In this document: piece after piece, positions 1 to 58,837 of the stretch
Layout of the letters: the number at the start of each line of letters is the position of its first letter
How positions within the stretch are numbered: the stretch's first letter is position 1
Source: a virus
Taxonomy: Duplodnaviria > Caudoviricetes
DNA: 58,837 bases
Reading direction: 5' to 3' (one strand)
IMG/VR virus record: IMGVR_UViG_3300045119_000159
Coordinates: 1 to 58,837 of that record
Position numbers and translations under genes: made by a program
The notes under the pieces: model-generated
Told to the model about the DNA's origin: nothing
The model's database searches: none
What the model saw: only the letters and a program-made list of their open reading frames with translations

Positions 1-127
1 CCGAAAAAACATTGCTCCTCCTCCATCCCCCGGTACTCGCTATGTCAGCCCCTTCTCCACGGCTAGCCATCGCGGCACCAGGACCGATGTCTCGTCATCG
101 GACAGTTCGACCTGCGACAACGGGAGC
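1..127. repeat. Terminal direct repeat, left copy (circular assembly overlap)
   Basis: 1-127 is identical to 58711-58837 (ccgaaaaaac...cgggagc); 127 is a common assembler k-mer length. Confidence 0.97.
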
Positions 128-234
128 CAGACCTCCTCGTCGGCTGCCTCGATGTAGAACAGGATGGCCTTCTCGGTTGTCCGGCGGACCTCGCCGTCGA
201 AGCCAAGATACTCGCGGTCGCTCACAGCTCTCAC
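40..234 (-). CDS. Small hypothetical phage protein
   Basis: Coupled to helicase stop; phage-like motif TTEKAILF...EVWLPLSQV...VPRWLAVEKGL. Confidence 0.75.
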   Translation of the reverse strand: MRAVSDREYLGFDGEVRRTTEKAILFYIEAADEEVWLPLSQVELSDDETSVLVPRWLAVEKGLT

Positions 235-1118
235 GCTTCCTCCGCCCCATACCGCTTGAAAACCCCCGCCGCAGGCTCAACCCGAACAAAAACCCCAGCC
301 TCCCACATCAGCAGGATTTTCTGGTCAGATGGGCCGTAATTGCTTTTTTTGGTCTCGAACACCAAACCCATTTCCGCGTGGTGATACAGATACCAGCGAG
401 CCCTGACGCTGTTGTTCCACGCGACGTTGCCACTCTCCCCGGAACCGCTCGCGCGTCCCGCCAGCGACGGGTGCTTCGTCACAATCACCACACCCTGGAT
501 CAGCATCGCGAGCCGCCGCAACTCGCTGATGTACTGCATGACCTGACGTTCGTCGTTCTGATTGCCATCAAATGTCTGCGTCGCCGTGTCAACAATCAGA
601 TAACTCACCCCGCAATCCCGGCATTGGTCGCTCACCTCGCGCAGCAGCCGGGTCGGCTTCATCTGCCAAGTCACACGGTCCAAACGGCACAGCGCGTTAT
701 CCTGCCCGACACGAGGGCTCAACATCAGGCCACCCTCGGCAAAATCGTCCATCTCCATCCCAAGGTCCCGACCGATCGAGAATTGCCGCCGCCACAACTC
801 GTCGTAATCGTCCTCGCAGGCAATCATCAGCGCCCGGCCCGGCAAGACGCTCATCCCCAACCACGCCCGTCCTACCGCAGCGCTCGAACACAACTGCTGC
901 ATCAACAGGCTCTTGCCAATCCCGCCATCGCCCGATACCAGCGCCACCGTACCCCGCAGAAACGCATTCTCAACCATCCACTCCCGCCTTGGCGGCTGCT
1001 TCCCCTGCCACCTGGCCGGCGATACCGCCCTGAATATCCGATCATCAGCTACTAACCTTTCCGCCGGACGCCCCCGCGCCTCCGCTGTCATCAGCCGCTT
1101 CCACTTCCTCGCGCTCAC
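231..1118 (-). CDS. AAA_25/RepA-like replicative helicase (SF4-related ATPase)
   Basis: Walker A GDGGIGKS, EDD motif, Walker B LIVD, HP...SGESGNVAWNNSVR, KSNYG. Confidence 0.9.
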   Translation of the reverse strand: MSARKWKRLMTAEARGRPAERLVADDRIFRAVSPARWQGKQPPRREWMVENAFLRGTVALVSGDGGIGKSLLMQQLCSSAAVGRAWLGMSVLPGRALMIACEDDYDELWRRQFSIGRDLGMEMDDFAEGGLMLSPRVGQDNALCRLDRVTWQMKPTRLLREVSDQCRDCGVSYLIVDTATQTFDGNQNDERQVMQYISELRRLAMLIQGVVIVTKHPSLAGRASGSGESGNVAWNNSVRARWYLYHHAEMGLVFETKKSNYGPSDQKILLMWEAGVFVRVEPAAGVFKRYGAEEA

Positions 1119-1374
1119 GGCTCAGCCAATCCTGAAAACCGTGTCCGTCCAGATCAGGCTGCAGACCAAGCCGCGCCCGCGATGCTTCTCCGATTTCATA
1201 AATCTCGTCAGGCGTCAGTAGCGGAAAAGGCTTAACCCTTTCCCCAGCACCATCAGCCTCGATGTCAGCCAGCAACCGCCAGAACACGGCACGCACGATG
1301 TAGAGGCGGGCAGCAGCCTCGCCCGTCATGTCGCACTTCCCCGAAACAGCCAGCTTGAATGCATCTTCCTTCAC
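1045..1374 (-). CDS. Hypothetical protein upstream of helicase
   Basis: Co-oriented ORF overlapping the helicase start. Confidence 0.55.
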   Translation of the reverse strand: MKEDAFKLAVSGKCDMTGEAAARLYIVRAVFWRLLADIEADGAGERVKPFPLLTPDEIYEIGEASRARLGLQPDLDGHGFQDWLSREREEVEAADDSGGAGASGGKVSS

Positions 1375-1640
1375 CCTCGCTACGCTCAGGCCTCGCTACG
1401 CTCGATTGCGGCAACCTGTCCAAAAGAAGACACCTTCCCCCTTACCCCCTCCCTAGAAGAAAGGAGGAGGGCGGCCCTGACGGGTTAAACCCCGCCTAGG
1501 TCCGATCAGGCCCCGCACTATCTCAGCGGGCGATATCGGGTGCCGGTGTAGCAGTGGGGTAGAGGCCCCGTGCTGCGGCCGGCTGGGCAGAGCGGCTCGC
1601 TACGGCGAGCCTTCAATCGCCTCTGCCGGGCGTAACATTC
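1375..1640 (-). other. Structured non-coding region, candidate replication origin or primer RNA
   Basis: No ORF; nested hairpins, G-tract 1433-1453 (minus strand), two GAGCGTAGCGAGG repeats at 1375-1387 and 1391-1403. Confidence 0.5.
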
Positions 1641-1646
1641 GGTCGG

Positions 1647-1889
1647 TTACGGCTTTAGTGCCGTATAGGTCTGCGACTCCTCAAACAGCCCCAGGCCGTC
1701 GCGCTGTGGCACTACCCAACGGTTGCGGATCAGAGCCTCGGCGCACCTGCCGGAGATCTCCCTCCCGTTCGCCAAACCCCACACGACTTTGCGATCTGGA
1801 GCGTAAGTTTTCATCAACGGCGATTGTGCTATCATCGCCAAGATTCTGGTCTGAAACATCGTCGGTTTAGGCGGCTTCTTGGCGCGCAT
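1647..1889 (-). CDS. Hypothetical protein
   Basis: ATG with GGAGGT RBS, in the leftward early operon. Confidence 0.75.
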   Translation of the reverse strand: MRAKKPPKPTMFQTRILAMIAQSPLMKTYAPDRKVVWGLANGREISGRCAEALIRNRWVVPQRDGLGLFEESQTYTALKP

Positions 1890-2128
1890 GCGTCACCTCC
1901 CTAGCTTCGGCTTCCTGCTTCATCAGCAGCGAGCCATAGATCATGCAGTCCCAATGGAATGACCACCACCAGCAGGGATCATATGTCACGCCGCCAACCT
2001 CCGCTTGCGTGCTCGCCATTCCCGTCTAGTCCGATTAACCTGTTCCTTTCGTCGTGCCCATCTGTGGGGATCGGAGCGAACCTTTAGATAGAAAGCCCGG
2101 TCTCGGGCGCGCTGGCGCTCAGCGACGC

Positions 2129-2311
2129 TCATGCCGCCCCCTTGTCAGCATCGCTTACCGGAGGCGGCCAATATTTACGGCTGTACAGTTGCGAGAACCG
2201 TACAGCATTCTTGCCTGTGAGAGTGGCCATTGCATCAAGCCGCTCAAATTCCCACGCCTCTTTGAGGCTTAGGTGATCGAAGGGGAACGGATCGCGCACA
2301 GCCAGAGTCAT
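2129..2311 (-). CDS. Hypothetical protein
   Basis: Likely start MTLAVRD overlaps the RusA stop (ATGA). Confidence 0.5.
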   Translation of the reverse strand: MTLAVRDPFPFDHLSLKEAWEFERLDAMATLTGKNAVRFSQLYSRKYWPPPVSDADKGAA

Positions 2312-2736
2312 GCCGCCCTCGCGATCGGCGTTACCGTCACCACGATTTTCGGCTGACCGCTGTAGACTTTTCGCAGTGTCCAATACTCGACTATCTGGCT
2401 GTCATCGCAATACACAACTCCGTTGAACGCATCTTCTACCTGCTTGACAATATTGGATAAATCCGGTTTCTTCGCCGGGCGAATTTCACCTAGAAGCGCC
2501 GCCGTTCGCTTAGCTCGCGAGTAAGATTTCGGGATTGCGAACTCAGCGGTCAGATTTACACCCACTGGACCGGCAAACGGCAATCGCCCGATCATTTCCT
2601 GATGCGCCAAAAGCTTTAGTGCGACGGCGTTGTTGCGTTGCCGCCTCGGCGTGAATAGGGAGCCCGTCTTGCTGATGCGCGTCCTCGCCCATGCTACAGG
2701 CTCGCCTAACAGGCAGACGGTGACGGGATCATTCAC
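2308..2736 (-). CDS. rusA: RusA-family Holliday junction resolvase
   Basis: GEPVAWAR N-terminus, KKPDLSNIVKQVEDAFNGVVYCDDSQIV motif. Confidence 0.92.
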   Translation of the reverse strand: MNDPVTVCLLGEPVAWARTRISKTGSLFTPRRQRNNAVALKLLAHQEMIGRLPFAGPVGVNLTAEFAIPKSYSRAKRTAALLGEIRPAKKPDLSNIVKQVEDAFNGVVYCDDSQIVEYWTLRKVYSGQPKIVVTVTPIARAA

Positions 2737-3107
2737 GCTGGCCGCCCCCGCTTAAGAGCGCGTGCCGCTACCGTGCCAACCGTGTTAGCCTCATCGCTAG
2801 CCGCGACAGGATGTCGGCGAGCCACAGCACCAACCTTTTGTCTGGCCTTTTCTTCACTGGCGGCTCCCCCAGCCCATTGCTGCCGTATCGCGGCACTAAG
2901 CGCATCTCGTTCTTCCAATCTTGCGACGATCCGAGCGGCCAATTCCTCGCGGCGCGCTACAGGGAACCGGCCAGCTAGCCATAGCTTAGCCGTGTCAATC
3001 GAGACGCCCCATTCGCGCGCAATCTTCTTCCGTGCGCTCGGCTCATAGGCAAAGCGCAATGCTTCCGCCGCGCTCGTCACGGAACTACCCACCTTGGGTA
3101 ACGACAT
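2733..3107 (-). CDS. HTH DNA-binding protein (CII-like position)
   Basis: KKIAREWGVSIDTAKLWLAG HTH-like segment, downstream of the Cro-like gene. Confidence 0.6.
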   Translation of the reverse strand: MSLPKVGSSVTSAAEALRFAYEPSARKKIAREWGVSIDTAKLWLAGRFPVARREELAARIVARLEERDALSAAIRQQWAGGAASEEKARQKVGAVARRHPVAASDEANTVGTVAARALKRGRPA

Positions 3108-3445
3108 GCCTCCGCCTCGCGTGTAATTGTCGGGGCGTTGAGGCTACGAGGGCGAGGCCGGACAGGATTATGCGCGATAGTTCCCCCGCTATGGTGCCGA
3201 TCCTGTCCGGTCGAGATTGCGGACGCGCCTATTTCCGCCTTGGCGATCGTCCAATGTGGCGTGACGCGGGGAGGCGTCATGTGCGGAAACCGCCCCCAAG
3301 GGGAGAGGGGATCGTCACCTTGGGGATCTGAGTGCAAATGGGAAGCGAGCCACCACCCGCTCAGCGGCCCTATAACGCAGGCTAGGACAGTCCAGCTTAT
3401 GATGATGTAGAGGGCGGTTGCCACATGGCTTGTCCCATAAGGGGT

Positions 3446-3697
3446 TTATTCAGCGGCGGCTTCAGGCGGGCGGCCGTTTAAGTGGCGCGGCTCAAATTCC
3501 CCGGTCTCGCGATAGCGGCGGATCTGCAATCGGGCGCGCTCGACAGTTGAGAGGCGGCAGTCGCGACCCGTCCGAATCCCAAACACAAACCCCGGATCGT
3601 TGAGCGCATCGCGCCCAAACGCCGTCGGGCTCATGCCGCTTTCGACAAGGAATTGCTCGATTTCCGAGGACAGAGGTGCGTGTGTGTTCGGGTCCAT
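3446..3697 (-). CDS. Cro-like HTH regulator
   Basis: EIEQFLVESGMSPTAFGRDALNDPGFV; divergent from the repressor. Confidence 0.8.
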   Translation of the reverse strand: MDPNTHAPLSSEIEQFLVESGMSPTAFGRDALNDPGFVFGIRTGRDCRLSTVERARLQIRRYRETGEFEPRHLNGRPPEAAAE

Positions 3698-3706
3698 CGG
3701 AATAGG

Positions 3707-3735
3707 AGTTTAATAGGCTTTTTCCTATCAGTCAA
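3707..3735 (-). promoter_or_regulatory. Sigma70-type promoter for the cro-like operon (PR-like)
   Basis: Minus strand TTGACT-N17-TAAACT, -10 ends 9 nt before the ATG at 3697, implying a near-leaderless mRNA. Confidence 0.75.
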
Positions 3736-3750
3736 GCGGATCATTCCTAT
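3713..3750. promoter_or_regulatory. Operator pair (ATAGG-N6-CCTAT)
   Basis: ATAGGctttttCCTAT 3713-3728; degenerate AGCGGatcattCCTAT 3735-3750; 22-bp period. Confidence 0.8.
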
Positions 3751-3786
3751 TGGACTTTTTTTATAGGGCGCGCGAACAAGGTCAGC

Positions 3787-4188
3787 ATGCCCCGAAAGGC
3801 CAAAGACCCTATCCCGTATGATCCGCCGCGTAAGCACCTCTCGGATTTAATGCTACGGGAGGGGCTTGATTTTGCTTCCCTGTCTGCCATGATCGGGCGA
3901 AATGCATCGTACGTTCAGCAGTACATGAAATACGGCAAGCCTCGAAATTTGCCGGAACGGGAGCGGGAAGCCTTGGGACAGCTATTTAAGGTAGATCCAG
4001 ACATTTTTCGCCAAAACTATCGACCGAGGGACGCTCAGAGCGAGTTGCTGGCCCTCTATGAGAGAGTGCCGGAAGAGCGGCAAGACGAGTTTCTGGAACT
4101 GGTGCGCCAAGCCGCGCGGCTCGCCACACCCGAACGGGCGGTCCCTACACGGCCAGGGCACCCGCGCCGCGCGGGAGTCAAAAATTAA
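3787..4188 (+). CDS. CI-like repressor, HTH without an S24 peptidase domain
   Basis: FASLSAMIGRNASYVQQYMKYGKPRNL resembles alphaproteobacterial repressor N-termini; flanked by operators. Confidence 0.8.
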   Translation: MPRKAKDPIPYDPPRKHLSDLMLREGLDFASLSAMIGRNASYVQQYMKYGKPRNLPEREREALGQLFKVDPDIFRQNYRPRDAQSELLALYERVPEERQDEFLELVRQAARLATPERAVPTRPGHPRRAGVKN

Positions 4189-4245
4189 CCAATATTTTTG
4201 AACTGGCGCGTTTAGCGACCCGTTAGCCATAAATATTTTCAGCCG

Positions 4246-4289
4246 ATAGGCGAAATCCTATTGACCGATAGGAAATAGCCTATTAAGCT
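4246..4289 (+). promoter_or_regulatory. Operator pair plus PL-like promoter
   Basis: ATAGGcgaaatCCTAT 4246-4261 and ATAGGaaatagCCTAT 4268-4283; TTGACC(4261)-N17-TAAGCT(4284). Confidence 0.8.
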
Positions 4290-4319
4290 CCCTCTCATCG
4301 AGACACAGAGAGGGGCGCG

Positions 4320-4622
4320 ATGCCGAGCACCGCCGCATCAGACGAAGCGCTGCAAGCCGCTGAAGAATTGCTCAGCGACGAGTGCGCGCCGGAATTGTCG
4401 AATGGCGAGCACGACTGGCTGAAGCACAACATCGCGCGGCTTTGCGACTGGTTTGCCGCTGAAACCCCGACCGAAGAGTTCGACCGCCTGCTCCGCGAAG
4501 CCGCCGAATACCGCGAGGGCATCTTCGCCACGCACCGCTGCTGGCGCTGCAATCACGGCGAGAAGGCGTGCGTCCAATTCGACCCGCATCGCTGCGACTA
4601 TCCCCGCGCACTTAATGATTGA
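4320..4622 (+). CDS. Hypothetical protein with Cys-rich C-terminus
   Basis: First ORF after the PL-like promoter, GAGGGG RBS, CWRC...C...C. Confidence 0.7.
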   Translation: MPSTAASDEALQAAEELLSDECAPELSNGEHDWLKHNIARLCDWFAAETPTEEFDRLLREAAEYREGIFATHRCWRCNHGEKACVQFDPHRCDYPRALND

Positions 4623-4726
4623 GGTCACAGATGGGCCGCTTGGGGTATTGGAACGCTCATTCTGACCGCGATTGGGAAGATCAATGCGGCATGTATGACG
4701 AACCCGAGCCAGAGGAGGAAGAGCCG

Positions 4727-4963
4727 ATGGACGATGTTGTGATTGACGGTCGCCAGTCCGTAACACTGAAAGACGCGCTGGATCTATTCGGTGCGTTCGA
4801 GGCGGCGCTCGACAAACAAATCTACCCGCAGCAGGAAGCCCAAAACTACGAGCCACCCGATAGCTGGACATACACCATCAACCTAACCGCCGCGCAATGG
4901 CAGCAATACAGCGCGGCGATGGCTCTGCTGGAGAGGCTGTGCGGGACGGGAGTGACACCATGA
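4727..4963 (+). CDS. Hypothetical protein
   Basis: 3' part of ORF 4619-4963, GAGGA RBS before MDDVV; coupled to the next gene. Confidence 0.55.
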   Translation: MDDVVIDGRQSVTLKDALDLFGAFEAALDKQIYPQQEAQNYEPPDSWTYTINLTAAQWQQYSAAMALLERLCGTGVTP

Positions 4964-5568
4964 GCGCAATCGATCTATCGCCTGCAATCGATCTAGCGCC
5001 TTTTTGCGGCACGGACAAAGAAAGAGGGCGGGGTGTTGCGAGTGAGGGCGGCCCCGGTACGATGGTCATATTTGGCCTTAAAAATCATGATCAACCATTC
5101 TCGCGCGGCGACTACACCTACGCGACGAACGGGCACGTTATCGTCAGAGTGCCCCGGCGAGATGAGGTGCCAGAACAGCCGAAAGCGCCCCTCACTGTTG
5201 GTGCGGTGTTTTATAAGATCGACGCCTCCTTGCCGTTCCGCAGAATCCCACGTTACGAAATCCCGGAAGCAAAGAAATCGCCGTGCATTCACTGCTTCGA
5301 CGGTTTTCAGCATGACTGTCCCAACTGCGAATGCGAATGTGAAGAATGCGACGGCACCGGCACTGAAATTGAACTGATATCGGTAGCTCTCGGCCCAGCG
5401 ATTTTGGCGGCTCAATACGTCAAACTGCTGCAAACACTGCCGGATATCAAGATTGCTGTTGGGTCTGATAGGAATAGACCAATGCACTTCACCTTTGATG
5501 GCGGTGACGGACTGCTAATGCCGATGTCGCGCCCTTATGATACGCACGTTAAGGAACCAACATCATGA
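4960..5568 (+). CDS. Hypothetical phage protein with DnaJ-like Zn finger; beta-clamp-like segments
   Basis: YATNGH motif, CxxCxxG and CEECDGTG, C-terminal FDGGDGLLMPM. Confidence 0.75.
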   Translation: MSAIDLSPAIDLAPFCGTDKERGRGVASEGGPGTMVIFGLKNHDQPFSRGDYTYATNGHVIVRVPRRDEVPEQPKAPLTVGAVFYKIDASLPFRRIPRYEIPEAKKSPCIHCFDGFQHDCPNCECECEECDGTGTEIELISVALGPAILAAQYVKLLQTLPDIKIAVGSDRNRPMHFTFDGGDGLLMPMSRPYDTHVKEPTS

Positions 5569-5771
5569 GGACTCTCGACCAAGTATTTACTGCTGCCACC
5601 AGCAAAGAAACGGCGCTGCGCCAGTTGCGCGCCAGGCTCAGTGAACTCGATGCCGAGGCCGAGAAGCTGCGCCTGAAGCGGATGAAATTATACGATAACA
5701 TTCAGTTGTTCGCCCAAGGCCGAATCAGCTTTGAGGCCGCAACAAGATGCCTTAGTCGGATAGTGCGATGA
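5565..5771 (+). CDS. Hypothetical coiled-coil protein
   Basis: Coupled overlaps (ATGA) at both ends. Confidence 0.7.
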   Translation: MRTLDQVFTAATSKETALRQLRARLSELDAEAEKLRLKRMKLYDNIQLFAQGRISFEAATRCLSRIVR

Positions 5772-6568
5772 AACTCGGCCTCACAGACGAGCAGCTCCAA
5801 GAAAGACGCCGTGGAATAGGTGGCAGTGACGCCGCGAAGATCATGGGCGGTATGTGGCATGAACTGTGGCTCGACAAAACGGGACGTTCCGAGCCAGAGG
5901 ATCTGTCGCGCGTCCTCGCCGTCCAGATGGGCTTGTTCACCGAACCGCTGAACATCTTCTGGTTCGAGCGCGAGACCGGCCATAAGGTTTTCGGGCGCGG
6001 CGAGGTCTACCGTCACCCGGATTACGATTTCATCCGATGCACCCTCGATGGGCTGACGCTTATCAAAAGCAGACCGGCGATCATCCAGGCGAAGCATGTA
6101 TCGGCGTTCTCTAAGATCGAGGAAATCGAGCAGCGCTACTATCCGCAAGTTGCACATGAAATGCTCGTCACGGGATCGTCCCTCGCGTTCCTCTCTGTTT
6201 TCCTTGGCACTCAGAAGTGGGAATGCGTTGAGATCCAAAGGGACCGAGAATATACTACGCGACTACTGGAATACGAACAGGAATTTTGGGGTTACGTGAC
6301 GCGCGATGAACCGCCGCCGCAACCCGAAGCGGTTCCGATACCGGCTCGTCCAGCAGTCTACCGAACGGTGGACATGAGCGGGTCGAACGTCTGGTGCGAT
6401 TTCGCGGTCGATTGGCTGGAGAACCAGGGTGCCGCGAAGAAGTATGACAAGGCGGCCAAGGAGTTGCGCGCGATGGTCGAGCCCGATGTCGGGCACGCCT
6501 TCGGCAAGGGCGTGGCGGTGAAGCGCAGTAAGGACGGAAAGCTGTTTATATCGGGGGCTGCAAAATGA
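5768..6568 (+). CDS. YqaJ-like viral recombinase exonuclease
   Basis: RRRGIGGSDAA, G...EP, CTLDG, QAK, YYPQV motifs. Confidence 0.92.
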   Translation: MKLGLTDEQLQERRRGIGGSDAAKIMGGMWHELWLDKTGRSEPEDLSRVLAVQMGLFTEPLNIFWFERETGHKVFGRGEVYRHPDYDFIRCTLDGLTLIKSRPAIIQAKHVSAFSKIEEIEQRYYPQVAHEMLVTGSSLAFLSVFLGTQKWECVEIQRDREYTTRLLEYEQEFWGYVTRDEPPPQPEAVPIPARPAVYRTVDMSGSNVWCDFAVDWLENQGAAKKYDKAAKELRAMVEPDVGHAFGKGVAVKRSKDGKLFISGAAK

Positions 6569-7290
6569 TCCAGACCAGCGAACAAATCGACGCTATCTCA
6601 GCCGCGCTAGTGAAGGCGCAAGCTGACATTGAGAACATCGCTAAGACCGGGAAAAATCCTCACTTCAAGTCGAGCTACGCCACCTTGGCGGACGTGCTCG
6701 ACGAACTGCGCCCGAAGTTTGCCAAGCACGGCATCTACATCATGCAGGCGGCCATCAACGGCGAGGGCGCGACCATCGGCGTCTCAACACGGCTTCTGCA
6801 TTCGTCAGGGCAGTGGATCGAGAGCACGCTGTACGTCGCGCCCATCAAATTCGACGCGCAAGGTGCTGGATCAACCGTAACTTATTTGCGTCGATATGGG
6901 CTCATGGCGATGGCTGGGGTTGGCGCAGAAGACGACGATGGCGAGGCTGCTGTCGGTCGCCCACAAGCCCCAGCGCGCACTAACGGCGCGACCCGCACCG
7001 CATCGGCCCCGCCGACGCCAGCGCCCCTGAACAAAGCCGCTCTGCCGCCGAGCCCCGAGGAAACCCCGGAGGTCACGGCGGCGCGCCAGCGCATCCGCAT
7101 GCTGATCAATAAGATTGACGCAATGATCAAATCCGCGCCGAACGATCACGTTCTGTCGGTCGGGATGGATGATGCTCTTGACGAATTCAAGGAGATCGAG
7201 GCGGCTGGCGAGAATGGCAAGAAAGCCGCTGACGAGCTGCGTGAGAGATACAATGAGCGCATGGCGACGCTCCGAGAGCAGGCAGCATGA
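6565..7290 (+). CDS. erf: ERF-family ssDNA annealing protein
   Basis: NPHFKSSYATL, GSTVTYLRRYGL...EDDDG. Confidence 0.93.
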   Translation: MIQTSEQIDAISAALVKAQADIENIAKTGKNPHFKSSYATLADVLDELRPKFAKHGIYIMQAAINGEGATIGVSTRLLHSSGQWIESTLYVAPIKFDAQGAGSTVTYLRRYGLMAMAGVGAEDDDGEAAVGRPQAPARTNGATRTASAPPTPAPLNKAALPPSPEETPEVTAARQRIRMLINKIDAMIKSAPNDHVLSVGMDDALDEFKEIEAAGENGKKAADELRERYNERMATLREQAA

Positions 7291-7790
7291 ACGCGCCATC
7301 GGTCCCTTGTGCTTGGGAGGGCGACTGCTTTCGCCCGTTGCCCCGATTTAGGAAACTCTGCGATCAAACATTCGTCGTTGGCGAGACTTACCGGCTCGAA
7401 ACGGTCGAGGAGAGATCAATGCTCTCACACCGTCACTATTTCTCCTGCATAGCGGAGGTTTGGCAAAATCTGCCGCCCGCCGCCGCCGAACGGTTTGCGT
7501 CCCCTGAGCATTTACGGAAATGGGCTCTCGTGAAGGCTGGCTTCCGTGACGAGCGCTCGTTCGTCTGCGCGTCGAAGGCGGAAGCATTGCGTCTCGCTGC
7601 CTTCCTGCGCCCGGTTGATGAGTTTGCTGTCGTCAGCGTCAACGGTGCTGCTGTGGTGATGCTGACGGCCAAGAGCCAGAATTTGCGCTCGATGGATCGG
7701 AAGACGTTCGGGGCCAGTAAGAACGCTGTCCTCGAGGTGCTCGCCGATCTGATCGGAGTGTCGCCTGCACAGCTTGGGAGAGCGGCATGA
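7287..7790 (+). CDS. Conserved phage recombination-region protein (NinB/DUF1367-like)
   Basis: RSMLSHRHYF...WQNLP...EHLRKWAL...KSQ...M; follows erf. Confidence 0.7.
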   Translation: MNAPSVPCAWEGDCFRPLPRFRKLCDQTFVVGETYRLETVEERSMLSHRHYFSCIAEVWQNLPPAAAERFASPEHLRKWALVKAGFRDERSFVCASKAEALRLAAFLRPVDEFAVVSVNGAAVVMLTAKSQNLRSMDRKTFGASKNAVLEVLADLIGVSPAQLGRAA

Positions 7791-7929
7791 GAGATCATGA
7801 GGCTGGCGCAATAGCTATGCTGGCTTGGATGGTAGCCGAGCTAACACAGAAGTATGGCGTCTCAATGAAGCGCTTCAGCGAGGTCGTGCGGGAAGCGAAG
7901 AAGATGCAGCGGGAGAAGGCTAAGCCGCG

Positions 7930-8190
7930 ATGATACGGAAGCACCTACGCCAACAAGTTTTCGAGCGTGATGGCGGTGCGTGCCGGCGGTGTCGGCTTTA
8001 CGACTCTAAATGGGAGGCCGACCATATTGTTGAATTGTGGGAGGGCGGCAAGGATGTCCTCGACAATATGCAAACACTCTGCCGGCGGCATCATCGGGAC
8101 AAAACATCAGACGCCACGCCCGTCCGCGCTAAGACAGACAGGCTACGGGCAAGAGAAGATTTAACCAAAAAACGTCGGGAAATACGATGA
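7930..8190 (+). CDS. HNH endonuclease
   Basis: VFERDGGACRRC...ADHIVELWEGG...NMQTLCRRHH. Confidence 0.9.
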   Translation: MIRKHLRQQVFERDGGACRRCRLYDSKWEADHIVELWEGGKDVLDNMQTLCRRHHRDKTSDATPVRAKTDRLRAREDLTKKRREIR

Positions 8191-8408
8191 TGGCTGACCG
8201 AGAAGAGATACTAACGGAAGCATTGCACAAAATCCTGCAATGGAGCGAAGCCTACCCGCTAGAGATTTTCCGCGAACCCGATTGGGCGAAGGCACGGGCA
8301 TTGCTCGCAGCGGGCGGCGTATCGCTCGATGCGGTCAGCGGCGCTTGCTGTCGGCGCGTTGTCGAAGGCATCGGCGACATCGCGCGCCAAGCATTGGAGG
8401 AATCATAA
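8187..8408 (+). CDS. Hypothetical protein
   Basis: WSEAYPLEIF motif; coupled to neighbours. Confidence 0.7.
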   Translation: MMADREEILTEALHKILQWSEAYPLEIFREPDWAKARALLAAGGVSLDAVSGACCRRVVEGIGDIARQALEES

Positions 8409-8905
8409 TGGCGCTGCCGATAACGGCGAACATTCGGCAGTTCACGCAAATCTCGGGGCTAGGCAAAACCAGCATTTACGAGCTTATCAATTCCGGCCAG
8501 GTGGAATCCGAATTTGTGAGCGGGCGACGGCTAATCAAGGTCGCGTCCTACATGGAGTTAATTCGCGCATCTTTGGACAGCGTGACGCCGCCGCGCCTGC
8601 GAGCCGAAAAGAGCCGCAGGGTAAAAAAGAGCCGCAGAAAAATGACAACCCGAAACAGCTTTGTCTATTTCATGGGCGGAGATGATGGCTATGTAAAAAT
8701 CGGCTTTTCAAACAATCCCCATAAACGGTTGAGAGGCGTGCAAATAGGCTCCGCCTCGCCAGTGCGTCTACTCGCTATGCTTCGCGGCGACCGAAATGAC
8801 GAAGATAGCCTACATAAGCGATTTGCTGCTTACCGCGTTCGTGGCGAATGGTTTCGCTTTGAGGGAGAGTTCAAGGAATATGTGGAGGGCCTTCCCCATG
8901 AGTAA
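8408..8905 (+). CDS. Xis/AlpA-like HTH fused to a GIY-YIG (T5orf172-like) domain
   Basis: ISGLGKTSIYELI...GRRLI; VYFM...VKIGFS...RL..Q...E..LHKRF...RGEWF; GGAGG RBS before 8408. Confidence 0.85.
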   Translation: MALPITANIRQFTQISGLGKTSIYELINSGQVESEFVSGRRLIKVASYMELIRASLDSVTPPRLRAEKSRRVKKSRRKMTTRNSFVYFMGGDDGYVKIGFSNNPHKRLRGVQIGSASPVRLLAMLRGDRNDEDSLHKRFAAYRVRGEWFRFEGEFKEYVEGLPHE

Positions 8906-9143
8906 TATGGAATTCGTACCCACCACCGTCACGGTTGAACAGTTCGGCAAAATCTCGCAACTCGGCAAAACAACGATCTATAAAATGATAAAGCGTGGCG
9001 ACCTTAACTCGGTCAGAGTCTATGGGCGTCGATTGATTGTCGTTCAATCATATTTTGATTTTGTAACTCGGGAGACAGCGGCGGAGATGCGGGCGCTGAC
9101 TTCCGCCACCGTTCGTGATCGTTCACGGCAAGCCGCTAAATAA
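8898..9143 (+). CDS. Excisionase-like HTH protein
   Basis: ISQLGKTTIYKMIKRGDL...GRRLI; directly abuts the att-like region. Confidence 0.8.
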   Translation: MSNMEFVPTTVTVEQFGKISQLGKTTIYKMIKRGDLNSVRVYGRRLIVVQSYFDFVTRETAAEMRALTSATVRDRSRQAAK

Positions 9144-9144
9144 G

Positions 9145-9382
9145 GATGGGAGAAACGATGGGTGAAACGATATTTGGCCTCATAAGGCATTGTAATTTCT
9201 ATGATCGTCCCGGTCATCTTCTCCGGGAACCCTGGTCCGTAACCGACCGCAACAGACCACTTCGCTAGGGAAGCCGCTATAATCTTATCTTCCTATCGTT
9301 CGCATCAACCCGCAACAGCCCGCATCAAACCGCCTCCCAATGATGGGAGAAATGATGGGAGAGGACATCAGATGAGAGAAAC
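9145..9382. other. attP-like recombination site
   Basis: 12-bp arm-type repeats GATGGGAGAAAY at 9145, 9157, 9342, 9354, 9371 (variants); IHF-like TAAGGCATTGTAA 9183-9195; 10-bp direct repeats 9301-9333. Confidence 0.65.
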
Positions 9383-9617
9383 CTCAGGGACGCTCCTGAT
9401 CGACGGCAAGGAGGTTATATGGGACCGGATGTCGTCAACCGGACTTGCCATTCACCCGGGCAGCGGTGATGTCATCCATCTCGGCGGCGAACCGGACGAA
9501 GAACGCATCCGGTGCGCGCTTGCGGGCTGGAATCAAGGATATGCCGCCGGTAAGCAGGTCGGCCGCTCAACCCTGCAAAACGAGTTCCGCAACCTGATGG
9601 ACTGCCAGCCCCGCTAG
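9372..9617 (+). CDS. Hypothetical protein
   Basis: ATG with GAGGA RBS. Confidence 0.6.
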   Translation: MRETSGTLLIDGKEVIWDRMSSTGLAIHPGSGDVIHLGGEPDEERIRCALAGWNQGYAAGKQVGRSTLQNEFRNLMDCQPR

Positions 9618-9664
9618 TCTGCCCATCCACGCCCATGATACCGAACCGCATTTGGAGAGTTCCA

Positions 9665-10261
9665 ATGATACGTCCCTTAATCGCCGCCCTCCTGCTAGGC
9701 AGCATCCTGACGCAGCCAGCCGCCGCGACCGTCACGTTCAGCTTCATGGAAACCGGAACCCTCAATGACTGCTTCATCGGCCCGTGTGGGCTTCAACTCC
9801 TGAGAACGCCGCGCGAACTCATGAGCATCACGCTATCCAGCGGCACAGAGACGGGCGAGGCCGAATCCAACGGGACCATGTTCGGCAACACCCCTCCACC
9901 CGTGGTCACAGACCCGAACTTCAGTTTCTTGGGTCCTGGTGGCGCTATCGAGGCGGGGATCGGCCCCGTACCTTTCTTCGAGTACGGGGTTTTCTACGAC
10001 ATGCACTGGGTTGCCGTCGCGGGGCAACTGACATACCTCTCCCTAATCTATGATAACTCGCTCAACGAATCGAGCTTCTCGAATTTCGGCCTCACCGGCG
10101 GTCTGGCTATCCGAGACCAGGGATGCGCCCTCACCCCGAACTGCCAGGTTACCGGGTTCTGGACCGACCCGCGATCGGACCCAATTCCCGAGCCAGGATC
10201 GCTAGCGCTTCTGCTGAGTGCGTTGCTGTTGGGTGGTGGAATTGTGTTTCGCCGGGCCTAA
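9665..10261 (+). CDS. PEP-CTERM sorted surface protein
   Basis: Signal peptide MIRPLIAALLLGSILTQPAAA; C-terminal IPEPGSLALLLSALLLGGGIVFRRA. Confidence 0.9.
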   Translation: MIRPLIAALLLGSILTQPAAATVTFSFMETGTLNDCFIGPCGLQLLRTPRELMSITLSSGTETGEAESNGTMFGNTPPPVVTDPNFSFLGPGGAIEAGIGPVPFFEYGVFYDMHWVAVAGQLTYLSLIYDNSLNESSFSNFGLTGGLAIRDQGCALTPNCQVTGFWTDPRSDPIPEPGSLALLLSALLLGGGIVFRRA

Positions 10262-10545
10262 ATCTTGACCCCTGCTCTGCGAGCAAGATCGACGAGTATC
10301 TGCTTCTGTTGCCCGATCCAGACCGCGCTCGCTGGATCAGCGGCTAGTCTGGCGATGCCCTCCGCCGAGAAGCATGCTACTTGAAGACCGATGGCTATAA
10401 CCCCTGCGGCTGGAATTGCCCCGGCGACCGCTAGGACAGGGCGGGCGTCCTCGCAAGCCACCGTGATGGCATCTGAGGATGCGGTAAGCTGAGCCGCCGA
10501 GCACGAACCCAGCAGCAAAGATGCAACTAGAGCCGTTGCTCGCAT
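10258..10545 (-). CDS. Lipoprotein, possible spanin, at end of lysis cassette
   Basis: MRATALVASLLLGSC lipobox. Confidence 0.65.
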   Translation of the reverse strand: MRATALVASLLLGSCSAAQLTASSDAITVACEDARPVLAVAGAIPAAGVIAIGLQVACFSAEGIARLAADPASAVWIGQQKQILVDLARRAGVKI

Positions 10546-10801
10546 AGGATTGCCTCTTTGTTTCGGGGGTGAAGTGGGGTAGGGTTTTTGCATGCCTCAT
10601 TACGATCATTTCGCGCAAGACCTACAGTTCGTAGTTTGCCTCTTCGCCATTTATATCGGCGCTCTCTATGCCTGGATCAGACTGTGGGACTGGTGGCATC
10701 GCGAGAGCGACGAATTTGATGATCGCAGCACGATGTAAATCGCATTTCCGGGTAGGGCCGCGCGAGGCAGCCCTCCCATCCATGTGCTGTCCCCTTGGCG
10801 A

Positions 10802-11347
10802 TTACGGGCCGGGGTTGGTCGGAACCGGCTGCGTGGCCGAGGTGACGTTGGCGAGATCGAGGCCGATTGCCGTAGCTTTCGTATCCGAAACGATATCAAC
10901 CATTTCAGTGAACGCCTTCAGGCCAGCGCTGTCGGAGACCGTAAATGACAGCCCCGGCGATACCTGCACCAGAGCATTGAGCACCACGGCGGGATTGCCT
11001 CCCGCGTCCGTGCCCATGACGGCATTGAGGCTCGCGGGGTTGTTGCTGACAACGCTGAAGGTATCGGCGGGATCGGCCTTTTCCACGGTCCCAGCGTCAT
11101 CGAGCACGAGGATGGTGATGGTATCGACGGCATCGTTCATCAATTGTAGATTTGCCACTAGTTTGCCCTTTCGGTAGATGGTTGGTAGTGCCAAAGCGAT
11201 CCTTGTCGCCTTGCTTATCTGGGCGGGGGTGTTTGATTGGCACCACTGCCAGATGCGGTTAACCTCATCTAAGATCGCCTCGTCATTGGATTCGATACGG
11301 GAGAGCCACGGATAGAGACCGGAGATCCATCTCATGAGCCATTCCAT
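10802..11347 (-). CDS. Hypothetical lysis-region protein with beta-rich C-terminal domain
   Basis: In the late operon after the holin-like gene; likely start MEWLMR. Confidence 0.7.
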   Translation of the reverse strand: MEWLMRWISGLYPWLSRIESNDEAILDEVNRIWQWCQSNTPAQISKATRIALALPTIYRKGKLVANLQLMNDAVDTITILVLDDAGTVEKADPADTFSVVSNNPASLNAVMGTDAGGNPAVVLNALVQVSPGLSFTVSDSAGLKAFTEMVDIVSDTKATAIGLDLANVTSATQPVPTNPGP

Positions 11348-11351
11348 AGGT

Positions 11352-11744
11352 TCACCGGGGATTTTTGACGATCGGGATTTCCGTGGTAGCGTCAACCGTG
11401 TGGATGTTGTCAGAGAGCGGCTGAACTATTGCCGTCTGCTGGAGTTCTATGGCAGCAGGCGTTGGTACGCTGACGACGCTGGCCCCCACCGGCACATCCA
11501 CGGGCGCGGGAACGCTGACCGGCCCTGTAATGCTAACAGGGCCTGTTGGAAACCACAGGCGCAACGCCACCGTCGCTATCGCATCAAGCGTGCCGATTAG
11601 CTGTTCTTGCTGACCCGGCGTATCGAGCAGATGCCATCCTGCCGCGCTCGCGATCATCGCCGCAAGCGTGACCATTTGCGTCCAGAAAATCTTGCTCGCA
11701 AACAGGCTCTTGACGAATTGAATCTTAGCGGGAGCGTCGTTCAT
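11352..11744 (-). CDS. Holin-like membrane protein
   Basis: KSLFASKIFW...TM...IATVALRL pattern; next to the endolysin. Confidence 0.65.
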   Translation of the reverse strand: MNDAPAKIQFVKSLFASKIFWTQMVTLAAMIASAAGWHLLDTPGQQEQLIGTLDAIATVALRLWFPTGPVSITGPVSVPAPVDVPVGASVVSVPTPAAIELQQTAIVQPLSDNIHTVDATTEIPIVKNPR

Positions 11745-11850
11745 AGCAGATACCTGAGAGCCTTTCCTAGATCCCAGAGGGCTTCGCCGAAGAACCAGAC
11801 AAATGTGCCGCCCATTATGGCTCCAGCGGTCAAATATCCGGCGGCACGTC

Positions 11851-12507
11851 TCACGCTGCCTTACCACTGAGGTCGGCGATCGTCCGCTCGATGTCTGCGG
11901 TATGGTCGCGCAATAGCTGCGCCACCAAGTCAGCGACAGGCTTTGTCATGGTTACAGTAACCATGCTGGTAGCTGGTACGGGCGTCGGCGTGACAACAGG
12001 CGTCGGGTCTGGCATGGGAACTCCGGGTTGTGGCGCAGCCTTGTATCCGGTGAGCGCGCGGTTTGCCCATTGCAGCCGCCGGTCATTGCCGGGCAGAAAC
12101 GTATCGGTGGTGCCGCCGGGAGCCTCGAACATGACGCCAAATGTGAACACGGCTGAATCGAGCGCCGTGGTCTTTTTCAGTTGCTCAAGGTCGTGCGCGT
12201 GGCTGGTGCGTAGTTCGTTTACGAGGTAGCCGTAATTTGCCTCGTCGGAACGCTGGTCGAGCTTCTGTGCGGCGCACCACGCCTCGAAGGCACGGCGGCG
12301 AGGACCGGTCCACTGAGCCCAACCCCACCCGCCTGATGGCGGCGTCTGCCCAACCTCTTGAAGCGTCTCGAAACCTGAACTCTCAAATCCGAGGTTGCCG
12401 ACGATGCCGGCGGCTTGCTCTGGCGTAAGACCAAACTCTTTGATCAGCGCGCCGACAACCCAGCCGCCACGCACCTCAAAGGAAGCGGGACGCGGCGGCA
12501 TATCCAT
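11851..12507 (-). CDS. Endolysin, Phage_lysozyme2 (tail-tip lysozyme) family
   Basis: QAAGIVGNLGFESSG, GWGWAQWTGPRR, FEAP motifs. Confidence 0.88.
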   Translation of the reverse strand: MDMPPRPASFEVRGGWVVGALIKEFGLTPEQAAGIVGNLGFESSGFETLQEVGQTPPSGGWGWAQWTGPRRRAFEAWCAAQKLDQRSDEANYGYLVNELRTSHAHDLEQLKKTTALDSAVFTFGVMFEAPGGTTDTFLPGNDRRLQWANRALTGYKAAPQPGVPMPDPTPVVTPTPVPATSMVTVTMTKPVADLVAQLLRDHTADIERTIADLSGKAA

Positions 12508-12508
12508 C

Positions 12509-12751
12509 TCAGTAGACCCACTCCAAAGGAATCTTGACGATCTGCCCCACATAGATCCGGTCTTTGTCCTTGATGTCAGGATTCAGTTCCAGGATCTCAC
12601 CCACCCTGCTAGCCACCTCATCGGCAGGGCATTCAGTCATTCCCTGAGCGATTGCAGATAGCGTATCGCCCTTTCGGATGACCACAGTGGCAGCATCCTT
12701 GTCAGCGGCAATGATGTGCGCCCATTCGAGAACTTCGTGAAAGAAACTCAT
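12509..12751 (-). CDS. LysM-domain protein
   Basis: VIRKGDTLSAIA...ILELNPDIKDKDRIYVGQIVKIP. Confidence 0.85.
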   Translation of the reverse strand: MSFFHEVLEWAHIIAADKDAATVVIRKGDTLSAIAQGMTECPADEVASRVGEILELNPDIKDKDRIYVGQIVKIPLEWVY

Positions 12752-12878
12752 GATTTGCCTCCCTACAGTGTCATTGACCAAGCGACACATGCCGCTAGGA
12801 TGATGACGGCCACAATCAATATCCAGCTGTGGCCGCGATTGATGATCCTCGCCGAGCGTGCCGCTCTGGTGCGGCGGC

Positions 12879-13040
12879 TCACCCGCGTAAGGCCGGCATG
12901 AAGATGTAGAGCCCGAGGAACAAGACCGCCAGCCACAGCAATCCGCCGTGTGCATACGGCCACTGTGAAGCGGGGCCATTCGGGAAGACCGTAATCAACG
13001 TGAGCAGCATGATGACTGCCCAAAGAACTTCAAGAATCAT
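12879..13040 (-). CDS. Small two-TM membrane protein (53 aa, below ORF-track cutoff)
   Basis: MILEVLWAVIMLLTLITVFP...LLWLAVLFLGLYIFMPALRG; GGAGG RBS. Confidence 0.65.
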   Translation of the reverse strand: MILEVLWAVIMLLTLITVFPNGPASQWPYAHGGLLWLAVLFLGLYIFMPALRG

Positions 13041-13171
13041 CACAACCTCCCGTGGCCGAAAAACAGATAAAGAATCAGCAAGATGCCGCCGATGCCGATG
13101 CCCCCGCCGGTTCCCCAGCGGGAATACCCAAAGATCAGCAGCAGCACAATGACGAGGATGATGATGTCCAT
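13040..13171 (-). pseudogene. Frameshifted DUF3309-like small membrane protein
   Basis: MDIIILVIVLLLIFG, then YSRWGTGGGIGIGGILLILIC and FGHGRL* after frame changes. Confidence 0.55.
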
Positions 13172-13181
13172 CGCATTTCCT

Positions 13182-13841
13182 TTAGACGTGGACCCTACGC
13201 CTGAAAACGTTGGCAAACAATCCTACCAGCGCGATCAGCACCCCGATCGCGAGAACAACCCACCCGAACATTTCATTCTGTCCCACGCTCTTACCAGAGA
13301 GGTCAGCCCTCGACTGAACGAGGGTCTTGACATCCTGCAACAGCGCGGCCAGAGCCGGATCGGCGGCGCTAGAGCGGCCTCGCGTCTCATTGGCGTACTG
13401 CTCCAACTTGGTCACTCGTTCCGACATATCACGGGCGTTCTGGTCTATCTTCAGTCCAAGGTCCGTCTTCAGTTCTTTCAGTTGGCTCGCCAGCAGCAAT
13501 GTCGATGAATCCTGGTTCGCCCGAATGACACGGGCCAGTTCCAGGTCGAACGTCAGCTTCTGCGCCGCGAGTTGGTCGATGCGACGTGTCTCGGCGTCGC
13601 GCGCCGCGTTCTGGAACCTGGTATCAGCGTCTCTAATTTCTATGTATCGTTTGGTTACTTCGGCAGCGAGATCATCGATACGTTTGACTGCGGCGATGAC
13701 GAGATCGAGAACGTTCTTGGTCGGGTCGATGGTTTGGTTACCATGCGAATCGACAGGTATGCCGGGCGCTGGCTGGGGGTATTGCCCCCACGCGGGACCG
13801 ATCAGAAGCGCAAGGACAATGAGTATGCGGGCCAGCATCAT
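13182..13841 (-). CDS. Exported coiled-coil protein with C-terminal TM helix
   Basis: Signal peptide MMLARILIVLALLIGPAWG; long helical region; C-terminal TM followed by RRR. Confidence 0.8.
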   Translation of the reverse strand: MMLARILIVLALLIGPAWGQYPQPAPGIPVDSHGNQTIDPTKNVLDLVIAAVKRIDDLAAEVTKRYIEIRDADTRFQNAARDAETRRIDQLAAQKLTFDLELARVIRANQDSSTLLLASQLKELKTDLGLKIDQNARDMSERVTKLEQYANETRGRSSAADPALAALLQDVKTLVQSRADLSGKSVGQNEMFGWVVLAIGVLIALVGLFANVFRRRVHV

Positions 13842-13860
13842 TCGCCCCTCAAGCAGCCAA

Positions 13861-14112
13861 TCATTCCTTGTTGACCGCCTCGATCCGCTCCGCTTCAATC
13901 TCTTTTATGCGGTCGGAAATGGTGTCAGCATCATCAGCGGCCATCTCGCGCAGCTTTGGTTCAGGCTTCGGCTTTTCGTGATCGTGATCGTCGCGCTCAA
14001 CGCATTGACGCTCGCCAAAATCATTGCCATTGTTCGGCCCCGGTACAGCGCCGCAGTAAAGGCAGCGCCCTCCCGGACCACGCGCCTCGCTATGCTCACG
14101 CACCTTTGCCAT
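13861..14112 (-). CDS. Hypothetical protein
   Basis: GGAGG RBS before MAKVRE; CLYC motif. Confidence 0.55.
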   Translation of the reverse strand: MAKVREHSEARGPGGRCLYCGAVPGPNNGNDFGERQCVERDDHDHEKPKPEPKLREMAADDADTISDRIKEIEAERIEAVNKE

Positions 14113-14281
14113 CCAACCCTCCCAACTGGAGAGAAGACCTATGAATATCGATCTGACAAAAGAGGAACTAGAGCGCATCTGCAAGCGGGTCAGGCACCGG
14201 GCGCGCGACGAGTTGGACTACCGGATCATCTCCAGGCTTGAGGTGCGCCTTGAGAACTTCTCCGACACGGAAGACGCCGCC

Positions 14282-17200
14282 TCAATGCACCATCGCTGAG
14301 ATTGGCGCTGACGACGAGGGCGGCGGAGTACTGCACCCGCTGCCACCAAACGTCGTCTGAAAGGCATTTTTCGGACCAGCTTGGTAATACGCCCCAAGCG
14401 AGCTGTAACCAAAGTATGTTTGATAGTAATTCCACCTCGCATCAGCCTTCGCCATGACAGGTGCCATGCCGGTAACGCAACTAGCCAGCATTGCGTTCAT
14501 CGCGCCATGTCCGCTTGTGAGATATCCTTGTGGACCAGGATAATCAACCCAATACCCGATGGGCGCGTTGGCAGGCACGGAGTAGAAATCATAGATACCG
14601 GGGTGCGATGGATCTGACGTGTCAGTAGTATCGACGGCAGTTCCGCCACGCGTCGTCGCCAGATTGAACGAGTTGTAGTTCCCCTTGATCGAGGCAACAC
14701 CAGGATCAACGGCTATCGGGCAGGTAAAATGCGTTCCATCGGTAATGGTACAGGTGAGATTAACTCCTCCGATCCCGGCAGGGGAGCTACCGATGGCCGA
14801 ATTGCCGCTGATGCCGACCTTTCTGGTTCCGGACATGCCGTGCGCGGAACAGGTCTGAAACGTCTCCGTTCCTGATGACCAACTCATGCCGCAGATCGTG
14901 CCTGCGTGCATGTTGACGGCGTAGTACGCCTGGTGGACCTGCAATCCTCCCGGTGCCTTACTATTATTGAAACCTACAAAAGATACCCAATTGAACTTGT
15001 CGCCGTTGGCTGGGTTCCATGACTGGCCGCCAGGGGTTTGCCCCCCATACACGCTGTAGTCCGAGACCCCAAGAGCAAATGTTCCCGGCGAACCTGTCAA
15101 CCATTCTATCGGATGCGCTCCAACATCGGTCGCTATTCCACCATAGTAGTCGTCCGAGTCGATCGGGTTACTTATTATGTTAAATGAGCCGCTCGCCGGA
15201 CTAGCAGAGGCAACCTGCGGGAACGTAGCCGTAGTTGGACCCGTCCGCGTTAGAGTGACCGGCGTATTGGTATAGCCTGCTATTTGCGGTGTACCAGTCT
15301 CGCCCGTGAACATATTATCGCCACCGGTCTGTGTCAGGGTAGCTATGCCCCCAGCCCAAGTGGCGTTGACGCTTAAGAGACCGCCCCCAATGTTGTTGGT
15401 ATCGTAGGTTGATTCTCCGATAGCATACAGCGGATAATCAGTCCCAAACGTCGAGACGATATGCTGCCAGAACGTACTCTGACAGTTCATCAAAGTGAGA
15501 GCGTTGGCATCCTCATCATTGTTGTAGGCGTTCACCAGAACATTCATCATGTAGAACTGGTGGAACTGCCCACGATTGGTCCCGGTTGCCGTGTCCCATA
15601 AGCAGTTCGTGGCCGCGTAGCTATTTTGAAACGGGATGGCAGCGACAGGAAGAGCCGTGGATGCCTGCTGTTGGGCATGAAGATACGCCCCGATCTGTGT
15701 ACCTGCCGGATCGCTGTCAGGCCACCACGCATCGGCATCAGTGAGAGCGCGAAGGCTCCACGCCTGGAGCCGCATCCCCCAGCCGCTTATGTATGTGACG
15801 ACTCCGTAATAATCACTACCGTGAAACCCGATGGCGTTCCGATCTGTCGGGATCTGCCCAGAAATCGCATGGTTAGCGAACTCCATAGCCAGATCGAGAT
15901 ACTGCGGCTCACCTGTCATCAGATAAGCGCAGCTCGCGATGTCAGGCATATGTGAGAAGTCGGAGGTCCACGCATAGCGCGTTGCCAGACCGTGCGCGGG
16001 CGCGGTGAAACCCGACTGCCGCAGAACCTCGCCACCCCACTGAACCGTAGTTGCCGTTGAAGCTGGCATTCCGGTGTAAGAGTTGGCCGGATTACCAAGA
16101 TGAACTGGCCCGCGCGTCGCGAAGTCCCGCATATTAATCGAGAAGTTATTGGCCGATAGACCTATGCTCCGAATGGTCTTGTCATCGTTCAGGCTATGGT
16201 TATAGAAGGCCCGTGCACACCACGTAGTCCGGACCCCGATGCTGTCCCGCTCCCCCCCCTGGTTGAGTTGCTTTAGATATGGACCCTTCGACATATTGTT
16301 ATAGGCCAGGGTTCCGCCAGTGCCAGACCAAGTGCTGGGGTTTGGATCAGGAGGTGGCGATAGACTCATATTGTAGGGAGGCCAGACGTGTGTTGACTGG
16401 TCATAGGTAGGGTTGCCCTTGACGATGATCGGCGCGTCCGTCGCGGCTGTTCCCGGCACGTAGGCGTAGCGACCATCTGCCCCGGCAGTCCACAGCGTCC
16501 CAAAGTGCGGCAGCAACAACATCGGCTGAAAGGTAAAGGTGCCAGTCCCGCCATCGACGTTGCTTGGTAAATCACCCATATTACAAGTACTGAACTGCAT
16601 CCCCGTTGGGAAACTCTCGATGCAATAGACCGTGTTCGTCGAGAGGCCAGTGGGCAACGAGCCGCCGCCATTCGGGAACACATATCCCGTCAGCATGCAT
16701 TGCTGCGTGTCACCGCCACAATCGTTGTACGAGGCTGGTGTCGTTGTGGTCCAGGACCAACTGCCGATCCAGTTCGACGCAGTAATTGTCAGCGGGTTCG
16801 AGCCCTGTGGGAACGGCGGCGTAATCGTGGTCGGGCCAGCGCCATACTGGATGTTGAACGCCGAGAGACCGCGCCAATCCTTCGCTGGCGTGTCGTGGTT
16901 GTACCAAGGCTGCGTTAGGCGTCCGAGCACTCGATAGCCTGCCACACCACCACTCGCATCGAGAACCTGCTGGACGTACCAGTAGACTTCCATCTGCCCA
17001 TGTGCGGTGCCCGACTGCTCCACATGCGTCAGGATGCGATAGACCCTTCCACCCCCACCGTCGCCGTAATTGACCACCTCAACGTTGCGGGCATCGTTGG
17101 CGAGCTTCGCGTCCCAGCTTCCGGTCAGGCCGAAACTCGCTCCTTGACCTGTGATGTTCATCTGAATCAGCGCAGCGTAGAGCTGTGTCGGCGTTAGGCC

Positions 17201-19300
17201 CGAGGCCGCCGGGGCAGACCCGCCGTTGAACACGTTCGCGCTGACACACGCCACCGGAACCGCCTTCGGGAACGGCCCCGGCAGCACCCCCGCCATCTTC
17301 ATCGTGCCGTCAGACCAGTGCCGGATGTTGATAAAGGTCGCGGGCCACGGTGTCCCATCCAACGCCTGGAGTTGTGGGTACTGCCCCGCCGGGATGTCAC
17401 CCTTCTTGAACTCCAGCGGGAACATCGGCGGCGAGGGCGTGTTCGCCGTGACCGTGGAGCCGGAGGTCGAGCAGAGACTGATCGTGTTGACCACCGCTCC
17501 GGGTGCGCCAGCGCGGAACTGCGCCGGGCCAAGATCGAAGGTTGGAGAACGGGTTGACCCGAACATATCCTTCGTATTGTTTAAGTTCATTGAGGGGAAG
17601 CCGAATGCACTTTGCACATAACTAACCCCCAACCCACGTACAGGACTGCCCGCCACCAGCCGGGGATTGGTCGCCGCATCCACGAACGTCGCCGCCGCGC
17701 TCTGACTGAATAAGCTACTCGCTCCGCCAAATACCTGTCCAGTGAGGGCGACTGAAAGATATGGATCGGTGAAACTGGGGTTCGTGCTGGAGTTGGGCAG
17801 ATCGGTGGCGTTGTTGCTGGTCTGCCCCGTATTCCAGGTCGCAAAACAAGGAGTGTTTATGGCGACCTGATTTACCCAGCCGAAATACAGACTGTTGTTG
17901 AATGCCTTGGTAGCGCTGGACGTTCCCTGCACGTCGCCACACAGCGAAATATGCGCCGTTCTGTTGGCCCCGCTACCAAGCGAGATGTACGTCGTGTTGT
18001 AAACGAACCCGTTATATTTCCAGTAACTACCCGACGCGCCGACCGCATTGCTGCGATTGATGATGAGGTTGTTTCCGGATGTATTATATGCGTCCGCTCC
18101 GAAGGTGGTTGGACCGTCGCTGTCGAGGATCGAATTAGTCGCATTCTGTGAGTTATTGTGGCACCCCTCTAATCCACCGAAAGCAGGACTTGTCCCTCCT
18201 GTCGATTTGAGTTGCAGCCCGTCGAGCCAGACAAAGGTGTCGCAGCCAAAAACCGCGTCCTGGCCCACTCCGAGAATAGTGACTCCTTTGGTCTGATCTA
18301 TCGCGAGCGGATCGCTGGAGGCTAGATTATCCCGGAAGCTCTCACCCGCTGCCGGCACGATACGCACAGTCTGGTTGTCAAATCCAAACCCGCAGCCGGT
18401 CGTGTCCATCGTCTGACTGATAGTGCCAATGCAGAAGTTGGCATTGTCACCGACACGAGAGCTATGATAGTTGACACTTATCGGATTGGCCTCGTCTCCA
18501 ACACCGCCAGTATATGTTTGGGTGGCGAATCCTCCGTGCCAGGTCGTTATTGTCATCTGCACGTTTGAAACAATCTGCGCTCCTCGCCCAACAGACGGGT
18601 CACCGATAGTCGGATAGAGACTCTGTAGTTGATGTGGCAAGGCGCTGGCATGGGTGGCGTCCGAGGTATAGGGGATCTTGGCAACCGCGACCCAAGAACA
18701 ACCGCCGTCTGCCACAGATGAACCTGGAGTTGTCGGGCCAGGACCACTCGATGCCGCCACACATTTGAACGGTGCCGAGCCAGAATTAAACACATGCCCG
18801 CACACTCCGAAAACGTTGGTGTCCCAATAGCACTGCCGCCAAGCCCACCCGGCATTGACGACGATCTGCTCCTGCCAGTAGCACCCTGGCTGCGGGTTGC
18901 TGTCGTTCGTACAGGTGCCAACATTAGGTTGCCACTGTACTGGATCGTCCCACAGCGGCGAACTGAGCGTGATGTAATCGACCTTGACCAGACATTTCCA
19001 AGTTGCACCCCCATCAGTTATTCCGGTGCTCGGGCAGGACGAGATCGTCGGCTGGCTGCCGGCGCTGGTTCCTGCTGTCGTCAGTTCCAGCAGATATAAG
19101 GCCGAGCCATTGGTGTAGGCGGGAGTTCCACCCGGCGTCAGGCCCGGCCCAGCCAGTACGCGATCCCCTAGATGCCCGACATGGGTGTAGCTATGCGATG
19201 ACTGCCACGCAGGCGCGTTGGCGACGTTGAAGCTATAGGTGAAGGCGAGAGCCGGCGATGCACCGAGCGCGAACAGCAGTGCCAGGATGATACGCTTCAT
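14282..19300 (-). CDS. Giant secreted multidomain protein, candidate polysaccharide lyase/hydrolase
   Basis: Signal peptide MKRIILALLFALGASPALA; Asn-rich beta-helix-like part; FKKGDIP...WSDGTMKMA (RIFT/PcRGLX-like); SHMP...YLMTGEPQYLD and RLQAWSLR toroid-like motifs; many Cys. Confidence 0.75.
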   Translation of the reverse strand: MKRIILALLFALGASPALAFTYSFNVANAPAWQSSHSYTHVGHLGDRVLAGPGLTPGGTPAYTNGSALYLLELTTAGTSAGSQPTISSCPSTGITDGGATWKCLVKVDYITLSSPLWDDPVQWQPNVGTCTNDSNPQPGCYWQEQIVVNAGWAWRQCYWDTNVFGVCGHVFNSGSAPFKCVAASSGPGPTTPGSSVADGGCSWVAVAKIPYTSDATHASALPHQLQSLYPTIGDPSVGRGAQIVSNVQMTITTWHGGFATQTYTGGVGDEANPISVNYHSSRVGDNANFCIGTISQTMDTTGCGFGFDNQTVRIVPAAGESFRDNLASSDPLAIDQTKGVTILGVGQDAVFGCDTFVWLDGLQLKSTGGTSPAFGGLEGCHNNSQNATNSILDSDGPTTFGADAYNTSGNNLIINRSNAVGASGSYWKYNGFVYNTTYISLGSGANRTAHISLCGDVQGTSSATKAFNNSLYFGWVNQVAINTPCFATWNTGQTSNNATDLPNSSTNPSFTDPYLSVALTGQVFGGASSLFSQSAAATFVDAATNPRLVAGSPVRGLGVSYVQSAFGFPSMNLNNTKDMFGSTRSPTFDLGPAQFRAGAPGAVVNTISLCSTSGSTVTANTPSPPMFPLEFKKGDIPAGQYPQLQALDGTPWPATFINIRHWSDGTMKMAGVLPGPFPKAVPVACVSANVFNGGSAPAASGLTPTQLYAALIQMNITGQGASFGLTGSWDAKLANDARNVEVVNYGDGGGGRVYRILTHVEQSGTAHGQMEVYWYVQQVLDASGGVAGYRVLGRLTQPWYNHDTPAKDWRGLSAFNIQYGAGPTTITPPFPQGSNPLTITASNWIGSWSWTTTTPASYNDCGGDTQQCMLTGYVFPNGGGSLPTGLSTNTVYCIESFPTGMQFSTCNMGDLPSNVDGGTGTFTFQPMLLLPHFGTLWTAGADGRYAYVPGTAATDAPIIVKGNPTYDQSTHVWPPYNMSLSPPPDPNPSTWSGTGGTLAYNNMSKGPYLKQLNQGGERDSIGVRTTWCARAFYNHSLNDDKTIRSIGLSANNFSINMRDFATRGPVHLGNPANSYTGMPASTATTVQWGGEVLRQSGFTAPAHGLATRYAWTSDFSHMPDIASCAYLMTGEPQYLDLAMEFANHAISGQIPTDRNAIGFHGSDYYGVVTYISGWGMRLQAWSLRALTDADAWWPDSDPAGTQIGAYLHAQQQASTALPVAAIPFQNSYAATNCLWDTATGTNRGQFHQFYMMNVLVNAYNNDEDANALTLMNCQSTFWQHIVSTFGTDYPLYAIGESTYDTNNIGGGLLSVNATWAGGIATLTQTGGDNMFTGETGTPQIAGYTNTPVTLTRTGPTTATFPQVASASPASGSFNIISNPIDSDDYYGGIATDVGAHPIEWLTGSPGTFALGVSDYSVYGGQTPGGQSWNPANGDKFNWVSFVGFNNSKAPGGLQVHQAYYAVNMHAGTICGMSWSSGTETFQTCSAHGMSGTRKVGISGNSAIGSSPAGIGGVNLTCTITDGTHFTCPIAVDPGVASIKGNYNSFNLATTRGGTAVDTTDTSDPSHPGIYDFYSVPANAPIGYWVDYPGPQGYLTSGHGAMNAMLASCVTGMAPVMAKADARWNYYQTYFGYSSLGAYYQAGPKNAFQTTFGGSGCSTPPPSSSAPISAMVH

Positions 19301-19866
19301 TATTTGGTTCCCAAGACCGCAGTTGCGCTAGTGGTGCCGTTGGGGTTGGTACACGTCAGCTTGAACGACGTTATTCCGGGCGGGGGGGTAAACGATTGAA
19401 TGCCAAACTTGGAGCCGCCTGTAGTGAAATTATCCCCCGTGCAATTGTCGGCGTTATCAGTCATCCAGAATGCGGTTGCGGGTGGTGACTCTACTCTGAA
19501 CCCAAGGATGACGGGTAGCGGTGTCGGTGGAGACGAAAGCGGAGGCGGGTTCTGCAGCCCCGGATCGCTCGTCATAGCCCATGCAGCTCCGGTGAGCACC
19601 CACCACTGACTGTATGTGTTGAGGACGTACATCTTGCCGCCGTTGGCGACTTCGAGTTTAACGCCAGCCCCGCCCGCAGCAGGCAGCTGGTTATTGAGCA
19701 TGATGACGTTGCCGCCATTGGCGACGGCGGTGCCGAATGTCCAGGTTCCCGCCGCAGTAACGAGGTGGCCCCCACTAGCAACCGTGATGGTCGTGCCGTC
19801 AGGAGAGTTCTGTGCCCATGCCGAAACCGGCAGCAGCAGTAGTAAGGCTAAGAGTAGCTTTCTCAT
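19300..19866 (-). CDS. Secreted beta-rich protein
   Basis: MRKLLLALLLLLPVSAWAQ signal peptide; Pro linker; C-terminal Ig-like segment FKLTCTNPNG. Confidence 0.8.
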   Translation of the reverse strand: MRKLLLALLLLLPVSAWAQNSPDGTTITVASGGHLVTAAGTWTFGTAVANGGNVIMLNNQLPAAGGAGVKLEVANGGKMYVLNTYSQWWVLTGAAWAMTSDPGLQNPPPLSSPPTPLPVILGFRVESPPATAFWMTDNADNCTGDNFTTGGSKFGIQSFTPPPGITSFKLTCTNPNGTTSATAVLGTK

Positions 19867-19876
19867 GTGGTGCATC

Positions 19877-20839
19877 CTAATACCCGCCATTCGTCCGCAT
19901 GTTGCTGGTGAGCGCCGCCCCGCTGGACGAGGTGTCGGCAGTGTAAACCGCCATTTGGAGAAAGCTGGCCGTCAGCGTTCGAGCGGAGGAGTCATTGCAT
20001 ATATTCAAACCTAAACTAGAGAAAGCAACATTTGTACCGACCGTCCCGGTGGCGGTTGATCCATTGATCGACATAGTGCCCGTCCCGCCACTCACTGGTT
20101 GAGTGCCGATCATCGAGTAGAACGTTCCGACACTGACGGCCGGTGGGGCGACGAGAGTCGTTCCGGCGTTGTAGATTGCGTCTATGGTGGCGTTGGAGAA
20201 GCCGAGAGTCGGACCTGGGGACGCCGCATCAAAGGCTGGCCCCGCACTCATCAATGGGCCGTAAACACCAGCAGTCGAAACATCGACCCTTACCGCTGCA
20301 AGCATCGAGGTGGGTTGGGCGTTGCCTGGAAAGTCACCGTTGGCTGTGTGTGTTGTTCCAGTACATTTGAGGGCGGGAATAGTCCCGATAGCATTGGGGA
20401 TAAAATAAAGATACTTGCCCGTGGCCGATACCATATTACAAAGAACTGTGCCGCCGCCACAGTAATTCCCCGCACTACCATCAGTATACGCGATATGAAC
20501 CAAGCAGGCATCCACCCCCGGCGTCGAACCGCAGGGATTGCCTCCTCGCGTCTGCGTGCTTGACACGATACCGGTCGTTGCGTCTGATACCGCGTCGGCG
20601 CAGTTGCCCTCGGCGGTATCGCACAGGTTGAGCATCGCCTGGCCGCGTGTGGCGGCGCTACAAGCAATCGTGCCCCAACAACCCTTGGCCCCAGGCAGCA
20701 CATCTAGGATGCCCTGGAAGCCACCACCGCCACCGCCACCGCCCTTGGTCCCCGGACCCGGCCACGGCATTCCAACTTGGGCCAGCGCGATCCCAATTGG
20801 CAATAAAACGGCAGCGATTGTGAGAAGTATTCTCCTCAT
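19877..20839 (-). CDS. Secreted lectin-like protein (ConA or arabinofuranosidase-B-like sandwich)
   Basis: Signal peptide, GMPWPGPG + poly-Gly linker, Cys-rich beta domain. Confidence 0.65.
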   Translation of the reverse strand: MRRILLTIAAVLLPIGIALAQVGMPWPGPGTKGGGGGGGGFQGILDVLPGAKGCWGTIACSAATRGQAMLNLCDTAEGNCADAVSDATTGIVSSTQTRGGNPCGSTPGVDACLVHIAYTDGSAGNYCGGGTVLCNMVSATGKYLYFIPNAIGTIPALKCTGTTHTANGDFPGNAQPTSMLAAVRVDVSTAGVYGPLMSAGPAFDAASPGPTLGFSNATIDAIYNAGTTLVAPPAVSVGTFYSMIGTQPVSGGTGTMSINGSTATGTVGTNVAFSSLGLNICNDSSARTLTASFLQMAVYTADTSSSGAALTSNMRTNGGY

Positions 20840-21564
20840 CGAACGACCCGCCAGTTAAGTGTGATAGCGCCAGGGGTCACTGAGGAACTCGTGTTGTTAC
20901 AAACCTTGAAATTTACGTTGTTTGAGGTCGGATAAGCGATGATGGTCAGCATCCCCGCTGTCGCTGGGATGTACCCGGTGACTCCTGTTGGATCGCCATT
21001 GAACGATGCCACGACAACATCGGTCGATGCAGCGCCAGTGGCCGACGTGGTGACGACCGTCGCGCAGGTGGCGGAGGTTATCGCGCCAGTGCCGAGAGCG
21101 GATGTCCCAGATGCTACTACCGCCGAACTAGGGGCACCCAAACTCAAATCTACCGTTACGGTGGAGCTGCCGGCAGCCGTCGCGAGCGCTCGCCCGATGA
21201 CCTGTGAAGAGGCGGGACGGGTTGCCCCCGCATCATGGCAGGCACCAGCAGTTGTGGCTGAATTGGTAACGTAATGCCCGGCTGTGATCGCCGTGGCATC
21301 GAAGACGCAGTTGACTTTACCAATCTTGGCAACCAGCGCATTGCCAGTCGTACCTGCGCCCGCATAGACGATCCCGGCAATATCATCAACATCCGTCGTG
21401 GCGGCGATAATCGCAGTAGAGGGGGCACCGGTCAGCTTCGCCAGCTTGTTGATAGTGGTGCCGGTGCCGGCCTCGTTAGCAATGTCAATAACAGCTTGCG
21501 CCATCGCCGGAGTGGCGGAAAGCAGCGCTCCAACCAGGAGCGCCCCGAGTAGTTTAATTTTCAT
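20836..21564 (-). CDS. Secreted structural-like protein with capsid-cement-like domain
   Basis: Signal peptide; ITAGHYV...G...VIGRAL...TVTV motif; second beta domain. Confidence 0.7.
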   Translation of the reverse strand: MKIKLLGALLVGALLSATPAMAQAVIDIANEAGTGTTINKLAKLTGAPSTAIIAATTDVDDIAGIVYAGAGTTGNALVAKIGKVNCVFDATAITAGHYVTNSATTAGACHDAGATRPASSQVIGRALATAAGSSTVTVDLSLGAPSSAVVASGTSALGTGAITSATCATVVTTSATGAASTDVVVASFNGDPTGVTGYIPATAGMLTIIAYPTSNNVNFKVCNNTSSSVTPGAITLNWRVVR

Positions 21565-21749
21565 AGGTTTGCTCCTAGATTAAGAACAACGACCGTCCCG
21601 CCGTTGACCACGATTAAACCGTTCGGAGTTGGCGCAACCGTTGGCGGACCACCTACAGCGCCCACATAAAAGTAAGTGAATTGCGCCCAAGCCTGCGGAG
21701 CAGCAGAAATAGCCACCATCATGATGAGCAAAGCGATGTATCTCATCAC
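21561..21749 (-). CDS. Small secreted protein
   Basis: Signal peptide ending AWAQ; coupled at both ends. Confidence 0.7.
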   Translation of the reverse strand: MMRYIALLIMMVAISAAPQAWAQFTYFYVGAVGGPPTVAPTPNGLIVVNGGTVVVLNLGANL

Positions 21750-23443
21750 AACGCGCCCTTAACTGCCATTGCGCAGTTAATCGTTGTAGTCGTGTCAGCA
21801 AAGCAAGAGATCACATCTTTGGCATTTCCGTTTGTGCTAAGGCTCGGTGCCGTGCCCCCAGCCCATTTGTAATTTGCCTGCCATGTTACTGTCCGACTGC
21901 CAACCGAGTCCTGCGTCAGAGCTACCACATAGGACTGCCCAGCCTTGACGTTTGTAGGATTGGCGACTGTTAGATTTCCCGCGCCGAAAGTTGCCGTGAC
22001 GCTATTCGATGCGCTGAAATCGGGTGTCAGCGTGCCTCCTGGGCTCTGCGCTCCACTTGCTGTAGGCGTGATCGCCTGCCCCTTTGTCCACGCTTGGCTT
22101 ACATCGAGAAAAGCGGCATCGGCGGGGGCTTGCCCGGCAACCCACGACCCGCTCAGGCTTCCAAACCCAAGCTGGACACAATTAAGGTTGTTTATGTCGA
22201 GGGAATTGAAGACTTGATTTGTGGCGCAGGCTTTGGCCGCAAGCGCAGAACTGCTCTCGACCGTCCAAGTGTGTATACCAGAGACTCGGAACACAAGCCC
22301 GACGCCCTTATTGGTATAAGGCCCAACGCTCGCTACGTTGCCTCCGGTGCCAACGATCCCTCCTGCACTATCCGCCGCATTTACCGCTACCGTAAGAGTG
22401 GCGCTCCCGCCGACAAACCCACCATCGGCAATCGAGATTGCCGTATCCGTACTGACTGCCGTGATCGCCGGCAGCGTCAGCGTCCCGGTCGTCCACCCCG
22501 ACGCAACCTTGACTAATCGTGTGGCGTTGGCGATAGCCGCTGTGCCGGTGACGGCCTGTGGACTTGTCTGCCCGTCCACACCGAAACCTGGACCGCCGCC
22601 ACCACCTCCTGTCCCATTCGATGCGGCAGTGATGCGTCCTTTTTGATCGATGGTTGCATTGAGATTGGTATAGCTGCCAGGAGTGACTGCCGTGCTCGCA
22701 AGGCTCATCGGAGCCGTACCGCCACTGCCGTTCGTGGTAACGAGATCGGAACCGAGCAGGCTTAAGGTCGTTGTGCTAGTCTGGGTGCGCGTACCGTCCG
22801 TGACTGCGGCAATGCCCCCGACAATCAGTATATTAGCGCAGGTAGTCGCCCGTCCTTTTGCGTCATAGGTACATTGTGGGACATGAGTGGAATCGCCGTA
22901 GGTTCCTGGGGTGGCATTCGCCGCAGCCAATGACATTGGCGCGGTGCCACCAGAACCGTTTGTTGTGACAAAATCGGCCGCTGTCAGACTAAGGGTCGTT
23001 GCGCTAGTCTGGATGTGCGTTCCATCCGTGACTGCGGCAATGCCACCGCCGCCGGCACCTGAGATGAGGACATTTGTGCAGACGGTAGCGCGCCCTTTCG
23101 CATCAAACGTACACTGCGGAACATGGGTTGCATCGCCATAACTCCCGGCACCAACGCCGGATATCGAGAGCGTGAAAGGGGTCGAGCCGGTCCCGGCTGC
23201 CGTACCGTCCCCGGTCAGCGCAGTGATGCCACCACCGCCACCGCCACCACCCAGCGCCGACGCAAGGATATTGACCGTGGCACCGCCGCGTATCAGCATA
23301 ATCATATCGTTGGTCTGGGTACTTGAGACCACCGGTCGGCCCGCGAAATAACTAAGGAATTTCGACGTGAGCGTCGTCTGTGCATAAGCGACTGTTGACG
23401 CAATGAGCAACCCAGCGAAGACTGGCAGGATGAACCGCTTCAT
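21746..23443 (-). CDS. Tail-fibre-like protein with signal peptide
   Basis: MKRFILPVFAGLLIASTVAYAQ; three GSY...DxKGR fibre repeats; C-terminal TQDSVGSRTVTW...WAGGTAPSLS..D fibre domain. Confidence 0.8.
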   Translation of the reverse strand: MKRFILPVFAGLLIASTVAYAQTTLTSKFLSYFAGRPVVSSTQTNDMIMLIRGGATVNILASALGGGGGGGGITALTGDGTAAGTGSTPFTLSISGVGAGSYGDATHVPQCTFDAKGRATVCTNVLISGAGGGGIAAVTDGTHIQTSATTLSLTAADFVTTNGSGGTAPMSLAAANATPGTYGDSTHVPQCTYDAKGRATTCANILIVGGIAAVTDGTRTQTSTTTLSLLGSDLVTTNGSGGTAPMSLASTAVTPGSYTNLNATIDQKGRITAASNGTGGGGGGPGFGVDGQTSPQAVTGTAAIANATRLVKVASGWTTGTLTLPAITAVSTDTAISIADGGFVGGSATLTVAVNAADSAGGIVGTGGNVASVGPYTNKGVGLVFRVSGIHTWTVESSSALAAKACATNQVFNSLDINNLNCVQLGFGSLSGSWVAGQAPADAAFLDVSQAWTKGQAITPTASGAQSPGGTLTPDFSASNSVTATFGAGNLTVANPTNVKAGQSYVVALTQDSVGSRTVTWQANYKWAGGTAPSLSTNGNAKDVISCFADTTTTINCAMAVKGAL

Positions 23444-23444
23444 A

Positions 23445-23795
23445 CTATTGGTTCCGAACCGGAATGCGGTTGATCACAACGTAAACCGCCGTTGCAGTGG
23501 TGATGGCGAGGCGATAGCGCCCCGAAGGCAGGTAGGCGGTTGAGTACCCGGCGGCGGTAATGGGCGCTGCGGCCTGCACATAGGTCGAGCTATCGCCCGC
23601 CAGCTTTTGCAACGTGATATTGCCGGCGCTGAAAGTCGCGACGGCATCGATCCCATACAACCCTCCCGACAGCCTGAACTCGGCAGTCGTGGCAGAAATG
23701 TTGGTCGCGACATATTCTTCATCTGCCCATGCCGGAACGGAGACGCTCAGCAGGACAATAAAAAAGACGGCCAAAAGCCGCCCGACATGAGGCAT
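23445..23795 (-). CDS. Small secreted beta-sandwich protein
   Basis: Signal peptide ending PAWA; ATFSAGNITLQ...YRL motif seen in small phage structural proteins. Confidence 0.75.
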   Translation of the reverse strand: MPHVGRLLAVFFIVLLSVSVPAWADEEYVATNISATTAEFRLSGGLYGIDAVATFSAGNITLQKLAGDSSTYVQAAAPITAAGYSTAYLPSGRYRLAITTATAVYVVINRIPVRNQ

Positions 23796-23825
23796 GATGC
23801 GTTCCCCCGTTTGAAGAGGCGATCC

Positions 23826-24095
23826 GTGAAAGCGTTAGTAATGATCCTTAGCGTCGTCAGTTTGTTGACGGCTTGCGGCCACAAGAACGTCCTCTGGCAT
23901 CCGCCTGAAGGGACGGCTGGCCGGCAATACAATCAAGATCGGCTCGTCTGTCGTGGTGTCGCTGACTATCCGGCGAGTGCTGTCCCAGGCGGTGGATTAG
24001 GCGGCTTGCTGATGAATGCCGGCGCGGCTCAAGAGGCGCAGACCAGCTACATCAATTGCATGATGGCCGCCGGTTATACGCCGGAGTATCGCTAG
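23826..24095 (+). CDS. Lipoprotein on the opposite strand (moron or superinfection-exclusion candidate)
   Basis: GTG start, lipobox LTAC, QDRLVC...CMMAAGY. Confidence 0.7.
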   Translation: MKALVMILSVVSLLTACGHKNVLWHPPEGTAGRQYNQDRLVCRGVADYPASAVPGGGLGGLLMNAGAAQEAQTSYINCMMAAGYTPEYR

Positions 24096-27000
24096 TGAGC
24101 CTTCAGCATTTCCAGCTTCTGCTTGTGGCTGGCACCCTCGCGGTAGGCTCGCTGCGCCGCGCGCGCGGCTTCGCCGATATCGAGGTTCTGGTGCAGGATC
24201 AGGGCGCGGGCCTGCTTGCGTGACGCTTCGATTGTCTTGGTAATCACGTCGCGCTGCGAGGCTTCCGGCAGGTTCGTGAAATTCGCGCCGCCGACGATGT
24301 TGTCGAGCCGCATCTTCATCAGTCGCCCGGCAGTCTGCGTCAGCTCGTAATATTGCTGGTCATTCAGCCCCACACCGTCGATCTTGCGGGTAATCGGCGC
24401 AACCGGGATGTCCAGCCGGATCAAAGCGTTTGTCACGGGATCGTTGACCACAGCCGAGGGGCCGACCATCGTGTGCTGGGTGATCGGCTCGCCATAGATG
24501 TCGTTGCGCGTTTCGAGGGTCTGTCGCAGAACCGGGATCTTGTTTTTGACCGCATCGGTAAAAGAATGAACTTCACGCTGGTAGGGGTCAATTAACTGCG
24601 CCATCTGCCCCATGCCGATCGCGAAGGGCACAAAATCCGCGCCTAGATTGCGTAGATAGCGTCCGCCATCCTTATCCCAATTGCGTGCGGCGTTGATGAA
24701 ATCCGACAGGCCGCGCAGCCAAGTCTCGTCAGCCACCACTTGCGAGAACCCGAAGATCGCAGCCGAAGCTGCCTGCGCATATTCGCCGGTTCCGGCGGTG
24801 TGCGCGACCTCATACATATTGGCAACGCCGCCAACCAGCGCACCGAGAGGGCCAATGAGCTTGCGGTAGGGATAATAGTGGTCGCCGATCCTGATGCTAT
24901 AGGGCTTCCAGCCAGTCAACTCCAAACGCATCCGTTCCCTCGGATCTGAGGGACCGCTGCCGGTCAGGATCTGTTCCGCCGTCAACCCAATCACGGCGGT
25001 GCTGAGCATAACGCCAGAGGCAATCTTGCCGTATTGCAGGCTCTGCGCGACGGTGCCGTTGCGGCCACGCAGGTAATCCAGCATGGGGGTAGCTAAGAGG
25101 TTATTGCGCGCCGCTGTCGAGGCAAAGGCCAGCGGAGTGTGCTGAACGAATGCTTGGTCGAGGATGTTCGCGCCGATCTGCATGAACGGCATGACCGTCT
25201 TCGCGACGACATTGTTGTTGACGGCGCGCTGGATATTGGACATCGCAGAATTGAAGGCCGGGCGCTTCATCAGCACCATCGCCAGCGCCTCGTTGTGCGC
25301 GTGCTCGATGGCTTCCATCGGTGGGTTCTGGGTGAACTCGGCAACGTGCGCGTTATACGCCTCGCCCGTCAACTTGTTACTGATGGCAGACCGCACCGCG
25401 AGACGGGCGATTTCCTGCTCATACCCCATCGAATAGAATAGCGTATGGATCGCCGTCACAGCCCGCGAGGGGGTTTCCAGTACATAGCCCACCCTGCCGG
25501 GGATCGCCTGCGGCCGGGAGATGGCCTGCGCCGCGTTGGGCAGTTCGACACCCTCGGCAGCCTTCGTGATCAGCTCGGCACCCTTCATGTACGGGACGCC
25601 GGTTTTCAGGGCTTCGCCAGCAGCGCCCCATCCATCGCGCCAACCGCGCACCGCGCCATAGAGCTGCGCTGGCACTTCGGCCCACTGGACCCGATTGTCG
25701 AGCGGTTTGCCAGCGATCATCTCGCGGAAGCTGTCGATCGCTGCGGACGCGCTGGTGTCCGCAACCGCCTTAAACAGCGCCAGGTTGGTATTGCCGACTG
25801 CGTAGCCGCCGTGCGTGATCGGCCCCGAAATCAAGTTGTTGATGAAATAAGAGAGGTAGGCGGCGCGAATCTTCTGCCAGCGGGTCGCCCGCGTTTCGCC
25901 GATAAAGTCGGCGCGGGCGTCAGCGCTCGGCAATGCCTGCGACAGGTCGCGTTCCTGGGTCAGTTGGTCGAGCGTGCGGCCAGTGATCTTCTTGACGTAA
26001 TCGGCGACCGACTGGCCGGCGGCGATCCGGTCGATACGCTGGAAGGCATGCCCGGCGCGGCCCCAGCCAGCCTTGATCTCGCTATATAGCTCAGCCGCCA
26101 TCAATAGCTGCTGGCTGGTGCGCGCGTAGGCTACGGCGTCCGCTTCCGAGCCGCTGTCCGCCCATTTGGTGCCGGCCTCGACGGTCGCCTGGGAAATATC
26201 CTCGACTAACAGTCGAGCGGCTCGGGCGTCGTGATAAAGCTGATAAGCGGCCTGACCGAAACGCGCATCGCGGAAATCCTGCGTCCGCGCCGACATTTCC
26301 AGAATGATGCTCTTGGCGTCCTGGGTCGTGTTGAGGCGGTGAATCCAGGCGGTGCGGACCTCGCCTACGCGGCTGGCGGCAGGTCCGGAGGTGTCTGGTC
26401 CTGCGTCGGCGCTTCGCCGCTGTTCAGATAGTCGATTGCCTTCTGCCGCAGCGTTACCTCCGCCCTCGCCGACCGAGCGAGGTTCCGATACCCGGCCCGC
26501 TGGTGCGGCATTAGGTTCTCCCGTAGGGCTGCTTGGTCCAGAAACGTTGCCTCCCGCTGCGCCTCCGCCATCCTCAGACGGTGCTCTGCCGCTGACTCGC
26601 TCATCTTCGATCTCCGGGTGTGCTGCTTCCCCTACGCTATCACGTTCCGTCCGCACCAGGGGCGCAATTTCTCCGGCTTGCGGAGGAGGCGTCGTTGCAG
26701 CGTCGGCTTCATGCAGATCGGCAAATGTGCCTGTCGGTTCCCGTTCCGGCGCGATGACGGGCCTTTCCTTGCCCGTCGATAACATCCGGTCGAACACGCC
26801 CCGGATATCGTCGTTGATTGGCGCGCGGAGGCGAGTAACAGTCTCGTATATCTTTGTCAGCCAGTCTTTGAACTGCTCGAAAACCCGCGCCAATCCGGTT
26901 GACGGAGCGTGACCCTCCATCATGTAGCGCTCAAACCCACGGGCGAATTTCTCGTGGGCACGAGTCGGGATGGCCTCGCCCTCGGCGACGCCAAGCCAAT

Positions 27001-28963
27001 TCCGCACGGTCGCCATGTCGGTTTTCAGATCCGGCGGAGCGCGCTCGTCAATGGCGTCCTTAGCCAACTCCTCAAGCCAAGCGTGACCCGTCTCATGGAT
27101 GAAGGTCGAGGCGTCAGCGTCTTTGAAAAGGGTGATTTCGGCCCTAGCGTCCTTCTCGGGATCAGCTAATCGGATTTTACCTCGTCGGGTTTGGGCGAAT
27201 TCTCGGGCTGGCTCTGCGGTTGCGGTGCCGCTGGCTTCTTCGATTTGGGCACGAACGCCACGCCCGGCGCGGATCGTTGGTGCCTCAGCTCGATAGAGAT
27301 CCTCTGCCGACCCCAGCGCACCGCCAAACCGCTCCGCCCGCGCCTCGTAATGCGCCTGGACAAGAGCGCCGGCAGCGTTCGCTTCCTCGACAGGACGGCC
27401 AGCCGCGACGAGTTGGCGGCTCACGTCGCCCGTAATGCCGCCTGGGATTGGCTCGGCTGGCGGCGTTGGTGCTGCGGCTTGGGCCTCCCTAAGAGCAATC
27501 CCCTCAAGTCGTCCCGCATTTTGGCCGACGCCCATATCGGCCCCTAATTCCGTCGCCCTTGTTTCGCTTAGGATTTTGCGCTCACGCTCATTGAGCAGCG
27601 CCAGCGCTTCTTCGCGTGTGTAGAATTTTCCGGTCTCGTCAGCAAATCCAGGCTCCCCGAATTGCTCTTTCGCAATTAGATCAGAATGCAACTCTCCAGG
27701 TTCGCCGATGTGAATTTTGCCAGTGCTGCTTATGTTTGCCACTCTAAGACGGGGAAGAGCAGGGACAGGCGGCGCTACAGGGGCCGGTTCAGGTGTCGGG
27801 GCTACCTCAGGTGCCGCCGGGGCTTCAGGGGCACCAGCGGGCTCCGCTGCGGCTTCCGGCAACTCTCCCGCTTCGGCTCGCCGATAGGCCGCCGATACCT
27901 CCGGCGCGAGGTCGCGCATCTGGTAGTCAAGTTCCTGTCGCGCCTGCCGAAGCCGGGCCATCTCCGGCGTGTCGCCTTCCTTCGGAAGCGCGTCGGCGAG
28001 AGAGGCCCGTTGCGTTTCCAGAGCCGTGATCTGGTTGGCTAGTCCCGCCCGATCGCCCCGCGCTGCCTCTAGCCTTTGGGCGCGCAATTGCTCGATCTGG
28101 CTGTCAAGCGCGGTAATTTCGGATGAGGTGCCCTTGTCGCGCTGCTCGGCGAGATCGTTGATGAAGCCGGTCAACGTTTGCTTATGGGCCGCCAGTTCGT
28201 CATAAACCGAAAACGTATCCGGCGCGATCTGGCGGGCGATGGCGTGAAGGTCTGGCGCGGGAGCAGAGCGCTCGGCAACCGCCGCCGCTCCAGTCGCCGC
28301 AATATCGGCATCACTCGTTGCCGCAGGCTCTGCGGTGCCTTCCCAATTCGGGTTAGCTGTCGGCGACACAACACGCTCGGTCGGCTCCTCGACCCCGGAA
28401 GGCGTCAATTCGAGACGGGCACGCGCGGATGCCGCAAGATCCTCTGCTGTAATTGGCACGGCCGCAGGCGGGGGTCTGACAGGGACGCGGGTCGGAAAGC
28501 CGGTCATATGCCCCGCCGGGAACGCTTCCATGCCCGCAGCAATCGGCCCGAGCACCGGAGCCTCGACGGCAGCCTCGTGAACAGCGCCCGGCAAGCGACT
28601 GAACAGGATATCGGCACCAGCTATGGCGGGGCGCAGCAACCCCTCGTTGAACCTCCGGATGATGCTGTTCTGGCCCTTCTCGTAATCGTTGAAGATGCCC
28701 CAATCCTTGAGGTTGCGCTCGGTTTCCGGGGATAATTCCGCCGAACCGCCCCAACCCTTGGGCAAGCCATAGCGCAACGCTGAACCGACCGAATCTGCGA
28801 AAGGCGGCTTGATCCACGAATTGCCAAGATCGTCGCCGGTCGGTCGCTTGTTCAGGATCTCGTCGAGTGTCGGCGGTTTTGGCGGCGCACCGAGGATCTG
28901 GTCGAGCGTCTGCGTCTGCGATGCTGTTGAGGGCGGTATCTCGCTATAAGGAATATCCGACAT
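24092..28963 (-). CDS. Large internal virion/DNA-ejection protein with HExxH domain
   Basis: 1623 aa, last of the ejection trio; ADASTFIHETGHAWLE...HEKFARGFERY; C-terminal TGSGP...GWKPYSIRIG. Confidence 0.85.
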   Translation of the reverse strand: MSDIPYSEIPPSTASQTQTLDQILGAPPKPPTLDEILNKRPTGDDLGNSWIKPPFADSVGSALRYGLPKGWGGSAELSPETERNLKDWGIFNDYEKGQNSIIRRFNEGLLRPAIAGADILFSRLPGAVHEAAVEAPVLGPIAAGMEAFPAGHMTGFPTRVPVRPPPAAVPITAEDLAASARARLELTPSGVEEPTERVVSPTANPNWEGTAEPAATSDADIAATGAAAVAERSAPAPDLHAIARQIAPDTFSVYDELAAHKQTLTGFINDLAEQRDKGTSSEITALDSQIEQLRAQRLEAARGDRAGLANQITALETQRASLADALPKEGDTPEMARLRQARQELDYQMRDLAPEVSAAYRRAEAGELPEAAAEPAGAPEAPAAPEVAPTPEPAPVAPPVPALPRLRVANISSTGKIHIGEPGELHSDLIAKEQFGEPGFADETGKFYTREEALALLNERERKILSETRATELGADMGVGQNAGRLEGIALREAQAAAPTPPAEPIPGGITGDVSRQLVAAGRPVEEANAAGALVQAHYEARAERFGGALGSAEDLYRAEAPTIRAGRGVRAQIEEASGTATAEPAREFAQTRRGKIRLADPEKDARAEITLFKDADASTFIHETGHAWLEELAKDAIDERAPPDLKTDMATVRNWLGVAEGEAIPTRAHEKFARGFERYMMEGHAPSTGLARVFEQFKDWLTKIYETVTRLRAPINDDIRGVFDRMLSTGKERPVIAPEREPTGTFADLHEADAATTPPPQAGEIAPLVRTERDSVGEAAHPEIEDERVSGRAPSEDGGGAAGGNVSGPSSPTGEPNAAPAGRVSEPRSVGEGGGNAAAEGNRLSEQRRSADAGPDTSGPAASRVGEVRTAWIHRLNTTQDAKSIILEMSARTQDFRDARFGQAAYQLYHDARAARLLVEDISQATVEAGTKWADSGSEADAVAYARTSQQLLMAAELYSEIKAGWGRAGHAFQRIDRIAAGQSVADYVKKITGRTLDQLTQERDLSQALPSADARADFIGETRATRWQKIRAAYLSYFINNLISGPITHGGYAVGNTNLALFKAVADTSASAAIDSFREMIAGKPLDNRVQWAEVPAQLYGAVRGWRDGWGAAGEALKTGVPYMKGAELITKAAEGVELPNAAQAISRPQAIPGRVGYVLETPSRAVTAIHTLFYSMGYEQEIARLAVRSAISNKLTGEAYNAHVAEFTQNPPMEAIEHAHNEALAMVLMKRPAFNSAMSNIQRAVNNNVVAKTVMPFMQIGANILDQAFVQHTPLAFASTAARNNLLATPMLDYLRGRNGTVAQSLQYGKIASGVMLSTAVIGLTAEQILTGSGPSDPRERMRLELTGWKPYSIRIGDHYYPYRKLIGPLGALVGGVANMYEVAHTAGTGEYAQAASAAIFGFSQVVADETWLRGLSDFINAARNWDKDGGRYLRNLGADFVPFAIGMGQMAQLIDPYQREVHSFTDAVKNKIPVLRQTLETRNDIYGEPITQHTMVGPSAVVNDPVTNALIRLDIPVAPITRKIDGVGLNDQQYYELTQTAGRLMKMRLDNIVGGANFTNLPEASQRDVITKTIEASRKQARALILHQNLDIGEAARAAQRAYREGASHKQKLEMLKAH

Positions 28964-31734
28964 CAGGGTATCGCGATCGGCGCGACCGGGCCTGCCGGTG
29001 CGGGCTGTTGGTCAAGGAATTTGATCCCGAGGCGGGTTAACGCCTGGGCAGCCTGATCCCTGGTAATTTCCTTGGCCTGATATAGCGCGGCTATGCCCTC
29101 CTTTGTTTTCATTTCTGGCTTACCCTGGATCTTCTCGGCCATCTGCCGCGCGGCGATCTGATCCTGATAGGGCTTGCCGAGCCAATCTGGGCTCGATGGG
29201 TTGAACAGATCGTTGGGGTTTTGCTTCGCCGCATACTTTTGCGCGATATGCTGGTCGATGTCCCAACTCATGTTGTATCGCTGGGTGAGCGCCGCCTGAT
29301 CGTTGCGATCCATCGGCATGACGAGTTGCAGGAATTCCTTCTTGCGCTCAGCAAGTGCCGGATCGCGTTTCTTCAGCTCGTCGATGCTCTGCGTCAGTTT
29401 GGCGACGCCAGCCATACTGAGATCCTGGGTGCCGTCCGGTTTCGGCTGGGCCATCGCATAAACCTGCGAGGGGTCGCGGATCTTCGCGGGATCGCTCTCG
29501 TCAAGCGTGAGCCGTCCATAGGCCTCATAGAATTTCGGGCCGTAGGTTACGAGATCGCCTGCGGCGGTGTGCTTGGCGTGCTGCTCGACAAGACGGGAGA
29601 GATTTTCCAGGGTCGGCCCGTCAAGGCGTTTGTCGGCCAGCATCCTGTCGATGAGATCGGGCGGGGCTCCCCCTGGCTTCAGGGCCTCGCGCACATAGTC
29701 GGAACTCGCGGCGTTGCGCGCTTCCGTCAGGGCCTTCATCTGCCCGGTCAGCACCAGCGTCTTTCTGCGGTATTCGTTCTCTGCCAGCTTGGTGGCATGA
29801 TCAAAAGCGACCGGATTGGCGACAGCAGCCGGATCGGCACCGATCCGTTCGAGCTTCTGTGCGTACTGCTGGTCGGCGATTTGCTGCGCGGCGGCGATGT
29901 CGCTAACACCGGGCGCTGGGAGGCCGGGCGGCTGTGCCGCCGGAGCTGCCGGCGTTGCTCCTAGCTGGCCCGGCGCGGGGATCTGCTGATCGGCGCTCGG
30001 CAAACCCCCACCAGCAGGCGGTGCAGCAGGCATTGCTGCCTGCGCTTGCTGCAACACTGCCTTGGGATCGCTCGAATGGATGCCGTCAGACGCCACCTTC
30101 GCCAGCGGGCCGGCAAAGGTCGCTCCATTCTGAGTCGCGATCTGGGCGAGCTGGTCGTTTGCCCCCTTCAGCTTGTCGGCGGTCCCAACGCCCAATACCG
30201 TAACGCTCGCCGCCCCTCGGGATTTCAGAGTCTGGATCTGGCTGACTACCTGATCGATCTGACCGGGATTGTTCGAGACGCCGGTCGAGAGAACGACGTT
30301 GCGACCTTGAATGTTCTGGACTGGCGTCGAACTAATGACGCCAAGTACGTCGGTCGGGCCAAACCCGGAAACCGCCGTATCGCCGGGATTGAAGACGCCG
30401 ACTTTGCCGGATTCCTGCCCCGCCACTCCAGCTTTGCGGATCAGATGCGCGGTGATGCTGTCGCCGATCGCGACGGGCTCCGCGTTGGCAAGGCTGGCAG
30501 CCGATAGCTCTCCTGGCGCTTGGCTGCTGCTGCCCGCGCCTTGCGCCAATTTCGCCTGACCGAGACGGGTCAGGACATTCCTGACATAACCAGAAGTAGT
30601 TGATATGCCGTCTGTTTTATCGGAGATCCACGGCGTCGGGCTGCCTTCCGGGGCAACGTTACCGGGACCGGAGAAATAAGCGACCGCGACCCGCGCCGGA
30701 TCGCCGTTGTAGGTTTTTGTGTATTGGTCGATGAGCCTGTTGGCGACGTTCACTCGGTCGCTCTCATTCGCATAGCTTTCGCCTGCTTGTTTGTTCTCGT
30801 TGAAAGTGGATTCAATGATCTGCGCTCGCCCGCTCGCGCCCTTGTAGCTGACCGCGTTCGGGCCTGAACCTTCCGTGCCGAAGATCGCCGAGCCGATTGC
30901 CGACGATCCAGCGGCGCTGGATGTCTTGTCACCGGATTCCACGCCACCCGCACGCTGGAATATCTGCGCGCCGAGTTGCGCACTACCCGCGTTAGTGGCC
31001 CTGATCTGCAACCGCTCCAAAGCGACCGGATCGATCTTGTCCCGGTTCGCCTCCAGGAACGCGGTGGCCTCGCTACCCCTGCCTTGCTGAATCAAGCGAT
31101 CGGCGCGACCCTCGTAAAGCTGGTTCTGCGCCCCCTTCGTAAAGGCGTATTTCTCGGTTGGTTCCAGTGCGCCATAACCGCTCCCGTACTGCCCAAGCGT
31201 CTCGATCGCCATCTGCGCATTTGGCAAGGCCATCGGGTCGTCTGAGCCAACCGCGTTTCTTACCGCCGCATCTCTCTGCGCAAAAATATCGGCCTTCGCC
31301 TGATTGCGCCCGAGAATGGTGTTCTGCGTGTCGGCCGTAGTCTGGAGCCCAGCGATCGTCCTGGCGTGCGTCGCCATCCACATCTGCTTACGCAGCGGGT
31401 TGTCGATAGCGTTCGCAGACGACTCCAGCATCTTCTGCGCTTGCGCCCTCAGTTCAGCGACTCTGGCCGGGTCGGTTTCCTTCTTGATCTGCGCTTCTAA
31501 CGGCGTGATCCCATTGAACAGATTAACCGTCGCCATCGACTCGTTGAGCTTGTCCCGCGCGAGCGTCTGATAGAGATCGGCATCCGACGCAGCGATGCCC
31601 GCCTTCTGGATACCAGTCCCAAGTGCCGCTTCGCCCTCGGCGACGGGATCTTCCGGCCGGAATTGCGGCAGCCCACCCGTGTTGCGCGGATCGTCGAAGC
31701 CAAGCTGAGCGAAGTTCGGCAGGGTGATGCCCAT
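28963..31734 (-). CDS. Internal virion protein with lytic transglycosylase and SGNH-like domains
   Basis: TEGSG..AVS.KGASGRAQII..TF...AVAYFSGPG; IGDSI...TGVSN...DGIH. Confidence 0.82.
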   Translation of the reverse strand: MGITLPNFAQLGFDDPRNTGGLPQFRPEDPVAEGEAALGTGIQKAGIAASDADLYQTLARDKLNESMATVNLFNGITPLEAQIKKETDPARVAELRAQAQKMLESSANAIDNPLRKQMWMATHARTIAGLQTTADTQNTILGRNQAKADIFAQRDAAVRNAVGSDDPMALPNAQMAIETLGQYGSGYGALEPTEKYAFTKGAQNQLYEGRADRLIQQGRGSEATAFLEANRDKIDPVALERLQIRATNAGSAQLGAQIFQRAGGVESGDKTSSAAGSSAIGSAIFGTEGSGPNAVSYKGASGRAQIIESTFNENKQAGESYANESDRVNVANRLIDQYTKTYNGDPARVAVAYFSGPGNVAPEGSPTPWISDKTDGISTTSGYVRNVLTRLGQAKLAQGAGSSSQAPGELSAASLANAEPVAIGDSITAHLIRKAGVAGQESGKVGVFNPGDTAVSGFGPTDVLGVISSTPVQNIQGRNVVLSTGVSNNPGQIDQVVSQIQTLKSRGAASVTVLGVGTADKLKGANDQLAQIATQNGATFAGPLAKVASDGIHSSDPKAVLQQAQAAMPAAPPAGGGLPSADQQIPAPGQLGATPAAPAAQPPGLPAPGVSDIAAAQQIADQQYAQKLERIGADPAAVANPVAFDHATKLAENEYRRKTLVLTGQMKALTEARNAASSDYVREALKPGGAPPDLIDRMLADKRLDGPTLENLSRLVEQHAKHTAAGDLVTYGPKFYEAYGRLTLDESDPAKIRDPSQVYAMAQPKPDGTQDLSMAGVAKLTQSIDELKKRDPALAERKKEFLQLVMPMDRNDQAALTQRYNMSWDIDQHIAQKYAAKQNPNDLFNPSSPDWLGKPYQDQIAARQMAEKIQGKPEMKTKEGIAALYQAKEITRDQAAQALTRLGIKFLDQQPAPAGPVAPIAIP

Positions 31735-32432
31735 CAGAACCCGCTATATCCGCCGCCGAGCGAATAGTATTTCAGCCTGGACCGATTGGTGGCGAAGCTC
31801 GATATGCCCGACAGCAGCGTCCCAGCAGCGGTCAAGGGTGCCGCCGACTCGATGCGGTTGGCATTGAACAGGTCGATGCTGGCCTGATACTGATCGGAAC
31901 GGGATTTCTGCTGCCCTTCATAAAAGGCCGATTGCGCATTGTAGGTTCCCTGCTGGGCGATCTGCCCCTCAGTGTTCAGTACGTCCGGGCTCGTTGCCTC
32001 GGTGCCAGATCCCGCCGCCAGTGCCCGGCTGCGAGACAGCGCCAGATCCGTCTGCCGACTGCGTGTGATCTGGGTGCGTTCCGCCGTCGCCGCATCTACG
32101 TTGGCCTGATCTTTCAGCGCTTGCGCATTGGCCCTCTGCACCGCTGCCGCGTAGGCGGCTTGATCCATGCCGGCATTGGCCGAGAGCAATGTGCCGCCAA
32201 GTGATGCCGCTGTGCCAACCTCGCCGAGACCAATGCCGGTCCCGAGAATGCCTGAGGAGGTGGTTGCCGCAGGCGCGAATGCACCAAACCCACCAAGGTC
32301 CAAAGCCGCCGGCAACGAAAACGCCGCCGCACTCTCCCCGCCAGCAAGTCCCGCTGCCGCCAACGCCTCGGTGACGCCAAAATCAATCTGGCACAGGCTC
32401 GGCGGCGTCCATTCCAGCCAGCGATCAAACAT
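31734..32432 (-). CDS. Internal virion protein (T7 gp14-like)
   Basis: Ala/Gly-rich hydrophobic ends, RALAAGSG motif; position. Confidence 0.75.
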   Translation of the reverse strand: MFDRWLEWTPPSLCQIDFGVTEALAAAGLAGGESAAAFSLPAALDLGGFGAFAPAATTSSGILGTGIGLGEVGTAASLGGTLLSANAGMDQAAYAAAVQRANAQALKDQANVDAATAERTQITRSRQTDLALSRSRALAAGSGTEATSPDVLNTEGQIAQQGTYNAQSAFYEGQQKSRSDQYQASIDLFNANRIESAAPLTAAGTLLSGISSFATNRSRLKYYSLGGGYSGF

Positions 32433-32835
32433 CGACCAGCCTTAACGACCAATGCCTGACATCGCCGTCGTTATAGAGCTCGGGATCGATCGAGAAGCCG
32501 AGCCGTCGCAGCCATTTCTCCGCCTTCGGCAGTTTCCGGTCGCACCCCACATACAGAACCGGCTCCCCAGCCACTCTCAGGGCCGCCAGCGTGCGTTTCG
32601 CGGTACGGTGCATCAACAGGGCCGGGAGGGGCTTCTTCGCGTCCAGCGAACCCCACGCCTCGGATCTGAAAGTCCCATCAGGAAGCCGGCGGACGACATG
32701 ATGCACGATCCCCATGCCGACAATCTCGCCATCTTCTTCGTAGGCCAGCCCGAACCATATTTCCGGCGGTTCGCGTCCGTAAAACCGGAGAAAATCATCC
32801 TTGCTGGCGAGGCGGGGTCGATTCGTTCGGCTCAT
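32425..32835 (-). CDS. GNAT-like protein (T7 gp13-like position)
   Basis: IVGMG...AEKWLRRLGF; follows tail tubular B. Confidence 0.7.
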   Translation of the reverse strand: MSRTNRPRLASKDDFLRFYGREPPEIWFGLAYEEDGEIVGMGIVHHVVRRLPDGTFRSEAWGSLDAKKPLPALLMHRTAKRTLAALRVAGEPVLYVGCDRKLPKAEKWLRRLGFSIDPELYNDGDVRHWSLRLVDV

Positions 32836-35503
32836 TGGTTTCCATGTCGAGAACAAGCCCCTTGATCGTGCAGGGGTAAGGCGACTGCACCTGAAAGCAA
32901 ACCCGGCTGTCGGAATCCCACCCGCCATTGAACGAAGAAGGTATGTCGTCCCATTCGGTCAGAACTTCCGCCGCTCCCAGAGGGCGACCCTTGTAGGTGG
33001 GAGGAAGGCCGGTCATGTGAGCAAAATCCCGCCCAAAACTGAAGCCATGCCAAGCTACATCGGCGAGCATGAAGCCCACTCTGGCGACCCGCTTTGTCAT
33101 CGTCAGGGCGGTTCCGTGTTCTGCTCCGTAGGCCAGCTTCACGGTCTGCAATTGAGCGGTATACGGAAGACCTGAAACGATGTTCGAGGCGGCGGGGCCG
33201 GGGAGCACGGCAAAGCCCGTGCCATTGGTTGTAACCGGCGCATCCGGCGGGATACGCACTCCGCCATCAGCCCACGTGACAATCGGGGTATTAGGAAGAT
33301 GCGCGGCAGCTATCGTGTTGGTGGATGCGCCTGTTTGGACGACATGGCAATCCAGGGTCTTGTTCAGTATCCCTCCAACACATTCCGTCCGCTTCGCCAA
33401 TCGTTCGATAAAGCGCACGGTAGAACTATTGATCGTGCGGTTGACGATGAAATAGACCTCATCCTCGTCGGTGCCGGGAAGCACCGCGACATCCTCGAAC
33501 AGCCCCGGTGTCGTGACCGGCACCCACGCCGCGACATCATCCTCCTTCTCATAGGTCAGAACCGCGCACGTTCCGTCCTTCAGAACGAACCACACCCGCG
33601 TATCGGGCTGACGCTGCACCGCCACGGACTTAACCCCGGCCGCGCACATTTCCTGCTTGAGGCGGGTCAACTCGCGGCTTTTGTAGTCCCCGAGAGTAAA
33701 TTCGTAGGCGAGTTCAAAAACCCGTTGGTCGTTGCGCTCGACAAAGATGCCGTAGATGTCCACCTTCACCGCCCGCACTCTCGCCGCGCCTCTTGTCGAG
33801 CAAGTGCGGGCAACGAATTGCGTCGGGGTCAGCGGTTCATCGAAGGCCGAGGCTCTGATTGAGATTTCCTGTGCTGCCGTCCCCGCGATCAATCGTTGCA
33901 GCGATAGCAGCCATCGACCGCCATCCTGCCCGCCCGTAGCTATGGTGCGGCTGATCGGGGCGGAATCGCCGATTACCGTATCGTCGAATGAAGCGAAGGC
34001 ATCCGACACCGATCCGTCGATGTTTATGCCTGTCTGCCAGAACAGCCGCCCGTCATGCAACGCCACAGCCGAGGGAAAACCCCGGTAGAGCGACCACTTC
34101 CCTTCCGACCAATCATTTGTCGCCGTGGTCGCGCCGAATTGCACCAGCACATCGACGTTGGCGGTCTGATTATTGACAATATCCGTCACTCGGCAAATGC
34201 CGGCCTGCACCGAGCCCGCAAAACTTATCACGCAGTCTGCCGAACCGCTGACGTAATTACCGGTCTTGATGCCGAGCCGGTAGAAGACGATCTGGTTGTC
34301 GAGTCCGTCCTTGAACGTCTTCGATGTCGGAACGGTATAACTCTCGACATCCTGCCACGCACCGATTACCCCAAACGACCGTTGCAAGGTTACTGTCGCG
34401 TTGAACGTCCCGCCGACCGTGATGCTGAAAATACGCCCATCGGTTATTCCCGAAACACGAATTGCCCCGGTGAATGTGTTCTGCGCCGCCAAGGAAGCCG
34501 TTGCGGTCTGGCCGGAATGCGTCAGCCGGAACAGCGCGCCGACATGGCCGGATTTGAAATATGGCCGGGAAGCGATCAGCGTCGGATGCCCGACAACCCC
34601 AGATGGCGTCAGGCTGACATCGGTTATGTTGGCGAGGCGAAAAGGTCCATCGAGAGCGTAATACGCACCGACCCCCCAGCTATGGGAATCGGAACTCCTG
34701 CGCTCGATCCTGTATTGCCGGATCGTCTTGCCGCCCGCGACAAAGAGCACGTCGCTCGATTGGTCGTAGAAGATGTTAGCCAGATCGCCCGTGTTCCACG
34801 GCGTCGGGATCTCGACGATGCCGCTTGCCTCTATCGTAACCGAACTCAGATAGCAGCCGTAAGTCTGCTGCGCCCCGATCCTGATCCAGAAATTGCCCGA
34901 TGGCGTGAAGGAGAGGCTGTAAGCGCCCTCGGCTAGAAGCTGGGCATCGACGTAGGTATTATCGCCCTGCACCGTGCCGATCTGGACCCGTAGCGGACCT
35001 CTTGACGTGACGACCCTAACGCCATGCTCGACGCCCACATTGCCGCAGACGATCTGCTGATCGATCTGGGCGTAGTTCGTGCCCGTACCGATAAATTGAA
35101 CACTGCCGGCTGACGACCAAGTTGTAGCCGCGCCAGCCTCGTCCGAGATCGTCCAGCCAGCGATATTGGCCGGAAACGTGCCGTTGGTGACAGCCGCCGT
35201 AACTGCCGGGCGTGTCAGGTAGGCTCCGTTGATCATGATCCGCATGATGAGCGGCGTCAGGACTAGAAGCGCCTTGGTCACTTCGTCGAAATAAAATTCG
35301 ATGAACTTCCCAGCGAGGTCGGACTTGGTGTGGTCTAGGAATTGGGTTCCGGGTCTCATCTGACATGGACCCAAAACGTGCGGCAGAAAATTGGTCTGAA
35401 CTTGGGTCGCCACCCGCAGCTTCGCCAGATCGGCGCGAGCGAGAGCGAGTCGGGAGACCTCGCCACTATTCAACGAGGCGATAAGCGTATCTGTTGCGGC
35501 CAC
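32795..35503 (-). CDS. Tail tubular protein B (nozzle)
   Basis: SLNSGEVS, NFLP..GP...RPGT, QSSDVLF, FPSAVALHDGRL motifs; 902 aa. Confidence 0.9.
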   Translation of the reverse strand: MAATDTLIASLNSGEVSRLALARADLAKLRVATQVQTNFLPHVLGPCQMRPGTQFLDHTKSDLAGKFIEFYFDEVTKALLVLTPLIMRIMINGAYLTRPAVTAAVTNGTFPANIAGWTISDEAGAATTWSSAGSVQFIGTGTNYAQIDQQIVCGNVGVEHGVRVVTSRGPLRVQIGTVQGDNTYVDAQLLAEGAYSLSFTPSGNFWIRIGAQQTYGCYLSSVTIEASGIVEIPTPWNTGDLANIFYDQSSDVLFVAGGKTIRQYRIERRSSDSHSWGVGAYYALDGPFRLANITDVSLTPSGVVGHPTLIASRPYFKSGHVGALFRLTHSGQTATASLAAQNTFTGAIRVSGITDGRIFSITVGGTFNATVTLQRSFGVIGAWQDVESYTVPTSKTFKDGLDNQIVFYRLGIKTGNYVSGSADCVISFAGSVQAGICRVTDIVNNQTANVDVLVQFGATTATNDWSEGKWSLYRGFPSAVALHDGRLFWQTGINIDGSVSDAFASFDDTVIGDSAPISRTIATGGQDGGRWLLSLQRLIAGTAAQEISIRASAFDEPLTPTQFVARTCSTRGAARVRAVKVDIYGIFVERNDQRVFELAYEFTLGDYKSRELTRLKQEMCAAGVKSVAVQRQPDTRVWFVLKDGTCAVLTYEKEDDVAAWVPVTTPGLFEDVAVLPGTDEDEVYFIVNRTINSSTVRFIERLAKRTECVGGILNKTLDCHVVQTGASTNTIAAAHLPNTPIVTWADGGVRIPPDAPVTTNGTGFAVLPGPAASNIVSGLPYTAQLQTVKLAYGAEHGTALTMTKRVARVGFMLADVAWHGFSFGRDFAHMTGLPPTYKGRPLGAAEVLTEWDDIPSSFNGGWDSDSRVCFQVQSPYPCTIKGLVLDMETNEPNESTPPRQQG

Positions 35504-37225
35504 TTAGAACCCCGAATAAGGGGGCCATCCTTGCTTCCGGGAGAAATTTCCGCGCCCATATCGAGCACTTACAAAGCGCCCGCCCAGCACACGCGGCACG
35601 TCCCGCTCGTCATCGGTTATCTGCGCCTCGGCACTAGCTGCCTTGAACGCCTCGAATTTGGCCTTGGCAACACCGGCCATCTTCGGGTCCGCAGAGGCTT
35701 CGCTATACTGTAGCCATGCGAGGACGGCATCGCGGAAGTTAACCGGCCACCGGGTTGCGTCGAGGCCAATCCGCGAGACGTAGCGCAGCACAACTGGCGA
35801 GTAATTCAAATGGAAGGCGTCGAGTTCGTCCCGATAGTCGATCTCCGTCCATCGCGACAGAAGGCCGTCCGACCAGCTCTTGTAAATCTCAATGGTGCGG
35901 AACCAATCGTTTGGCTTAATCACGCGGTTGGAATAACCGGGAGAAACCGAGCCATCCGAGACGGAATTGGGCTCGCGATCAACTCCAGGCACACTGTCAT
36001 CGGTGGTGAGTATGGTAATCCCGTCATCGGCCGTCAGAGGATTTCCCTCATCATCGGTGAGGAAGGTAACACTTGCAGCACGGAACGGATCGGTCAAAAC
36101 GACAGTCTTGATCGCAAACCGCCAACGACCCTGTTCCAGAAGTTTGGTGACAGCCTGGATGTAGGCTCCTGACCATTGGAAACGCAGGAAGGGGTCGTCA
36201 GGGATATCGTATTGGTCCTTCGCGGTCTTCAGCGCAAGCTGATATTCGGTCCCTTCAACTTGCTCTTTCTGGGGCTTCCCCTTGTCGTCGCTGCCCTCCT
36301 CTTCGCCGCCCTCGCCCTCCCACTCCAGATAAGCCGCAACGGCCTTCGTGATGGCTTCCGGCCATATGGTCGAGTCCAACCCATCGGTTGACACATACGA
36401 AAGCGTGAAGGCCGGTGTGTTCGTGCTCCAGCCGTTCCCCGTCTCGCGAATATCGAAGGGACATTGAAGACCGCCAAAGTTGATCCACAGACCTTGCGTA
36501 TTGAGATAATCCGCAGGGGCTACGAAATGATAGGCCCAGCCAACATCGGGAGTACCTGACTGCTGCGATATGTCGTACTGGACGGTCTTCAGGCTGAAAT
36601 CGAAATTGGCCCCGGAAATGACGAACCGCGCCGCGCGTAGAAATTCGCCGTTGCGCTGGTAGGGCAGCCAGAAATCCGGCGACATCGCATCGCGCTCGAT
36701 AGCCTCCGGTAGCAAAGAGGCGAATAGTTGCGACATACGCCCGGTCGCGCTGTCGCCACCTGTAACCCGCCTCGCGACGAGAAAGGCAAGGTAGGCTGCA
36801 ACGGTTTGCGCAAAGTGCTCGGGCCAAGGATGCGCCGTATAAGCCGGATCGGCGTAGTTTGAAGAAACATAACGCAGCGTCGGGGCCACCGTGATGTTAT
36901 AATTGAAACCGACACCTTGATCGCGTAAATCGAATGGACACTCCCGCCCGTCTGAGGCCGCAATATAGATGGCGTGCGGCTGAAGACAGTCGGAGGGAAA
37001 CAGCGATGCGTTGACGTAACCTGGCATCCCACCCAGGACGCGCGGCAAAGTCGTCGTCACCAGCGCGAACCGCCACGGTGCCTGCTTCAGAACGAACGCA
37101 ACTCCTTCATCCCAAGCGTCATCAAGCGCATAACGAGCCGTGATGTCGTCCGTCAGCGTCGCAAGCCGCACATCGCCCAGCAACCGAAGAACGTCGTTAT
37201 AAAGTCTTAATTTTGTAGCGGTCAT
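35504..37225 (-). CDS. Tail tubular protein A (adaptor), triplicated
   Basis: Three repeats of W/FxF..P.D..LxYVS...WP..F..AVAAYL. Confidence 0.82.
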   Translation of the reverse strand: MTATKLRLYNDVLRLLGDVRLATLTDDITARYALDDAWDEGVAFVLKQAPWRFALVTTTLPRVLGGMPGYVNASLFPSDCLQPHAIYIAASDGRECPFDLRDQGVGFNYNITVAPTLRYVSSNYADPAYTAHPWPEHFAQTVAAYLAFLVARRVTGGDSATGRMSQLFASLLPEAIERDAMSPDFWLPYQRNGEFLRAARFVISGANFDFSLKTVQYDISQQSGTPDVGWAYHFVAPADYLNTQGLWINFGGLQCPFDIRETGNGWSTNTPAFTLSYVSTDGLDSTIWPEAITKAVAAYLEWEGEGGEEEGSDDKGKPQKEQVEGTEYQLALKTAKDQYDIPDDPFLRFQWSGAYIQAVTKLLEQGRWRFAIKTVVLTDPFRAASVTFLTDDEGNPLTADDGITILTTDDSVPGVDREPNSVSDGSVSPGYSNRVIKPNDWFRTIEIYKSWSDGLLSRWTEIDYRDELDAFHLNYSPVVLRYVSRIGLDATRWPVNFRDAVLAWLQYSEASADPKMAGVAKAKFEAFKAASAEAQITDDERDVPRVLGGRFVSARYGRGNFSRKQGWPPYSGF

Positions 37226-37228
37226 CGG

Positions 37229-37408
37229 CTACCCTTTGCTGAGCAGGGTACGGCGTTTTTTCTTTGGTTTTCCCTCTGACAAGGCGATCGCAATCGCCTG
37301 CTTGCGATCCGTGACCAATGGGCCACCCTTGCCACTGTTGAGCGTGCCTGCCTTGAACTCGTCAAAAACTTGTTTCTTGCGCTGCGCTGGCGTTCCGAGA
37401 ATCGGCAT
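37229..37408 (-). CDS. DUF6496-like small basic protein (59 aa)
   Basis: VFDEFKAGTLNSG...VTDRKQAIAIALSE. Confidence 0.8.
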   Translation of the reverse strand: MPILGTPAQRKKQVFDEFKAGTLNSGKGGPLVTDRKQAIAIALSEGKPKKKRRTLLSKG

Positions 37409-37899
37409 CAGGCCGCCATCTTCTCGCGCCGGATCTCGGCCAGCTTCTCGCGAGCCAGCGCCTTGGTCGCGATCCTCTCCTCCACCGCATTGCCGAAGCG
37501 GTCCTGGATCGTGAATTTGTGCGGCCCGTGGAAGGTGATCTTGTATCCGTCCTCGTGATCTTCGTCCGACAGATCGACTTCAGGCGCGTCGGGGAGGTCG
37601 CTTGGCAACGGAATGCCATCGGCACCACAGAACCGGATCGGTCGAACCCGCACCCACAATGGCGCTTCATGCGAGTCACGCGCTATGACACGCAGATCCA
37701 TCTCGAACGAGCCGTCTTCCGCGATAATCTCGATCACGTCATGGAGGCGGAATTTCGCGGCAAGATGCACCCAGAAATCGGGGTTGCGGCAGTGGGCAGG
37801 GGTGACGCCGGGCTTAACGGAAATATCATGCCGGGCGTGGGCATACTCGCTGCGCAAACTCCTTGTCGGCAACAACCTATTGTCGATATCCAAAGACAT
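37408..37899 (-). CDS. Hypothetical protein
   Basis: Late-operon ORF, PDFWVHLA motif. Confidence 0.75.
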   Translation of the reverse strand: MSLDIDNRLLPTRSLRSEYAHARHDISVKPGVTPAHCRNPDFWVHLAAKFRLHDVIEIIAEDGSFEMDLRVIARDSHEAPLWVRVRPIRFCGADGIPLPSDLPDAPEVDLSDEDHEDGYKITFHGPHKFTIQDRFGNAVEERIATKALAREKLAEIRREKMAA

Positions 37900-37919
37900 T
37901 GAGCACCTGTGAATTATGG

Positions 37920-37949
37920 AAAAAGGGGCGGCCAGTTTCCCAGCCGCCC
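37920..37949 (-). terminator. Rho-independent terminator after the capsid genes
   Basis: GGGCGGCTGG-GAAA-CTGGCCGCCC then CTTTTT on the minus strand. Confidence 0.8.
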
Positions 37950-37960
37950 AGGTCGGAGAG

Positions 37961-38227
37961 TTACTCGGCGATCACCACGCCGGTCTGCGAGATCGTGCAG
38001 GCAGGCGCGTTGGTGCAGGTCAGGACGTTCGCGAGTGTCGTGGCCGGCGTCGCGGTATCGACGATCCAGATGACATCGCGCACCTTGACGCCCATCGCGA
38101 AAGCGTTTGCGATGTAGTTGGCCGCCTTGACCGTCGCGAAACTATCGGCCGAGCGGTAAACCCACTCGTTCCAAGTGCCGTCAAAGAGACCATCGATCTT
38201 GCTGAGATTGTTCTGGTTGTAGGCCAT
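37961..38227 (-). CDS. Capsid decoration-like protein
   Basis: Directly after the major capsid gene; Y.SAD..ATV.AANY...GVKVRDVI. Confidence 0.7.
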   Translation of the reverse strand: MAYNQNNLSKIDGLFDGTWNEWVYRSADSFATVKAANYIANAFAMGVKVRDVIWIVDTATPATTLANVLTCTNAPACTISQTGVVIAE

Positions 38228-38248
38228 CCGGCCCTCCTTTCAATTCGG

Positions 38249-39088
38249 TTACGAGGACAGGCCGGTGTCGTCGTGGGTGAACTTGACGATGCCGGAGTTT
38301 TGCAACTTCACCGCAGCGTGGAAGATGCTGGCCCGGCCCCAGGATGTGTCCTGCTTCTGGTCGTAACCAATCATCGCGTCGATGCCCCTGGTGGACATCG
38401 CATAGCCGGCGGCATTCTTGTGCCAGGCAAGGCAAGTGGAAGTCGTGCCGTTGCCGGTCAGGCCGGTATGCTCGGCCCAATTGATGCCCATCCAGTATTT
38501 CCACACCCCAAGACTCGGGATGCCCTCATCGACCTTCTGCGTCGCCGTGTATTGCGTGTTGGCGAACGAGGTGATGTCCGTCATGTACGCATAGGCAGCA
38601 GGAGACAGCGCGCAGTAGATGTTGCCGCTATCCACCTCGCCGACATTGGCGTTGCGCAGAATGACCGCGATCTTGTTGGCGATGGTCTTGTTCATCGTGC
38701 CGATCGCGCCGAGAGACACGGAGCCCGTTGCAAGAGCCGTCAGGATCACCGAGTCCTGCTGACGGTGGATGACCGCCATCGAGTTTTCGCGGATCAGCCT
38801 GATCTGATCGCCCTGCGACCTGAAGATGTCGAAATTGGTGTATTCCTTCAGGTCGTGCGCTTCAGTGAAGGTCAGCGTGACTTGGGTCTGGCTGTCGTCG
38901 GCCGGCGGGATTTCACCGTTGGAGCCGCGAGTTACCGCCGCGCGATTGCCGGAACCGGCGACGAGAAACACAAGCTGGCCGCCGCGATCCTGAGTATCGC
39001 TGCGAACGGTATCGACGAGAACCGCTTTGCGGCGCTCGAACGCTTCGATGTACTCTTCCTTGTAGCGGACTTGTTGGGCAACAGACAT
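38249..39088 (-). CDS. Major capsid protein
   Basis: YKEEYIEAFE, AVTRGSNGEIP, AWHKNAAG; follows scaffold; GGAG RBS. Confidence 0.88.
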   Translation of the reverse strand: MSVAQQVRYKEEYIEAFERRKAVLVDTVRSDTQDRGGQLVFLVAGSGNRAAVTRGSNGEIPPADDSQTQVTLTFTEAHDLKEYTNFDIFRSQGDQIRLIRENSMAVIHRQQDSVILTALATGSVSLGAIGTMNKTIANKIAVILRNANVGEVDSGNIYCALSPAAYAYMTDITSFANTQYTATQKVDEGIPSLGVWKYWMGINWAEHTGLTGNGTTSTCLAWHKNAAGYAMSTRGIDAMIGYDQKQDTSWGRASIFHAAVKLQNSGIVKFTHDDTGLSS

Positions 39089-39099
39089 GGCCCTTTGCT

Positions 39100-39280
39100 C
39101 CTGTAAACAGGGTTGCGTGGGGCCTTCGATCGGGTGTCCGTTTCATCGGGTTTGCGGGTGTCGGCAGAGCCGGGCCGCGCGCCGTTTCAGCGGGGCTTTT
39201 CGTAGGCGGTTTGTGGTAGGGTGAGGCTGAGCCTCGGAGATTGCCGGGGCCGCTATGCGGGTGTCCGGCGAATGAAAAAA
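39100..39280 (-). promoter_or_regulatory. Structured leader upstream of the capsid gene
   Basis: Non-coding; three GACACCCG copies plus GGCCC/GCCCC elements. Confidence 0.5.
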
Positions 39281-39282
39281 GA

Positions 39283-40266
39283 CTAGGCTGCGCTGCGCCG
39301 CCCTTGGCGTTCCTCGCGGGCAGTTAGCGCTTCAAAGATTTGATTAAGGCGGGCATCCTCAGTCTTGCTGAGACCCTGCGTGACCGATTTCGTGACAAGT
39401 TCTTTCTTTTCCTCCTCAAGCGACTTGCCGCCGCCGGCACCGTCGCCGGCGACCAATGTTTCCTCATCGGCAAAAGCGCGGGCAAGTTTAGCCATCGCCC
39501 TAACGAAAGGCGCGTGATCTTTAAGCGCGACACCACTCGGCGACCGAAACGAGCGAACCATCTCTTCCGCTGTTTCGGGATCGAAAAACGGTTCGGGAAG
39601 AAGACGTGAGAACGCGCCCTCTGCGAAAAGAAACTCTTCGGCAAGCTTCAGATTTTTAGCATAATCTCGCCTCCCCCACTCAGTTTTGAGTGCGTCGATC
39701 TCGCCGTCCGTCGCTTCTTGAGCAACCGCAAATTGCGCTTCTTGATTGCTCCTCGCAGTTTCCAGATAGAATTCAAACGCCGCCTTGGCTGCGGCGGGAG
39801 TCACGTTGCGATCAAGCATCCGCTGCTGGAATGCCGACAAGATCTCCTTAGCCCCCTCGCTTGGGGTTATTCCCTCGGGATAGGCAATCCCGTAACCATC
39901 GGGCTTCTCGGGAATGCCGAGCGCCTTGCGGTGAGCGGCGACTTCTTCCGGGGTCGCGTCCTCGGGAAGCTCCGGGGCGCGAGCAGCCGAGAAATCCCGC
40001 CGCAGCCGAGGGATCGCCTTGTGGTAGTTTTCCTCGCTGGTGAAGCGGTTGAGCCATGCGCGGTATTTGGCGTCTTCGCCGACACCGGCTGCCTTGGCTA
40101 CCTTGTCCCGCCAATCCGGCTCTGCCGTGGTGTCCGGCGCTTCGGTATCGGCACCACCGCTCAGTAGCGCTGCCTTGTCGGCAACCTGCGTGGTCGTCTT
40201 TCCCGCTTCGGGCGCGGCTTCCTGATCGCCATCGACTTTCTCGATGACGGCTTGATCGTCAGCCAT
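39283..40266 (-). CDS. Capsid scaffolding protein
   Basis: Acidic/helical; LGIPEKPDGY, LKTEWG; upstream of capsid. Confidence 0.85.
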   Translation of the reverse strand: MADDQAVIEKVDGDQEAAPEAGKTTTQVADKAALLSGGADTEAPDTTAEPDWRDKVAKAAGVGEDAKYRAWLNRFTSEENYHKAIPRLRRDFSAARAPELPEDATPEEVAAHRKALGIPEKPDGYGIAYPEGITPSEGAKEILSAFQQRMLDRNVTPAAAKAAFEFYLETARSNQEAQFAVAQEATDGEIDALKTEWGRRDYAKNLKLAEEFLFAEGAFSRLLPEPFFDPETAEEMVRSFRSPSGVALKDHAPFVRAMAKLARAFADEETLVAGDGAGGGKSLEEEKKELVTKSVTQGLSKTEDARLNQIFEALTAREERQGRRSAA

Positions 40267-40277
40267 AACTCAGCTCT

Positions 40278-40997
40278 CTAGCTTGTGAAGTACAAATCGT
40301 TGAAGTTTGATCGGCTCCCAAGGTCGAGCCGTATCCAAGCGTCCCCGCCACTGCCGGGCAGGGCAGCGGTGCCGCTGACTATCGCCGCTTGCGCAGCAAG
40401 CGCTCCCGTACCTGTCGAACCGCTTGTCCCCGTCGCCAGGATGGTCGAAATGCCATCAATCAAGCTTCCGATGCCGGTCGATGCGCTTATGCCGTTTGCA
40501 GCAAGCGTCGCGGCTGTCGCAACCACATTGCCGGTGCCGGTAGAAGCGGATATCCCCGTACCCGCCACTGTGGGTGACTGCGCGACAAGAGTGCCTGTGC
40601 CGGTAATACTCGGAAAACCAGCAGTGCCGCTTCCGGCAACTGTCGCGGCGCTATCAGCGAGCGCCCCAGTTCCAGTCGATACGCTGGCACCAGAACCAGC
40701 AAGAACCGCAGCGGTATCGGCTAGAGCGCCGGTTCCCGTCGATGCGGAAGTGCCAACCCCCGCCAGTACCGCAGCACCAGCAACCAGCGCCCCGGTGCCG
40801 GTACTCGATGATATTCCAGCCCCGGCAACCGCAGCGCCTTGGCTGGTTAGCGCTCCTGTGCCGGTAACACTCCCACCAAGATCGGCACCCAGCGGGTAGA
40901 GCCGTATATCGGCCGGGTTAGCGTCAATCTTTGCCCGAAGAAAGACATCCGCAGTCGCGGCGCTAGTTTGCCGACCTAACTGGAAATAAAATTGCAC
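40278..40997 (-). CDS. Gly/Ala/Thr repeat fibre protein
   Basis: About eight 21-aa repeats STGTGALxxxAAxxAGxG. Confidence 0.75.
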   Translation of the reverse strand: MQFYFQLGRQTSAATADVFLRAKIDANPADIRLYPLGADLGGSVTGTGALTSQGAAVAGAGISSSTGTGALVAGAAVLAGVGTSASTGTGALADTAAVLAGSGASVSTGTGALADSAATVAGSGTAGFPSITGTGTLVAQSPTVAGTGISASTGTGNVVATAATLAANGISASTGIGSLIDGISTILATGTSGSTGTGALAAQAAIVSGTAALPGSGGDAWIRLDLGSRSNFNDLYFTS

Positions 40998-41003
40998 AGG
41001 GTA

Positions 41004-41330
41004 TTACTGTTCCATCAATTTCCACGGGAAGGCGCGCCCCGTCCCGGTCAGTTGCTTTAACGTGACGTGCATCGACTGATCGCTGGGAAGGAACTCACTC
41101 TGCGCGATTTTACAAATGCTCGACCCGTCGAAAGTGCCTTTCCAGACCAGTCGTTCTGTTCCGCCATTCAGGATGGTCGAATAAAGACGCAATTCAACCT
41201 TCTCGGACACGTCTGCCAGCGCATTGATGTCAACCAGTAAGCTGAACGTCGCATTGCTTGTTCGCGTTGCCAGCGTATGCTCGGTGCTGATAACCGCTGT
41301 TTGCGTTCCTGAATTGACGGTCCAGGTCAC
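41004..41330 (-). CDS. Hypothetical structural protein
   Basis: beta-rich; LKQLTGTGRAFPW; coupled. Confidence 0.7.
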   Translation of the reverse strand: MTWTVNSGTQTAVISTEHTLATRTSNATFSLLVDINALADVSEKVELRLYSTILNGGTERLVWKGTFDGSSICKIAQSEFLPSDQSMHVTLKQLTGTGRAFPWKLMEQ

Positions 41331-42151
41331 GCCCTGACACCATGAAGCACAATGCCTTGCGCTGTGGCGCTATCGGTGCAAACCCTAGCCGCGAGCCGCG
41401 ACCCAGCGGGGATGTTGACGGGGAAAAACGGACTCAATCCTGGCGAATAGATCGTTTCGGCCACCTCGGCGCGGATATAATAATTCGGAATGATGACCGC
41501 CTCGCTTCCCGCGCCGCCTACTGCGATATCCCAAAAATTATTGAATGTCGCGGTCGTGCCCGATCCGTCAAACTCGATCATCAGCCCAGCATAATCGACA
41601 GCGGTCGACGCGATCACCTGGGCATAAGATCCCTTGCTCCCGGATGTGCCAGCCGTGACGGACGTTGAAGCCGTAGTGGCTGCGGTAAAACCGAGCGCAT
41701 CAATCCCAGCCGCACCCGAGCTTTGCGTAAATCCTCCATCGAAGAGATCGGCCCCGAGGTAGACATTCATTCCCGTATTGTCACTTTGATAGCGCGCGGC
41801 AACCCGCGTTCCGGCGGGAATGTTGAGAGGAATCAACTGGCTTATTGTCGTATACGCAGCAGAACCATAATTCCCCGTCGAAAAGAACAGGTCGGCGACA
41901 ACAACCACTTCCGAACCGGCACCGCCAAATCCAATATCGATTGACACTCGATGCGCCACAGCGCCGCCCACGATGCCCTTTAGGTACAGCGCGCAGCAAT
42001 CACCCGCCGATGATGCGACAAACTGCGACCAGGCACTTTTTGTGTTTGTCGATCCCGGCGCAGTCAGTTGCGCGGGCAGGCAATTTAAAGCGTGGTCATT
42101 GATGCTGCTAGGATTGCTGAGCGCTCCTAGTAAAGGAAACCCACCGGTCAT
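41327..42151 (-). CDS. Structural protein with two duplicated beta domains
   Basis: DIxxGGAGSE...NIPAGxRxAAR occurs twice. Confidence 0.75.
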   Translation of the reverse strand: MTGGFPLLGALSNPSSINDHALNCLPAQLTAPGSTNTKSAWSQFVASSAGDCCALYLKGIVGGAVAHRVSIDIGFGGAGSEVVVVADLFFSTGNYGSAAYTTISQLIPLNIPAGTRVAARYQSDNTGMNVYLGADLFDGGFTQSSGAAGIDALGFTAATTASTSVTAGTSGSKGSYAQVIASTAVDYAGLMIEFDGSGTTATFNNFWDIAVGGAGSEAVIIPNYYIRAEVAETIYSPGLSPFFPVNIPAGSRLAARVCTDSATAQGIVLHGVRA

Positions 42152-42561
42152 GCGGTGATCGCCGCAGGACGCCCCGGCCCCAATAGGCCGATGGTCACGA
42201 GATAGGCCAGCCAGTTGTTCAGAGTCGTATCATTGAGATCAACCGTGATCGCGCATTGAATAGCGCGCAACGGACGAAGCGCCGTTGTGTCGGCTGTCGT
42301 GTAAATCGCCTGCAACTCAAGCCCGGTGAACCGCAGCAGAAAGGCGTAGGTGCTGAGCGAGCGCACCGTCGCCGGAGCAGCGGTGACGACCACCGAATGA
42401 GTCGGCGCGTCCCATTGATGCGTTGCATCAAGCGGCAATTGTCCGGTCAGCGCGGTTAAGCCATTCGCGGTCAGGGTCGCCGCATTCGCGACCGGATCGA
42501 CATCATTGGGATTGTAGGAATAGAGGACCCCGGTCGCGGTTCTGTAGATATAGATGGCCAC
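42148..42561 (-). CDS. Hypothetical protein, possible fibre chaperone
   Basis: FLLRFT..E...VDLND...YLV..GLL..R motif. Confidence 0.7.
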   Translation of the reverse strand: MAIYIYRTATGVLYSYNPNDVDPVANAATLTANGLTALTGQLPLDATHQWDAPTHSVVVTAAPATVRSLSTYAFLLRFTGLELQAIYTTADTTALRPLRAIQCAITVDLNDTTLNNWLAYLVTIGLLGPGRPAAITA

Positions 42562-42573
42562 AATACCCCTGCT

Positions 42574-42897
42574 CTAGTTTGGCGTACTCACCAGAGTATT
42601 GACCGTGGTGCCCTCGACATCCGTGCCGCCCGCCTTATAGGCGACGGCATAAAAAGTCAGGCCGGGAAGACCATTCACGCCCAGCGAATAATTGCCTCCC
42701 GCATCAGAAATCGTGGTGGCAAGAAGGGTGTTGCTTACCGTGTCGAAAACATTAACCACGCAAGTCTCGAGCGGCGTACCCGTCGAATTCCGCGTCACCC
42801 CGGAAATGATATATCGCTGTGGTGTCAGCCTGTTAGGCGCATTGACCCAGACGCTAACCGAACGAGGGCCGGGGCCGACGCAATAGCAAATCGGCAT
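42574..42897 (-). CDS. Prealbumin/carboxypeptidase-regulatory-like beta-sandwich protein
   Basis: ISGVTRNSTGTPL...TISDAGGNY. Confidence 0.7.
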   Translation of the reverse strand: MPICYCVGPGPRSVSVWVNAPNRLTPQRYIISGVTRNSTGTPLETCVVNVFDTVSNTLLATTISDAGGNYSLGVNGLPGLTFYAVAYKAGGTDVEGTTVNTLVSTPN

Positions 42898-43448
42898 CAG
42901 TTACATGACTGGATGGCAGCGAATTGAGTCGTGATCGAACCTGCCGTGGTGCCCCAGATGATCGAGACCCCAATCCCTGTCGCAATCCCGACATCAACCG
43001 TAGCAACCGATGTGCCGCCCAACGCTAGCACAAACGGCGCTGAAGTCGTTGGCAGAAGGCCCTGCGTGATAAACTGCCCCCAGCCGATGAAGGTAGAATT
43101 TGCACCGCCCGCAGCCGCTACAGCGCGGCACAGCACATCAAGCTCTAGCCGCCAGGGCCGGTTTGTCGTCGCGCCCGGCGAGAACAGCGCTCCCGAGGCA
43201 CCCACGCTGGAAGATGTAACGAGAAGCCCGACACGCGGCGTCAGCGTGACGCTACCGGTGTTGGCGGGCAATGTGATAATTCCGCCCGCCGTGACCTTGT
43301 ACCATTTGCCGGGACGCGCATCGTTCGCATTGATCGGCGTATTTAAGGCAACCGGCCACAAGAGGGCTTCGGTCGTGACCGTCGAATATGTCAGGATGTC
43401 GGCAAGCACCGGCTCCTGAAGGACATCCATTACATATTGACGGCTCAA
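42897..43448 (-). CDS. Hypothetical structural protein
   Basis: beta-rich, KVTAGG, PWRLE; coupled. Confidence 0.7.
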   Translation of the reverse strand: MSRQYVMDVLQEPVLADILTYSTVTTEALLWPVALNTPINANDARPGKWYKVTAGGIITLPANTGSVTLTPRVGLLVTSSSVGASGALFSPGATTNRPWRLELDVLCRAVAAAGGANSTFIGWGQFITQGLLPTTSAPFVLALGGTSVATVDVGIATGIGVSIIWGTTAGSITTQFAAIQSCN

Positions 43449-43459
43449 ATCATGCCCTC

Positions 43460-43834
43460 CTAGTTCGGGGCCGTATAGGTCAGGCTCGTCAGCGCCACAG
43501 TCTGCCCGGCAGAAATGACCACCGAGGACAATTGGATATCGCCGCCACCACCCGTTGCCGTGACCGAACAGAGAATGATTGCCGTCCCTGCCGCGTTTCT
43601 CAGTTCCGCCTTGGCAATCGTGCCGCCAACCGCGTTCGTATCAGAGGTGATCGCCGCTGCGGTTGCGACGCCGGCAGAGGTCGTGAATGACGTGTTGGAA
43701 AAGGTCAGCGTCGCTACCGTCACTGAGCCCGCAGTCTGCATAATCAATTTGCCTGGAGGCGTCCCGCCATCGATCAGGGCCGTTACGGTGCTCGCAATCG
43801 TGGTGCGGACAGCCGTTGGGTGTGTAACCGCCAA
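43460..43834 (-). CDS. Phage fibre/structural subunit
   Basis: AITSDTNAVGGT...GGGDIQLSSVVISAGQTV..TSLTYT. Confidence 0.75.
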   Translation of the reverse strand: MAVTHPTAVRTTIASTVTALIDGGTPPGKLIMQTAGSVTVATLTFSNTSFTTSAGVATAAAITSDTNAVGGTIAKAELRNAAGTAIILCSVTATGGGGDIQLSSVVISAGQTVALTSLTYTAPN

Positions 43835-44025
43835 TGCGCTACTCTCTGCCGGTCAGTTCGGCTCTCGGCTCTAGCCAAGGCGCAATCTTGCGCTCAGAAA
43901 GCCATTGCTGAACAAGCCTAAACATTTGCGCGGTAGAGTCCATCCTGTACGTCAGCCCGACGCAATACTGGCTCTTGGTTTCGTCCGACCAAAAATCCAC
44001 CAGTGCGGTAAACTGCATCAGTGCC

Positions 44026-44322
44026 TCACTGGATATAATGAACCGACACCGGCACGGCTATCGCACCATAGGCCGACACTTTGCCCTGCGGGACTTCCCC
44101 GTTGGCGAAATACAAATTCCTGCCGCCCGGCAGCAGAAGCCCTGTCGTTGCTGTCGCGTCCTGCCCGTCGAAGCGGACCCGGATCGCATTCGTCGGATCT
44201 TCATTGCTGACGATCAGCGCCTCAGTCGCGATACCGGCCGCGATCAGATCCGTGGCGCTGCCGGCGTTGGTGTTGAACACCGGACGGTGGTTCCAAGGAC
44301 GTGTCGCGTAATCGCCAGCCAC
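44026..44322 (-). CDS. Hypothetical structural protein
   Basis: IRVRFDG..AT.TTGLLL motif. Confidence 0.7.
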   Translation of the reverse strand: MAGDYATRPWNHRPVFNTNAGSATDLIAAGIATEALIVSNEDPTNAIRVRFDGQDATATTGLLLPGGRNLYFANGEVPQGKVSAYGAIAVPVSVHYIQ

Positions 44323-44325
44323 ACG

Positions 44326-44658
44326 CTAACCTTTCCCCCGCGCTCGCCGGGCTACTCTCTCGGTCATCGTGCGCGCTGGCGGCTCTACCCGTTGCGGTGC
44401 TTCCATCGGCGTTTCCGCGATGGTCTCTAGCTGCAAGCCAACAAATTGTCGCCCCTGACGCCACCACATGATTCCCGGTTCGTCAGGGATGGCGAAACTC
44501 AGCTTGCCTACTGCTGCGAGTTCCTTGACCACGAACTGCCATGCGAGTTGCTGTTCCGCTGGCCCCGCCGTGCCATTCTTCCACGCCTTGATCGCGCTGC
44601 CGACATCGCGCGGCACTCCTATCGTCGCGTCGGCTTCCAACTCGCGGAGAGAACGCAT
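44326..44658 (-). CDS. Bbp19-like portal-associated protein
   Basis: G.A...EQQLAW...SF...QGRQFVGLQ. Confidence 0.72.
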   Translation of the reverse strand: MRSLRELEADATIGVPRDVGSAIKAWKNGTAGPAEQQLAWQFVVKELAAVGKLSFAIPDEPGIMWWRQGRQFVGLQLETIAETPMEAPQRVEPPARTMTERVARRARGKG

Positions 44659-44849
44659 CAGCGTTTAACCGGCTTGCCGTCCTCGTCGAGCCACACGCAA
44701 TCACTCAGTTTCCACTTGAACCACGGCTGCCCCTGGGGCCGCAGCATCGCGGCACGGGCAGCCTGACGGCGGCGCTCACCTCTTTCGTCGTTGGCGTCTT
44801 GAATCTGATCGCCAAGCCACAGGAAGAACCGGCGCTTAAGTCGGCCCAT
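44658..44849 (-). CDS. Hypothetical protein resembling a portal fragment
   Basis: RAAMLRPQGQPWF and LSDCVWLDE match portal RAAMLRPRGQQWF and LRDCAWLDD. Confidence 0.55.
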   Translation of the reverse strand: MGRLKRRFFLWLGDQIQDANDERGERRRQAARAAMLRPQGQPWFKWKLSDCVWLDEDGKPVKR

Positions 44850-44850
44850 T

Positions 44851-45399
44851 GTGATACGCTCTGTTGCGATGACATCCGAAGAATGGCGTCCCGTTGAAGG
44901 CTGGCCTTACGAGGTCAGCAACCTTGGTCGCGTGCGGCGAGCGGCTGATGCAGTTCTTTGGAACGGCGCAATCGCGTTTCCGAAAGGGTACGTGCTACGT
45001 CCGAGACCGCATAAGGCTGGATATCAGACAGTCAGCTTATGCGCTGGCGGTCGGCCGAAAGGATTCCTCATAAGTCGGCTAGTTTGCACTGCATTCAACG
45101 GTGCGCCGCCATCGGTCGAGCACGAAGCGGCCCATTGGGATGGTGACAAGACCAACAACCGTGCGACTAACCTGCGGTGGGCCACTGGCGTTGAAAACGC
45201 TGCGGACAAAATTCGCCATGATCGCGTGTCGCGAGGTAGCCGCCAGGGCCGCGCTAAACTCACCGAGTCAAATGTGATCGAGATCCGAGCCCTGATCGCC
45301 GCCGGCGTTCCGCAGCGACAGATCGCTAAACGCTTCGGCGTCACCAAATCGCCGATTAACGAAATCCACCGAGGACGCGCATGGTCCTGGCTCACGTAG
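44851..45399 (+). CDS. NUMOD4-HNH homing endonuclease
   Basis: EEWRPV..YEVSNLGRVR; AAHWDGDKTNN...NLRW...EN; C-terminal HTH. Confidence 0.9.
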   Translation: MIRSVAMTSEEWRPVEGWPYEVSNLGRVRRAADAVLWNGAIAFPKGYVLRPRPHKAGYQTVSLCAGGRPKGFLISRLVCTAFNGAPPSVEHEAAHWDGDKTNNRATNLRWATGVENAADKIRHDRVSRGSRQGRAKLTESNVIEIRALIAAGVPQRQIAKRFGVTKSPINEIHRGRAWSWLT

Positions 45400-47080
45400 G
45401 CCCATAGACTGCCGAGCCGTCCGCTGCCGGTTGCGTGATGTTGTGTAGCTGAGCCGCCGCGTCCATGCCGGTTTTGGCAATGTTTGCAGCCTGCTCTGCC
45501 TGTTGCATCCCTTGTACGACGTTACCAGCCTGAGTGCTCGCCGCGACTTTCTGCGCAACTGTGTCTTCGTCAGGCAGCCATTCGGCAGGAGCACCAGATC
45601 CTCTCACCGCATCCTGTAATCCCCTAACCCAATCGACCGCATGGCCCGTATTTGGGTCAATTTTAACCGCGCCGGCCCCAAGCCCTAATGCATTCTGAAA
45701 TTGATTTACTTTATTTTTTTCAATTGCATCTTGTAATGGGTTGGAAAACTTGAACTCTAGATCCTGCCCCGACAAAACTTTGGGCCAGTCCTCCATCCCG
45801 CCAAACAAGCCGATGTCCTTCAGAACCTCGAATATCTCGGAGAGCGTCATGTCGATGCCGTTTTCCCACGGCTCGAACAACGGGATGTTCGCCCTAATAA
45901 ACTCTTCTACGAGCTGCGCGGTCTCGAATGCCGTCTTGGCCTGCTGCGGCAGGGTCAGCTTGGTCAGGTACCACGTATCCCTGAGAGCCAGAGTCGTGCG
46001 GTTGATCAGGTCGATGCCGATCGCCGGCTTGATATCGCCGGGCAACAGCGGCTCGATCGACGGCCCGGCGCGCTCGTCGTATTCCCTGTCAACCCAGGTA
46101 ATCTGCCCGGCCCCGAGGTTGACGGCCCCCTTGATCGCCGCCTGAGTCACCTTCATCGGCGGGTCCAATGTCTTCTCACCAGCTTCCAGCAACACCAGTG
46201 CCATCGTCTGCATGCCGCGCCCATCCGATAGCCCGGTCATCGCAGCAGGCGAATAACCGTACTGACTCCCCGATAATGTGGCCCAGCGGTCGATGATGTA
46301 GCGGAACCGATTGGATGGCCGTTCGCTCAACAGCATCTTATGTTCGCTATCGTAATAGACAGAAACATAAGTCAGCTTTTGCCCTGGTTGTTTTTTGTTA
46401 TATTCGTACTCATCCGCCAGCATCATCGTGTGGCAGAGCTTGAATTCCTTGTCTGGCTCTTTGTCTAACGCGGTGATTATGCTACTATGCAATGTGGCGT
46501 CGGGAAACTTCTTCTTGATATGCCGCGCCGACGCCTTGAACCGGCGGGACATGAAATCCTGGGCAATCCCATCCGCGTCATCGAGCCATGCGCAATCCCT
46601 GAGATGCCAGCAGCGCTCCATGAGCCGCTGTTTGCCGTCATTCCCTCGCGATGCCTCGATGGTCTTGACAGCGTTGCCGAACGTCACCTCATCGTGGTCG
46701 GCTTCCTTTTCTGCTCTGACAAACCCGGTTCTTGCCTGATACATCGCCGAGCGCATCAGGTTGTTGGCGTAATCGAGCGTCCGAGCGACCTGTTTGTCCT
46801 CGTTCACCCGGTCGTCCTGATGCGCCAGCCGGAACCATTGCTGGCCCCTCGGACGCAGCATCGCCGCCCTGGCATTCCCCAGATCGCGCCGGCATCTCAA
46901 GGGTTCGGAATCGAACAGGTCGATGGCGAACTCTTCACCAAGAGCGCGCTGAAGCGTGAAATCCGCCCGCTCGGGATAGAAATTGAGCGCGAGTTCCTGA
47001 TTCAGCGAGTCAAGATTGCCCTTGAGGCCAAACAGCTTCTCCTCGCGCTTGGCAAGTTCCCGCGCGTTGTCATCGGCCAT
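45392..47080 (-). CDS. Portal / head-to-tail connector (T7 gp8, BPP-1 type)
   Basis: LRPRGQQWFRL, TFGNA, RW...GSQYGYSPA, TAFE, F.NPL; 562 aa. Confidence 0.92.
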   Translation of the reverse strand: MADDNARELAKREEKLFGLKGNLDSLNQELALNFYPERADFTLQRALGEEFAIDLFDSEPLRCRRDLGNARAAMLRPRGQQWFRLAHQDDRVNEDKQVARTLDYANNLMRSAMYQARTGFVRAEKEADHDEVTFGNAVKTIEASRGNDGKQRLMERCWHLRDCAWLDDADGIAQDFMSRRFKASARHIKKKFPDATLHSSIITALDKEPDKEFKLCHTMMLADEYEYNKKQPGQKLTYVSVYYDSEHKMLLSERPSNRFRYIIDRWATLSGSQYGYSPAAMTGLSDGRGMQTMALVLLEAGEKTLDPPMKVTQAAIKGAVNLGAGQITWVDREYDERAGPSIEPLLPGDIKPAIGIDLINRTTLALRDTWYLTKLTLPQQAKTAFETAQLVEEFIRANIPLFEPWENGIDMTLSEIFEVLKDIGLFGGMEDWPKVLSGQDLEFKFSNPLQDAIEKNKVNQFQNALGLGAGAVKIDPNTGHAVDWVRGLQDAVRGSGAPAEWLPDEDTVAQKVAASTQAGNVVQGMQQAEQAANIAKTGMDAAAQLHNITQPAADGSAVYGPT

Positions 47081-47104
47081 CCAAACGATGCCCTCGGAAC
47101 AGGG

Positions 47105-47635
47105 TCAGTCCATGACTGCGAGAACGCCAGCATCGTACAGCTTCAGTTCCTCGCAGGTGGACAGCGTGTCGCCGATTCGATCGCCAAACATGATCTTGGC
47201 GTCATCGCCCCAATGCGCGCCCTCGGTCATGGCGATGCGGCGAGCGTGCATGACATCCTCCGCCGCGACCAGCATCGTGTGCGCCATGTTGCTTTGGAAG
47301 AACGGCGGCTCATTCAAATCCCGCGCCTTCAGGATAAAAATCTTCAGTGCCGGGTTGATCTCGCGGGGAGGCACAACGACCGGGGCCGCGACATGCGCGT
47401 CACGCTCCGCCGTCAGCTTGTCCATTTCCTCCTGTTCCGCCGGGGTCGGCTCCGACATGCCGCGCAACTCGGCCAGCCGCTCGGCTTGCTCAGGGGTCAG
47501 CGGTTGCGCCGCAGGAACTGCCGCCGGTTCGACAGCAGCCGGAGCCGGATCATGTACCGGAGGAACCGGAGGAACAGTGCCGGGCATCGGCGGCGGGACG
47601 GGTGGGGTGCTGGTGGTGACGGCTGCATCAGACAT
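47105..47635 (-). CDS. Pro-rich hypothetical protein
   Basis: GAGGA RBS; in late operon. Confidence 0.65.
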   Translation of the reverse strand: MSDAAVTTSTPPVPPPMPGTVPPVPPVHDPAPAAVEPAAVPAAQPLTPEQAERLAELRGMSEPTPAEQEEMDKLTAERDAHVAAPVVVPPREINPALKIFILKARDLNEPPFFQSNMAHTMLVAAEDVMHARRIAMTEGAHWGDDAKIMFGDRIGDTLSTCEELKLYDAGVLAVMD

Positions 47636-47817
47636 GGCTAAATCCTCTCTCCTTGGCAAAATCCCGCCGCAACTCGGCGATATCCGCAGGCGTCATGCCT
47701 GCCTCAAGCATAATTCTCTCCGGGATCGGATCGCTGGCCCCGATGCCCTCATGATCACACAGAACCCCCAGCCGGCTTCGGATGGCCGACCACCGAGAGA
47801 ACCACATGATTTCCCTC

Positions 47818-48024
47818 CTACAAAGTACCGAGTTTTGTGCTGGAATAATCGTCGGTGCCGCCCGAGAGCAACGTCGATGCCCGTCCCGATCGGGCGGCGG
47901 CTTCCGTCTGGATCTTCCTCTTCGCCGCCAGAATGGCAGGGTCTTCAAGGTCAGGGATCGGGACGACCGGGGGCGGGGGCGGCAGCTTTGGTGCCGATGG
48001 ACCACCGCCAAACAAGGCACCCAT
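47818..48024 (-). CDS. Small virion protein upstream of portal
   Basis: MGALFGGG..P-rich..RSGRASTLLS...LG typical of podovirus pre-portal proteins. Confidence 0.78.
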   Translation of the reverse strand: MGALFGGGPSAPKLPPPPPVVPIPDLEDPAILAAKRKIQTEAAARSGRASTLLSGGTDDYSSTKLGTL

Positions 48025-48028
48025 CGGA

Positions 48029-48433
48029 TTATGGCCCGTAACTCGCCGTCGCGAGGGTGTTGACGACCATCGTCATGCCATCGAGCTTGACGCAGAGCTT
48101 GAAGGCAGTCTTCGCCGAGTCGGTGATCGACAAGGTGAAAACCCCAGCCGAATTGGTCTGTACCTCAAGCTTGAACTTGGCGAGATAGGTAAACAGAACA
48201 TTGCCGAGCGTGCTGGCCGTCTTGACGGTCACGGCACCCGATGCAGTCGTAGCGCTGTACCCGTTGCCGACCGCGCTGTCCGACAGGAAGAGGTCAAAGA
48301 TGGCGTTGGGAATCGGCGCACCGTTGGCGTTCCTCGCCGTCATCGTGATCTCGGAGACGGTGGCCGCACCCTGCGCCACGACCCCCGTCACATAGGCAAT
48401 CCTGTCGAATTGCCGCTGTACCACGTCAACCAT
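48029..48433 (-). CDS. Ig-like hypothetical structural protein
   Basis: GGAG RBS; beta-rich, QTNSAGVFTLSITD. Confidence 0.7.
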   Translation of the reverse strand: MVDVVQRQFDRIAYVTGVVAQGAATVSEITMTARNANGAPIPNAIFDLFLSDSAVGNGYSATTASGAVTVKTASTLGNVLFTYLAKFKLEVQTNSAGVFTLSITDSAKTAFKLCVKLDGMTMVVNTLATASYGP

Positions 48434-48453
48434 TTGCTATCTCCTTGCCAGTC

Positions 48454-48726
48454 TCAGCCGCTTCGCCCGTCCCGTCGCAGTTTGGCGATGCCCTTCCCCG
48501 TCTTCACAAGCTGGGTTGCCGCAGAATAAATACTCTCATTCGCGTCCAGGGCTTCCTCGGCGTGGTTTTTGAACTCGCCCGCTAGCGTTTCCGCCTCTAT
48601 CAGCAGACCCCAAAGCTCTCGGGCGCAGTCTGCCGCATCTCCGTCGCCCAGCGACGACAACCGTTCATTCGCTGCGAGTTTGCGTGCAATATAGTCCTTC
48701 GGCCACGCTACATCGTTCCAATCCAT
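48454..48726 (-). CDS. Hypothetical protein
   Basis: Likely start MDWNDV, after terL. Confidence 0.5.
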   Translation of the reverse strand: MDWNDVAWPKDYIARKLAANERLSSLGDGDAADCARELWGLLIEAETLAGEFKNHAEEALDANESIYSAATQLVKTGKGIAKLRRDGRSG

Positions 48727-48768
48727 TTGCTCGCCCTTCCGCGCTAATGCCCGGCAAAGCATAACAAA

Positions 48769-50427
48769 TCAGCGACGCCGTGCGTAACGTTTAGCGCGCT
48801 CGTATCCGAGATTCGCCATAACCTGAAATCTCTCGGGCATGTGCCGCTGTGCCGCTCTCTCATCCCCGTAAGCCCACGCCATGACTACCGCATCGGCCTT
48901 GTCCGGCGATCGTCCCAGGCGCTTCCGGATCTGCTCTTTCATCTCGATCTGGATGTCCCGCTTCTCGGGAATCCGGCGCGGCATTGCCAGTTCAGCCGCC
49001 AACTCAGGGTCAGGCGGTAACGCAATCCCGGCCCCCGTCTCCGGGTCCAACGCCTCACGAAACCGCCACCAAGCTTCCGCCCGCTTGTTGGCAAACCCCT
49101 CCAAACCGTTCGCGCTCTTCAGCATCGAGCCGCTGGAGCCGAGAAACCCGACTACCGCGTCGTCGGGGAGTTGGTGTCGAAGGTGGTCGTAAGCCGAACC
49201 ACCCCATCCTCCCCCCATGTCAACGACCACCGTACATCCGTCCCGCATTGCTCCGAATACCAGCGCAGCAACCGCAGGGCCGTTGCTGGTGTCAATACCT
49301 TCCACCGACTTGACCGGAGCAAACCATCGTCCATGCCGGGCGGCAAGCACGGTTCTATCCGGTCCACCTTGCGCAACATCCACTCCCATCGATGTCATCG
49401 GCACGTCACGCGGCGGCTCGCGGAACCACCTCTGACGAGCCTTCTGTATCCAATCGCTCGGGATCACCTGCCAGGCCGCGTCCTCACGACCAGCGAGGAA
49501 GTCGCCCTTCAAGAGCTGACTTCGCAGCGGCTCTGGCAGGTTCTCCAGTGTCGCCCGGTAATCCGTCCGAGCGAGATACGGGTTGTCGTTGAGCAACGCC
49601 GGCACAAACGTCCGCGATTTCGCGGTATACTCTTCGCCCTCAACCTCGTATCGCCCCGGCCCCTCAACCCACTGCGTCTTGTTCTTCGGGAAGATGAACC
49701 AGCGCAATTCACCCGGCACCGCAACCCCCGCAAAACTCGGGTCCAGCCACGGCGCAAACCATTCAACCAGCCACTGCCCTTCCGAGCCACGCGGCGGGTT
49801 GGATGCAAAAATCACCCGACAGCGCTGATCCACATCGGTCGATCGGCACCAGCCAATCAACGAAGCCGCCTGTTCCTCCAAAAACTCGCCAGCCTCGTCA
49901 AACGCCATCAGATCCCGCGCCCGACCGGCAAATCCCCGCCAATCGTCCGGCTCCTTCATGCCGCCCAGCTTGATCGAACGCCCGCCAGCATTGTGCTCGC
50001 CGCCATTCCCCTCGTACCGCCAGCCCTCGCGCCCGATCATCTCCCACAAGCCGTTGATCAACCCGTCCAACTCAGTCGATTGCCGCCTCAGGATAAGCGC
50101 TCTCTTATGATTGAGCGCGGCACACCCCAACAGCAGAGCGCTTTTGCCGCCACCCGCCGCACCACCGTACAGCAATTCGTCCGCCGCCGAATTCAGCGCC
50201 ATCGTCTGCGGCCCCGGCAACGCCACAAACGGCAGCCTCAAAACCCCCGCCAACGCCTTGACGATGCCCGCCCGCTGATCCTCCGGCAGCCTCGCCAGAT
50301 CACCCTCAATCGTCTTTAGCTGCTCCGTTATCGGGAGTGCCTTAAACTCTTGCAGCGCATCCAACCCCACCTCGTTCCTGTTTCGCGGCGACGGATCTAC
50401 CAGCGCCGCCAGCAGAGAGGTCAGCAC
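48769..50427 (-). CDS. terL: Terminase large subunit
   Basis: LLYGGAAGGGKS, FDEA, ASNP, GVDVAQGG.D, SPDKADA. Confidence 0.95.
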   Translation of the reverse strand: MLTSLLAALVDPSPRNRNEVGLDALQEFKALPITEQLKTIEGDLARLPEDQRAGIVKALAGVLRLPFVALPGPQTMALNSAADELLYGGAAGGGKSALLLGCAALNHKRALILRRQSTELDGLINGLWEMIGREGWRYEGNGGEHNAGGRSIKLGGMKEPDDWRGFAGRARDLMAFDEAGEFLEEQAASLIGWCRSTDVDQRCRVIFASNPPRGSEGQWLVEWFAPWLDPSFAGVAVPGELRWFIFPKNKTQWVEGPGRYEVEGEEYTAKSRTFVPALLNDNPYLARTDYRATLENLPEPLRSQLLKGDFLAGREDAAWQVIPSDWIQKARQRWFREPPRDVPMTSMGVDVAQGGPDRTVLAARHGRWFAPVKSVEGIDTSNGPAVAALVFGAMRDGCTVVVDMGGGWGGSAYDHLRHQLPDDAVVGFLGSSGSMLKSANGLEGFANKRAEAWWRFREALDPETGAGIALPPDPELAAELAMPRRIPEKRDIQIEMKEQIRKRLGRSPDKADAVVMAWAYGDERAAQRHMPERFQVMANLGYERAKRYARRR

Positions 50428-50446
50428 TCAGGGTATCCCGATGTCA

Positions 50447-53239
50447 TCAGAACGTGTACCCGATGCTACAGACATGGGCAGCAGACGCCGCCCCAGCCGA
50501 CGTTTGTAGCTGAACACTTATAGCGTCTGTGGGAGCGACAGGGATGCCGGAGAGCGCCACAATCCAGATAGGTCCGGTGCTCTGACTAGCTCCGGTAATT
50601 ACTCCGCTAAGAGGTCGCGCGATCGAACTCTGGAAAATTGTGTAGGTGTAGGTTTCGCTCCCACTCGGTGCTGCCGAGCTTTGGCAGGTTAAATATTGGA
50701 TGAAGCCGACAAACGGAACCTCGAACGCCAGCGCCGTGCTGCTGCCGAGGGTCGATATACCGCTTGGCCCGAGATATACCGTCGTGGCTGCCGGGACTAA
50801 ATTAGGACCGCTCGACGCGCTGATTATCTGCGTCCCGTGCGGGACCGACATCCTGACGGGGCGGGTTGTTCCAGGGTTGGACCCGACCGCTACATCAAAC
50901 TCGTCTTGAAAACCTGGAATGCACGGCGTCACCGACGCGGTTGCCGGAGGCGGCGGCGCTATATAAGAACAAATTATTTGATTATTCGGGTCGTTGAAGT
51001 TTGTGACGCCCCTTAACTTGATAAGGTTGAAGCCGCCATCCCATGATTGATTGAGGTTGGGACCATTTATATCGGTGTAATAAGCGTCGATGACGGTCCC
51101 GGCCTCGGCGAACCCGTTGGGAGCATCGCCGATCTGGACGCCACCTTGCTCGAAGGCAGGGCCGACATTCCAATCTGCATAAGTTCCCGAACCCAAGATG
51201 GTGTCTATATTCGCGACCAACACGCCGGTAGAAACGTTATATGAAGTGACGACGCCGCTCATAAAATTGCCGCCGTTGGCTTGCTCCCGTAATTGCACGA
51301 AGCCGCCAGCCTTGAAGCCCATCCCGGTCGGCACGGTAAACGACTTGCTGCCAGTACCGACCGCCAGCGATGTTGAAGACGTTACATTTGGCAACACATA
51401 CATGATGGAGTTGTACAGCATCACGGCCTGACCGCCAGGGCCGCGGGAGAGAACCTGATAGGCGTCGCCGCCGGAGATCAGGGTGCCATGCCCAACAAAC
51501 CCCTGCCCGGCGAGACTCTCGCTGATCAGGCCGTATTTGGGCCAGAACACGTCAGAGCTGCCGACGTAGCCACCACCGAACAACTCGGCCTGGCTGAACT
51601 TAACGTTGCCGCTCGGGCCGACCTTGACGTTAGCTCCGGTTCCATTCGGTTGGGCCATCGTGATAGGCGGGCCGGGCCAGCCGATCAGCATGTCGCCCAA
51701 ACGGGAATCGGTTGGCCCATTAAAAAACAGACTGCCGCCGCCGATGCCGCCGGGCATGTCGGGATCGCCACGCTGGTTGCAACGGATCAGCTGCGTGCCG
51801 CCAAGATTGCGCACGATCCCATCGACGTCATTGGCAGCAACCAGCCAGCCAAAGGCATTGTGCTGCTCCCAGCACCAGCCCCGAGTATTAAAGATATCGA
51901 CATTCTGCAGCGTTATGCCTTGCGCGTAGCTGTAGAATCCCCGCCCGTTCGGGTTCGCCGTGTTGTTAGGCGCGTTGCCATCCAGGGTAATATCGCGCAG
52001 GCTGAGCCGCCACGGGCCACCGGCTGCCGTGCCGTCATTGACCCCAGTGTTGATCAACTGAGTGATATGCCAGTTGGCGAACGGCCCGGCCGCGCCCGAG
52101 CCGCGCAGAACGTTGACGACGAGCTGCTTCGTTCCGGCATTGTATGAAGTCACCGTGCCGGTCAGCCAATTGACCGCGCCGGCACCGCCATTGGACACGA
52201 CAGCCTGAATCCATGCTCCGGGGTTGAACGTGTTGACGGGTGCCGCTTCGAGTATGAAGACCACCGACAGAGGGCCGCCGGAAAGCGCCGGAGGCGCAGG
52301 AGGGCCGCTATAAACCGTCGCCGGGATCGAGACCGATGAGGTGCTGTCCGCCGCGACAACCAGGTTGGCGACACCATCGGTTCGCAACACATCTGTCGGC
52401 GAGTTGTTACACAATTTCAGCCGCGACACCTGTTTCGAGGTGCCCGCCAGCGTAACCAGATTCTTCAGCGTAATCCCCGTTGAACACCCAACGACCGAGG
52501 TTCCGACCAAACTGATCGTCGCCCCGCCGATGCTGCTCGCCCAGGCGATCGCCGCGTTCGTGCATGCCGTGTCGTCCGTCGCGCCATCAACCCGACAACC
52601 CCACATCCGGGTGTCGTAGATGCCATCGTGCGTCGGCTCCAACCGCCAGCGCCCGGTGCCCGGTGCGGCGTTCGGCACCACACAGGAACCCCCATCGTCT
52701 ACGCACGCCGAGGCACCGTCCCAGTAATATAGAGTCGCGGGTGAATCCCCTGCCGAGGTGTATGCAGTCCGCAACACTGCGGTATAAGCACCCGCCGCCA
52801 GAGCCTTCAGGGAAGCGTGGTTAGGTGTTGCCGGCATCCCGTTGACGGTGCCAGTCGGGATGTTGATGCCGTTTACCCGAAACAGGATCGTTCCGGCGTT
52901 GCTCGCCCCGCCGAAGCTGTCCAGCGAAAAAACCCCGTTGCCCGAGCCATCGTGCCCAAGGCAAAGCGCACTGTAAGGCCCCAATGTGCTGGCCGTGTTC
53001 GAGCATACGCCCGGCCCAAAATGATCGGTGATCCCAAACGGGCTCAGTCCCAAACCCGAGACCGAGTCGCCAAAAACCCCGTTCCTCGAAGCGTCCTGAA
53101 TCAGCCCGTTCGAGTCGAACCGGGGCACGTGGTAGGGAACCATCGTGCCAGACTGGAAAACAGGAATGCCCTGCCCGAATGCCAGCGACGGCAAGGCAAG
53201 CGCCAAGGCCGCCGACAGCGCATAGCGGTGCAGGGTCAT
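50447..53239 (-). CDS. Tailspike-like beta-helix (pectate-lyase-like) protein with signal peptide
   Basis: MTLHRYALSAALALALPSLAFGQ; WGCRVDGATDDTACTNAAI; LRDITLDGN; two VTSYN..T..L modules. Confidence 0.8.
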   Translation of the reverse strand: MTLHRYALSAALALALPSLAFGQGIPVFQSGTMVPYHVPRFDSNGLIQDASRNGVFGDSVSGLGLSPFGITDHFGPGVCSNTASTLGPYSALCLGHDGSGNGVFSLDSFGGASNAGTILFRVNGINIPTGTVNGMPATPNHASLKALAAGAYTAVLRTAYTSAGDSPATLYYWDGASACVDDGGSCVVPNAAPGTGRWRLEPTHDGIYDTRMWGCRVDGATDDTACTNAAIAWASSIGGATISLVGTSVVGCSTGITLKNLVTLAGTSKQVSRLKLCNNSPTDVLRTDGVANLVVAADSTSSVSIPATVYSGPPAPPALSGGPLSVVFILEAAPVNTFNPGAWIQAVVSNGGAGAVNWLTGTVTSYNAGTKQLVVNVLRGSGAAGPFANWHITQLINTGVNDGTAAGGPWRLSLRDITLDGNAPNNTANPNGRGFYSYAQGITLQNVDIFNTRGWCWEQHNAFGWLVAANDVDGIVRNLGGTQLIRCNQRGDPDMPGGIGGGSLFFNGPTDSRLGDMLIGWPGPPITMAQPNGTGANVKVGPSGNVKFSQAELFGGGYVGSSDVFWPKYGLISESLAGQGFVGHGTLISGGDAYQVLSRGPGGQAVMLYNSIMYVLPNVTSSTSLAVGTGSKSFTVPTGMGFKAGGFVQLREQANGGNFMSGVVTSYNVSTGVLVANIDTILGSGTYADWNVGPAFEQGGVQIGDAPNGFAEAGTVIDAYYTDINGPNLNQSWDGGFNLIKLRGVTNFNDPNNQIICSYIAPPPPATASVTPCIPGFQDEFDVAVGSNPGTTRPVRMSVPHGTQIISASSGPNLVPAATTVYLGPSGISTLGSSTALAFEVPFVGFIQYLTCQSSAAPSGSETYTYTIFQSSIARPLSGVITGASQSTGPIWIVALSGIPVAPTDAISVQLQTSAGAASAAHVCSIGYTF

Positions 53240-53651
53240 TGAGCCTCGCGTGTGTCTACGTCATCACGAACAGCATGATCAGGAAATCGGCCAGGACCGC
53301 CAGCGCATGCGGCAGGGCAACCGATATCTCGGTAGCGCGCGGACCCTCACGGCGGATCGGGAAATAGGTGTCGGAGGCAGGCATTCGTGCGCCTCGCGTC
53401 TGGTAGGTGCGGCGGTCGGCATCGTTAACACACAATGCCTTTAGACGCCGCCGCTCGCCTTGTGAGGTGGGCTCCTGGAAATCGGATGGCGGATGTCCTA
53501 TCCGCCGCAAAACTCACGAAACGCAGCGCAAAGCCTAGCGATCCTGAAAGCTCGGTGTTCGCGACCCATCCTCTGGCCCATCCACCTGCTGCGGAAACAT
53601 GTTTTGGTTGATGTTAAGACTTGTAAAGTCTTGACGACTACTCACATTCAA

Positions 53652-54047
53652 ATGATGATCAGATGCGCCAAATGCGGGGAGGATCACCACCTTGCGTGGC
53701 AATGCCGTTATGCGCCCGAAATCGCCGCTCGTAAGCTCGCGCAGCTTCAAGGCAAGACGATGGTTCGAGAGCCGGCCGCTTCGTTACCCTCTCGTCGGAC
53801 AGAACCAGAGGCAGGAAAGCCCTCTGACTCCCGGCCAGTTGCGCAGAGGGCTCGAAGGGCTCAAAATGCTCGCCTTCAAGAGCCCGCCAACCAGCAAACC
53901 CTCTCTGCAGAGGGAGTGGCGTCTTTACGGGCCAACGTGGTTGAGACCAAGAGCGTGGGAGCATTTAATCGCGCGGCGTACCAAAAAGCCTACATGAAAA
54001 CGTACATGCCGAAATGGCGCGCCAGACAGAAGGCTGCTAAGACTTAG
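53652..54047 (+). CDS. Hypothetical protein with Zn knuckle and basic C-terminal helix
   Basis: CAKCGEDH...C; FNRAAYQKAYM..WRAR. Confidence 0.65.
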   Translation: MMIRCAKCGEDHHLAWQCRYAPEIAARKLAQLQGKTMVREPAASLPSRRTEPEAGKPSDSRPVAQRARRAQNARLQEPANQQTLSAEGVASLRANVVETKSVGAFNRAAYQKAYMKTYMPKWRARQKAAKT

Positions 54048-54082
54048 CAACGTGCTAAGACTTAACAGGATGCTAAGACTTA
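54035..54082. repeat. Three TGCTAAGACTTA direct repeats, 18-bp period
   Basis: Copies at 54035, 54053, 54071. Confidence 0.9.
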
Positions 54083-54549
54083 TCCTTCCCCCCATGCAGC
54101 ACAGCCAGCAACGCTAGAGCCAGCTTAGAGCCGTCCGTTTCAGGGATCAGCTCCTTGCCGCCGGCTCCTACAAGCTCCGTGCGGTCGCCGTATTTCTTCG
54201 GCAACAGCTTAGATGCGACCCATTTCCGAGCGTCCACACGGAGCCGGGAGCGATTGATGTGCTCTTGATTGGCGACAACCACCGTATCGTCGCCCTGCTG
54301 CCGAAGCATCCAATCGTTCCGAGCATCGTCGGAAATCTCAATTATCTCAGCAGCATAACGCTCGGCCTGAACCTCACGCGCCTGCGCGTATTTCTCGCGG
54401 AACGCGTCATTTTTTGCAATCCAGCGATAAACCGTAGCCTCATCAGGGAATTCATCCTTATCGCAAAGCTCGCGTAATGAGAACCCTGCGATGAGCTTTT
54501 GGCAGATTTCCTCGGCAATCTCGTCTGAATATGAGCTGAAGCGACCCAT
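54073..54549 (-). CDS. terS: Terminase small subunit (Sf6 gp1-like)
   Basis: MGRFSSYSDEIAEEIC...SLRELC...F...YAQAR...RSRLRVDARKW..SKL.PKKYGD. Confidence 0.9.
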   Translation of the reverse strand: MGRFSSYSDEIAEEICQKLIAGFSLRELCDKDEFPDEATVYRWIAKNDAFREKYAQAREVQAERYAAEIIEISDDARNDWMLRQQGDDTVVVANQEHINRSRLRVDARKWVASKLLPKKYGDRTELVGAGGKELIPETDGSKLALALLAVLHGGKDKS

Positions 54550-54746
54550 CAGCCCTTCCCGATGTTTGGATATCGCCGATGCACAGCGGCGCGGACCTTG
54601 GCTTTTTCCTCGGGAGTGCCATTTGCCGAGACTCTTGAGAGGGCGTCTCGGGCGTGAGCGGCGTCGTGGATCGGATATCTGCGCCCAGGCAAAGCAAAAG
54701 CGCTGGCGGGCAGATCCTTGCGCGTCGCACTCATCAATACCGCCAT
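54549..54746 (-). CDS. DUF6582-like small protein
   Basis: RKDLPASAFALPGRRYPIHDAAHARDAL. Confidence 0.75.
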   Translation of the reverse strand: MAVLMSATRKDLPASAFALPGRRYPIHDAAHARDALSRVSANGTPEEKAKVRAAVHRRYPNIGKG

Positions 54747-54843
54747 TGCACCCCCAACGCAAAAGCGCGCCGAGATTGCTCTGGGCGCGCGTAGTTCTAA
54801 TCGCTAGGCGCTTGTGGCAGGTTTCGTGTGACGCGTCAAGCGG

Positions 54844-55410
54844 TTAAAAACCAAAATGGACTCTCAAGCTCCCTAGCGCTCCGATCAAAACACCCGCGGC
54901 CATTGTTGGGGGCATCGCTCGACCCCGGTAATCCTCCCGCGCCAGCCATCCTTTGATGCTCGTCTCGCAGCCGAAGACGTGCCATACCCCACACCCGGCA
55001 ACGCTTCCCATGCCTCCCAGCGCCGCCACGGCAGCGTGAACGGCTTCCCACGCCCCAACATGCCCAAAATGCTTTCCGGGTATAGGCGAGCCTCCTGTGC
55101 GGCCCATATCGGCTGCGCGGAGCGGCGACAAGCCGGCGCGCTGGAATAGCTCGTGGAACGTATCGGCAGCCATCCTTTCCTCCTTGGTGATGCGCCCGGC
55201 GCGTTCCCAGGTATCAAGCAATGCGTATCCTTGCCACGGATCGCCGATGCCTCCTTGGGAATCGACAATCTGATCGGGGAGACGCTTCACCTTGCCGTGC
55301 TGCTTGCGCCAGTCCGTAGGCTCGTTCGATACCGGCTCGTGATGCGGCAGCGGGGCTTCGATCCGTTCCCCGAAGTAGTCAACCGGCTTATTGCGCTGCT
55401 CAACCATCAT
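54844..55410 (-). CDS. DUF6456-like putative late transcription regulator
   Basis: G.IT.....AA..F...AVAALG...VWHV.G...S...L..AL..L..HFG; immediately before the late operon. Confidence 0.7.
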   Translation of the reverse strand: MMVEQRNKPVDYFGERIEAPLPHHEPVSNEPTDWRKQHGKVKRLPDQIVDSQGGIGDPWQGYALLDTWERAGRITKEERMAADTFHELFQRAGLSPLRAADMGRTGGSPIPGKHFGHVGAWEAVHAAVAALGGMGSVAGCGVWHVFGCETSIKGWLAREDYRGRAMPPTMAAGVLIGALGSLRVHFGF

Positions 55411-55595
55411 GCATCTAGCCCCCGGAACTGCCCTAGTTTTTCACGACAATCCAGCCAATTCCTGGCTTGTAGGTCGCAGTTACGCTGTCTCGCGCCGTTA
55501 ACCCATTGGGCCAGGTGTTTGGCGCTGGTTGCTGCATCTCAGGAATTGACCACCAATGCCAAGCCAGGGCGATGGCGAGCAATACAGCGCAAACG

Positions 55596-55817
55596 TCAAA
55601 CCATCTCATCGCTGCGTTTCCCCCGTCTTAGCCTGATTGTCTCTGCCGCTGAGCGCAGCCCTCGAACCAATTGCCCGACACGCTGCGGGGTTATTTTGAA
55701 TGCCCGCGCTACCTCCCGGACCGTATGGCCGGCGAGGTAATAGGTGCGTACCGCCTCGTTGCGCTCGACCTTTGGCTTTCGCCCACGTGTTTCTGGCGTT
55801 ACGTTGACAGGTTCCAT
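55596..55817 (-). CDS. HTH DNA-binding protein
   Basis: RNEAVR..YLAGHTVREVARAFKITPQRVGQLV. Confidence 0.75.
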   Translation of the reverse strand: MEPVNVTPETRGRKPKVERNEAVRTYYLAGHTVREVARAFKITPQRVGQLVRGLRSAAETIRLRRGKRSDEMV

Positions 55818-55870
55818 CTGCCATAATGTAGGCCATCTGCAAAAAAATTGCAATCCCTCGATTATTTTCC

Positions 55871-55899
55871 TTGACAGGCTGATTTGGCCGCTCTATGTT
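55871..55899 (+). promoter_or_regulatory. Sigma70 promoter of the small-gene array
   Basis: TTGACA-N17-TATGTT with AT-rich upstream tract. Confidence 0.75.
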
Positions 55900-55936
55900 C
55901 GTATTCATCAGAGCAGACAACACGGAGCGAAACCCA

Positions 55937-56137
55937 ATGAACCACCCAGATATCACCGTCTACCAGGATGCAACCGGCTGGGCATTTGTGCCGCATGGCG
56001 AAAAAGCGGACGCTTTTGTGTTTCATCAGTTTGCGTCTATCGGCGAGCGTGACCTTGAGCTTGCCGACGTGAACGAGATTTGCCATCGCGCCAAATGCCG
56101 TGGCTTTAAGGTTAACTTCGTACCGCAAGCGGCCTAA
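55937..56137 (+). CDS. Small hypothetical protein
   Basis: First ORF after the promoter, GGAG RBS. Confidence 0.6.
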   Translation: MNHPDITVYQDATGWAFVPHGEKADAFVFHQFASIGERDLELADVNEICHRAKCRGFKVNFVPQAA

Positions 56138-56152
56138 CAAGGCCTGTCGGCG

Positions 56153-56176
56153 CTGATGAGTTCCGAAAGGATGAAA
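56153..56176 (+). ncRNA. Hammerhead-ribozyme-like core (incomplete)
   Basis: CTGATGA-GTTCC-GAAA-GGAT-GAAA; stems I and III not resolved. Confidence 0.3.
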
Positions 56177-56180
56177 CCCG

Positions 56181-56537
56181 ATGACGATTTATAGCAATCC
56201 TCGTATGGAAGCGGTTATCGACGGCTGGCCAATCGGCTCGCAGCGGACTACCGCAACATTCGCAATCGAAACCGACCCGAAACGGGGTCAACGTGGAACG
56301 CGGTTCATTATTGACCCGAAGACCGGGAAGCCCAGCGCGACGAAGAAGCTCACCTTTGCGCGGCAAGCTCGGATCGTCGATGGCGACGACGGCCGCACCT
56401 ACATCATCGAGTTGACCATGTATGGTCATATCTCGGTTATGCGCGGCGATATGAAATATCAGGCCGAGGATGCCATTTTCGAGCGCGACCCGCGATACGC
56501 CGACATGCGCGCTCTGTTCAATGTGGCGGCGCTCTAA
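56181..56537 (+). CDS. Hypothetical protein
   Basis: Clear ORF with high-GC codon usage; GDDGRTYI motif. Confidence 0.8.
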   Translation: MTIYSNPRMEAVIDGWPIGSQRTTATFAIETDPKRGQRGTRFIIDPKTGKPSATKKLTFARQARIVDGDDGRTYIIELTMYGHISVMRGDMKYQAEDAIFERDPRYADMRALFNVAAL

Positions 56538-56585
56538 GCGCCGTCGCTTCCCCATACCAAACACGGCAGACAAAGAGGAATTGAG

Positions 56586-56813
56586 ATGATCGCGAAAATC
56601 ACCAAGGCTTACGTCCGGCACTACAGCGACAATGGCCAAACCAAGGCTTATGTCGAGTGGATCGACCACAAAGGGCAAGCCGGCCGCACCGAAGCCGACA
56701 TCACCAGCCGGCCAGAGGACGGCGTGATGTCTGAGGTTTACGGCGCTCATATGGGTGCGCTCATGGCGCGCGCTATCTGCACTGGCGTCACCATCGACCG
56801 CGAGACTTTGTAG
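56586..56813 (+). CDS. Hypothetical protein
   Basis: GAGGA RBS; YSDNGQTKAYVEW..GRTE. Confidence 0.8.
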   Translation: MIAKITKAYVRHYSDNGQTKAYVEWIDHKGQAGRTEADITSRPEDGVMSEVYGAHMGALMARAICTGVTIDRETL

Positions 56814-56849
56814 AGGCGTCCCCACCAACACGGCAGCAGGAGAAACCAG

Positions 56850-57065
56850 ATGACCATTACCAGCCAATTCGATCTCACCTTCGCCACCCAAGCCGAAGCG
56901 GCTGATTTCTTCGCCGCGCTCGACTATCGGCGGCTCCCCGTTCGCCAAGAAACCTATGCGGCGCAAGGCCGCAACGATGATGGTCTCGCCATCGTCACGT
57001 TCGCCCGCCGCAATCTCGTTGATGATGAAGGTCTGCATTTTCACTTTTCAGAAGTGAATCGCTGA
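56850..57065 (+). CDS. Hypothetical protein
   Basis: Follows repeat with GGAG RBS. Confidence 0.7.
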   Translation: MTITSQFDLTFATQAEAADFFAALDYRRLPVRQETYAAQGRNDDGLAIVTFARRNLVDDEGLHFHFSEVNR

Positions 57066-57066
57066 G

Positions 57067-57258
57067 ATGGATAACACCGAAGGCTCTGACGCTCACCTGA
57101 TCGCCGCCGCGCCGGAGCTGTATGCGGCGCTGAAGTTCGTTTTCGAGCACATCGCCGACAAAGAGCGAGGACCGCGCGATCTTTATCCAGCTTTCGGCTT
57201 GGACGCACAGCGCGTAATCGAGATGGCGCGCGCCGCGCTCGCCAAAGCGCGAGGCTAG
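57067..57258 (+). CDS. Hypothetical phage protein
   Basis: AHLIAAAPELYAAL...AALAKA motif. Confidence 0.7.
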   Translation: MDNTEGSDAHLIAAAPELYAALKFVFEHIADKERGPRDLYPAFGLDAQRVIEMARAALAKARG

Positions 57259-57292
57259 TCCCCACCAACACGGCAGCCCACGGAGAGATCAG

Positions 57293-57559
57293 ATGCGGAT
57301 GTTCGACGCGCTGAAAGCCGACGCCGAGAAGCTGCGCGCTCTGACCGGCGAAACGCAGTCGTTCATGATTTCCTGCGACGATTGCGGTGGTGAAGGCGGC
57401 TACGAAGTGGCTTACGCCGCGACCTCGAAATGGGGCGACCCAACGCCCGGCGGCGAATGGATCGAATGCCCCACCTGTCACGGCTCGGGCTGGCTCGACA
57501 ACCACGAACCAGAACCGCCCCTCGATCCCGACGAAATATTTCCGCCGTTCTCTGACTAG
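57293..57559 (+). CDS. Zn-finger (CxxCxGxG) protein
   Basis: CDDCGGEG and CPTCHGSG. Confidence 0.75.
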   Translation: MRMFDALKADAEKLRALTGETQSFMISCDDCGGEGGYEVAYAATSKWGDPTPGGEWIECPTCHGSGWLDNHEPEPPLDPDEIFPPFSD

Positions 57560-57592
57560 CCCCACCAACACAGCAACCCACGGAGAGATCAG

Positions 57593-57715
57593 ATGACCCG
57601 TTTCCGCATGGACAACACCAAAGGCTACAGCGCTGCCGAACTTTCCGAACTCAATGCAGCATGGGAGGAAATCATTGCGGCCGCCAATGTCGTCATCTCC
57701 AGATCACAAGGATGA
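57593..57715 (+). CDS. Small hypothetical protein (40 aa)
   Basis: MTRFRMDNTKGYSAAELSELN after the fourth repeat. Confidence 0.6.
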   Translation: MTRFRMDNTKGYSAAELSELNAAWEEIIAAANVVISRSQG

Positions 57716-57843
57716 GTTGAAGCGCGGCAAATGCACCAACAACCACCCACCTGATCGCAGCTTGTTCGATGGGGAAGACCCATGCCATTCCGACTCCGGA
57801 AACGAATCCCGCTATGAAATCTTCGGTGCTCATTGGCCGGCGG

Positions 57844-58287
57844 CTAGAAACGCACCGCTGGGCATCCTAGGCCATGCTCAGGACGCCACTCTGTTTCCCT
57901 CAGTACCCGGTCCATATAGGCGTCCCAAGCGTCACAGCGGTCGAATGTGGTGCGCTGCCGCTCGCTTCCAAATCTCACCCAGCCCCGGCGTCTGGCAAGG
58001 CCGATAACGCCACACTTGGCAATTCCGTGCTTTGCGCCAATCTCGGAAGCTGTGCTCCGCGTCTCCTCCCACTCCTGCCGGATAGCCTCTTCCTCGCCAG
58101 GCGTCCGCTTCCTTGGAGGTTTCTGCGGATTGAACGAAACCCATCCCCGTCGCCTGAAGAGGCGATAAAGAGTATCCTCCGATACTCCGTAGTCGGCAGC
58201 TATTTGCCTTCGCGTCGTCGGCGTCTCTTCCCACAATACGCGAATGGCCTCTTCCTGTTCTGGACTCACGATATCCGCCCTCCGCAA
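57844..58287 (-). CDS. Tandem GcrA-like HTH protein
   Basis: Two EEAIR..WEE..T...I...G HTH units; second unit TASEIG...KCGVIGLARRRG; start uncertain. Confidence 0.7.
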   Translation of the reverse strand: MRRADIVSPEQEEAIRVLWEETPTTRRQIAADYGVSEDTLYRLFRRRGWVSFNPQKPPRKRTPGEEEAIRQEWEETRSTASEIGAKHGIAKCGVIGLARRRGWVRFGSERQRTTFDRCDAWDAYMDRVLRETEWRPEHGLGCPAVRF

Positions 58288-58533
58288 GCCTCGATCTCAG
58301 CCCTTGATGGCTGGTTCTCATCTCCCCCACACTGCCCGCCACAGCCCTGACACTTGCCCTGCGCGCTGCTGAGCGTGGCCCCATATGGGTCTTTCACCCA
58401 GCACACGCCATGCTCGCCGAGGTGACACTGCGACGGGCGGCGAGCCATGCGAACCGGCTCCAGTCTCGCGATGTCTTCCGGCGAGGGACGCATCACACTC
58501 GCGCCTCTATCGCCGATCCGTCGTGACGGATGG

Positions 58534-58722
58534 TCATGCTTGCCATTCCCGACTGGTTCGCCGAACATAGGCGTTGAGCCAGCGCACATGCGCCCAGCCG
58601 TAAGGTCTCTCGCCGATTAGGTGACGCAGGCGGTACAGCGGAAAGCCAGACAACCACCAAAAGCGCTCAGCGAGCAGCCGCGACACGACCCCACTAGACC
58701 ACCCGAACCGCCGAAAAAACAT
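58534..58722 (-). CDS. Hypothetical protein
   Basis: GGAGGAGG RBS; continues the operon across the circular junction. Confidence 0.55.
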   Translation of the reverse strand: MFFRRFGWSSGVVSRLLAERFWWLSGFPLYRLRHLIGERPYGWAHVRWLNAYVRRTSREWQA

Positions 58723-58837
58723 TGCTCCTCCTCCATCCCCCGGTACTCGCTATGTCAGCCCCTTCTCCACGGCTAGCCATCGCGGCACCAGGACCGATGT
58801 CTCGTCATCGGACAGTTCGACCTGCGACAACGGGAGC
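58711..58837. repeat. Terminal direct repeat, right copy
   Basis: Identical to 1-127. Confidence 0.97.

Follow-up and report, generated by a model that had tools for sequence, protein, structure and literature searches.

The question raised by this locus is what function is performed by the largest stretch of a soil phage genome without a sizeable open reading frame, located within the replication gene cluster and near the gene of a RepA-like helicase. The DNA analyzed (hereafter, the window; 58,837 bp) is a complete soil phage record with 127-bp terminal repeats, and the genome was present wholly or partly in contigs of four soil metagenome runs. The leftward (minus-strand) genes start from a divergent region near position 3700 and follow in this order: an 83-aa ORF, genes for proteins of 115 and 124 aa, RusA (Pfam 1.7e-24), a gene for an 84-aa protein, an 80-aa ORF (1647–1889), the gap considered here (1375–1646), a 109-aa ORF (1045–1374), the gene of an AAA_25 ATPase (231–1118) and a 64-aa ORF. 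In the plus-strand arm, Erf is encoded together with a YqaJ exonuclease and a NinB-like protein, and a T7-type portal, a large terminase and an Sf6-type small terminase are among the products of the late genes. With its divergent arms and its genes for Erf, the exonuclease, RusA and the NinB-like protein, the early region has a lambdoid look, yet profile searches of the genome gave no match for a tyrosine integrase, a resolvase/serine recombinase, ParB_N or AAA_31, and the plasmid-like maintenance suggested by an earlier sequence-only reading of the locus is therefore unsupported. No tRNA or tmRNA was found in the genome, so an attP-type tRNA fragment is unsupported; blastn of positions 1–4000 against 50,697 phage records returned no match. 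Relatives of the helicase occur in Azospirillum, Rhodospirillales and other Alphaproteobacteria, which points to an alphaproteobacterium as the probable host. In the early-left arm, an HNH endonuclease gene (7930–8190) adjoins the gene of a T5orf172/MUG113 (GIY-YIG-like) protein (8240–8905), and this pair may represent homing endonucleases.

With 272 bp, the gap surpasses every other part of the genome that is free of ORFs of at least 60 aa in all frames; six stretches of at least 80 bp without such an ORF were found, the next largest being 228 and 164 bp long. The earlier description of roughly 270 ORF-free bp upstream of the helicase holds at this cut-off, although small ORFs of 21–52 aa exist inside the gap, and its position had to be corrected, since the 109-aa ORF lies between the gap and the helicase gene. 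The GC content is 65%, and GC by codon position is flat (0.63/0.65/0.69 vs. 0.72/0.48/0.61 in the next gene), so the gap is regarded as non-coding. No promoter-like site was predicted in it on either strand, and none of the four terminator-like sites of positions 1–4500 falls within 1375–1646. An AT-rich unwinding element is absent from the gap (the lowest GC over 40 bases is 0.55), and DnaA-box-like sites, of which there are five in the genome against 6.08 expected, do not occur in positions 1–4000. The structured RNA that had been read into the gap found no counterpart in Rfam: the whole genome gave no match at the gathering score, and in E-value mode positions 1250–1750 gave four matches, all with E of at least 1.1 and 9–15 bits, none of them to RNAI. 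Comparison of the gap by blastn with loci L002–L019 gave nothing below E = 0.1; a search for it as a host repeat in six genomes gave two marginal matches (E = 0.016–0.027); and among 401 sampled alphaproteobacterial genomes one 22-base match was obtained, with an E-value of 6.4e-4 per genome that is at chance level over 401. A match of the gap to pSymB (E = 0.3) was dismissed as GC-rich and unstructured. As a non-coding element, the gap is both real and unusual.

The nested hairpin described earlier was confirmed and consists of GGCAGAG (1586–1592), GCTCGC (1595–1600), a TACG loop, GCGAGC (1605–1610) and CTCTGCC (1621–1627). It forms hairpin A (1579–1629), whose inner stem carries the third copy of the 9-mer CGTAGCGAG (1596–1604); the segment 1578–1632 folded with −29.0 kcal/mol on the minus strand (z = −2.64, 3/200 shuffles) and −33.1 kcal/mol on the plus strand (z = −3.09, 1/200 shuffles). 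Hairpin B (1542–1583) adjoins it and, owing to G–U pairs, is clearly more stable on the plus strand, the segment 1534–1584 giving −21.6 kcal/mol on the minus strand (z = −2.99, 1/200 shuffles) and −31.2 kcal/mol on the plus strand (z = −3.98, 0/200 shuffles). The fold of the whole gap was not significant (z = −1.56 and −1.63), and the same was true of three other sub-segments. Neither hairpin is followed by a T run of the kind that marks an intrinsic terminator. An inverted repeat, CGTAAC/GTTACG (1630–1652), read directly as a candidate, covers the stop codon of the 80-aa ORF (1649–1647), with which the gap opens.

The G tract and the 13-base repeats reported earlier were also found as described on the minus (operon-sense) strand, namely GGGAGGGGGTAAGGGGGAAGG at 1453–1433 and GAGCGTAGCGAGG twice. 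The two exact copies of the latter (1403–1391 and 1387–1375) have a 16-bp period, and the second abuts the GTG start of the 109-aa ORF. A C/U-rich arm with CCTCCTTTCT (1444–1472, minus strand) pairs with the first G runs, the fold of segment 1405–1476 being not significant (z = −1.06). The 9-mer CGTAGCGAG occurs four times in the genome against 0.41 expected, a count reached in none of 100 shuffles, and three same-strand copies lie in the gap, where each 13-base repeat contains one and the stem of hairpin A the third. When viral contigs were scanned for pairs of neighboring CGTAGCGAG copies, 24 stretches were obtained; blastn and tblastn linked none of them to the window, and many were AGCG-type arrays. 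Iteron-type theta origins were taken to combine at least three phased iterons, an AT-rich element, DnaA boxes and a cognate initiator gene; in the gap there are two tandem copies and one 9-mer about 200 bp away, with no array of at least four, and Pfam/PHROG-type searches of the neighboring ORFs recognized no initiator family.

The proteins encoded on both sides of the gap have few relatives. The 80-aa ORF gave no Pfam or PHROG match and had no relative in viral contigs. The 109-aa ORF, which starts with GTG and is predicted to be all-helical with an acidic tail, has coding-like GC by codon position and, judged by its sequence, is a real gene. In the full HMMER search its sole true homolog was P0004 (168 aa, 42% identity), encoded on a 57-kb contig; the 2845-aa repeat protein P0003, which gave nine weak stretches, was regarded as spurious. 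An index of 5.8 billion proteins returned only the 109-aa protein itself, no relative was present in viral contigs, the protein atlas gave no usable match, and tblastn against all the loci collected here gave no match. The AF2 model of the 109-aa protein had a pLDDT of 52.8, too low for comparison of folds, and complex prediction for the helicase with this protein scored 0.00, which gives no verdict. For the 310-aa protein, an atlas cluster was matched at 0.76, and the PDB sequence search gave none. A low-depth variant contig of the 109-aa gene from run X3 (covering 1043–1288) differed by 14 substitutions and in-frame indels (6; 1 + 2 bases), indicating a related strain in another soil sample.

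The AAA_25 ATPase (231–1118, minus strand; Pfam 4.9e-26) is of the RepA-like hexameric helicase type. Its closest solved structure is RSF1010 RepA (PDB 1g8y, 1.4e-06), and the nearest named phage protein is RepA of Wolbachia phage WO (35% identity). Genomic relatives had identities of 33–47%, the sole higher value (64%) belonging to a 72-residue fragment from a Burkholderiales contig, and the search of plasmids yielded a single Azospirillum record only. The helicase gene (third-position G and C, 0.53/0.22) and the large terminase gene (48769–50427; 0.50/0.22) show an extreme excess of G over C in the third codon position, unlike the other 50 ORFs. The RepA of RSF1010 (IncQ) resembles the window helicase and is of similar length. 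IncQ replication needs the RepB′ primase, RepC and 20-bp iterons; no RepB_primase match was obtained in the window, which does not qualify as an IncQ replicon. The RepC profile gave no matches in the genome, but the control gave none either. The earlier statement that no primase or polymerase is recognizable stood for the families tested, with no matches for Toprim_3, Zn_ribbon_DnaG, Prim-Pol, RepB_primase or DNA_pol_A.

The comparison of related helicases covered eighteen viral and fourteen genome loci. In relatives with a long helicase, a DnaG-like primase is encoded directly upstream of the helicase; Toprim_3 was detected in both long-helicase records and in none of the three short-helicase records, one of which is 99% complete. 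Arrays of nine-base repeats were found just past the helicase stop codon in 7 of 26 helicase-linked loci, with eight copies in L008, L009, L010, L011 and L046 and four in L048 and L057. The repeat units (e.g., GCGTTGACC or TTCCGACCT) are accompanied by A-rich tracts and by a G/C hairpin whose loop is TAAA. In L010 and L011 the arrays end in G/C runs around TAA(A/G), and the hairpin CCCCCCTAAAGGGGGG follows the array, with GGGGTAAGAGGGGG present there as well in L010. These arrays are probably iteron origins of Azospirillum-type prophages that carry a primase together with the helicase. Like the gap, these regions are non-coding and flank a homologous RepA-like helicase; however, they have four to eight nine-base iterons, A-rich tracts and a DnaG-like primase gene, none of which is present in the window. 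The closest relatives of the helicase (L002–L007, 54–63% identity) have RusA, a conserved small protein and the helicase tightly packed, and neither an array nor the G-rich core described below was seen in the DNA examined around the helicase. The conserved small protein of these loci showed no profile similarity to the 109-, 84- and 80-aa proteins of the window.

Conservation of the gap beside a homologous helicase was limited to a G-rich core of 28 bases, CTAGGGAGGGGGTAAGGGGGAAGGTGTC (1429–1456, minus strand), which spans the G tract. It was identical at 26 of 28 positions (1456–1429 vs. 5113–5140) to a sequence of the Rhodospirillales contig L051, in which a weak RusA match is followed by a 311-aa helicase (45% identity). 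The blastn score was 42.8 bits (E = 9.5e-6, calculated against 280 kb of helicase-linked loci), the runner-up match of the gap to these loci reached 30.1 bits, and none of 300 shuffles of the gap reached 40 bits (maximum, 37.4). In L051 the core sits in a gene-poor stretch of about 660 bp after the helicase, followed by AT-rich palindromes. Both sequences carry the core on the helicase-sense strand, downstream of the helicase in L051 and upstream in the window, and the rest of the gap did not align with L051. Among the 27 helicase-bearing sequences examined, the 28-mer CTAGGRAGGGGGTAAGGGGGWAGGTGTC was located beside the helicase in a non-coding stretch only in the window and L051, and the pattern was absent at up to three mismatches from all 401 sampled alphaproteobacterial genomes. 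It should be noted that the 18-base center of the core is also present in 29 viral stretches, which fall into about ten groups and all lack a helicase relative, so that this center is not specific when taken alone, and that the G tract (15 G in 21) shares the rank of G-richest 21-mer of the genome with four other places. The core may represent a newly proposed conserved cis element of short RepA-like-helicase phage modules. As a separate observation, AGGGGGTAAGGGGGTAGG stands directly before ATATAAT in L064–L090, viral contigs of about 100 kb mostly from one metagenome, where its context is conserved and non-coding and belongs to a family of AT-rich phages.

The sequence-only reading had compared the gap with origins of the ColE1 family. 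The 12-mer on which it drew is real, since GAGCGTAGCGAG occurs exactly at 1332–1343 of ColE1 (NC_001371.1) on the RNA-like strand, and the gap carries it twice. As a positive control for RF00106, RNAI of ColE1 was detected by Rfam at 645–749 on the minus strand (73.8 bits), which places RNA II on the plus strand; the origin, which we take to be near 1200 from the 555-base distance, would then precede the 12-mer by about 130 bases. According to excerpts of PMC3167613, the region of this 12-mer is exposed as the ssiA/n′-pas site. The gap resembles ColE1/pMB1 in having a G run on the RNA-like strand (G tract 1433–1453, sense strand) with the 12-mer downstream and no initiator protein, and its local alignment with ColE1 1151–1420 (the ori-pas region) had a score of 29, which none of 500 gap shuffles reached. 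However, among 1172 windows of the genome this score was tied by 58245–58266 and two more places reached 28, one AGCG-rich palindrome in the 280 kb of helicase-linked loci also scored 29, and the 12-mer is a near-repeat of AGCG that forms arrays in unrelated viral contigs. The distance from the G run to the 12-mer is 30–60 bases in the gap and about 150 in ColE1. RF00106 RNAI gave no match in the window, and blastn of 1330–1700 against 72,556 plasmids at E of at most 1 returned 39 records (37 from Sinorhizobium and 2 from Streptomyces, E = 0.3), none of ColE1 type. Neither the repeat region of the gap nor the corresponding site of ColE1 itself folded significantly. The phage has a helicase gene of its own, the relatives of which are found in Alphaproteobacteria, it has no RNAI/RNAII homology, and its hairpins fold better on the opposite strand. 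The similarity is of the low-complexity, chance-level kind; homology of the gap to RNA II, RNA I and the ssiA primosome site is extremely improbable, and membership in the ColE1 family was rejected on account of the tied score, the arrays of AGCG-like 12-mers and the lack of a ColE1-type plasmid match. One 191-kb viral contig (L039, L030 and L036) contains many GAGCGTAGCGAG-type repeats, 15 of them in L039.

In its general form, the earlier interpretation is strengthened by the comparison of relatives: the gap looks like a cis element of a replication module, with the G tract as its key part. The reading that we prefer, tentatively and at somewhat less than an even chance, is that the gap acts in cis as the origin or control region of a module that is built on the RSF1010-RepA-like helicase and lacks both iterons and a primase. 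The module would consist of the 109-aa protein and the helicase, with the gap as its origin or replication-control region and the 28-base core on the helicase-sense strand as its conserved heart. The window phage and L051 would represent a short-helicase lineage without primase and iteron array: where the primase-bearing cousins have eight iterons and a G/C hairpin after the helicase, these two would have a gene-poor stretch with the 28-mer. Initiation could then proceed without an iteron-binding initiator, at or near the core; the hairpins and the three copies of CGTAGCGAG may serve as accessory structure or as protein-binding sites, and the phage helicase would be loaded at the core, while priming and synthesis would be performed by host enzymes. 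An origin is favored by the location of the largest ORF-free stretch of a complete genome within the replication gene cluster, by its non-coding composition, by the conservation of the 28-mer beside the matching RusA–helicase module of L051, by the iteron arrays next to the helicase gene in primase-bearing relatives, by the lack of matches to the primase, polymerase and RepB-type families searched, and by the clustering in the gap of three same-strand 9-mers and two significantly stable hairpins. It is disfavored by the single further instance of the 28-mer found beside a helicase, by the opposite placement of the core relative to the helicase in L051, by the packed arrangement of the closest relatives without core or array, by the helicase-free occurrences of the 18-base center, by the lack of an AT-rich element, a DnaA-box cluster and a predicted promoter in the gap, by the possibility that the core is equally a translation start region (in both sequences an SD-like run is followed by GTG), and by another gap at 9144–9382, in which GC is lower and a 12-base repeat is present in four or five copies. 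The latter is the second-largest ORF-free gap of the genome (228 bp, GC 0.51) and contains four copies of GATGGGAGAAAC with at most one mismatch, arranged as two pairs about 197 bp apart, as well as CCGCAACAG-type repeats with a 10-bp period. Because of its repeats and lower GC it looks more like a classical iteron origin and is a candidate alternative origin or regulatory region, but it may also be a duplicated ribosome-site and start region.

The main rival to an origin, unlikely in our estimation though to be taken seriously, is that the gap serves only as an expression-control leader with no role in initiation, in which the hairpins would stop or stabilize the upstream transcript and the core would be a strong ribosome-binding site for a short GTG leader peptide whose translation is coupled to that of the 109-aa and helicase genes. 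The core indeed ends in GGTG-TC, with a GTG and a short frame of 15 codons in the window and 9 codons in L051, and the frame of the window ends 11 bases before the GTG start of the 109-aa ORF, which has no well-spaced Shine–Dalgarno sequence of its own; yet the two leader peptides have just two residues in common, and conservation of 28 bases across helicases that are 45% identical exceeds the need of a ribosome site. Similarly, the C/U-rich arm with CCTCCTTTCT can pair with the G runs, but this anti-SD-like hairpin is not significant, and the 10-mer of the arm is no commoner than expected by chance. Both hairpins start right past the stop codon of the 80-aa ORF, and the RNA segment 1501–1600 is the only stretch of the operon with C over G, a composition that suits Rho loading, whereas neither hairpin has a U run after it and neither was called as a terminator. 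If transcription took the opposite direction, the gap could be the gene of a small RNA or a cis-antisense RNA on the plus strand, in a position comparable to that of the lambda oop RNA, which sits between cII and O. The folding energies of both hairpins favor the plus strand (−33.1/−31.2 vs. −29.0/−21.6 kcal/mol), with the G–U pattern of a functional plus strand; however, the plus strand of the gap has no promoter-like or terminator-like site, there is no Rfam match, the sequence occurs in DNA contigs only, with no RNA run listed, and the conserved 28-mer lies outside the hairpins, all of which makes such an RNA very unlikely. A similarly small probability is assigned to the gap being a mosaic joint that arose when phage modules recombined and that has no function. 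The DNA that separates RusA from the helicase is peculiar to the window phage, its close relatives having RusA, the small protein and the helicase without a gap, and the 109-aa and 80-aa genes are near-orphans; against this stand the significantly conserved 28-mer, the three clustered 9-mers, the two stable hairpins and the identity of the gap sequence across contigs of three runs from three studies that cover part or all of it (two may be the source sample).

As a sub-case of origin function, the gap could be a transcription-primed (R-loop) origin, in which a hybrid would form at the core, the helicase would be loaded on the displaced strand and the RNA would prime the host polymerase, in a manner analogous but not homologous to ColE1, T4 oriF/oriG and mitochondrial CSB II; this more specific proposal is considered rather improbable. 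With respect to operon transcription, the core occupies the non-template strand in the window as in L051, and a scan with our own script, based on QmRLFS-type rules, showed that the core has the longest downstream zone of at least 40% G in the genome (850 nt vs. 450 and 300 nt for the next), although equally dense G tracts are found at four other places. With G3 = 0.53 and C3 = 0.22, the helicase gene has the top third-position skew of 52 ORFs (+0.41; mean 0.03, sd 0.15), whereas G3 is about equal to C3 in 13 homologous genes; however, an excess of G over C is seen in the terminase gene (+0.39) and also upstream of the core, in the 80-aa gene (+0.31), which shows that the core is not where the skew starts. 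Neither a primase of the families searched nor an iteron array was found, as would suit priming by a transcript. Precedents are T4 oriF/oriG, described in excerpts of PMC3016281 as R-loop phage origins with transcript priming without an initiator protein, and CSB II (PMC3488243), with which the gap has in common two long G runs on the non-template strand in a transcribed region near replication functions. As with the T4 origins in these excerpts, a transcript could prime in the gap and the phage helicase could be loaded on the displaced strand, but the promoter and the A+T-rich unwinding element of oriF/oriG have no equivalent near the core; CSB II belongs to an unrelated system with an unrelated polymerase and serves as an analogy only. 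In its fullest and distinctly doubtful form, this proposal holds that a lineage of soil alphaproteobacterial phages, having lost the primase and the iteron array that its cousins have, starts replication at a conserved G5-TAA-G5 core, where an R-loop or an RNA–DNA G-quadruplex hybrid would give both the primer and the strand for helicase loading.

If the gap is merely an expression-control leader, the finding is an ordinary one. How helicase-only phages start replication is poorly known, and in the preferred reading of the gap as an origin or control region, one helicase family would have two set-ups, iterons with a primase and a G-rich core without a primase. If the core is a start site, it would provide a sequence signature for origins in a group of uncultured soil phages and a compact system in which to test initiation without an initiator, possibly primed by transcription; and if the transcription-primed form of this reading is true, the gap would be a phage origin that needs no protein initiator and fits neither the T4 nor the ColE1 paradigm.

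Follow-up and report, generated by a model that had tools for sequence, protein, structure and literature searches.

The attP of phage lambda spans about 240 bp and contains arm-type sites divided 2 + 3, an IHF site by the P arm, and Xis encoded adjacent to it. For ICEMlSymR7A, a Mesorhizobium ICE with a P4-type integrase, an attP of 283 bp has been described with five IntS arm-type motifs (consensus TGKTGGTATC) that are all required, and part of the same paper terms these arm sites 'putative' (PMC11963761). RdfS is reported there to bind attP upstream of intS and to boost intS transcription from sites within attP (PMC11963761). Att sites that have no integrase of their own and use that of a neighbouring element are described for CIMEs and site-specific accretion (PMC5704250, PMC13651849). 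In the lytic phage D29, Gp36, which is 89% identical to the L5 excisionase, is reported to repress genes downstream of GC-rich direct repeats (PMC12266134), and BldC is described as forming head-to-tail multimers on direct repeats (PMC5859096). AlpA is reported to be an antiterminator that acts just downstream of its own gene (PMC7969949), and GafY together with IHF is reported to activate a Caulobacter phage-like cluster from a far-upstream site (PMC11150451).

Here we describe an element at positions 9118-9382 of a closed soil phage genome (127-bp direct terminal repeat; CheckV completeness 100%); the whole stretch of DNA that was analysed, 58,837 bp, is called the window. We tentatively favour the view, at a little short of an even chance, that this element is an orphan attP of the P4/IntS type (heterobivalent tyrosine integrases) which, with its directionality-factor-like genes, works via an integrase provided in trans. 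The 12-mer GATGGGAGAAAY, with at most one mismatch, is present in four copies, at 9145, 9157, 9342 and 9371, and nowhere else in the 58,837 bp; 0.62 copies were expected, and none of 100 shuffles reached a count of four. A fifth unit at 9354 retains the 9-base core GATGGGAGA, and with it the five 12-bp repeats in two arms that a preliminary description of this DNA had noticed are confirmed. The units form two clusters that together span 238 bp (9145-9382). The distal cluster (9145-9168, plus strand) consists of two head-to-tail 12-bp units, GATGGGAGAAAC and GATGGGTGAAAC, a putative P-arm pair of arm-type sites, and the proximal cluster (9342-9382, plus strand) holds the three other units, which are putative P'-arm sites. 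Tandem Repeats Finder reports a period of 12 at 9145-9171 (2.2 copies) and at 9339-9362 (2.0 copies), and it also recovered the 10-bp-period repeats noticed earlier at 9301-9333 (3.3 copies). The corresponding motif, CGCAWCARMC, has seven matches in the window against 1.74 expected; four of these lie within 9248-9330 on the plus strand, one at 9248 and three in tandem with a 10-bp period at 9301, 9311 and 9321, and they are possible sites of an excisionase-like protein. A second repeat, ATCGTTCACGGCAAGCCGC (family D5), has its left copy at 9118-9136 on the plus strand, in the 3' end of a gene, and its partner at 9295-9313 with 79% identity.

Between the clusters, a sequence match to an IHF site lies at 9183-9195 on the minus strand (plus strand TAAGGCATTGTAA); its minus strand differs from the E. 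coli consensus WATCAANNNNTTR by two mismatches. An inverted repeat, CCCGG-N-CCGGG, at 9209-9232 (no strand assigned) is a candidate for the core region as read from the sequence, and short inverted repeats are similarly placed in the related groups A, C, F/G and E that are introduced below. A further inverted copy, CTCCCA-ATGA-TGGGAG, lies at 9335-9350, ahead of the proximal cluster. The promoter-like sequence CAGACC-N19-TATAAT at 9253-9283 is present in the window and is not conserved in the other groups. Inspection by eye for a dif-like XerCD site gave nothing convincing.

The element directly follows two related genes. The first (8408-8905, plus strand) encodes an HTH_17-like winged-helix domain in its N-terminal ~75 amino acids, fused to a MUG113/T5orf172 domain (Pfam: MUG113, E 8.8e-12; T5orf172, E 4.5e-6; HTH_17, 13.8 bits in the six-frame search). 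A T5orf172-like gene end is also found immediately 5' of the HTH gene in another contig, L026. The second gene (8898-9143, plus strand) encodes an 81-aa excisionase-like, or recombination directionality factor-like, winged-helix protein, as suggested by HTH_17 (25.6/25.4 bits), TIGR01764 'excise' (22.3 bits against a cut-off of 28.8) and a fold match. Neither gene reaches the HTH_17 cut-off of 27 bits, and neither matches Phage_AlpA (PF05930) at E <= 0.01. The two products are paralogous, with 39% identity across 76 aa (E 9e-15), so that the relationship between the two Xis-like genes proposed in the preliminary description stands; the first, because of its fusion to MUG113/T5orf172, is not a plain Xis. 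In the AlphaFold model of the 81-aa protein (pLDDT 79.7), the best compact fold matches are to Pukovnik Xis (4j2n, TM 0.77-0.79) and BldC (TM 0.71-0.77), at E about 0.05-0.1, and a profile comparison with the PDB gave TorI at E 0.16 and Pukovnik Xis at E 0.23. Homologues of this protein with 44-64% identity lead the same cassette in other phage contigs.

On the other side, a mini-ORF read from the sequence, MMGEMMGEDIR* (9340-9375, plus strand), ends in a stop codon that overlaps the start of the next gene (ATGA), and a comparable mini-ORF, MGEMMGEVRVII*, stands ahead of the integrase gene in contig L065. The next gene itself (9372-9617, plus strand) encodes 81 aa with no family match in Pfam, PHROGs or NCBIfam; it occupies the integrase slot of complete modules, and its product has a 47% identical homologue in contig L001. 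It is followed by a gene for a secreted protein whose PEP-CTERM sorting signal is weak (9635-10261, plus strand; PF07589, E 0.0016, 18.9 bits against a cut-off of 20.7), which resembles a moron-type passenger. Similar PEP-CTERM genes lie 3' of the cassette in L015 (PF07589, 22.2 bits) and L025 (26.3 bits), both above the cut-off.

The preliminary description had recognized neither an integrase nor ParA in this closed genome, and profile searches gave the same result. In six frames over the whole genome, PF00589, PF00239, PF07508, PF13356 and PF00665 yielded zero candidates each; no recombinase was found among about 100 ORFs with Pfam, PHROGs and NCBIfam, and Pfam and NCBIfam scans of the ORFs found no Rep, ParA or protelomerase. 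PF00589 and PF00239 were likewise without a match in five related records, three of which are 100% complete, and the arm-binding domain PF13356 is absent from all six records (the window's genome and these five). Because the five related records also have no integrase, a recent loss of int, which had been offered as one explanation, is unlikely, and all nine diverged groups described below have genes other than an integrase in the integrase slot. As the genome encodes no integrase, the site could act only through that of another element.

The cassette, an HTH gene followed by the same build, was found in soil phage contigs that fall into at least nine sequence groups (W, A, B, C, D, E, F, G and H, where W is the cassette of the window), and it is carried by phages with unrelated structural genes. 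The HTH proteins of the nine groups are mutually only 35-64% identical. The period of the units is 12 in every group but F, where it is 11 and 12, and all nine have an equivalent of the distal pair. In 10 of 11 elements, the last distal unit and the first proximal one are separated by 185, 185, 186, 186, 196, 197, 197, 197, 198 and 198 bp, which makes two classes (185-186 and 196-198 bp) that differ by about one helical turn. In W, A, B, C, E, G and H an IHF-like pattern, TAA-N4-(T/C/A)TG-N-AA, begins 26-29 bp past the second unit; F has it too, which makes 8 of the 9 groups, and this stretch has the lowest GC. The second repeat, CGCAWCARMC in the window, is a different one in other groups: GTCCGCATACGT in A-D and H and GGTTCGC in E-G. 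In A-D and H the distal pair lies within the HTH coding sequence, in W and E past the stop codon. A structured RNA between the clusters was considered and rejected: there was no Rfam match and no tRNA, and RNAalifold on groups A-D and H returned +1.11 as its covariation term, only 2 of the 36 pairs being compensatory. This unsupportive covariation and the variable coding status of the distal pair together argue that the signal resides at the DNA level. Matches to the unit pattern in three of the genomes (G005, G006 and G007) number two, three and three, all at the cassette, and the reversed-pattern controls gave none. When viral contigs were scanned for the motif together with the IHF pattern, 18 matches were obtained, of which only the three known cassette records were real.

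Integrases with the same arm motif, which the preliminary description had proposed looking for elsewhere, do exist. A W-type pair, GATGGGAGAAAT GATGGGAGAAGT, lies 27-50 nt 5' of a 421-aa integrase gene in L065/L066; the integrase consists of Arm-DNA-bind_3, Phage_int_M and Phage_integrase domains, and its gene adjoins a truncated host yjdM gene. The 28-nt stretch 9335-9362 of the window is 92.9% identical to the sequence directly upstream of the integrase gene in L065. In L079/L090 a pair of the A/B type adjoins a P4-type integrase gene at its start codon, and units of the A/B type are also present at a P4-type integrase in L095. Among 49 viral-contig loci with P4-type integrases, defined by the Arm-DNA-bind_3 domain, a period-12 tandem 9-mer was present between -160 and +20 of the integrase start in 31 (24 with GGG in the unit), and two control windows within the integrase gene gave 0/49 each. 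In L144 the order is a Phage_AlpA gene (E 4e-20), a unit pair, 188 nt, a second unit pair and the integrase; in two further integrase-bearing loci, L142 and L098, the gap between the clusters is 197 and 208. The integrase-linked units and the geometry shared with complete modules indicate that the element is built like an attP of the P4/IntS type, which supports the earlier suggestion of an attP-type site beside Xis-like genes. Units of the same types adjoin integrases whose neighbouring HTH protein is of the AlpA type (G411 and L144), and this argues that the units are bound by the integrase and not by the HTH protein.

The N-terminal arm-binding domain of a P4-type integrase would recognize the two distal and three proximal units as its arm-type sites. 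The IHF-like site by the distal pair may bend the DNA, crossover would take place at a core between the clusters, and the 10-bp repeats are candidate sites of the excisionase-like proteins. The cognate integrase would be the product of a different element in the same cell, for example a resident prophage, a satellite or a tRNA-linked island, and borrowing it in trans is possible. Mainly, such a site could serve for integration or for co-integration with the element that supplies the integrase; alternatively, it might bind and divert the resident integrase. We infer the pairings of proteins with repeats, the position of the core and the use of a trans integrase at all.

The main alternative, itself rather unlikely, is that the region descends from an attP-RDF unit and has been re-used, free of any integrase, as a control region in which the HTH proteins on the repeats, together with IHF, set the expression of the downstream gene. 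The winged-helix proteins would then be arranged head to tail on both clusters, and a loop or filament would govern transcription and translation. In 8 of the 9 groups the proximal cluster overlaps the next gene's start codon or lies directly 5' of it; in group E a consensus promoter, TTGACA-N19-TATGAT, stands ahead of the capsid gene, about 35 bp downstream of the cluster. The unit type follows the variant of the recognition helix (YK with GG(G/A)GAA, YE with GGGTAG), in three classes only. Xis-fold proteins such as D29 Gp36 and BldC are reported, in the papers cited above, to regulate via direct repeats, the published effects of RdfS, AlpA, and GafY with IHF on transcription point the same way, and a control region is also consistent with the absence of integrated copies. 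However, a sigma-70-type promoter inside the element was rejected, as no match stands at a consistent position across the groups; the same unit types are found beside integrases with an AlpA-type HTH neighbour; and two phased clusters, combined with another repeat family and an IHF-like site, exceed the machinery of known Xis-like regulators.

Integrated forms of the putative orphan attP were sought in several ways. The related loci that were informative, 11 from metagenomes and 4 viral, are unrecombined in 15 of 15 cases, with both clusters contiguous and no attL or attR. Contigs of the soil runs X1-X3 were compared over 5000-13000, X1 and X2 possibly being the source samples; a 58,740-base contig of run X2 spans the whole phage, and no joint at 9144-9371 was found in the contigs of these runs, which drop rare variants. 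When 185,579 species, each represented by a single genome, were scanned with the HTH profile, no prophage copy of the cassette was detected and only two distant HTH homologues, in tRNA-linked islands with a different layout. Comparison of the element DNA with 401 alphaproteobacterial genomes, a weak test for attB, gave only short matches at chance level; two of these genomes (G249 and G049) are flagged as unpublished and support none of the claims made here. Capsid homologues are present in 68 of these 401 genomes and say nothing on prophages, because they are only 21-30% identical. None of these searches gave an attB candidate, a recombined junction or a prophage copy, which counts against the favoured reading. 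A likeness of the core to the yjdM junction of L065, where by eye GHLLREPW resembles GHLVCPEW, was rejected, as 429 of 500 shuffled sequences equalled or exceeded its local-alignment score.

That the integrase slot holds unrelated genes, varying by group, is what a decaying relic would also leave, in which an ancestral integrase was lost and the site, without present function, is disappearing. We consider this improbable, as nine groups with such diverged HTH proteins keep the period, the identity of units between clusters, the helical phasing and the offset of the IHF-like site. Moreover, the cassette occurs in phages with unrelated structural genes, and no close integrase-bearing sister was found for any cassette group. 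Megablast against the phage collection found no close relative of the window. Its portal is only ~27% identical to those of the pelagiphage HTVC010P type, and it has no match in the five genomes G003-G007, whose portals are of the SU10 type. Two of these, G004 and G006, are SU10-like podoviruses. To our knowledge, SU10-like podoviruses are virulent only, which speaks against an attP that serves integration.

Still less probable is an origin of replication or a partition site, with iterons or a centromere bound by a small winged-helix protein, in a plasmid-like prophage or in lytic replication. Two repeat clusters do flank an AT-rich stretch with an IHF-like site, there is a weak fold likeness to TubR (TM about 0.42), and in annotated phages a T5orf172 domain is sometimes part of a fusion with a replication protein. 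However, a ParA-type ATPase is missing from our ORF scans and AAA_31 has no match in any of four genomes (the window's genome, G003, G004 and G006); the helicase gene is 8 kb away in another operon, and the units linked to integrases have no place in such a reading. The element lies at a junction of convergent genes, and along the genome the GC skew tracks gene strand only, so that an origin called from the skew was rejected. Translation-start duplications (Shine-Dalgarno-plus-ATG modules) or a small gene for an M-G-E-x peptide are scarcely credible, since, although 12 nt equal four codons, the units read M-G-E-x, an ORF crosses the element in A-D, F and G, and the tail of the proximal cluster resembles the phage's usual gene-start repeat GGAGAG..ATCAGATG, this ORF is interrupted in the window and in E, its versions in F and G are alike in length and not in their middle sequence, the distal units begin with GTG or GCG as often as with ATG and occupy another frame of the HTH gene, and helical phasing is a property of DNA; a protein-coding reading of the element was rejected.

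Temperate tailed phages are assumed to carry an integrase, to transpose or to persist as plasmids. It is possible, if rather doubtful, that soil phages with unrelated structural modules have permanently outsourced site-specific recombination and use, or sabotage, a resident integrase; the outcome would be integration or co-integration, or a block of the excision and re-integration of the resident element. If true, this would be a fourth temperate way, based on dependence on, or interference with, the integrases of other mobile elements, and a new kind of phage-island interaction. It would also change the prediction of lifestyle, as "no integrase" is usually read as virulent. Even as a mere re-used control region, the element would be a recombination site turned into a portable regulatory module.

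Like the lambda attP, the element combines a span of this size with a 2 + 3 split of its putative sites, an IHF-like site and an adjoining gene for a protein of predicted Xis-like fold. In lambda, xis and attP are separated by int, whereas this phage has no int and its units are in tandem in both arms. D29 Gp36 and BldC have an Xis/MerR-like fold, such as is predicted for the HTH proteins of the phage, and they are described as binding direct repeats cooperatively and regulating without recombination (PMC12266134; PMC5859096). As far as these descriptions go, they differ in having single clusters at promoters, with no paired phased clusters, IHF site or integrase-linked repeats. The CIMEs and accretion tandems, as described, are chromosomal remnants or ICE/phage tandems in streptococci and not complete tailed-phage genomes with a free attP. 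ICEMlSymR7A, according to the published account, is similar in the size of its attP (about 240-280 bp for both), in five G-rich arm-type repeats, in a small winged-helix factor and in an alphaproteobacterial host range (PMC11963761), and its consensus TGKTGGTATC is like the group E units GTGGTGGGTA and ATGGTGGGTA. It differs in that intS is directly 3' of attP and rdfS is far away, whereas in the phage the RDF-like genes are directly 5' and there is no integrase. The AlpA-attP-int modules (L144, L142/L143 and L098) have the same order of HTH gene, unit pair, 188-208 bp and unit pair, in the same orientation and with the same period. Their HTH protein is Phage_AlpA (PF05930), whereas the proteins of the window match only HTH_17, weakly, and in these modules an Arm-DNA-bind_3 integrase follows 40-60 nt past the proximal pair.

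The cassette of the window, an excisionase-like HTH gene with two clusters of 12-bp units (9118-9382; distal cluster 9145-9168, proximal cluster 9342-9382), has the build of an attP of the P4/IntS type, the type belonging to heterobivalent tyrosine integrases with an Arm-DNA-bind_3 domain. As a reading of sequence this is well supported, because such units stand beside integrases, whole integrase modules have the same geometry, and the anatomy is that of the ICEMlSymR7A site. Its use by a phage that encodes no integrase is not well supported. At no more than 1 mismatch, GATGGGAGAAAY occurs four times in the whole window, always within 9145-9382 (0.62 copies expected; at least four in 0 of 100 shuffles), and a fifth copy keeps the 9-base core. 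Tandem Repeats Finder returned both period-12 arrays and a period-10 array at 9301-9333. The two upstream genes (8408-8905 and 8898-9143, both on the plus strand) are paralogous (39% identity, E 9e-15), with weak HTH_17 and 'excise' matches under the cut-offs. The first is a fusion with a MUG113/T5orf172 domain. The second is predicted to form a winged helix with a long C-terminal helix, and the best compact fold matches of its model were mycobacteriophage Pukovnik Xis and BldC. An 81-aa gene (9372-9617) and a PEP-CTERM protein gene (9635-10261) occupy the integrase slot, and six-frame searches of the window for Phage_integrase, Resolvase, Recombinase, Arm-DNA-bind_3, rve and AAA_31 returned no candidate. 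Every part of the preliminary description thus proved real as regards the repeats, the arrays, the weakly Xis-like paralogues and the lack of a recognisable recombinase in a closed genome, and its attP-type site is borne out in anatomy and by comparison with nine sequence groups, integrase-linked units and whole modules.

The genome (58,837-bp virus record) is that of a podovirus-like phage; it has a direct terminal repeat of 127 bp, and CheckV rates it 100% complete. One soil run contains it as a single 58,740-base contig, and no close relative was found among named phages. Genes for a T7-type portal, tail tube proteins, internal virion proteins, capsid and terminase lie on the minus strand. 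The early operon (about 3787-9143, plus strand) encodes a YqaJ/RecE-like exonuclease, Erf, a NinB-like protein and an HNH nuclease, with the two excisionase-like genes at its end. RusA and an AAA_25 helicase (231-1118) are encoded by a leftward operon on the minus strand. This helicase gene is masked by a plus-strand ORF that is longer but spurious (12-1055), and choosing ORFs by length only misannotates several regions of the genome. A NUMOD4/HNH_3 homing-endonuclease gene (44851-45399) is wedged against the portal gene on the opposite strand, and there is a second HNH gene at 7930-8190. Further repeats were seen: an 18-bp repeat, TGCTAAGACTTAACAACA, present three times (54031-54082) at the 3' terminus of the gene for the small terminase (54073-54762, minus strand), might be a signal for packaging or termination; a gene-start repeat of 36 nt, CCCCACCAACACGGCAGC...GGAGAGATCAGATG, occurs four times (56553-57595), each copy followed by a small plus-strand gene, and in its tail it is similar to the last part of the proximal cluster (9358-9374); and a partly palindromic 22-bp repeat of 1.9 copies (4243-4284), a possible operator, lies in the gap 3' of a gene (3787-4188) whose 133-aa product looks like a CI-type repressor but has no Pfam match.

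A profile search with the HTH protein retrieved 15 metagenome and 7 viral loci. Three (L020, L022, L023) were distant matches in tRNA-linked islands, where an integrase gene, one further gene, the HTH gene and primase/helicase follow one another, and two were distant viral homologues (L029 and L030, 31% and 38% identity) without the cassette. Two loci that break off within the gene (L019, L021) and one that stops short of the second cluster (L013) were not informative, and L027, the same contig as L015, was not counted again. The remaining 15 loci all have the same build 3' of the HTH gene and fall, with the window, into nine sequence groups (W, the window's own, and A to H), whose HTH proteins are 35-64% identical to that of the window. 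The units keep a period of 12, one 11-bp spacing in group F excepted, and are of the same type in both clusters within each group. From the last distal to the first proximal unit the gap is either 185, 185, 186 and 186 bp or 196, 197, 197, 197, 198 and 198 bp, two classes that differ by one helical turn and cover 10 of the 11 elements measured, the exception being group F, with extra units. The motif TAA-N4-(T/C/A)TG-N-AA, IHF-like on the minus strand, follows the second distal unit by 26-29 bp in seven groups and is also present in an eighth. Over the following 40 bp, the GC content drops to 0.15-0.35, compared to 0.59-0.65 for the loci, group F again excepted. Because the gaps are phased, five groups have the distal pair within the HTH coding sequence while the others have it elsewhere, and RNAalifold found no covariation in the element, the conserved signal is at the level of double-stranded DNA. 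No units were found outside the cassette in the window or in the related records G005 to G007. The carriers have structural genes that are unrelated: G004 and G006 are SU10-like, and the portal of the window is unmatched in G003 to G007. In G004, a Cro-like/CI-like gene pair heads the short operon containing the cassette, which hints at a temperate switch.

A PEP-CTERM secreted protein gene lies 3' of the cassette in three groups (that of the window, L015 6066-6791 and L025 7082-7870), which suggests hosts with exosortase; the three proteins are alike in the sorting signal only, and the match of the window's protein is below the Pfam cut-off. In groups A, D, F, G and H, the first gene to follow the element is a very small one of about 19-48 codons for a hydrophobic peptide, e.g., MTSRLEAFLLGLMLAGLALALAI (L015 5350-5472; right after the proximal cluster in L024, L025, L026 and L009). 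The window has no such gene, and in group D it is joined via ATGA to a mini-ORF.

Two motif scans of the viral collection linked the units to integrases. The window-type double unit had three matches. Two fall within coding sequence, and the remaining one, in L065, precedes by 27-50 nt a gene for an integrase of 421 aa (Arm-DNA-bind_3, Phage_int_M and Phage_integrase). This gene adjoins a host yjdM gene that is truncated, which makes the setting attL-like. The A/B-type double unit had 22 matches, mostly low-complexity coding repeats; two were the known cassette, and in L079 it abuts the start codon of a P4-type integrase. For P4-type integrases, the best 80 of 574 relatives gave 79 distinct loci (L090-L168). 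Two or three head-to-tail 12-bp G-rich units (e.g., TGGTGGGGTAGC, ATGTGGGAAAGA and GTGGGGGAAAC) within about 60 nt of the Arm-DNA-bind_3 integrase start are a general rule: of the 49 loci whose upstream sequence covers at least 238 nt, a period-12 tandem 9-mer is present in 31 at -160 to +20 of the start (GGG in the unit in 24 of these 31), compared to 0 of 49 in each of two control windows inside the integrase gene. Integrases 63-66% identical have unit types in common. Three loci are whole, unrecombined modules. L144 has the order Phage_AlpA gene (AlpA being a small HTH protein), unit pair, 188 nt, unit pair and integrase; the inter-pair gap is 197 in L142 and 208 in L098, where the printed sequence has a perfect WATCAANNNNTTR between the pairs. 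The integrase module with both unit pairs is present a second time, as L143, on the 15,341-bp viral contig of L142; the two lie about 5.9 kb apart and could represent elements arrayed in tandem at a single att site. As a separate observation, five viral contigs (L042, L045, L049, L053 and L056) have in common a conserved double G-run motif, AATGGGGGGGCTATTGGGGGGGCTGAAGGG then CATAACTCATTGAAAATC, near which they have neither the HTH gene nor a second cluster.

What does the element do? If it still serves a recombinase, the only route would be an integrase supplied in trans, which would lead to integration or co-integration; alternatively, the site may bind and divert a resident integrase. The conserved phasing across nine diverged groups, the unit type shared by the clusters and the matching integrases in other elements argue for such a site. 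Against it, no recombined form was seen, either at the 15 loci (0 of 15) or among contigs from three runs; scanning 185,579 species genomes turned up no prophage copy, and the search for attB candidates returned none. We tentatively put an integrase in trans first, as the best, if unproven, mechanism. The main rival, that the cassette is now a control region operated by its own HTH protein, ranks next and seems to us rather unlikely, even though the proximal cluster overlaps or directly precedes the start of the next gene in eight groups and in group E lies upstream of a consensus promoter followed by the capsid gene. Recent loss of the integrase, proposed in the preliminary description beside borrowing, is not borne out, as neither a tyrosine or serine recombinase nor an arm-binding domain was found in the window or in the five related records (G003-G007), three of them 100% complete.

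Regulatory re-use would have precedents, since several Xis-fold regulators acting on direct repeats are known: D29 Gp36 (PMC12266134), BldC (PMC5859096), AlpA (PMC7969949), RdfS (PMC11963761) and, with IHF, GafY in Caulobacter (PMC11150451). For the attP anatomy, the parallel is ICEMlSymR7A. Its attP is a 283-bp site with five IntS arm-type motifs (consensus TGKTGGTATC), none of which is dispensable, and on the upstream side of intS this attP is bound by RdfS (PMC11963761); the anatomy is the same as that of the window's element and of the P4-type modules.

Follow-up and report, generated by a model that had tools for sequence, protein, structure and literature searches.

Tail fibres and tailspikes of podoviruses, of the T7 gp17 type and including the fibres of Caulobacter phage S2B and of cyanophages SS120-1, PSS2 and S-CBP2, are encoded after the ejection genes and start directly with the segment that anchors them to the tail, and tailed-phage particles assemble in the cytoplasm. 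Fibres of a similar build can nevertheless be made through the Sec route. The predatory bacterium Bdellovibrio bacteriovorus has a family of phage-tail-fibre-like trimers with mosaic tips, the MAT (mosaic adhesive trimer) fibres, all 21 of which have a signal peptide followed at once by a conserved N-terminal domain of about 130 aa, with disulfides in the tips (Caulton et al. 2024, PMC10769870). Porphyromonas phages carry genes with Sec leaders whose cut exposes glutamine, read by the authors as adaptation to the export machinery of the host and, for those of unknown function, as surface modifiers (Matrishin et al. 2023, PMC10367356), in keeping with the Bacteroidetes Q-rule (Bochtler et al. 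2018, PMC5837995). Add-on capsid decoration and head-fibre proteins, such as those of the lambda gpD type, the phi29 gp8.5 base and the decoration proteins of HFTV1, Sf11, TW1 and Pam3, bind finished particles and can be added in vitro, but the known ones are cytoplasmic and leaderless.

The DNA analysed here, a stretch of 58,837 nucleotides referred to as the window, is the contig of an uncultured short-tailed phage with terminase, portal, capsid and tail genes. Where its tail fibres are expected, between the ejection genes and the lysis genes, it has seven co-oriented ORFs, p1 to p7, each with what reads as an ordinary bacterial secretion signal (Table 1), and the parts they encode probably fold outside the cytoplasm in which the particle itself is built. 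The original prediction, that a coupled operon of seven fibre- or enzyme-like proteins all with Sec signal peptides lies here, holds for the observation. The features it named are present: five of the seven have cysteines, the D-x-K-G-R repeats and the W-A-G-G-T-A-P stretch are in p2 and belong to domains shared with tail fibres, and the ‘cement-like’ domain is the N-domain of p4. One correction is needed, as the block does not abut the ejection genes; about 300 bases separate them and this gap holds an opposite-strand lipoprotein-like ORF.

Table 1. Features of the window; the slash in a leader motif (positions -3 to +1, read by eye) marks the predicted cut
Feature	Coordinates	Strand	Size	Description
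p1	23445..23795	-	116 aa	Signal-peptide-like leader (AWA/D); no cysteine; no family found
p2	21746..23443	-	565 aa	Fibre; leader (AYA/Q), short N-terminal anchor-like segment, glycine runs, D-x-K-G-R repeats, C-terminal tip of about 125 aa shared with annotated tail fibres; 8 cysteines in the mature protein
p3	21561..21749	-	61-62 aa	Leader (AWA/Q) and a 39-residue uncharged body; uncertain as a real gene
p4	20836..21564	-	242 aa	Leader (AMA/Q); predicted trimer-type domain with the fold of capsid decoration proteins (residues about 20-147); predicted lectin or tailspike-tip-like C-domain (147-242) with an invariant cysteine pair
p5	19877..20839	-	320 aa	Leader (ALA/Q), conserved mature N-terminus, cysteine-rich part (10 Cys); LamG/concanavalin-like jelly-roll body
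p6	19300..19890	-	196 aa (188 aa from the third ATG)	Leader (AWA/Q); 2 cysteines; no family found apart from a weak stretch like a large adhesin
p7	14282..19300	-	1672 aa	Leader (ALA/F); 30 cysteines; variable N-terminal 600 aa before a conserved core of about 1050 aa; no family or solved relative by sequence
Tail adaptor, residues 386-413	35987..36070	-	of 573 aa	Tubular A-like adaptor (35504-37225); hairpin-like insertion in the third of three tandem units; modelled site of the mature N-terminus of p2
930-aa protein	50447..53239	-	930 aa	Same kind of leader (AFG/Q), 14 cysteines; between the small and large terminase genes; eighth exported-type protein, at a second locus
238-aa protein	13182..13898	-	238 aa (219 aa from the inner ATG)	Just downstream of the block; hydrophobic leader (AWG/Q), charged helical body, C-terminal membrane segment; probably part of the lysis cassette, not a fibre
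Lysis genes	11851..12979	-		Follow the block; LysM-domain protein (12509-12979) and phage lysozyme (11851-12552)
Lipoprotein-type ORF	23787..24095	+		Lipobox ending in Cys; fills the gap between the large ejection protein gene (24092-28963) and p1

The leaders were scored with a strict home-made heuristic that requires K/R before a 10-residue stretch of mean hydropathy at least 2.2 beginning within 14 residues, no D/E in that stretch and a small-x-small site after it. All seven pass. With all starts in the first 60 codons tried, the same test flags 6 of 329 and 11 of 441 ORFs of 100 aa or more in two sets of unrelated phage loci (17 of 770 together), and 8 of 55 in the window. That the pattern is an artefact of gene calling or composition, with true starts further downstream or alanine- and leucine-rich sequence mimicking leaders, might be suspected since the genome is 55-63% G+C and spurious ORFs are common in it. 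However, the low rate at which other ORFs of this same genome and of the control loci are flagged, the translational coupling of the starts to the preceding stops (neighbouring genes overlap by 1-14 nt or are 1 nt apart), the lack of any other in-frame start in the first 70 codons of p7, a point on which the original prediction could have failed, and the retention of the leader in relatives from other contigs make this very unlikely. Tat export was considered and dropped, as only some leaders have RR and, judging by reading, none has the full motif.

The leaders are kept in relatives whatever the domain make-up. They are present in 15 of the 19 best hits of p2, in 7 of 7 hits of p7 and 7 of 8 hits of p5 (these last two counted by eye), and in 117 of 148 representatives of the p4 family. 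Three of the p7 hits lack the first 600 aa and carry the leader directly on the core, and two have other N-domains. Leader sequence drifts faster than the mature start; in p7 relatives identity is 0.50-0.52 in the leader but 0.90-0.97 in the next 40 residues. Runs of 3-7 leader-bearing genes recur beside structural and lysis genes in unrelated viral contigs, where 234 of 1120 ORFs are flagged; of 80 loci, 75 gave a blastp hit to p4 among the called ORFs and the other 5 were kept in the ORF counts. In relatives the leader sits directly in front of an N-terminal fibre motif that in leaderless fibres starts at residue 1. A profile of this motif built from 6 leaderless fibres hit several leader-bearing relatives (among them those designated P0029 at 3e-6 and P0004 at 4e-4), but not p2 itself.

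Cysteine content goes with the leader. Mature counts in the five cysteine-containing proteins of the block are 8, 4, 10, 2 and 30, and that of the 930-aa protein is 14, all even. Among p2 relatives, those bearing leaders have a median of 8 Cys, with 27 even and 5 odd counts, while the leaderless ones have a median of 1, with 31 even and 35 odd (Fisher p 4e-4); here the mature part was approximated as everything after the hydrophobic core plus two residues, and relatives P0002 and P0006 were counted as leaderless although they look cut at the 5′ end. The fibre tip has 2 or 4 Cys in all 14 leader-bearing members and none in 15 of 25 leaderless ones, and an extra pair is present or absent as a pair. 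Glutamine is at +1 of the predicted cut in 5 of the 7, in 7 of 9 leaders in the genome and in 76 of 101 leader-bearing p4-family members.

The heuristic cannot tell a signal peptide from a signal anchor, and so the hydrophobic N-termini could be uncut anchors that hold fibres at the inner membrane until lysis, or helices used in trimerisation or in the tail socket by proteins that stay on the cytoplasmic side. One relative (P0009) does have a longer, anchor-like N-terminus, and assembly of tailed-phage particles is cytoplasmic. Nevertheless, this is considered unlikely. The hydrophobic cores are short and are followed by small-x-small sites in all seven, poor conservation of the leader before well conserved residues is unlike a binding interface, and the link with high, even cysteine counts together with the +1 glutamine preference points to cleavage and an oxidising compartment; in addition, the interface modelled below starts three residues after the predicted cut and was obtained without the leader.

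The bodies, where there is something to go on, are of virion type. The tip of p2 hits a PHROG tail-fibre family (phrog_9017, 9.6e-07) and matches the annotated fibres of the Caulobacter phage and cyanophages named above at 35-47% identity, and some tip relatives carry the T7 tail-fibre N-domain PF03906. In a model of p4 (pLDDT 88.8) the predicted N-domain matches 13 decoration or head-fibre chains at Z 10-13, with Z 13.3 (rmsd 2.6, 116 aligned) to HFTV1 and Z 11.2 to the phi29 gp8.5 base, and Foldseek gave E 3e-4 to the cyanophage Pam3 capsid chain. Its C-domain matches tailspike C-domains at Z 5.5-7.1, a middling value. The nearest clusters of p5, whose body is predicted to be a lectin jelly roll, are 95-100% viral. 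Beyond the tip of p2, Pfam, PHROG and NCBIfam scans of the seven gave almost nothing, and p1, p3 and p6 have no relatives or folds to go on. For p7, a profile search for solved relatives gave 0 hits, Pfam found nothing on four relatives, the Atlas gave no model and no usable hit, and the core model (pLDDT 39.1) was too poor for a structure search; that it is a polysaccharide lyase, an idea resting on the beta-alpha-beta order of secondary structure, is no more than a bare lead. No C-terminal sorting domain (T9SS CTD, PEP-CTERM) was hit by Pfam in any of the seven at E up to 0.1; the C-domains of p2 and p4 are always terminal in relatives, but they match tailspike tips and lectins by fold.

A complex model of the tail adaptor with three copies of p2 residues 22-110 scored ipSAE 0.67, with a best control of 0.00. 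The three runs agree in at least 95% of contacts, the pLDDT of the partner is 72, and the interface is adaptor residues 386-413 with p2 residues 24-32 and 56, that is, from the third residue after the predicted cut. The mark was reached by 51 of 78 solved complexes and 2 of 108 mismatched pairs, but also by 7 of 44 blind-drawn neighbouring gene pairs, and the use of three copies of the partner departs from the calibration; likeness to solved adaptor-fibre complexes could also be reflected. With these reservations, the model makes it more likely that at least p2 is a real virion fibre.

The interpretation first offered, that the phage exports its receptor-binding apparatus, folds it oxidatively in the periplasm and either loads it onto virions at lysis or displays or releases it from infected cells, is partly supported. 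Export and oxidative folding are well supported, though only by inference, from four independent kinds of indirect evidence: conservation of leaders whose sequence drifts, their association with many and paired cysteines, the glutamine at +1, and the position of the leader before the fibre motif in relatives. What the analysis itself establishes is the leaders, their conservation, the cysteine pattern, the virion-type folds and a docking at the level of a model, whereas translocation, cleavage, disulfide formation, and the time and place of attachment, or any display or release, are inferred. In the explanation tentatively preferred, the block encodes the outer, add-on parts of the particle, a fibre that plugs into the tail adaptor (p2) and a set of lectin-like, decoration-like and probably enzymatic proteins (p4, p5, p6, p7 and the 930-aa protein). 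Each would be made with a Sec signal peptide, threaded unfolded across the inner membrane, cut by signal peptidase I, mostly exposing glutamine, and then folded and disulfide-bonded in the periplasm, while head, tail tube and ejection proteins assemble in the cytoplasm as usual. The two pools would meet only when the lysis proteins encoded just downstream open the inner membrane and wall, whereupon the mature N-terminus of the fibre would dock on the adaptor. Attachment after export would have to compete with dilution at lysis. A scan with the ejection protein gave one distant relative, with 32% identity in that protein, and it has an ordinary leaderless tailspike at this position. A metagenome scan with the fibre-tip alignment gave only two close but short loci, and an IMG/VR scan with the p7 alignment found none.

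A possible but less favoured alternative is that the proteins are exported without being part of the particle, as free periplasmic or released lectins, depolymerases or receptor-blocking decoys built from fibre modules, which could alter or mask the host surface, block superinfection, keep new particles from sticking to debris, or clear the matrix around the burst cell. All the evidence for export applies equally to it. The genome also encodes other envelope-directed proteins, a PEP-CTERM-type protein (a borderline hit) and two lipoprotein-type ORFs, and a gene set that looks temperate; p7 is very large and has no fibre-like feature; and the Bdellovibrio fibres are Sec-exported, phage-fibre-like trimers used in cell-surface work, while the Porphyromonas phage genes of unknown function were read as surface modifiers. 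Against it are the modelled docking of p2, the placing of the leader in relatives before the motif of leaderless virion fibres, the translational coupling of the genes in a late-type operon, and the location of the block in the fibre position. No other fibre was recognised, although a leaderless one could still lie among the eight small genes without an assignment between portal and scaffold (40278-44018). Seven to eight such genes, about 3,170 codons in the block, would also be a heavy load for accessory functions. Lysogenic-conversion morons with leaders, of the lambda Lom/Bor type, have their own promoter and terminator and are set apart from the late operon; here the genes are coupled in a late-type operon, and promoter-like and terminator-like sites are no more frequent than in shuffles (7 against 6.0, and 8 against 9.4), and the idea of a separate transcription unit was dropped for lack of support.

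In its widest form, which is possible though doubtful, this phage and a very large uncultured group of phages would build their particles in two compartments, every add-on part (fibres, lectin tips, decoration-like trimers, enzymes) being sent through Sec, cut to a glutamine N-terminus, disulfide-bonded in the periplasm and snapped on only when lysis joins the two spaces, so that particles would become adsorption-competent only at release, with appendages hardened for life outside the cell. Full-text literature searches found no paper on signal peptides on tailed-phage fibres, and in the JC1 phage paper SignalP is used only for the lysis genes; that the system is undescribed, as first proposed, thus holds for the papers that could be searched. 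If the outer host-recognition parts are exported and folded oxidatively, assembly would have a late step outside the cytoplasm, contrary to the textbook account, and host Sec, signal peptidase and Dsb functions would become host factors for infectivity. Fibre genes from such phages would need periplasmic expression to fold when used in engineering or host-range work, and leaders and cysteine parity would become annotation marks for receptor-binding genes in the many soil and water phages whose fibres match no family. The families involved are large and unnamed; that of p4 alone has 4,574 representative clusters, with no Pfam or PHROG model in the members scanned.

Compared with the Porphyromonas phage genes, the leaders here likewise mostly expose glutamine, but those genes are described as capsid, spanin and unknown-function genes, without mention of tail fibres in the text consulted. 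The G+C content of this phage is high for most Bacteroidota, two scans of species genomes found no relative, and the Bacteroidota O-glycosylation motif is not enriched (14 seen, 14.2 expected). The predicted N-domain of p4 shares its fold with the add-on decoration proteins, but the same domain also sits inside long fibre proteins (relatives P0006 and P0007) and in the phi29 gp12 C-fragment (Z 11.2), and so it may be a trimer knob and not a capsid binder. The MAT fibres are chromosomal genes of a predatory bacterium and serve on its own surface, while the genes here lie in the late operon of a tailed phage, next to the ejection and lysis genes. With the leaderless podovirus fibres p2 has in common the gene position, the mosaic build of repeats plus an exchangeable C-terminal tip, and, going by the complex model alone, docking of the N-terminus on the adaptor; the difference is that those proteins start directly with the anchor segment and have few or no cysteines in their tips, whereas here every member of the block has a Sec-type leader and five of the seven have cysteines, in even numbers.

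The 58,837-base contig carries a podovirus-type late region on the minus strand, in the order small terminase, a 930-aa protein, large terminase, portal, eight small genes, a scaffold-position gene, a capsid protein (Pfam Phage_capsid_2, 2.4e-18), a 573-aa tubular-A-type adaptor, a 902-aa tubular-B-type nozzle and internal virion proteins that include a 923-aa and a 1623-aa ejection-type protein. The nearest cultured relatives are distant, with the nozzle being about 25% identical to those of Burkholderia phages KL4 and BcepC6B, Ralstonia phage RpY1 and epsilon15-like phages, and no tRNA gene was found.

Downstream of the 1623-aa gene is a gap of about 300 bases holding an opposite-strand ORF with a lipoprotein-type leader, and it is followed by seven minus-strand ORFs, here termed p1 to p7, of 116, 565, 62, 242, 320, 196 and 1672 aa. 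Their starts overlap the preceding stops by 1-14 nt or lie 1 nt after them, and p7 has no alternative start in its first 70 codons. All seven pass a strict sequence-based test for a leader, and the cuts, read by eye, are AWA|D, AYA|Q, AWA|Q, AMA|Q, ALA|Q, AWA|Q and ALA|F. With every start in the first 60 codons tried, the same test flags 8 of 55 ORFs of 100 aa or more in this genome, but only 6 of 329 and 11 of 441 in two control sets of phage loci. Seven in a row is therefore far beyond chance, and an artefact, which fits the data poorly, is very improbable. The other leader-bearing ORFs in the genome are the 930-aa protein between the terminase genes, a 238-aa protein just after p7, a borderline PEP-CTERM protein and a lipobox ORF. 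The block is followed by a LysM protein and a phage lysozyme. Features outside the run of seven are collected in the table.

Features of the contig outside p1 to p7, with one feature of a second viral contig
Feature	Coordinates	Strand	Observations
Leader-bearing protein with a borderline PEP-CTERM tail	9635-10261	+	NCBIfam 18.1 bits against a cutoff of 16; Pfam 18.9 against 20.7; possible host-surface gene and, with the next ORF, a hint that the host has an exosortase
Small ORF convergent with the preceding one	10258-10593	-	Lipobox; possible host-surface gene
58-aa ORF with a double membrane segment, and 238-aa protein	13040-13898	-	Between the block and the lysozyme genes; the 238-aa protein has a leader, a charged helical body and a C-terminal membrane segment; they look like holin or spanin-type lysis parts of an unusual build
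Opposite-strand ORF in the gap before p1	23787-24095	+	Lipoprotein-type leader and lipobox; longest form overlaps the p1 start; could be a superinfection-exclusion type moron; no family hit
Two large ejection-type proteins (1623 and 923 aa)	24092-31734	-	No cysteine in 2,546 residues, in contrast to the cysteine-rich block of predicted exported proteins
Tail adaptor	35504-37225	-	Three tandem copies of the adaptor unit (self-matches at 36% identity, E 2e-11 and 5e-8); the third carries an acidic hairpin-like insertion
Eight small Thr/Ser/Gly-rich genes between portal and scaffold	40278-44018	-	No family hit except a weak carboxypeptidase-regulatory-like stretch in 42574-42897; a leaderless fibre or head decoration could hide here
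930-aa protein	50447-53239	-	Same kind of leader, with the predicted cut exposing Gln; 14 cysteines; only a weak PHROG tail-protein hit
Portal-position ORF of L002, a 7.6-kb viral contig	1568-3967		799 aa with a long extra C-terminal part; directly followed by a leader-bearing fibre and a p5-like protein

Whether the leaders are real export signals was approached through relatives. For p2, 33 of 119 non-self hits carry a leader by a lenient version of the test, and these include 15 of the 19 best hits, with two more of the 19 looking cut at the 5′ end. All 7 hits of p7 begin with a leader, read by eye, although three lack the first 600 aa and two have other N-domains. For p5, 7 of 8 hits begin with a hydrophobic leader, again read by eye, and five of the family share the same mature start right after the predicted cut. 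An exhaustive search with p4 found 4,574 representative clusters at E up to 0.001, and of the 148 best non-self representatives 117 carry a leader, while many of the rest start with non-ATG codons or mid-domain. In p7 relatives the leader is 50-52% identical while the next 40 residues are 90-97% identical, which is how signal peptides evolve and is unlike a binding surface. The alternative that the hydrophobic N-termini are uncut anchors fits the data poorly and is considered improbable.

Mature p2, p4, p5, p6 and p7 have 8, 4, 10, 2 and 30 cysteines, all even, as is the count for the 930-aa protein. Leader-bearing p2 relatives have a median of 8 cysteines (27 even, 5 odd, 1 none), and leaderless p2 relatives a median of 1 (31 even, 35 odd, 20 none; Fisher p 4e-4). 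All 14 leader-bearing members with a significant fibre-tip match have 2 or 4 cysteines in the tip, whereas of 25 leaderless members 15 have none, 8 have two at other places and 2 have one. In an alignment of the tip, a second pair is present in four members and absent in the rest, always as a pair. This is the pattern expected of disulfides formed in an oxidizing compartment.

Seven of the nine leaders in this genome expose glutamine at +1 of the predicted cut. The small-x-small-Q pattern is present in 76 of 101 p4-family members that pass the strict test and in 121 of 234 leader-bearing ORFs of related viral loci. A glutamine rule for signal peptidase I substrates is described for Bacteroidetes (PMC5837995) and was noted on unknown-function genes of Porphyromonas phages (PMC10367356). 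In this genome the Bacteroidota O-glycosylation motif is not enriched (14 seen against 14.2 expected).

p2 is a fibre: its last 125 residues match a PHROG tail-fibre family, and also annotated fibres of Caulobacter phage S2B and several cyanophages, and some tip relatives carry the T7 fibre N-domain according to precomputed Pfam labels. An N-terminal motif starts at residue 1 in leaderless fibres, and right after the predicted cut in leader-bearing relatives. A profile from 6 leaderless proteins hits four p2 relatives, P0029 at residues 22-65 (3e-6), P0004 (4e-4), P0003 (0.011) and P0012 (0.014), but it does not hit p2 itself, which aligns only by eye. p4 is predicted to fold with confidence (pLDDT 88.8). 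Its modelled N-domain matches capsid decoration proteins, the phi29 head-fibre base and the phi29 gp12 C-fragment at Z 10-13, though this domain also occurs inside long fibres (P0006 and P0007), and its C-domain matches tailspike and depolymerase C-domains, a pyocin fibre tip and lectins at Z 5-7, a middling value. p5 is a LamG/concanavalin-type jelly roll whose nearest clusters are 95-100% viral. The searches yielded no assignment for p7, nor for p1, p3 and p6.

To see whether a leader-bearing protein may belong to the particle, one complex was modelled, that of the adaptor with three copies of p2 residues 22-110 and so without the leader. It scored 0.67 in all three runs, against 0.00 for the best of three controls, with the runs agreeing in at least 95% of contacts and a pLDDT of 72 for the partner. 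The mark set for the method was reached by 51 of 78 solved complexes and by 2 of 108 mismatched pairs, but a three-copy prediction is unlike its calibration, and likeness to solved complexes can give a pass. The modelled interface joins p2 residues 24-32 and 56 of all three copies to adaptor residues 386-413, the segment that is the insertion in the third adaptor unit. The result supports p2 being a fibre that plugs into the tail by its mature N-terminus, but does not show it.

The 95-residue C-domain of p4, which heads the family of 4,574 representative clusters, is about 70% conserved and always terminal and has an invariant cysteine pair. Members range from 164 to 3,944 aa, and the eight large ones scanned have no significant Pfam family and one weak PHROG hit. 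The domain is found on 129 IMG/VR contigs, of which 80 were kept, and in these 80 loci 234 of 1120 ORFs of 100 aa or more carry a leader, ten times the control rate (Fisher p 2e-38). In the six loci that were read, the leaders form runs of 3-7 co-oriented genes beside structural-looking and lysis-looking genes. Few of the loci share structural proteins with this phage, so the trait crosses phage lineages. L002, of another architecture (terminase, portal, then a leader-bearing fibre and a p5-like protein), shows the same pair. Conversely, a phage with a 32%-identical ejection protein has a normal leaderless tailspike.

Export of these proteins is the best-supported part of the interpretation and is likely. 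While the predicted leaders, their retention in relatives and the cysteine and glutamine patterns come directly from the sequences, translocation, cleavage, disulfide formation and attachment to the particle are inferred. That the proteins are virion parts which join the particle after export is the preferred mechanism, though only tentatively so. It is favored by the docking model and by the fact that everything with a leader is an add-on part of the kind that, in known phages, can bind finished particles. The main rival, somewhat less likely, is that they are exported but free, and would be surface-modifying, blocking or matrix-clearing proteins built from fibre modules.

Tail-fibre modules are themselves a known kind of part, and what is possibly new is the route of assembly, with this contig contributing the modelled docking site, the predicted decoration-like fold, the glutamine preference and the size of the p4 family. 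Literature searches found no report of leaders on tailed-phage fibres. The closest published counterpart found is the Bdellovibrio MAT fibre family, whose members are phage-fibre-like trimers, each with a signal peptide and with disulfide-bearing tips, but they are chromosomal and serve the bacterium (PMC10769870).
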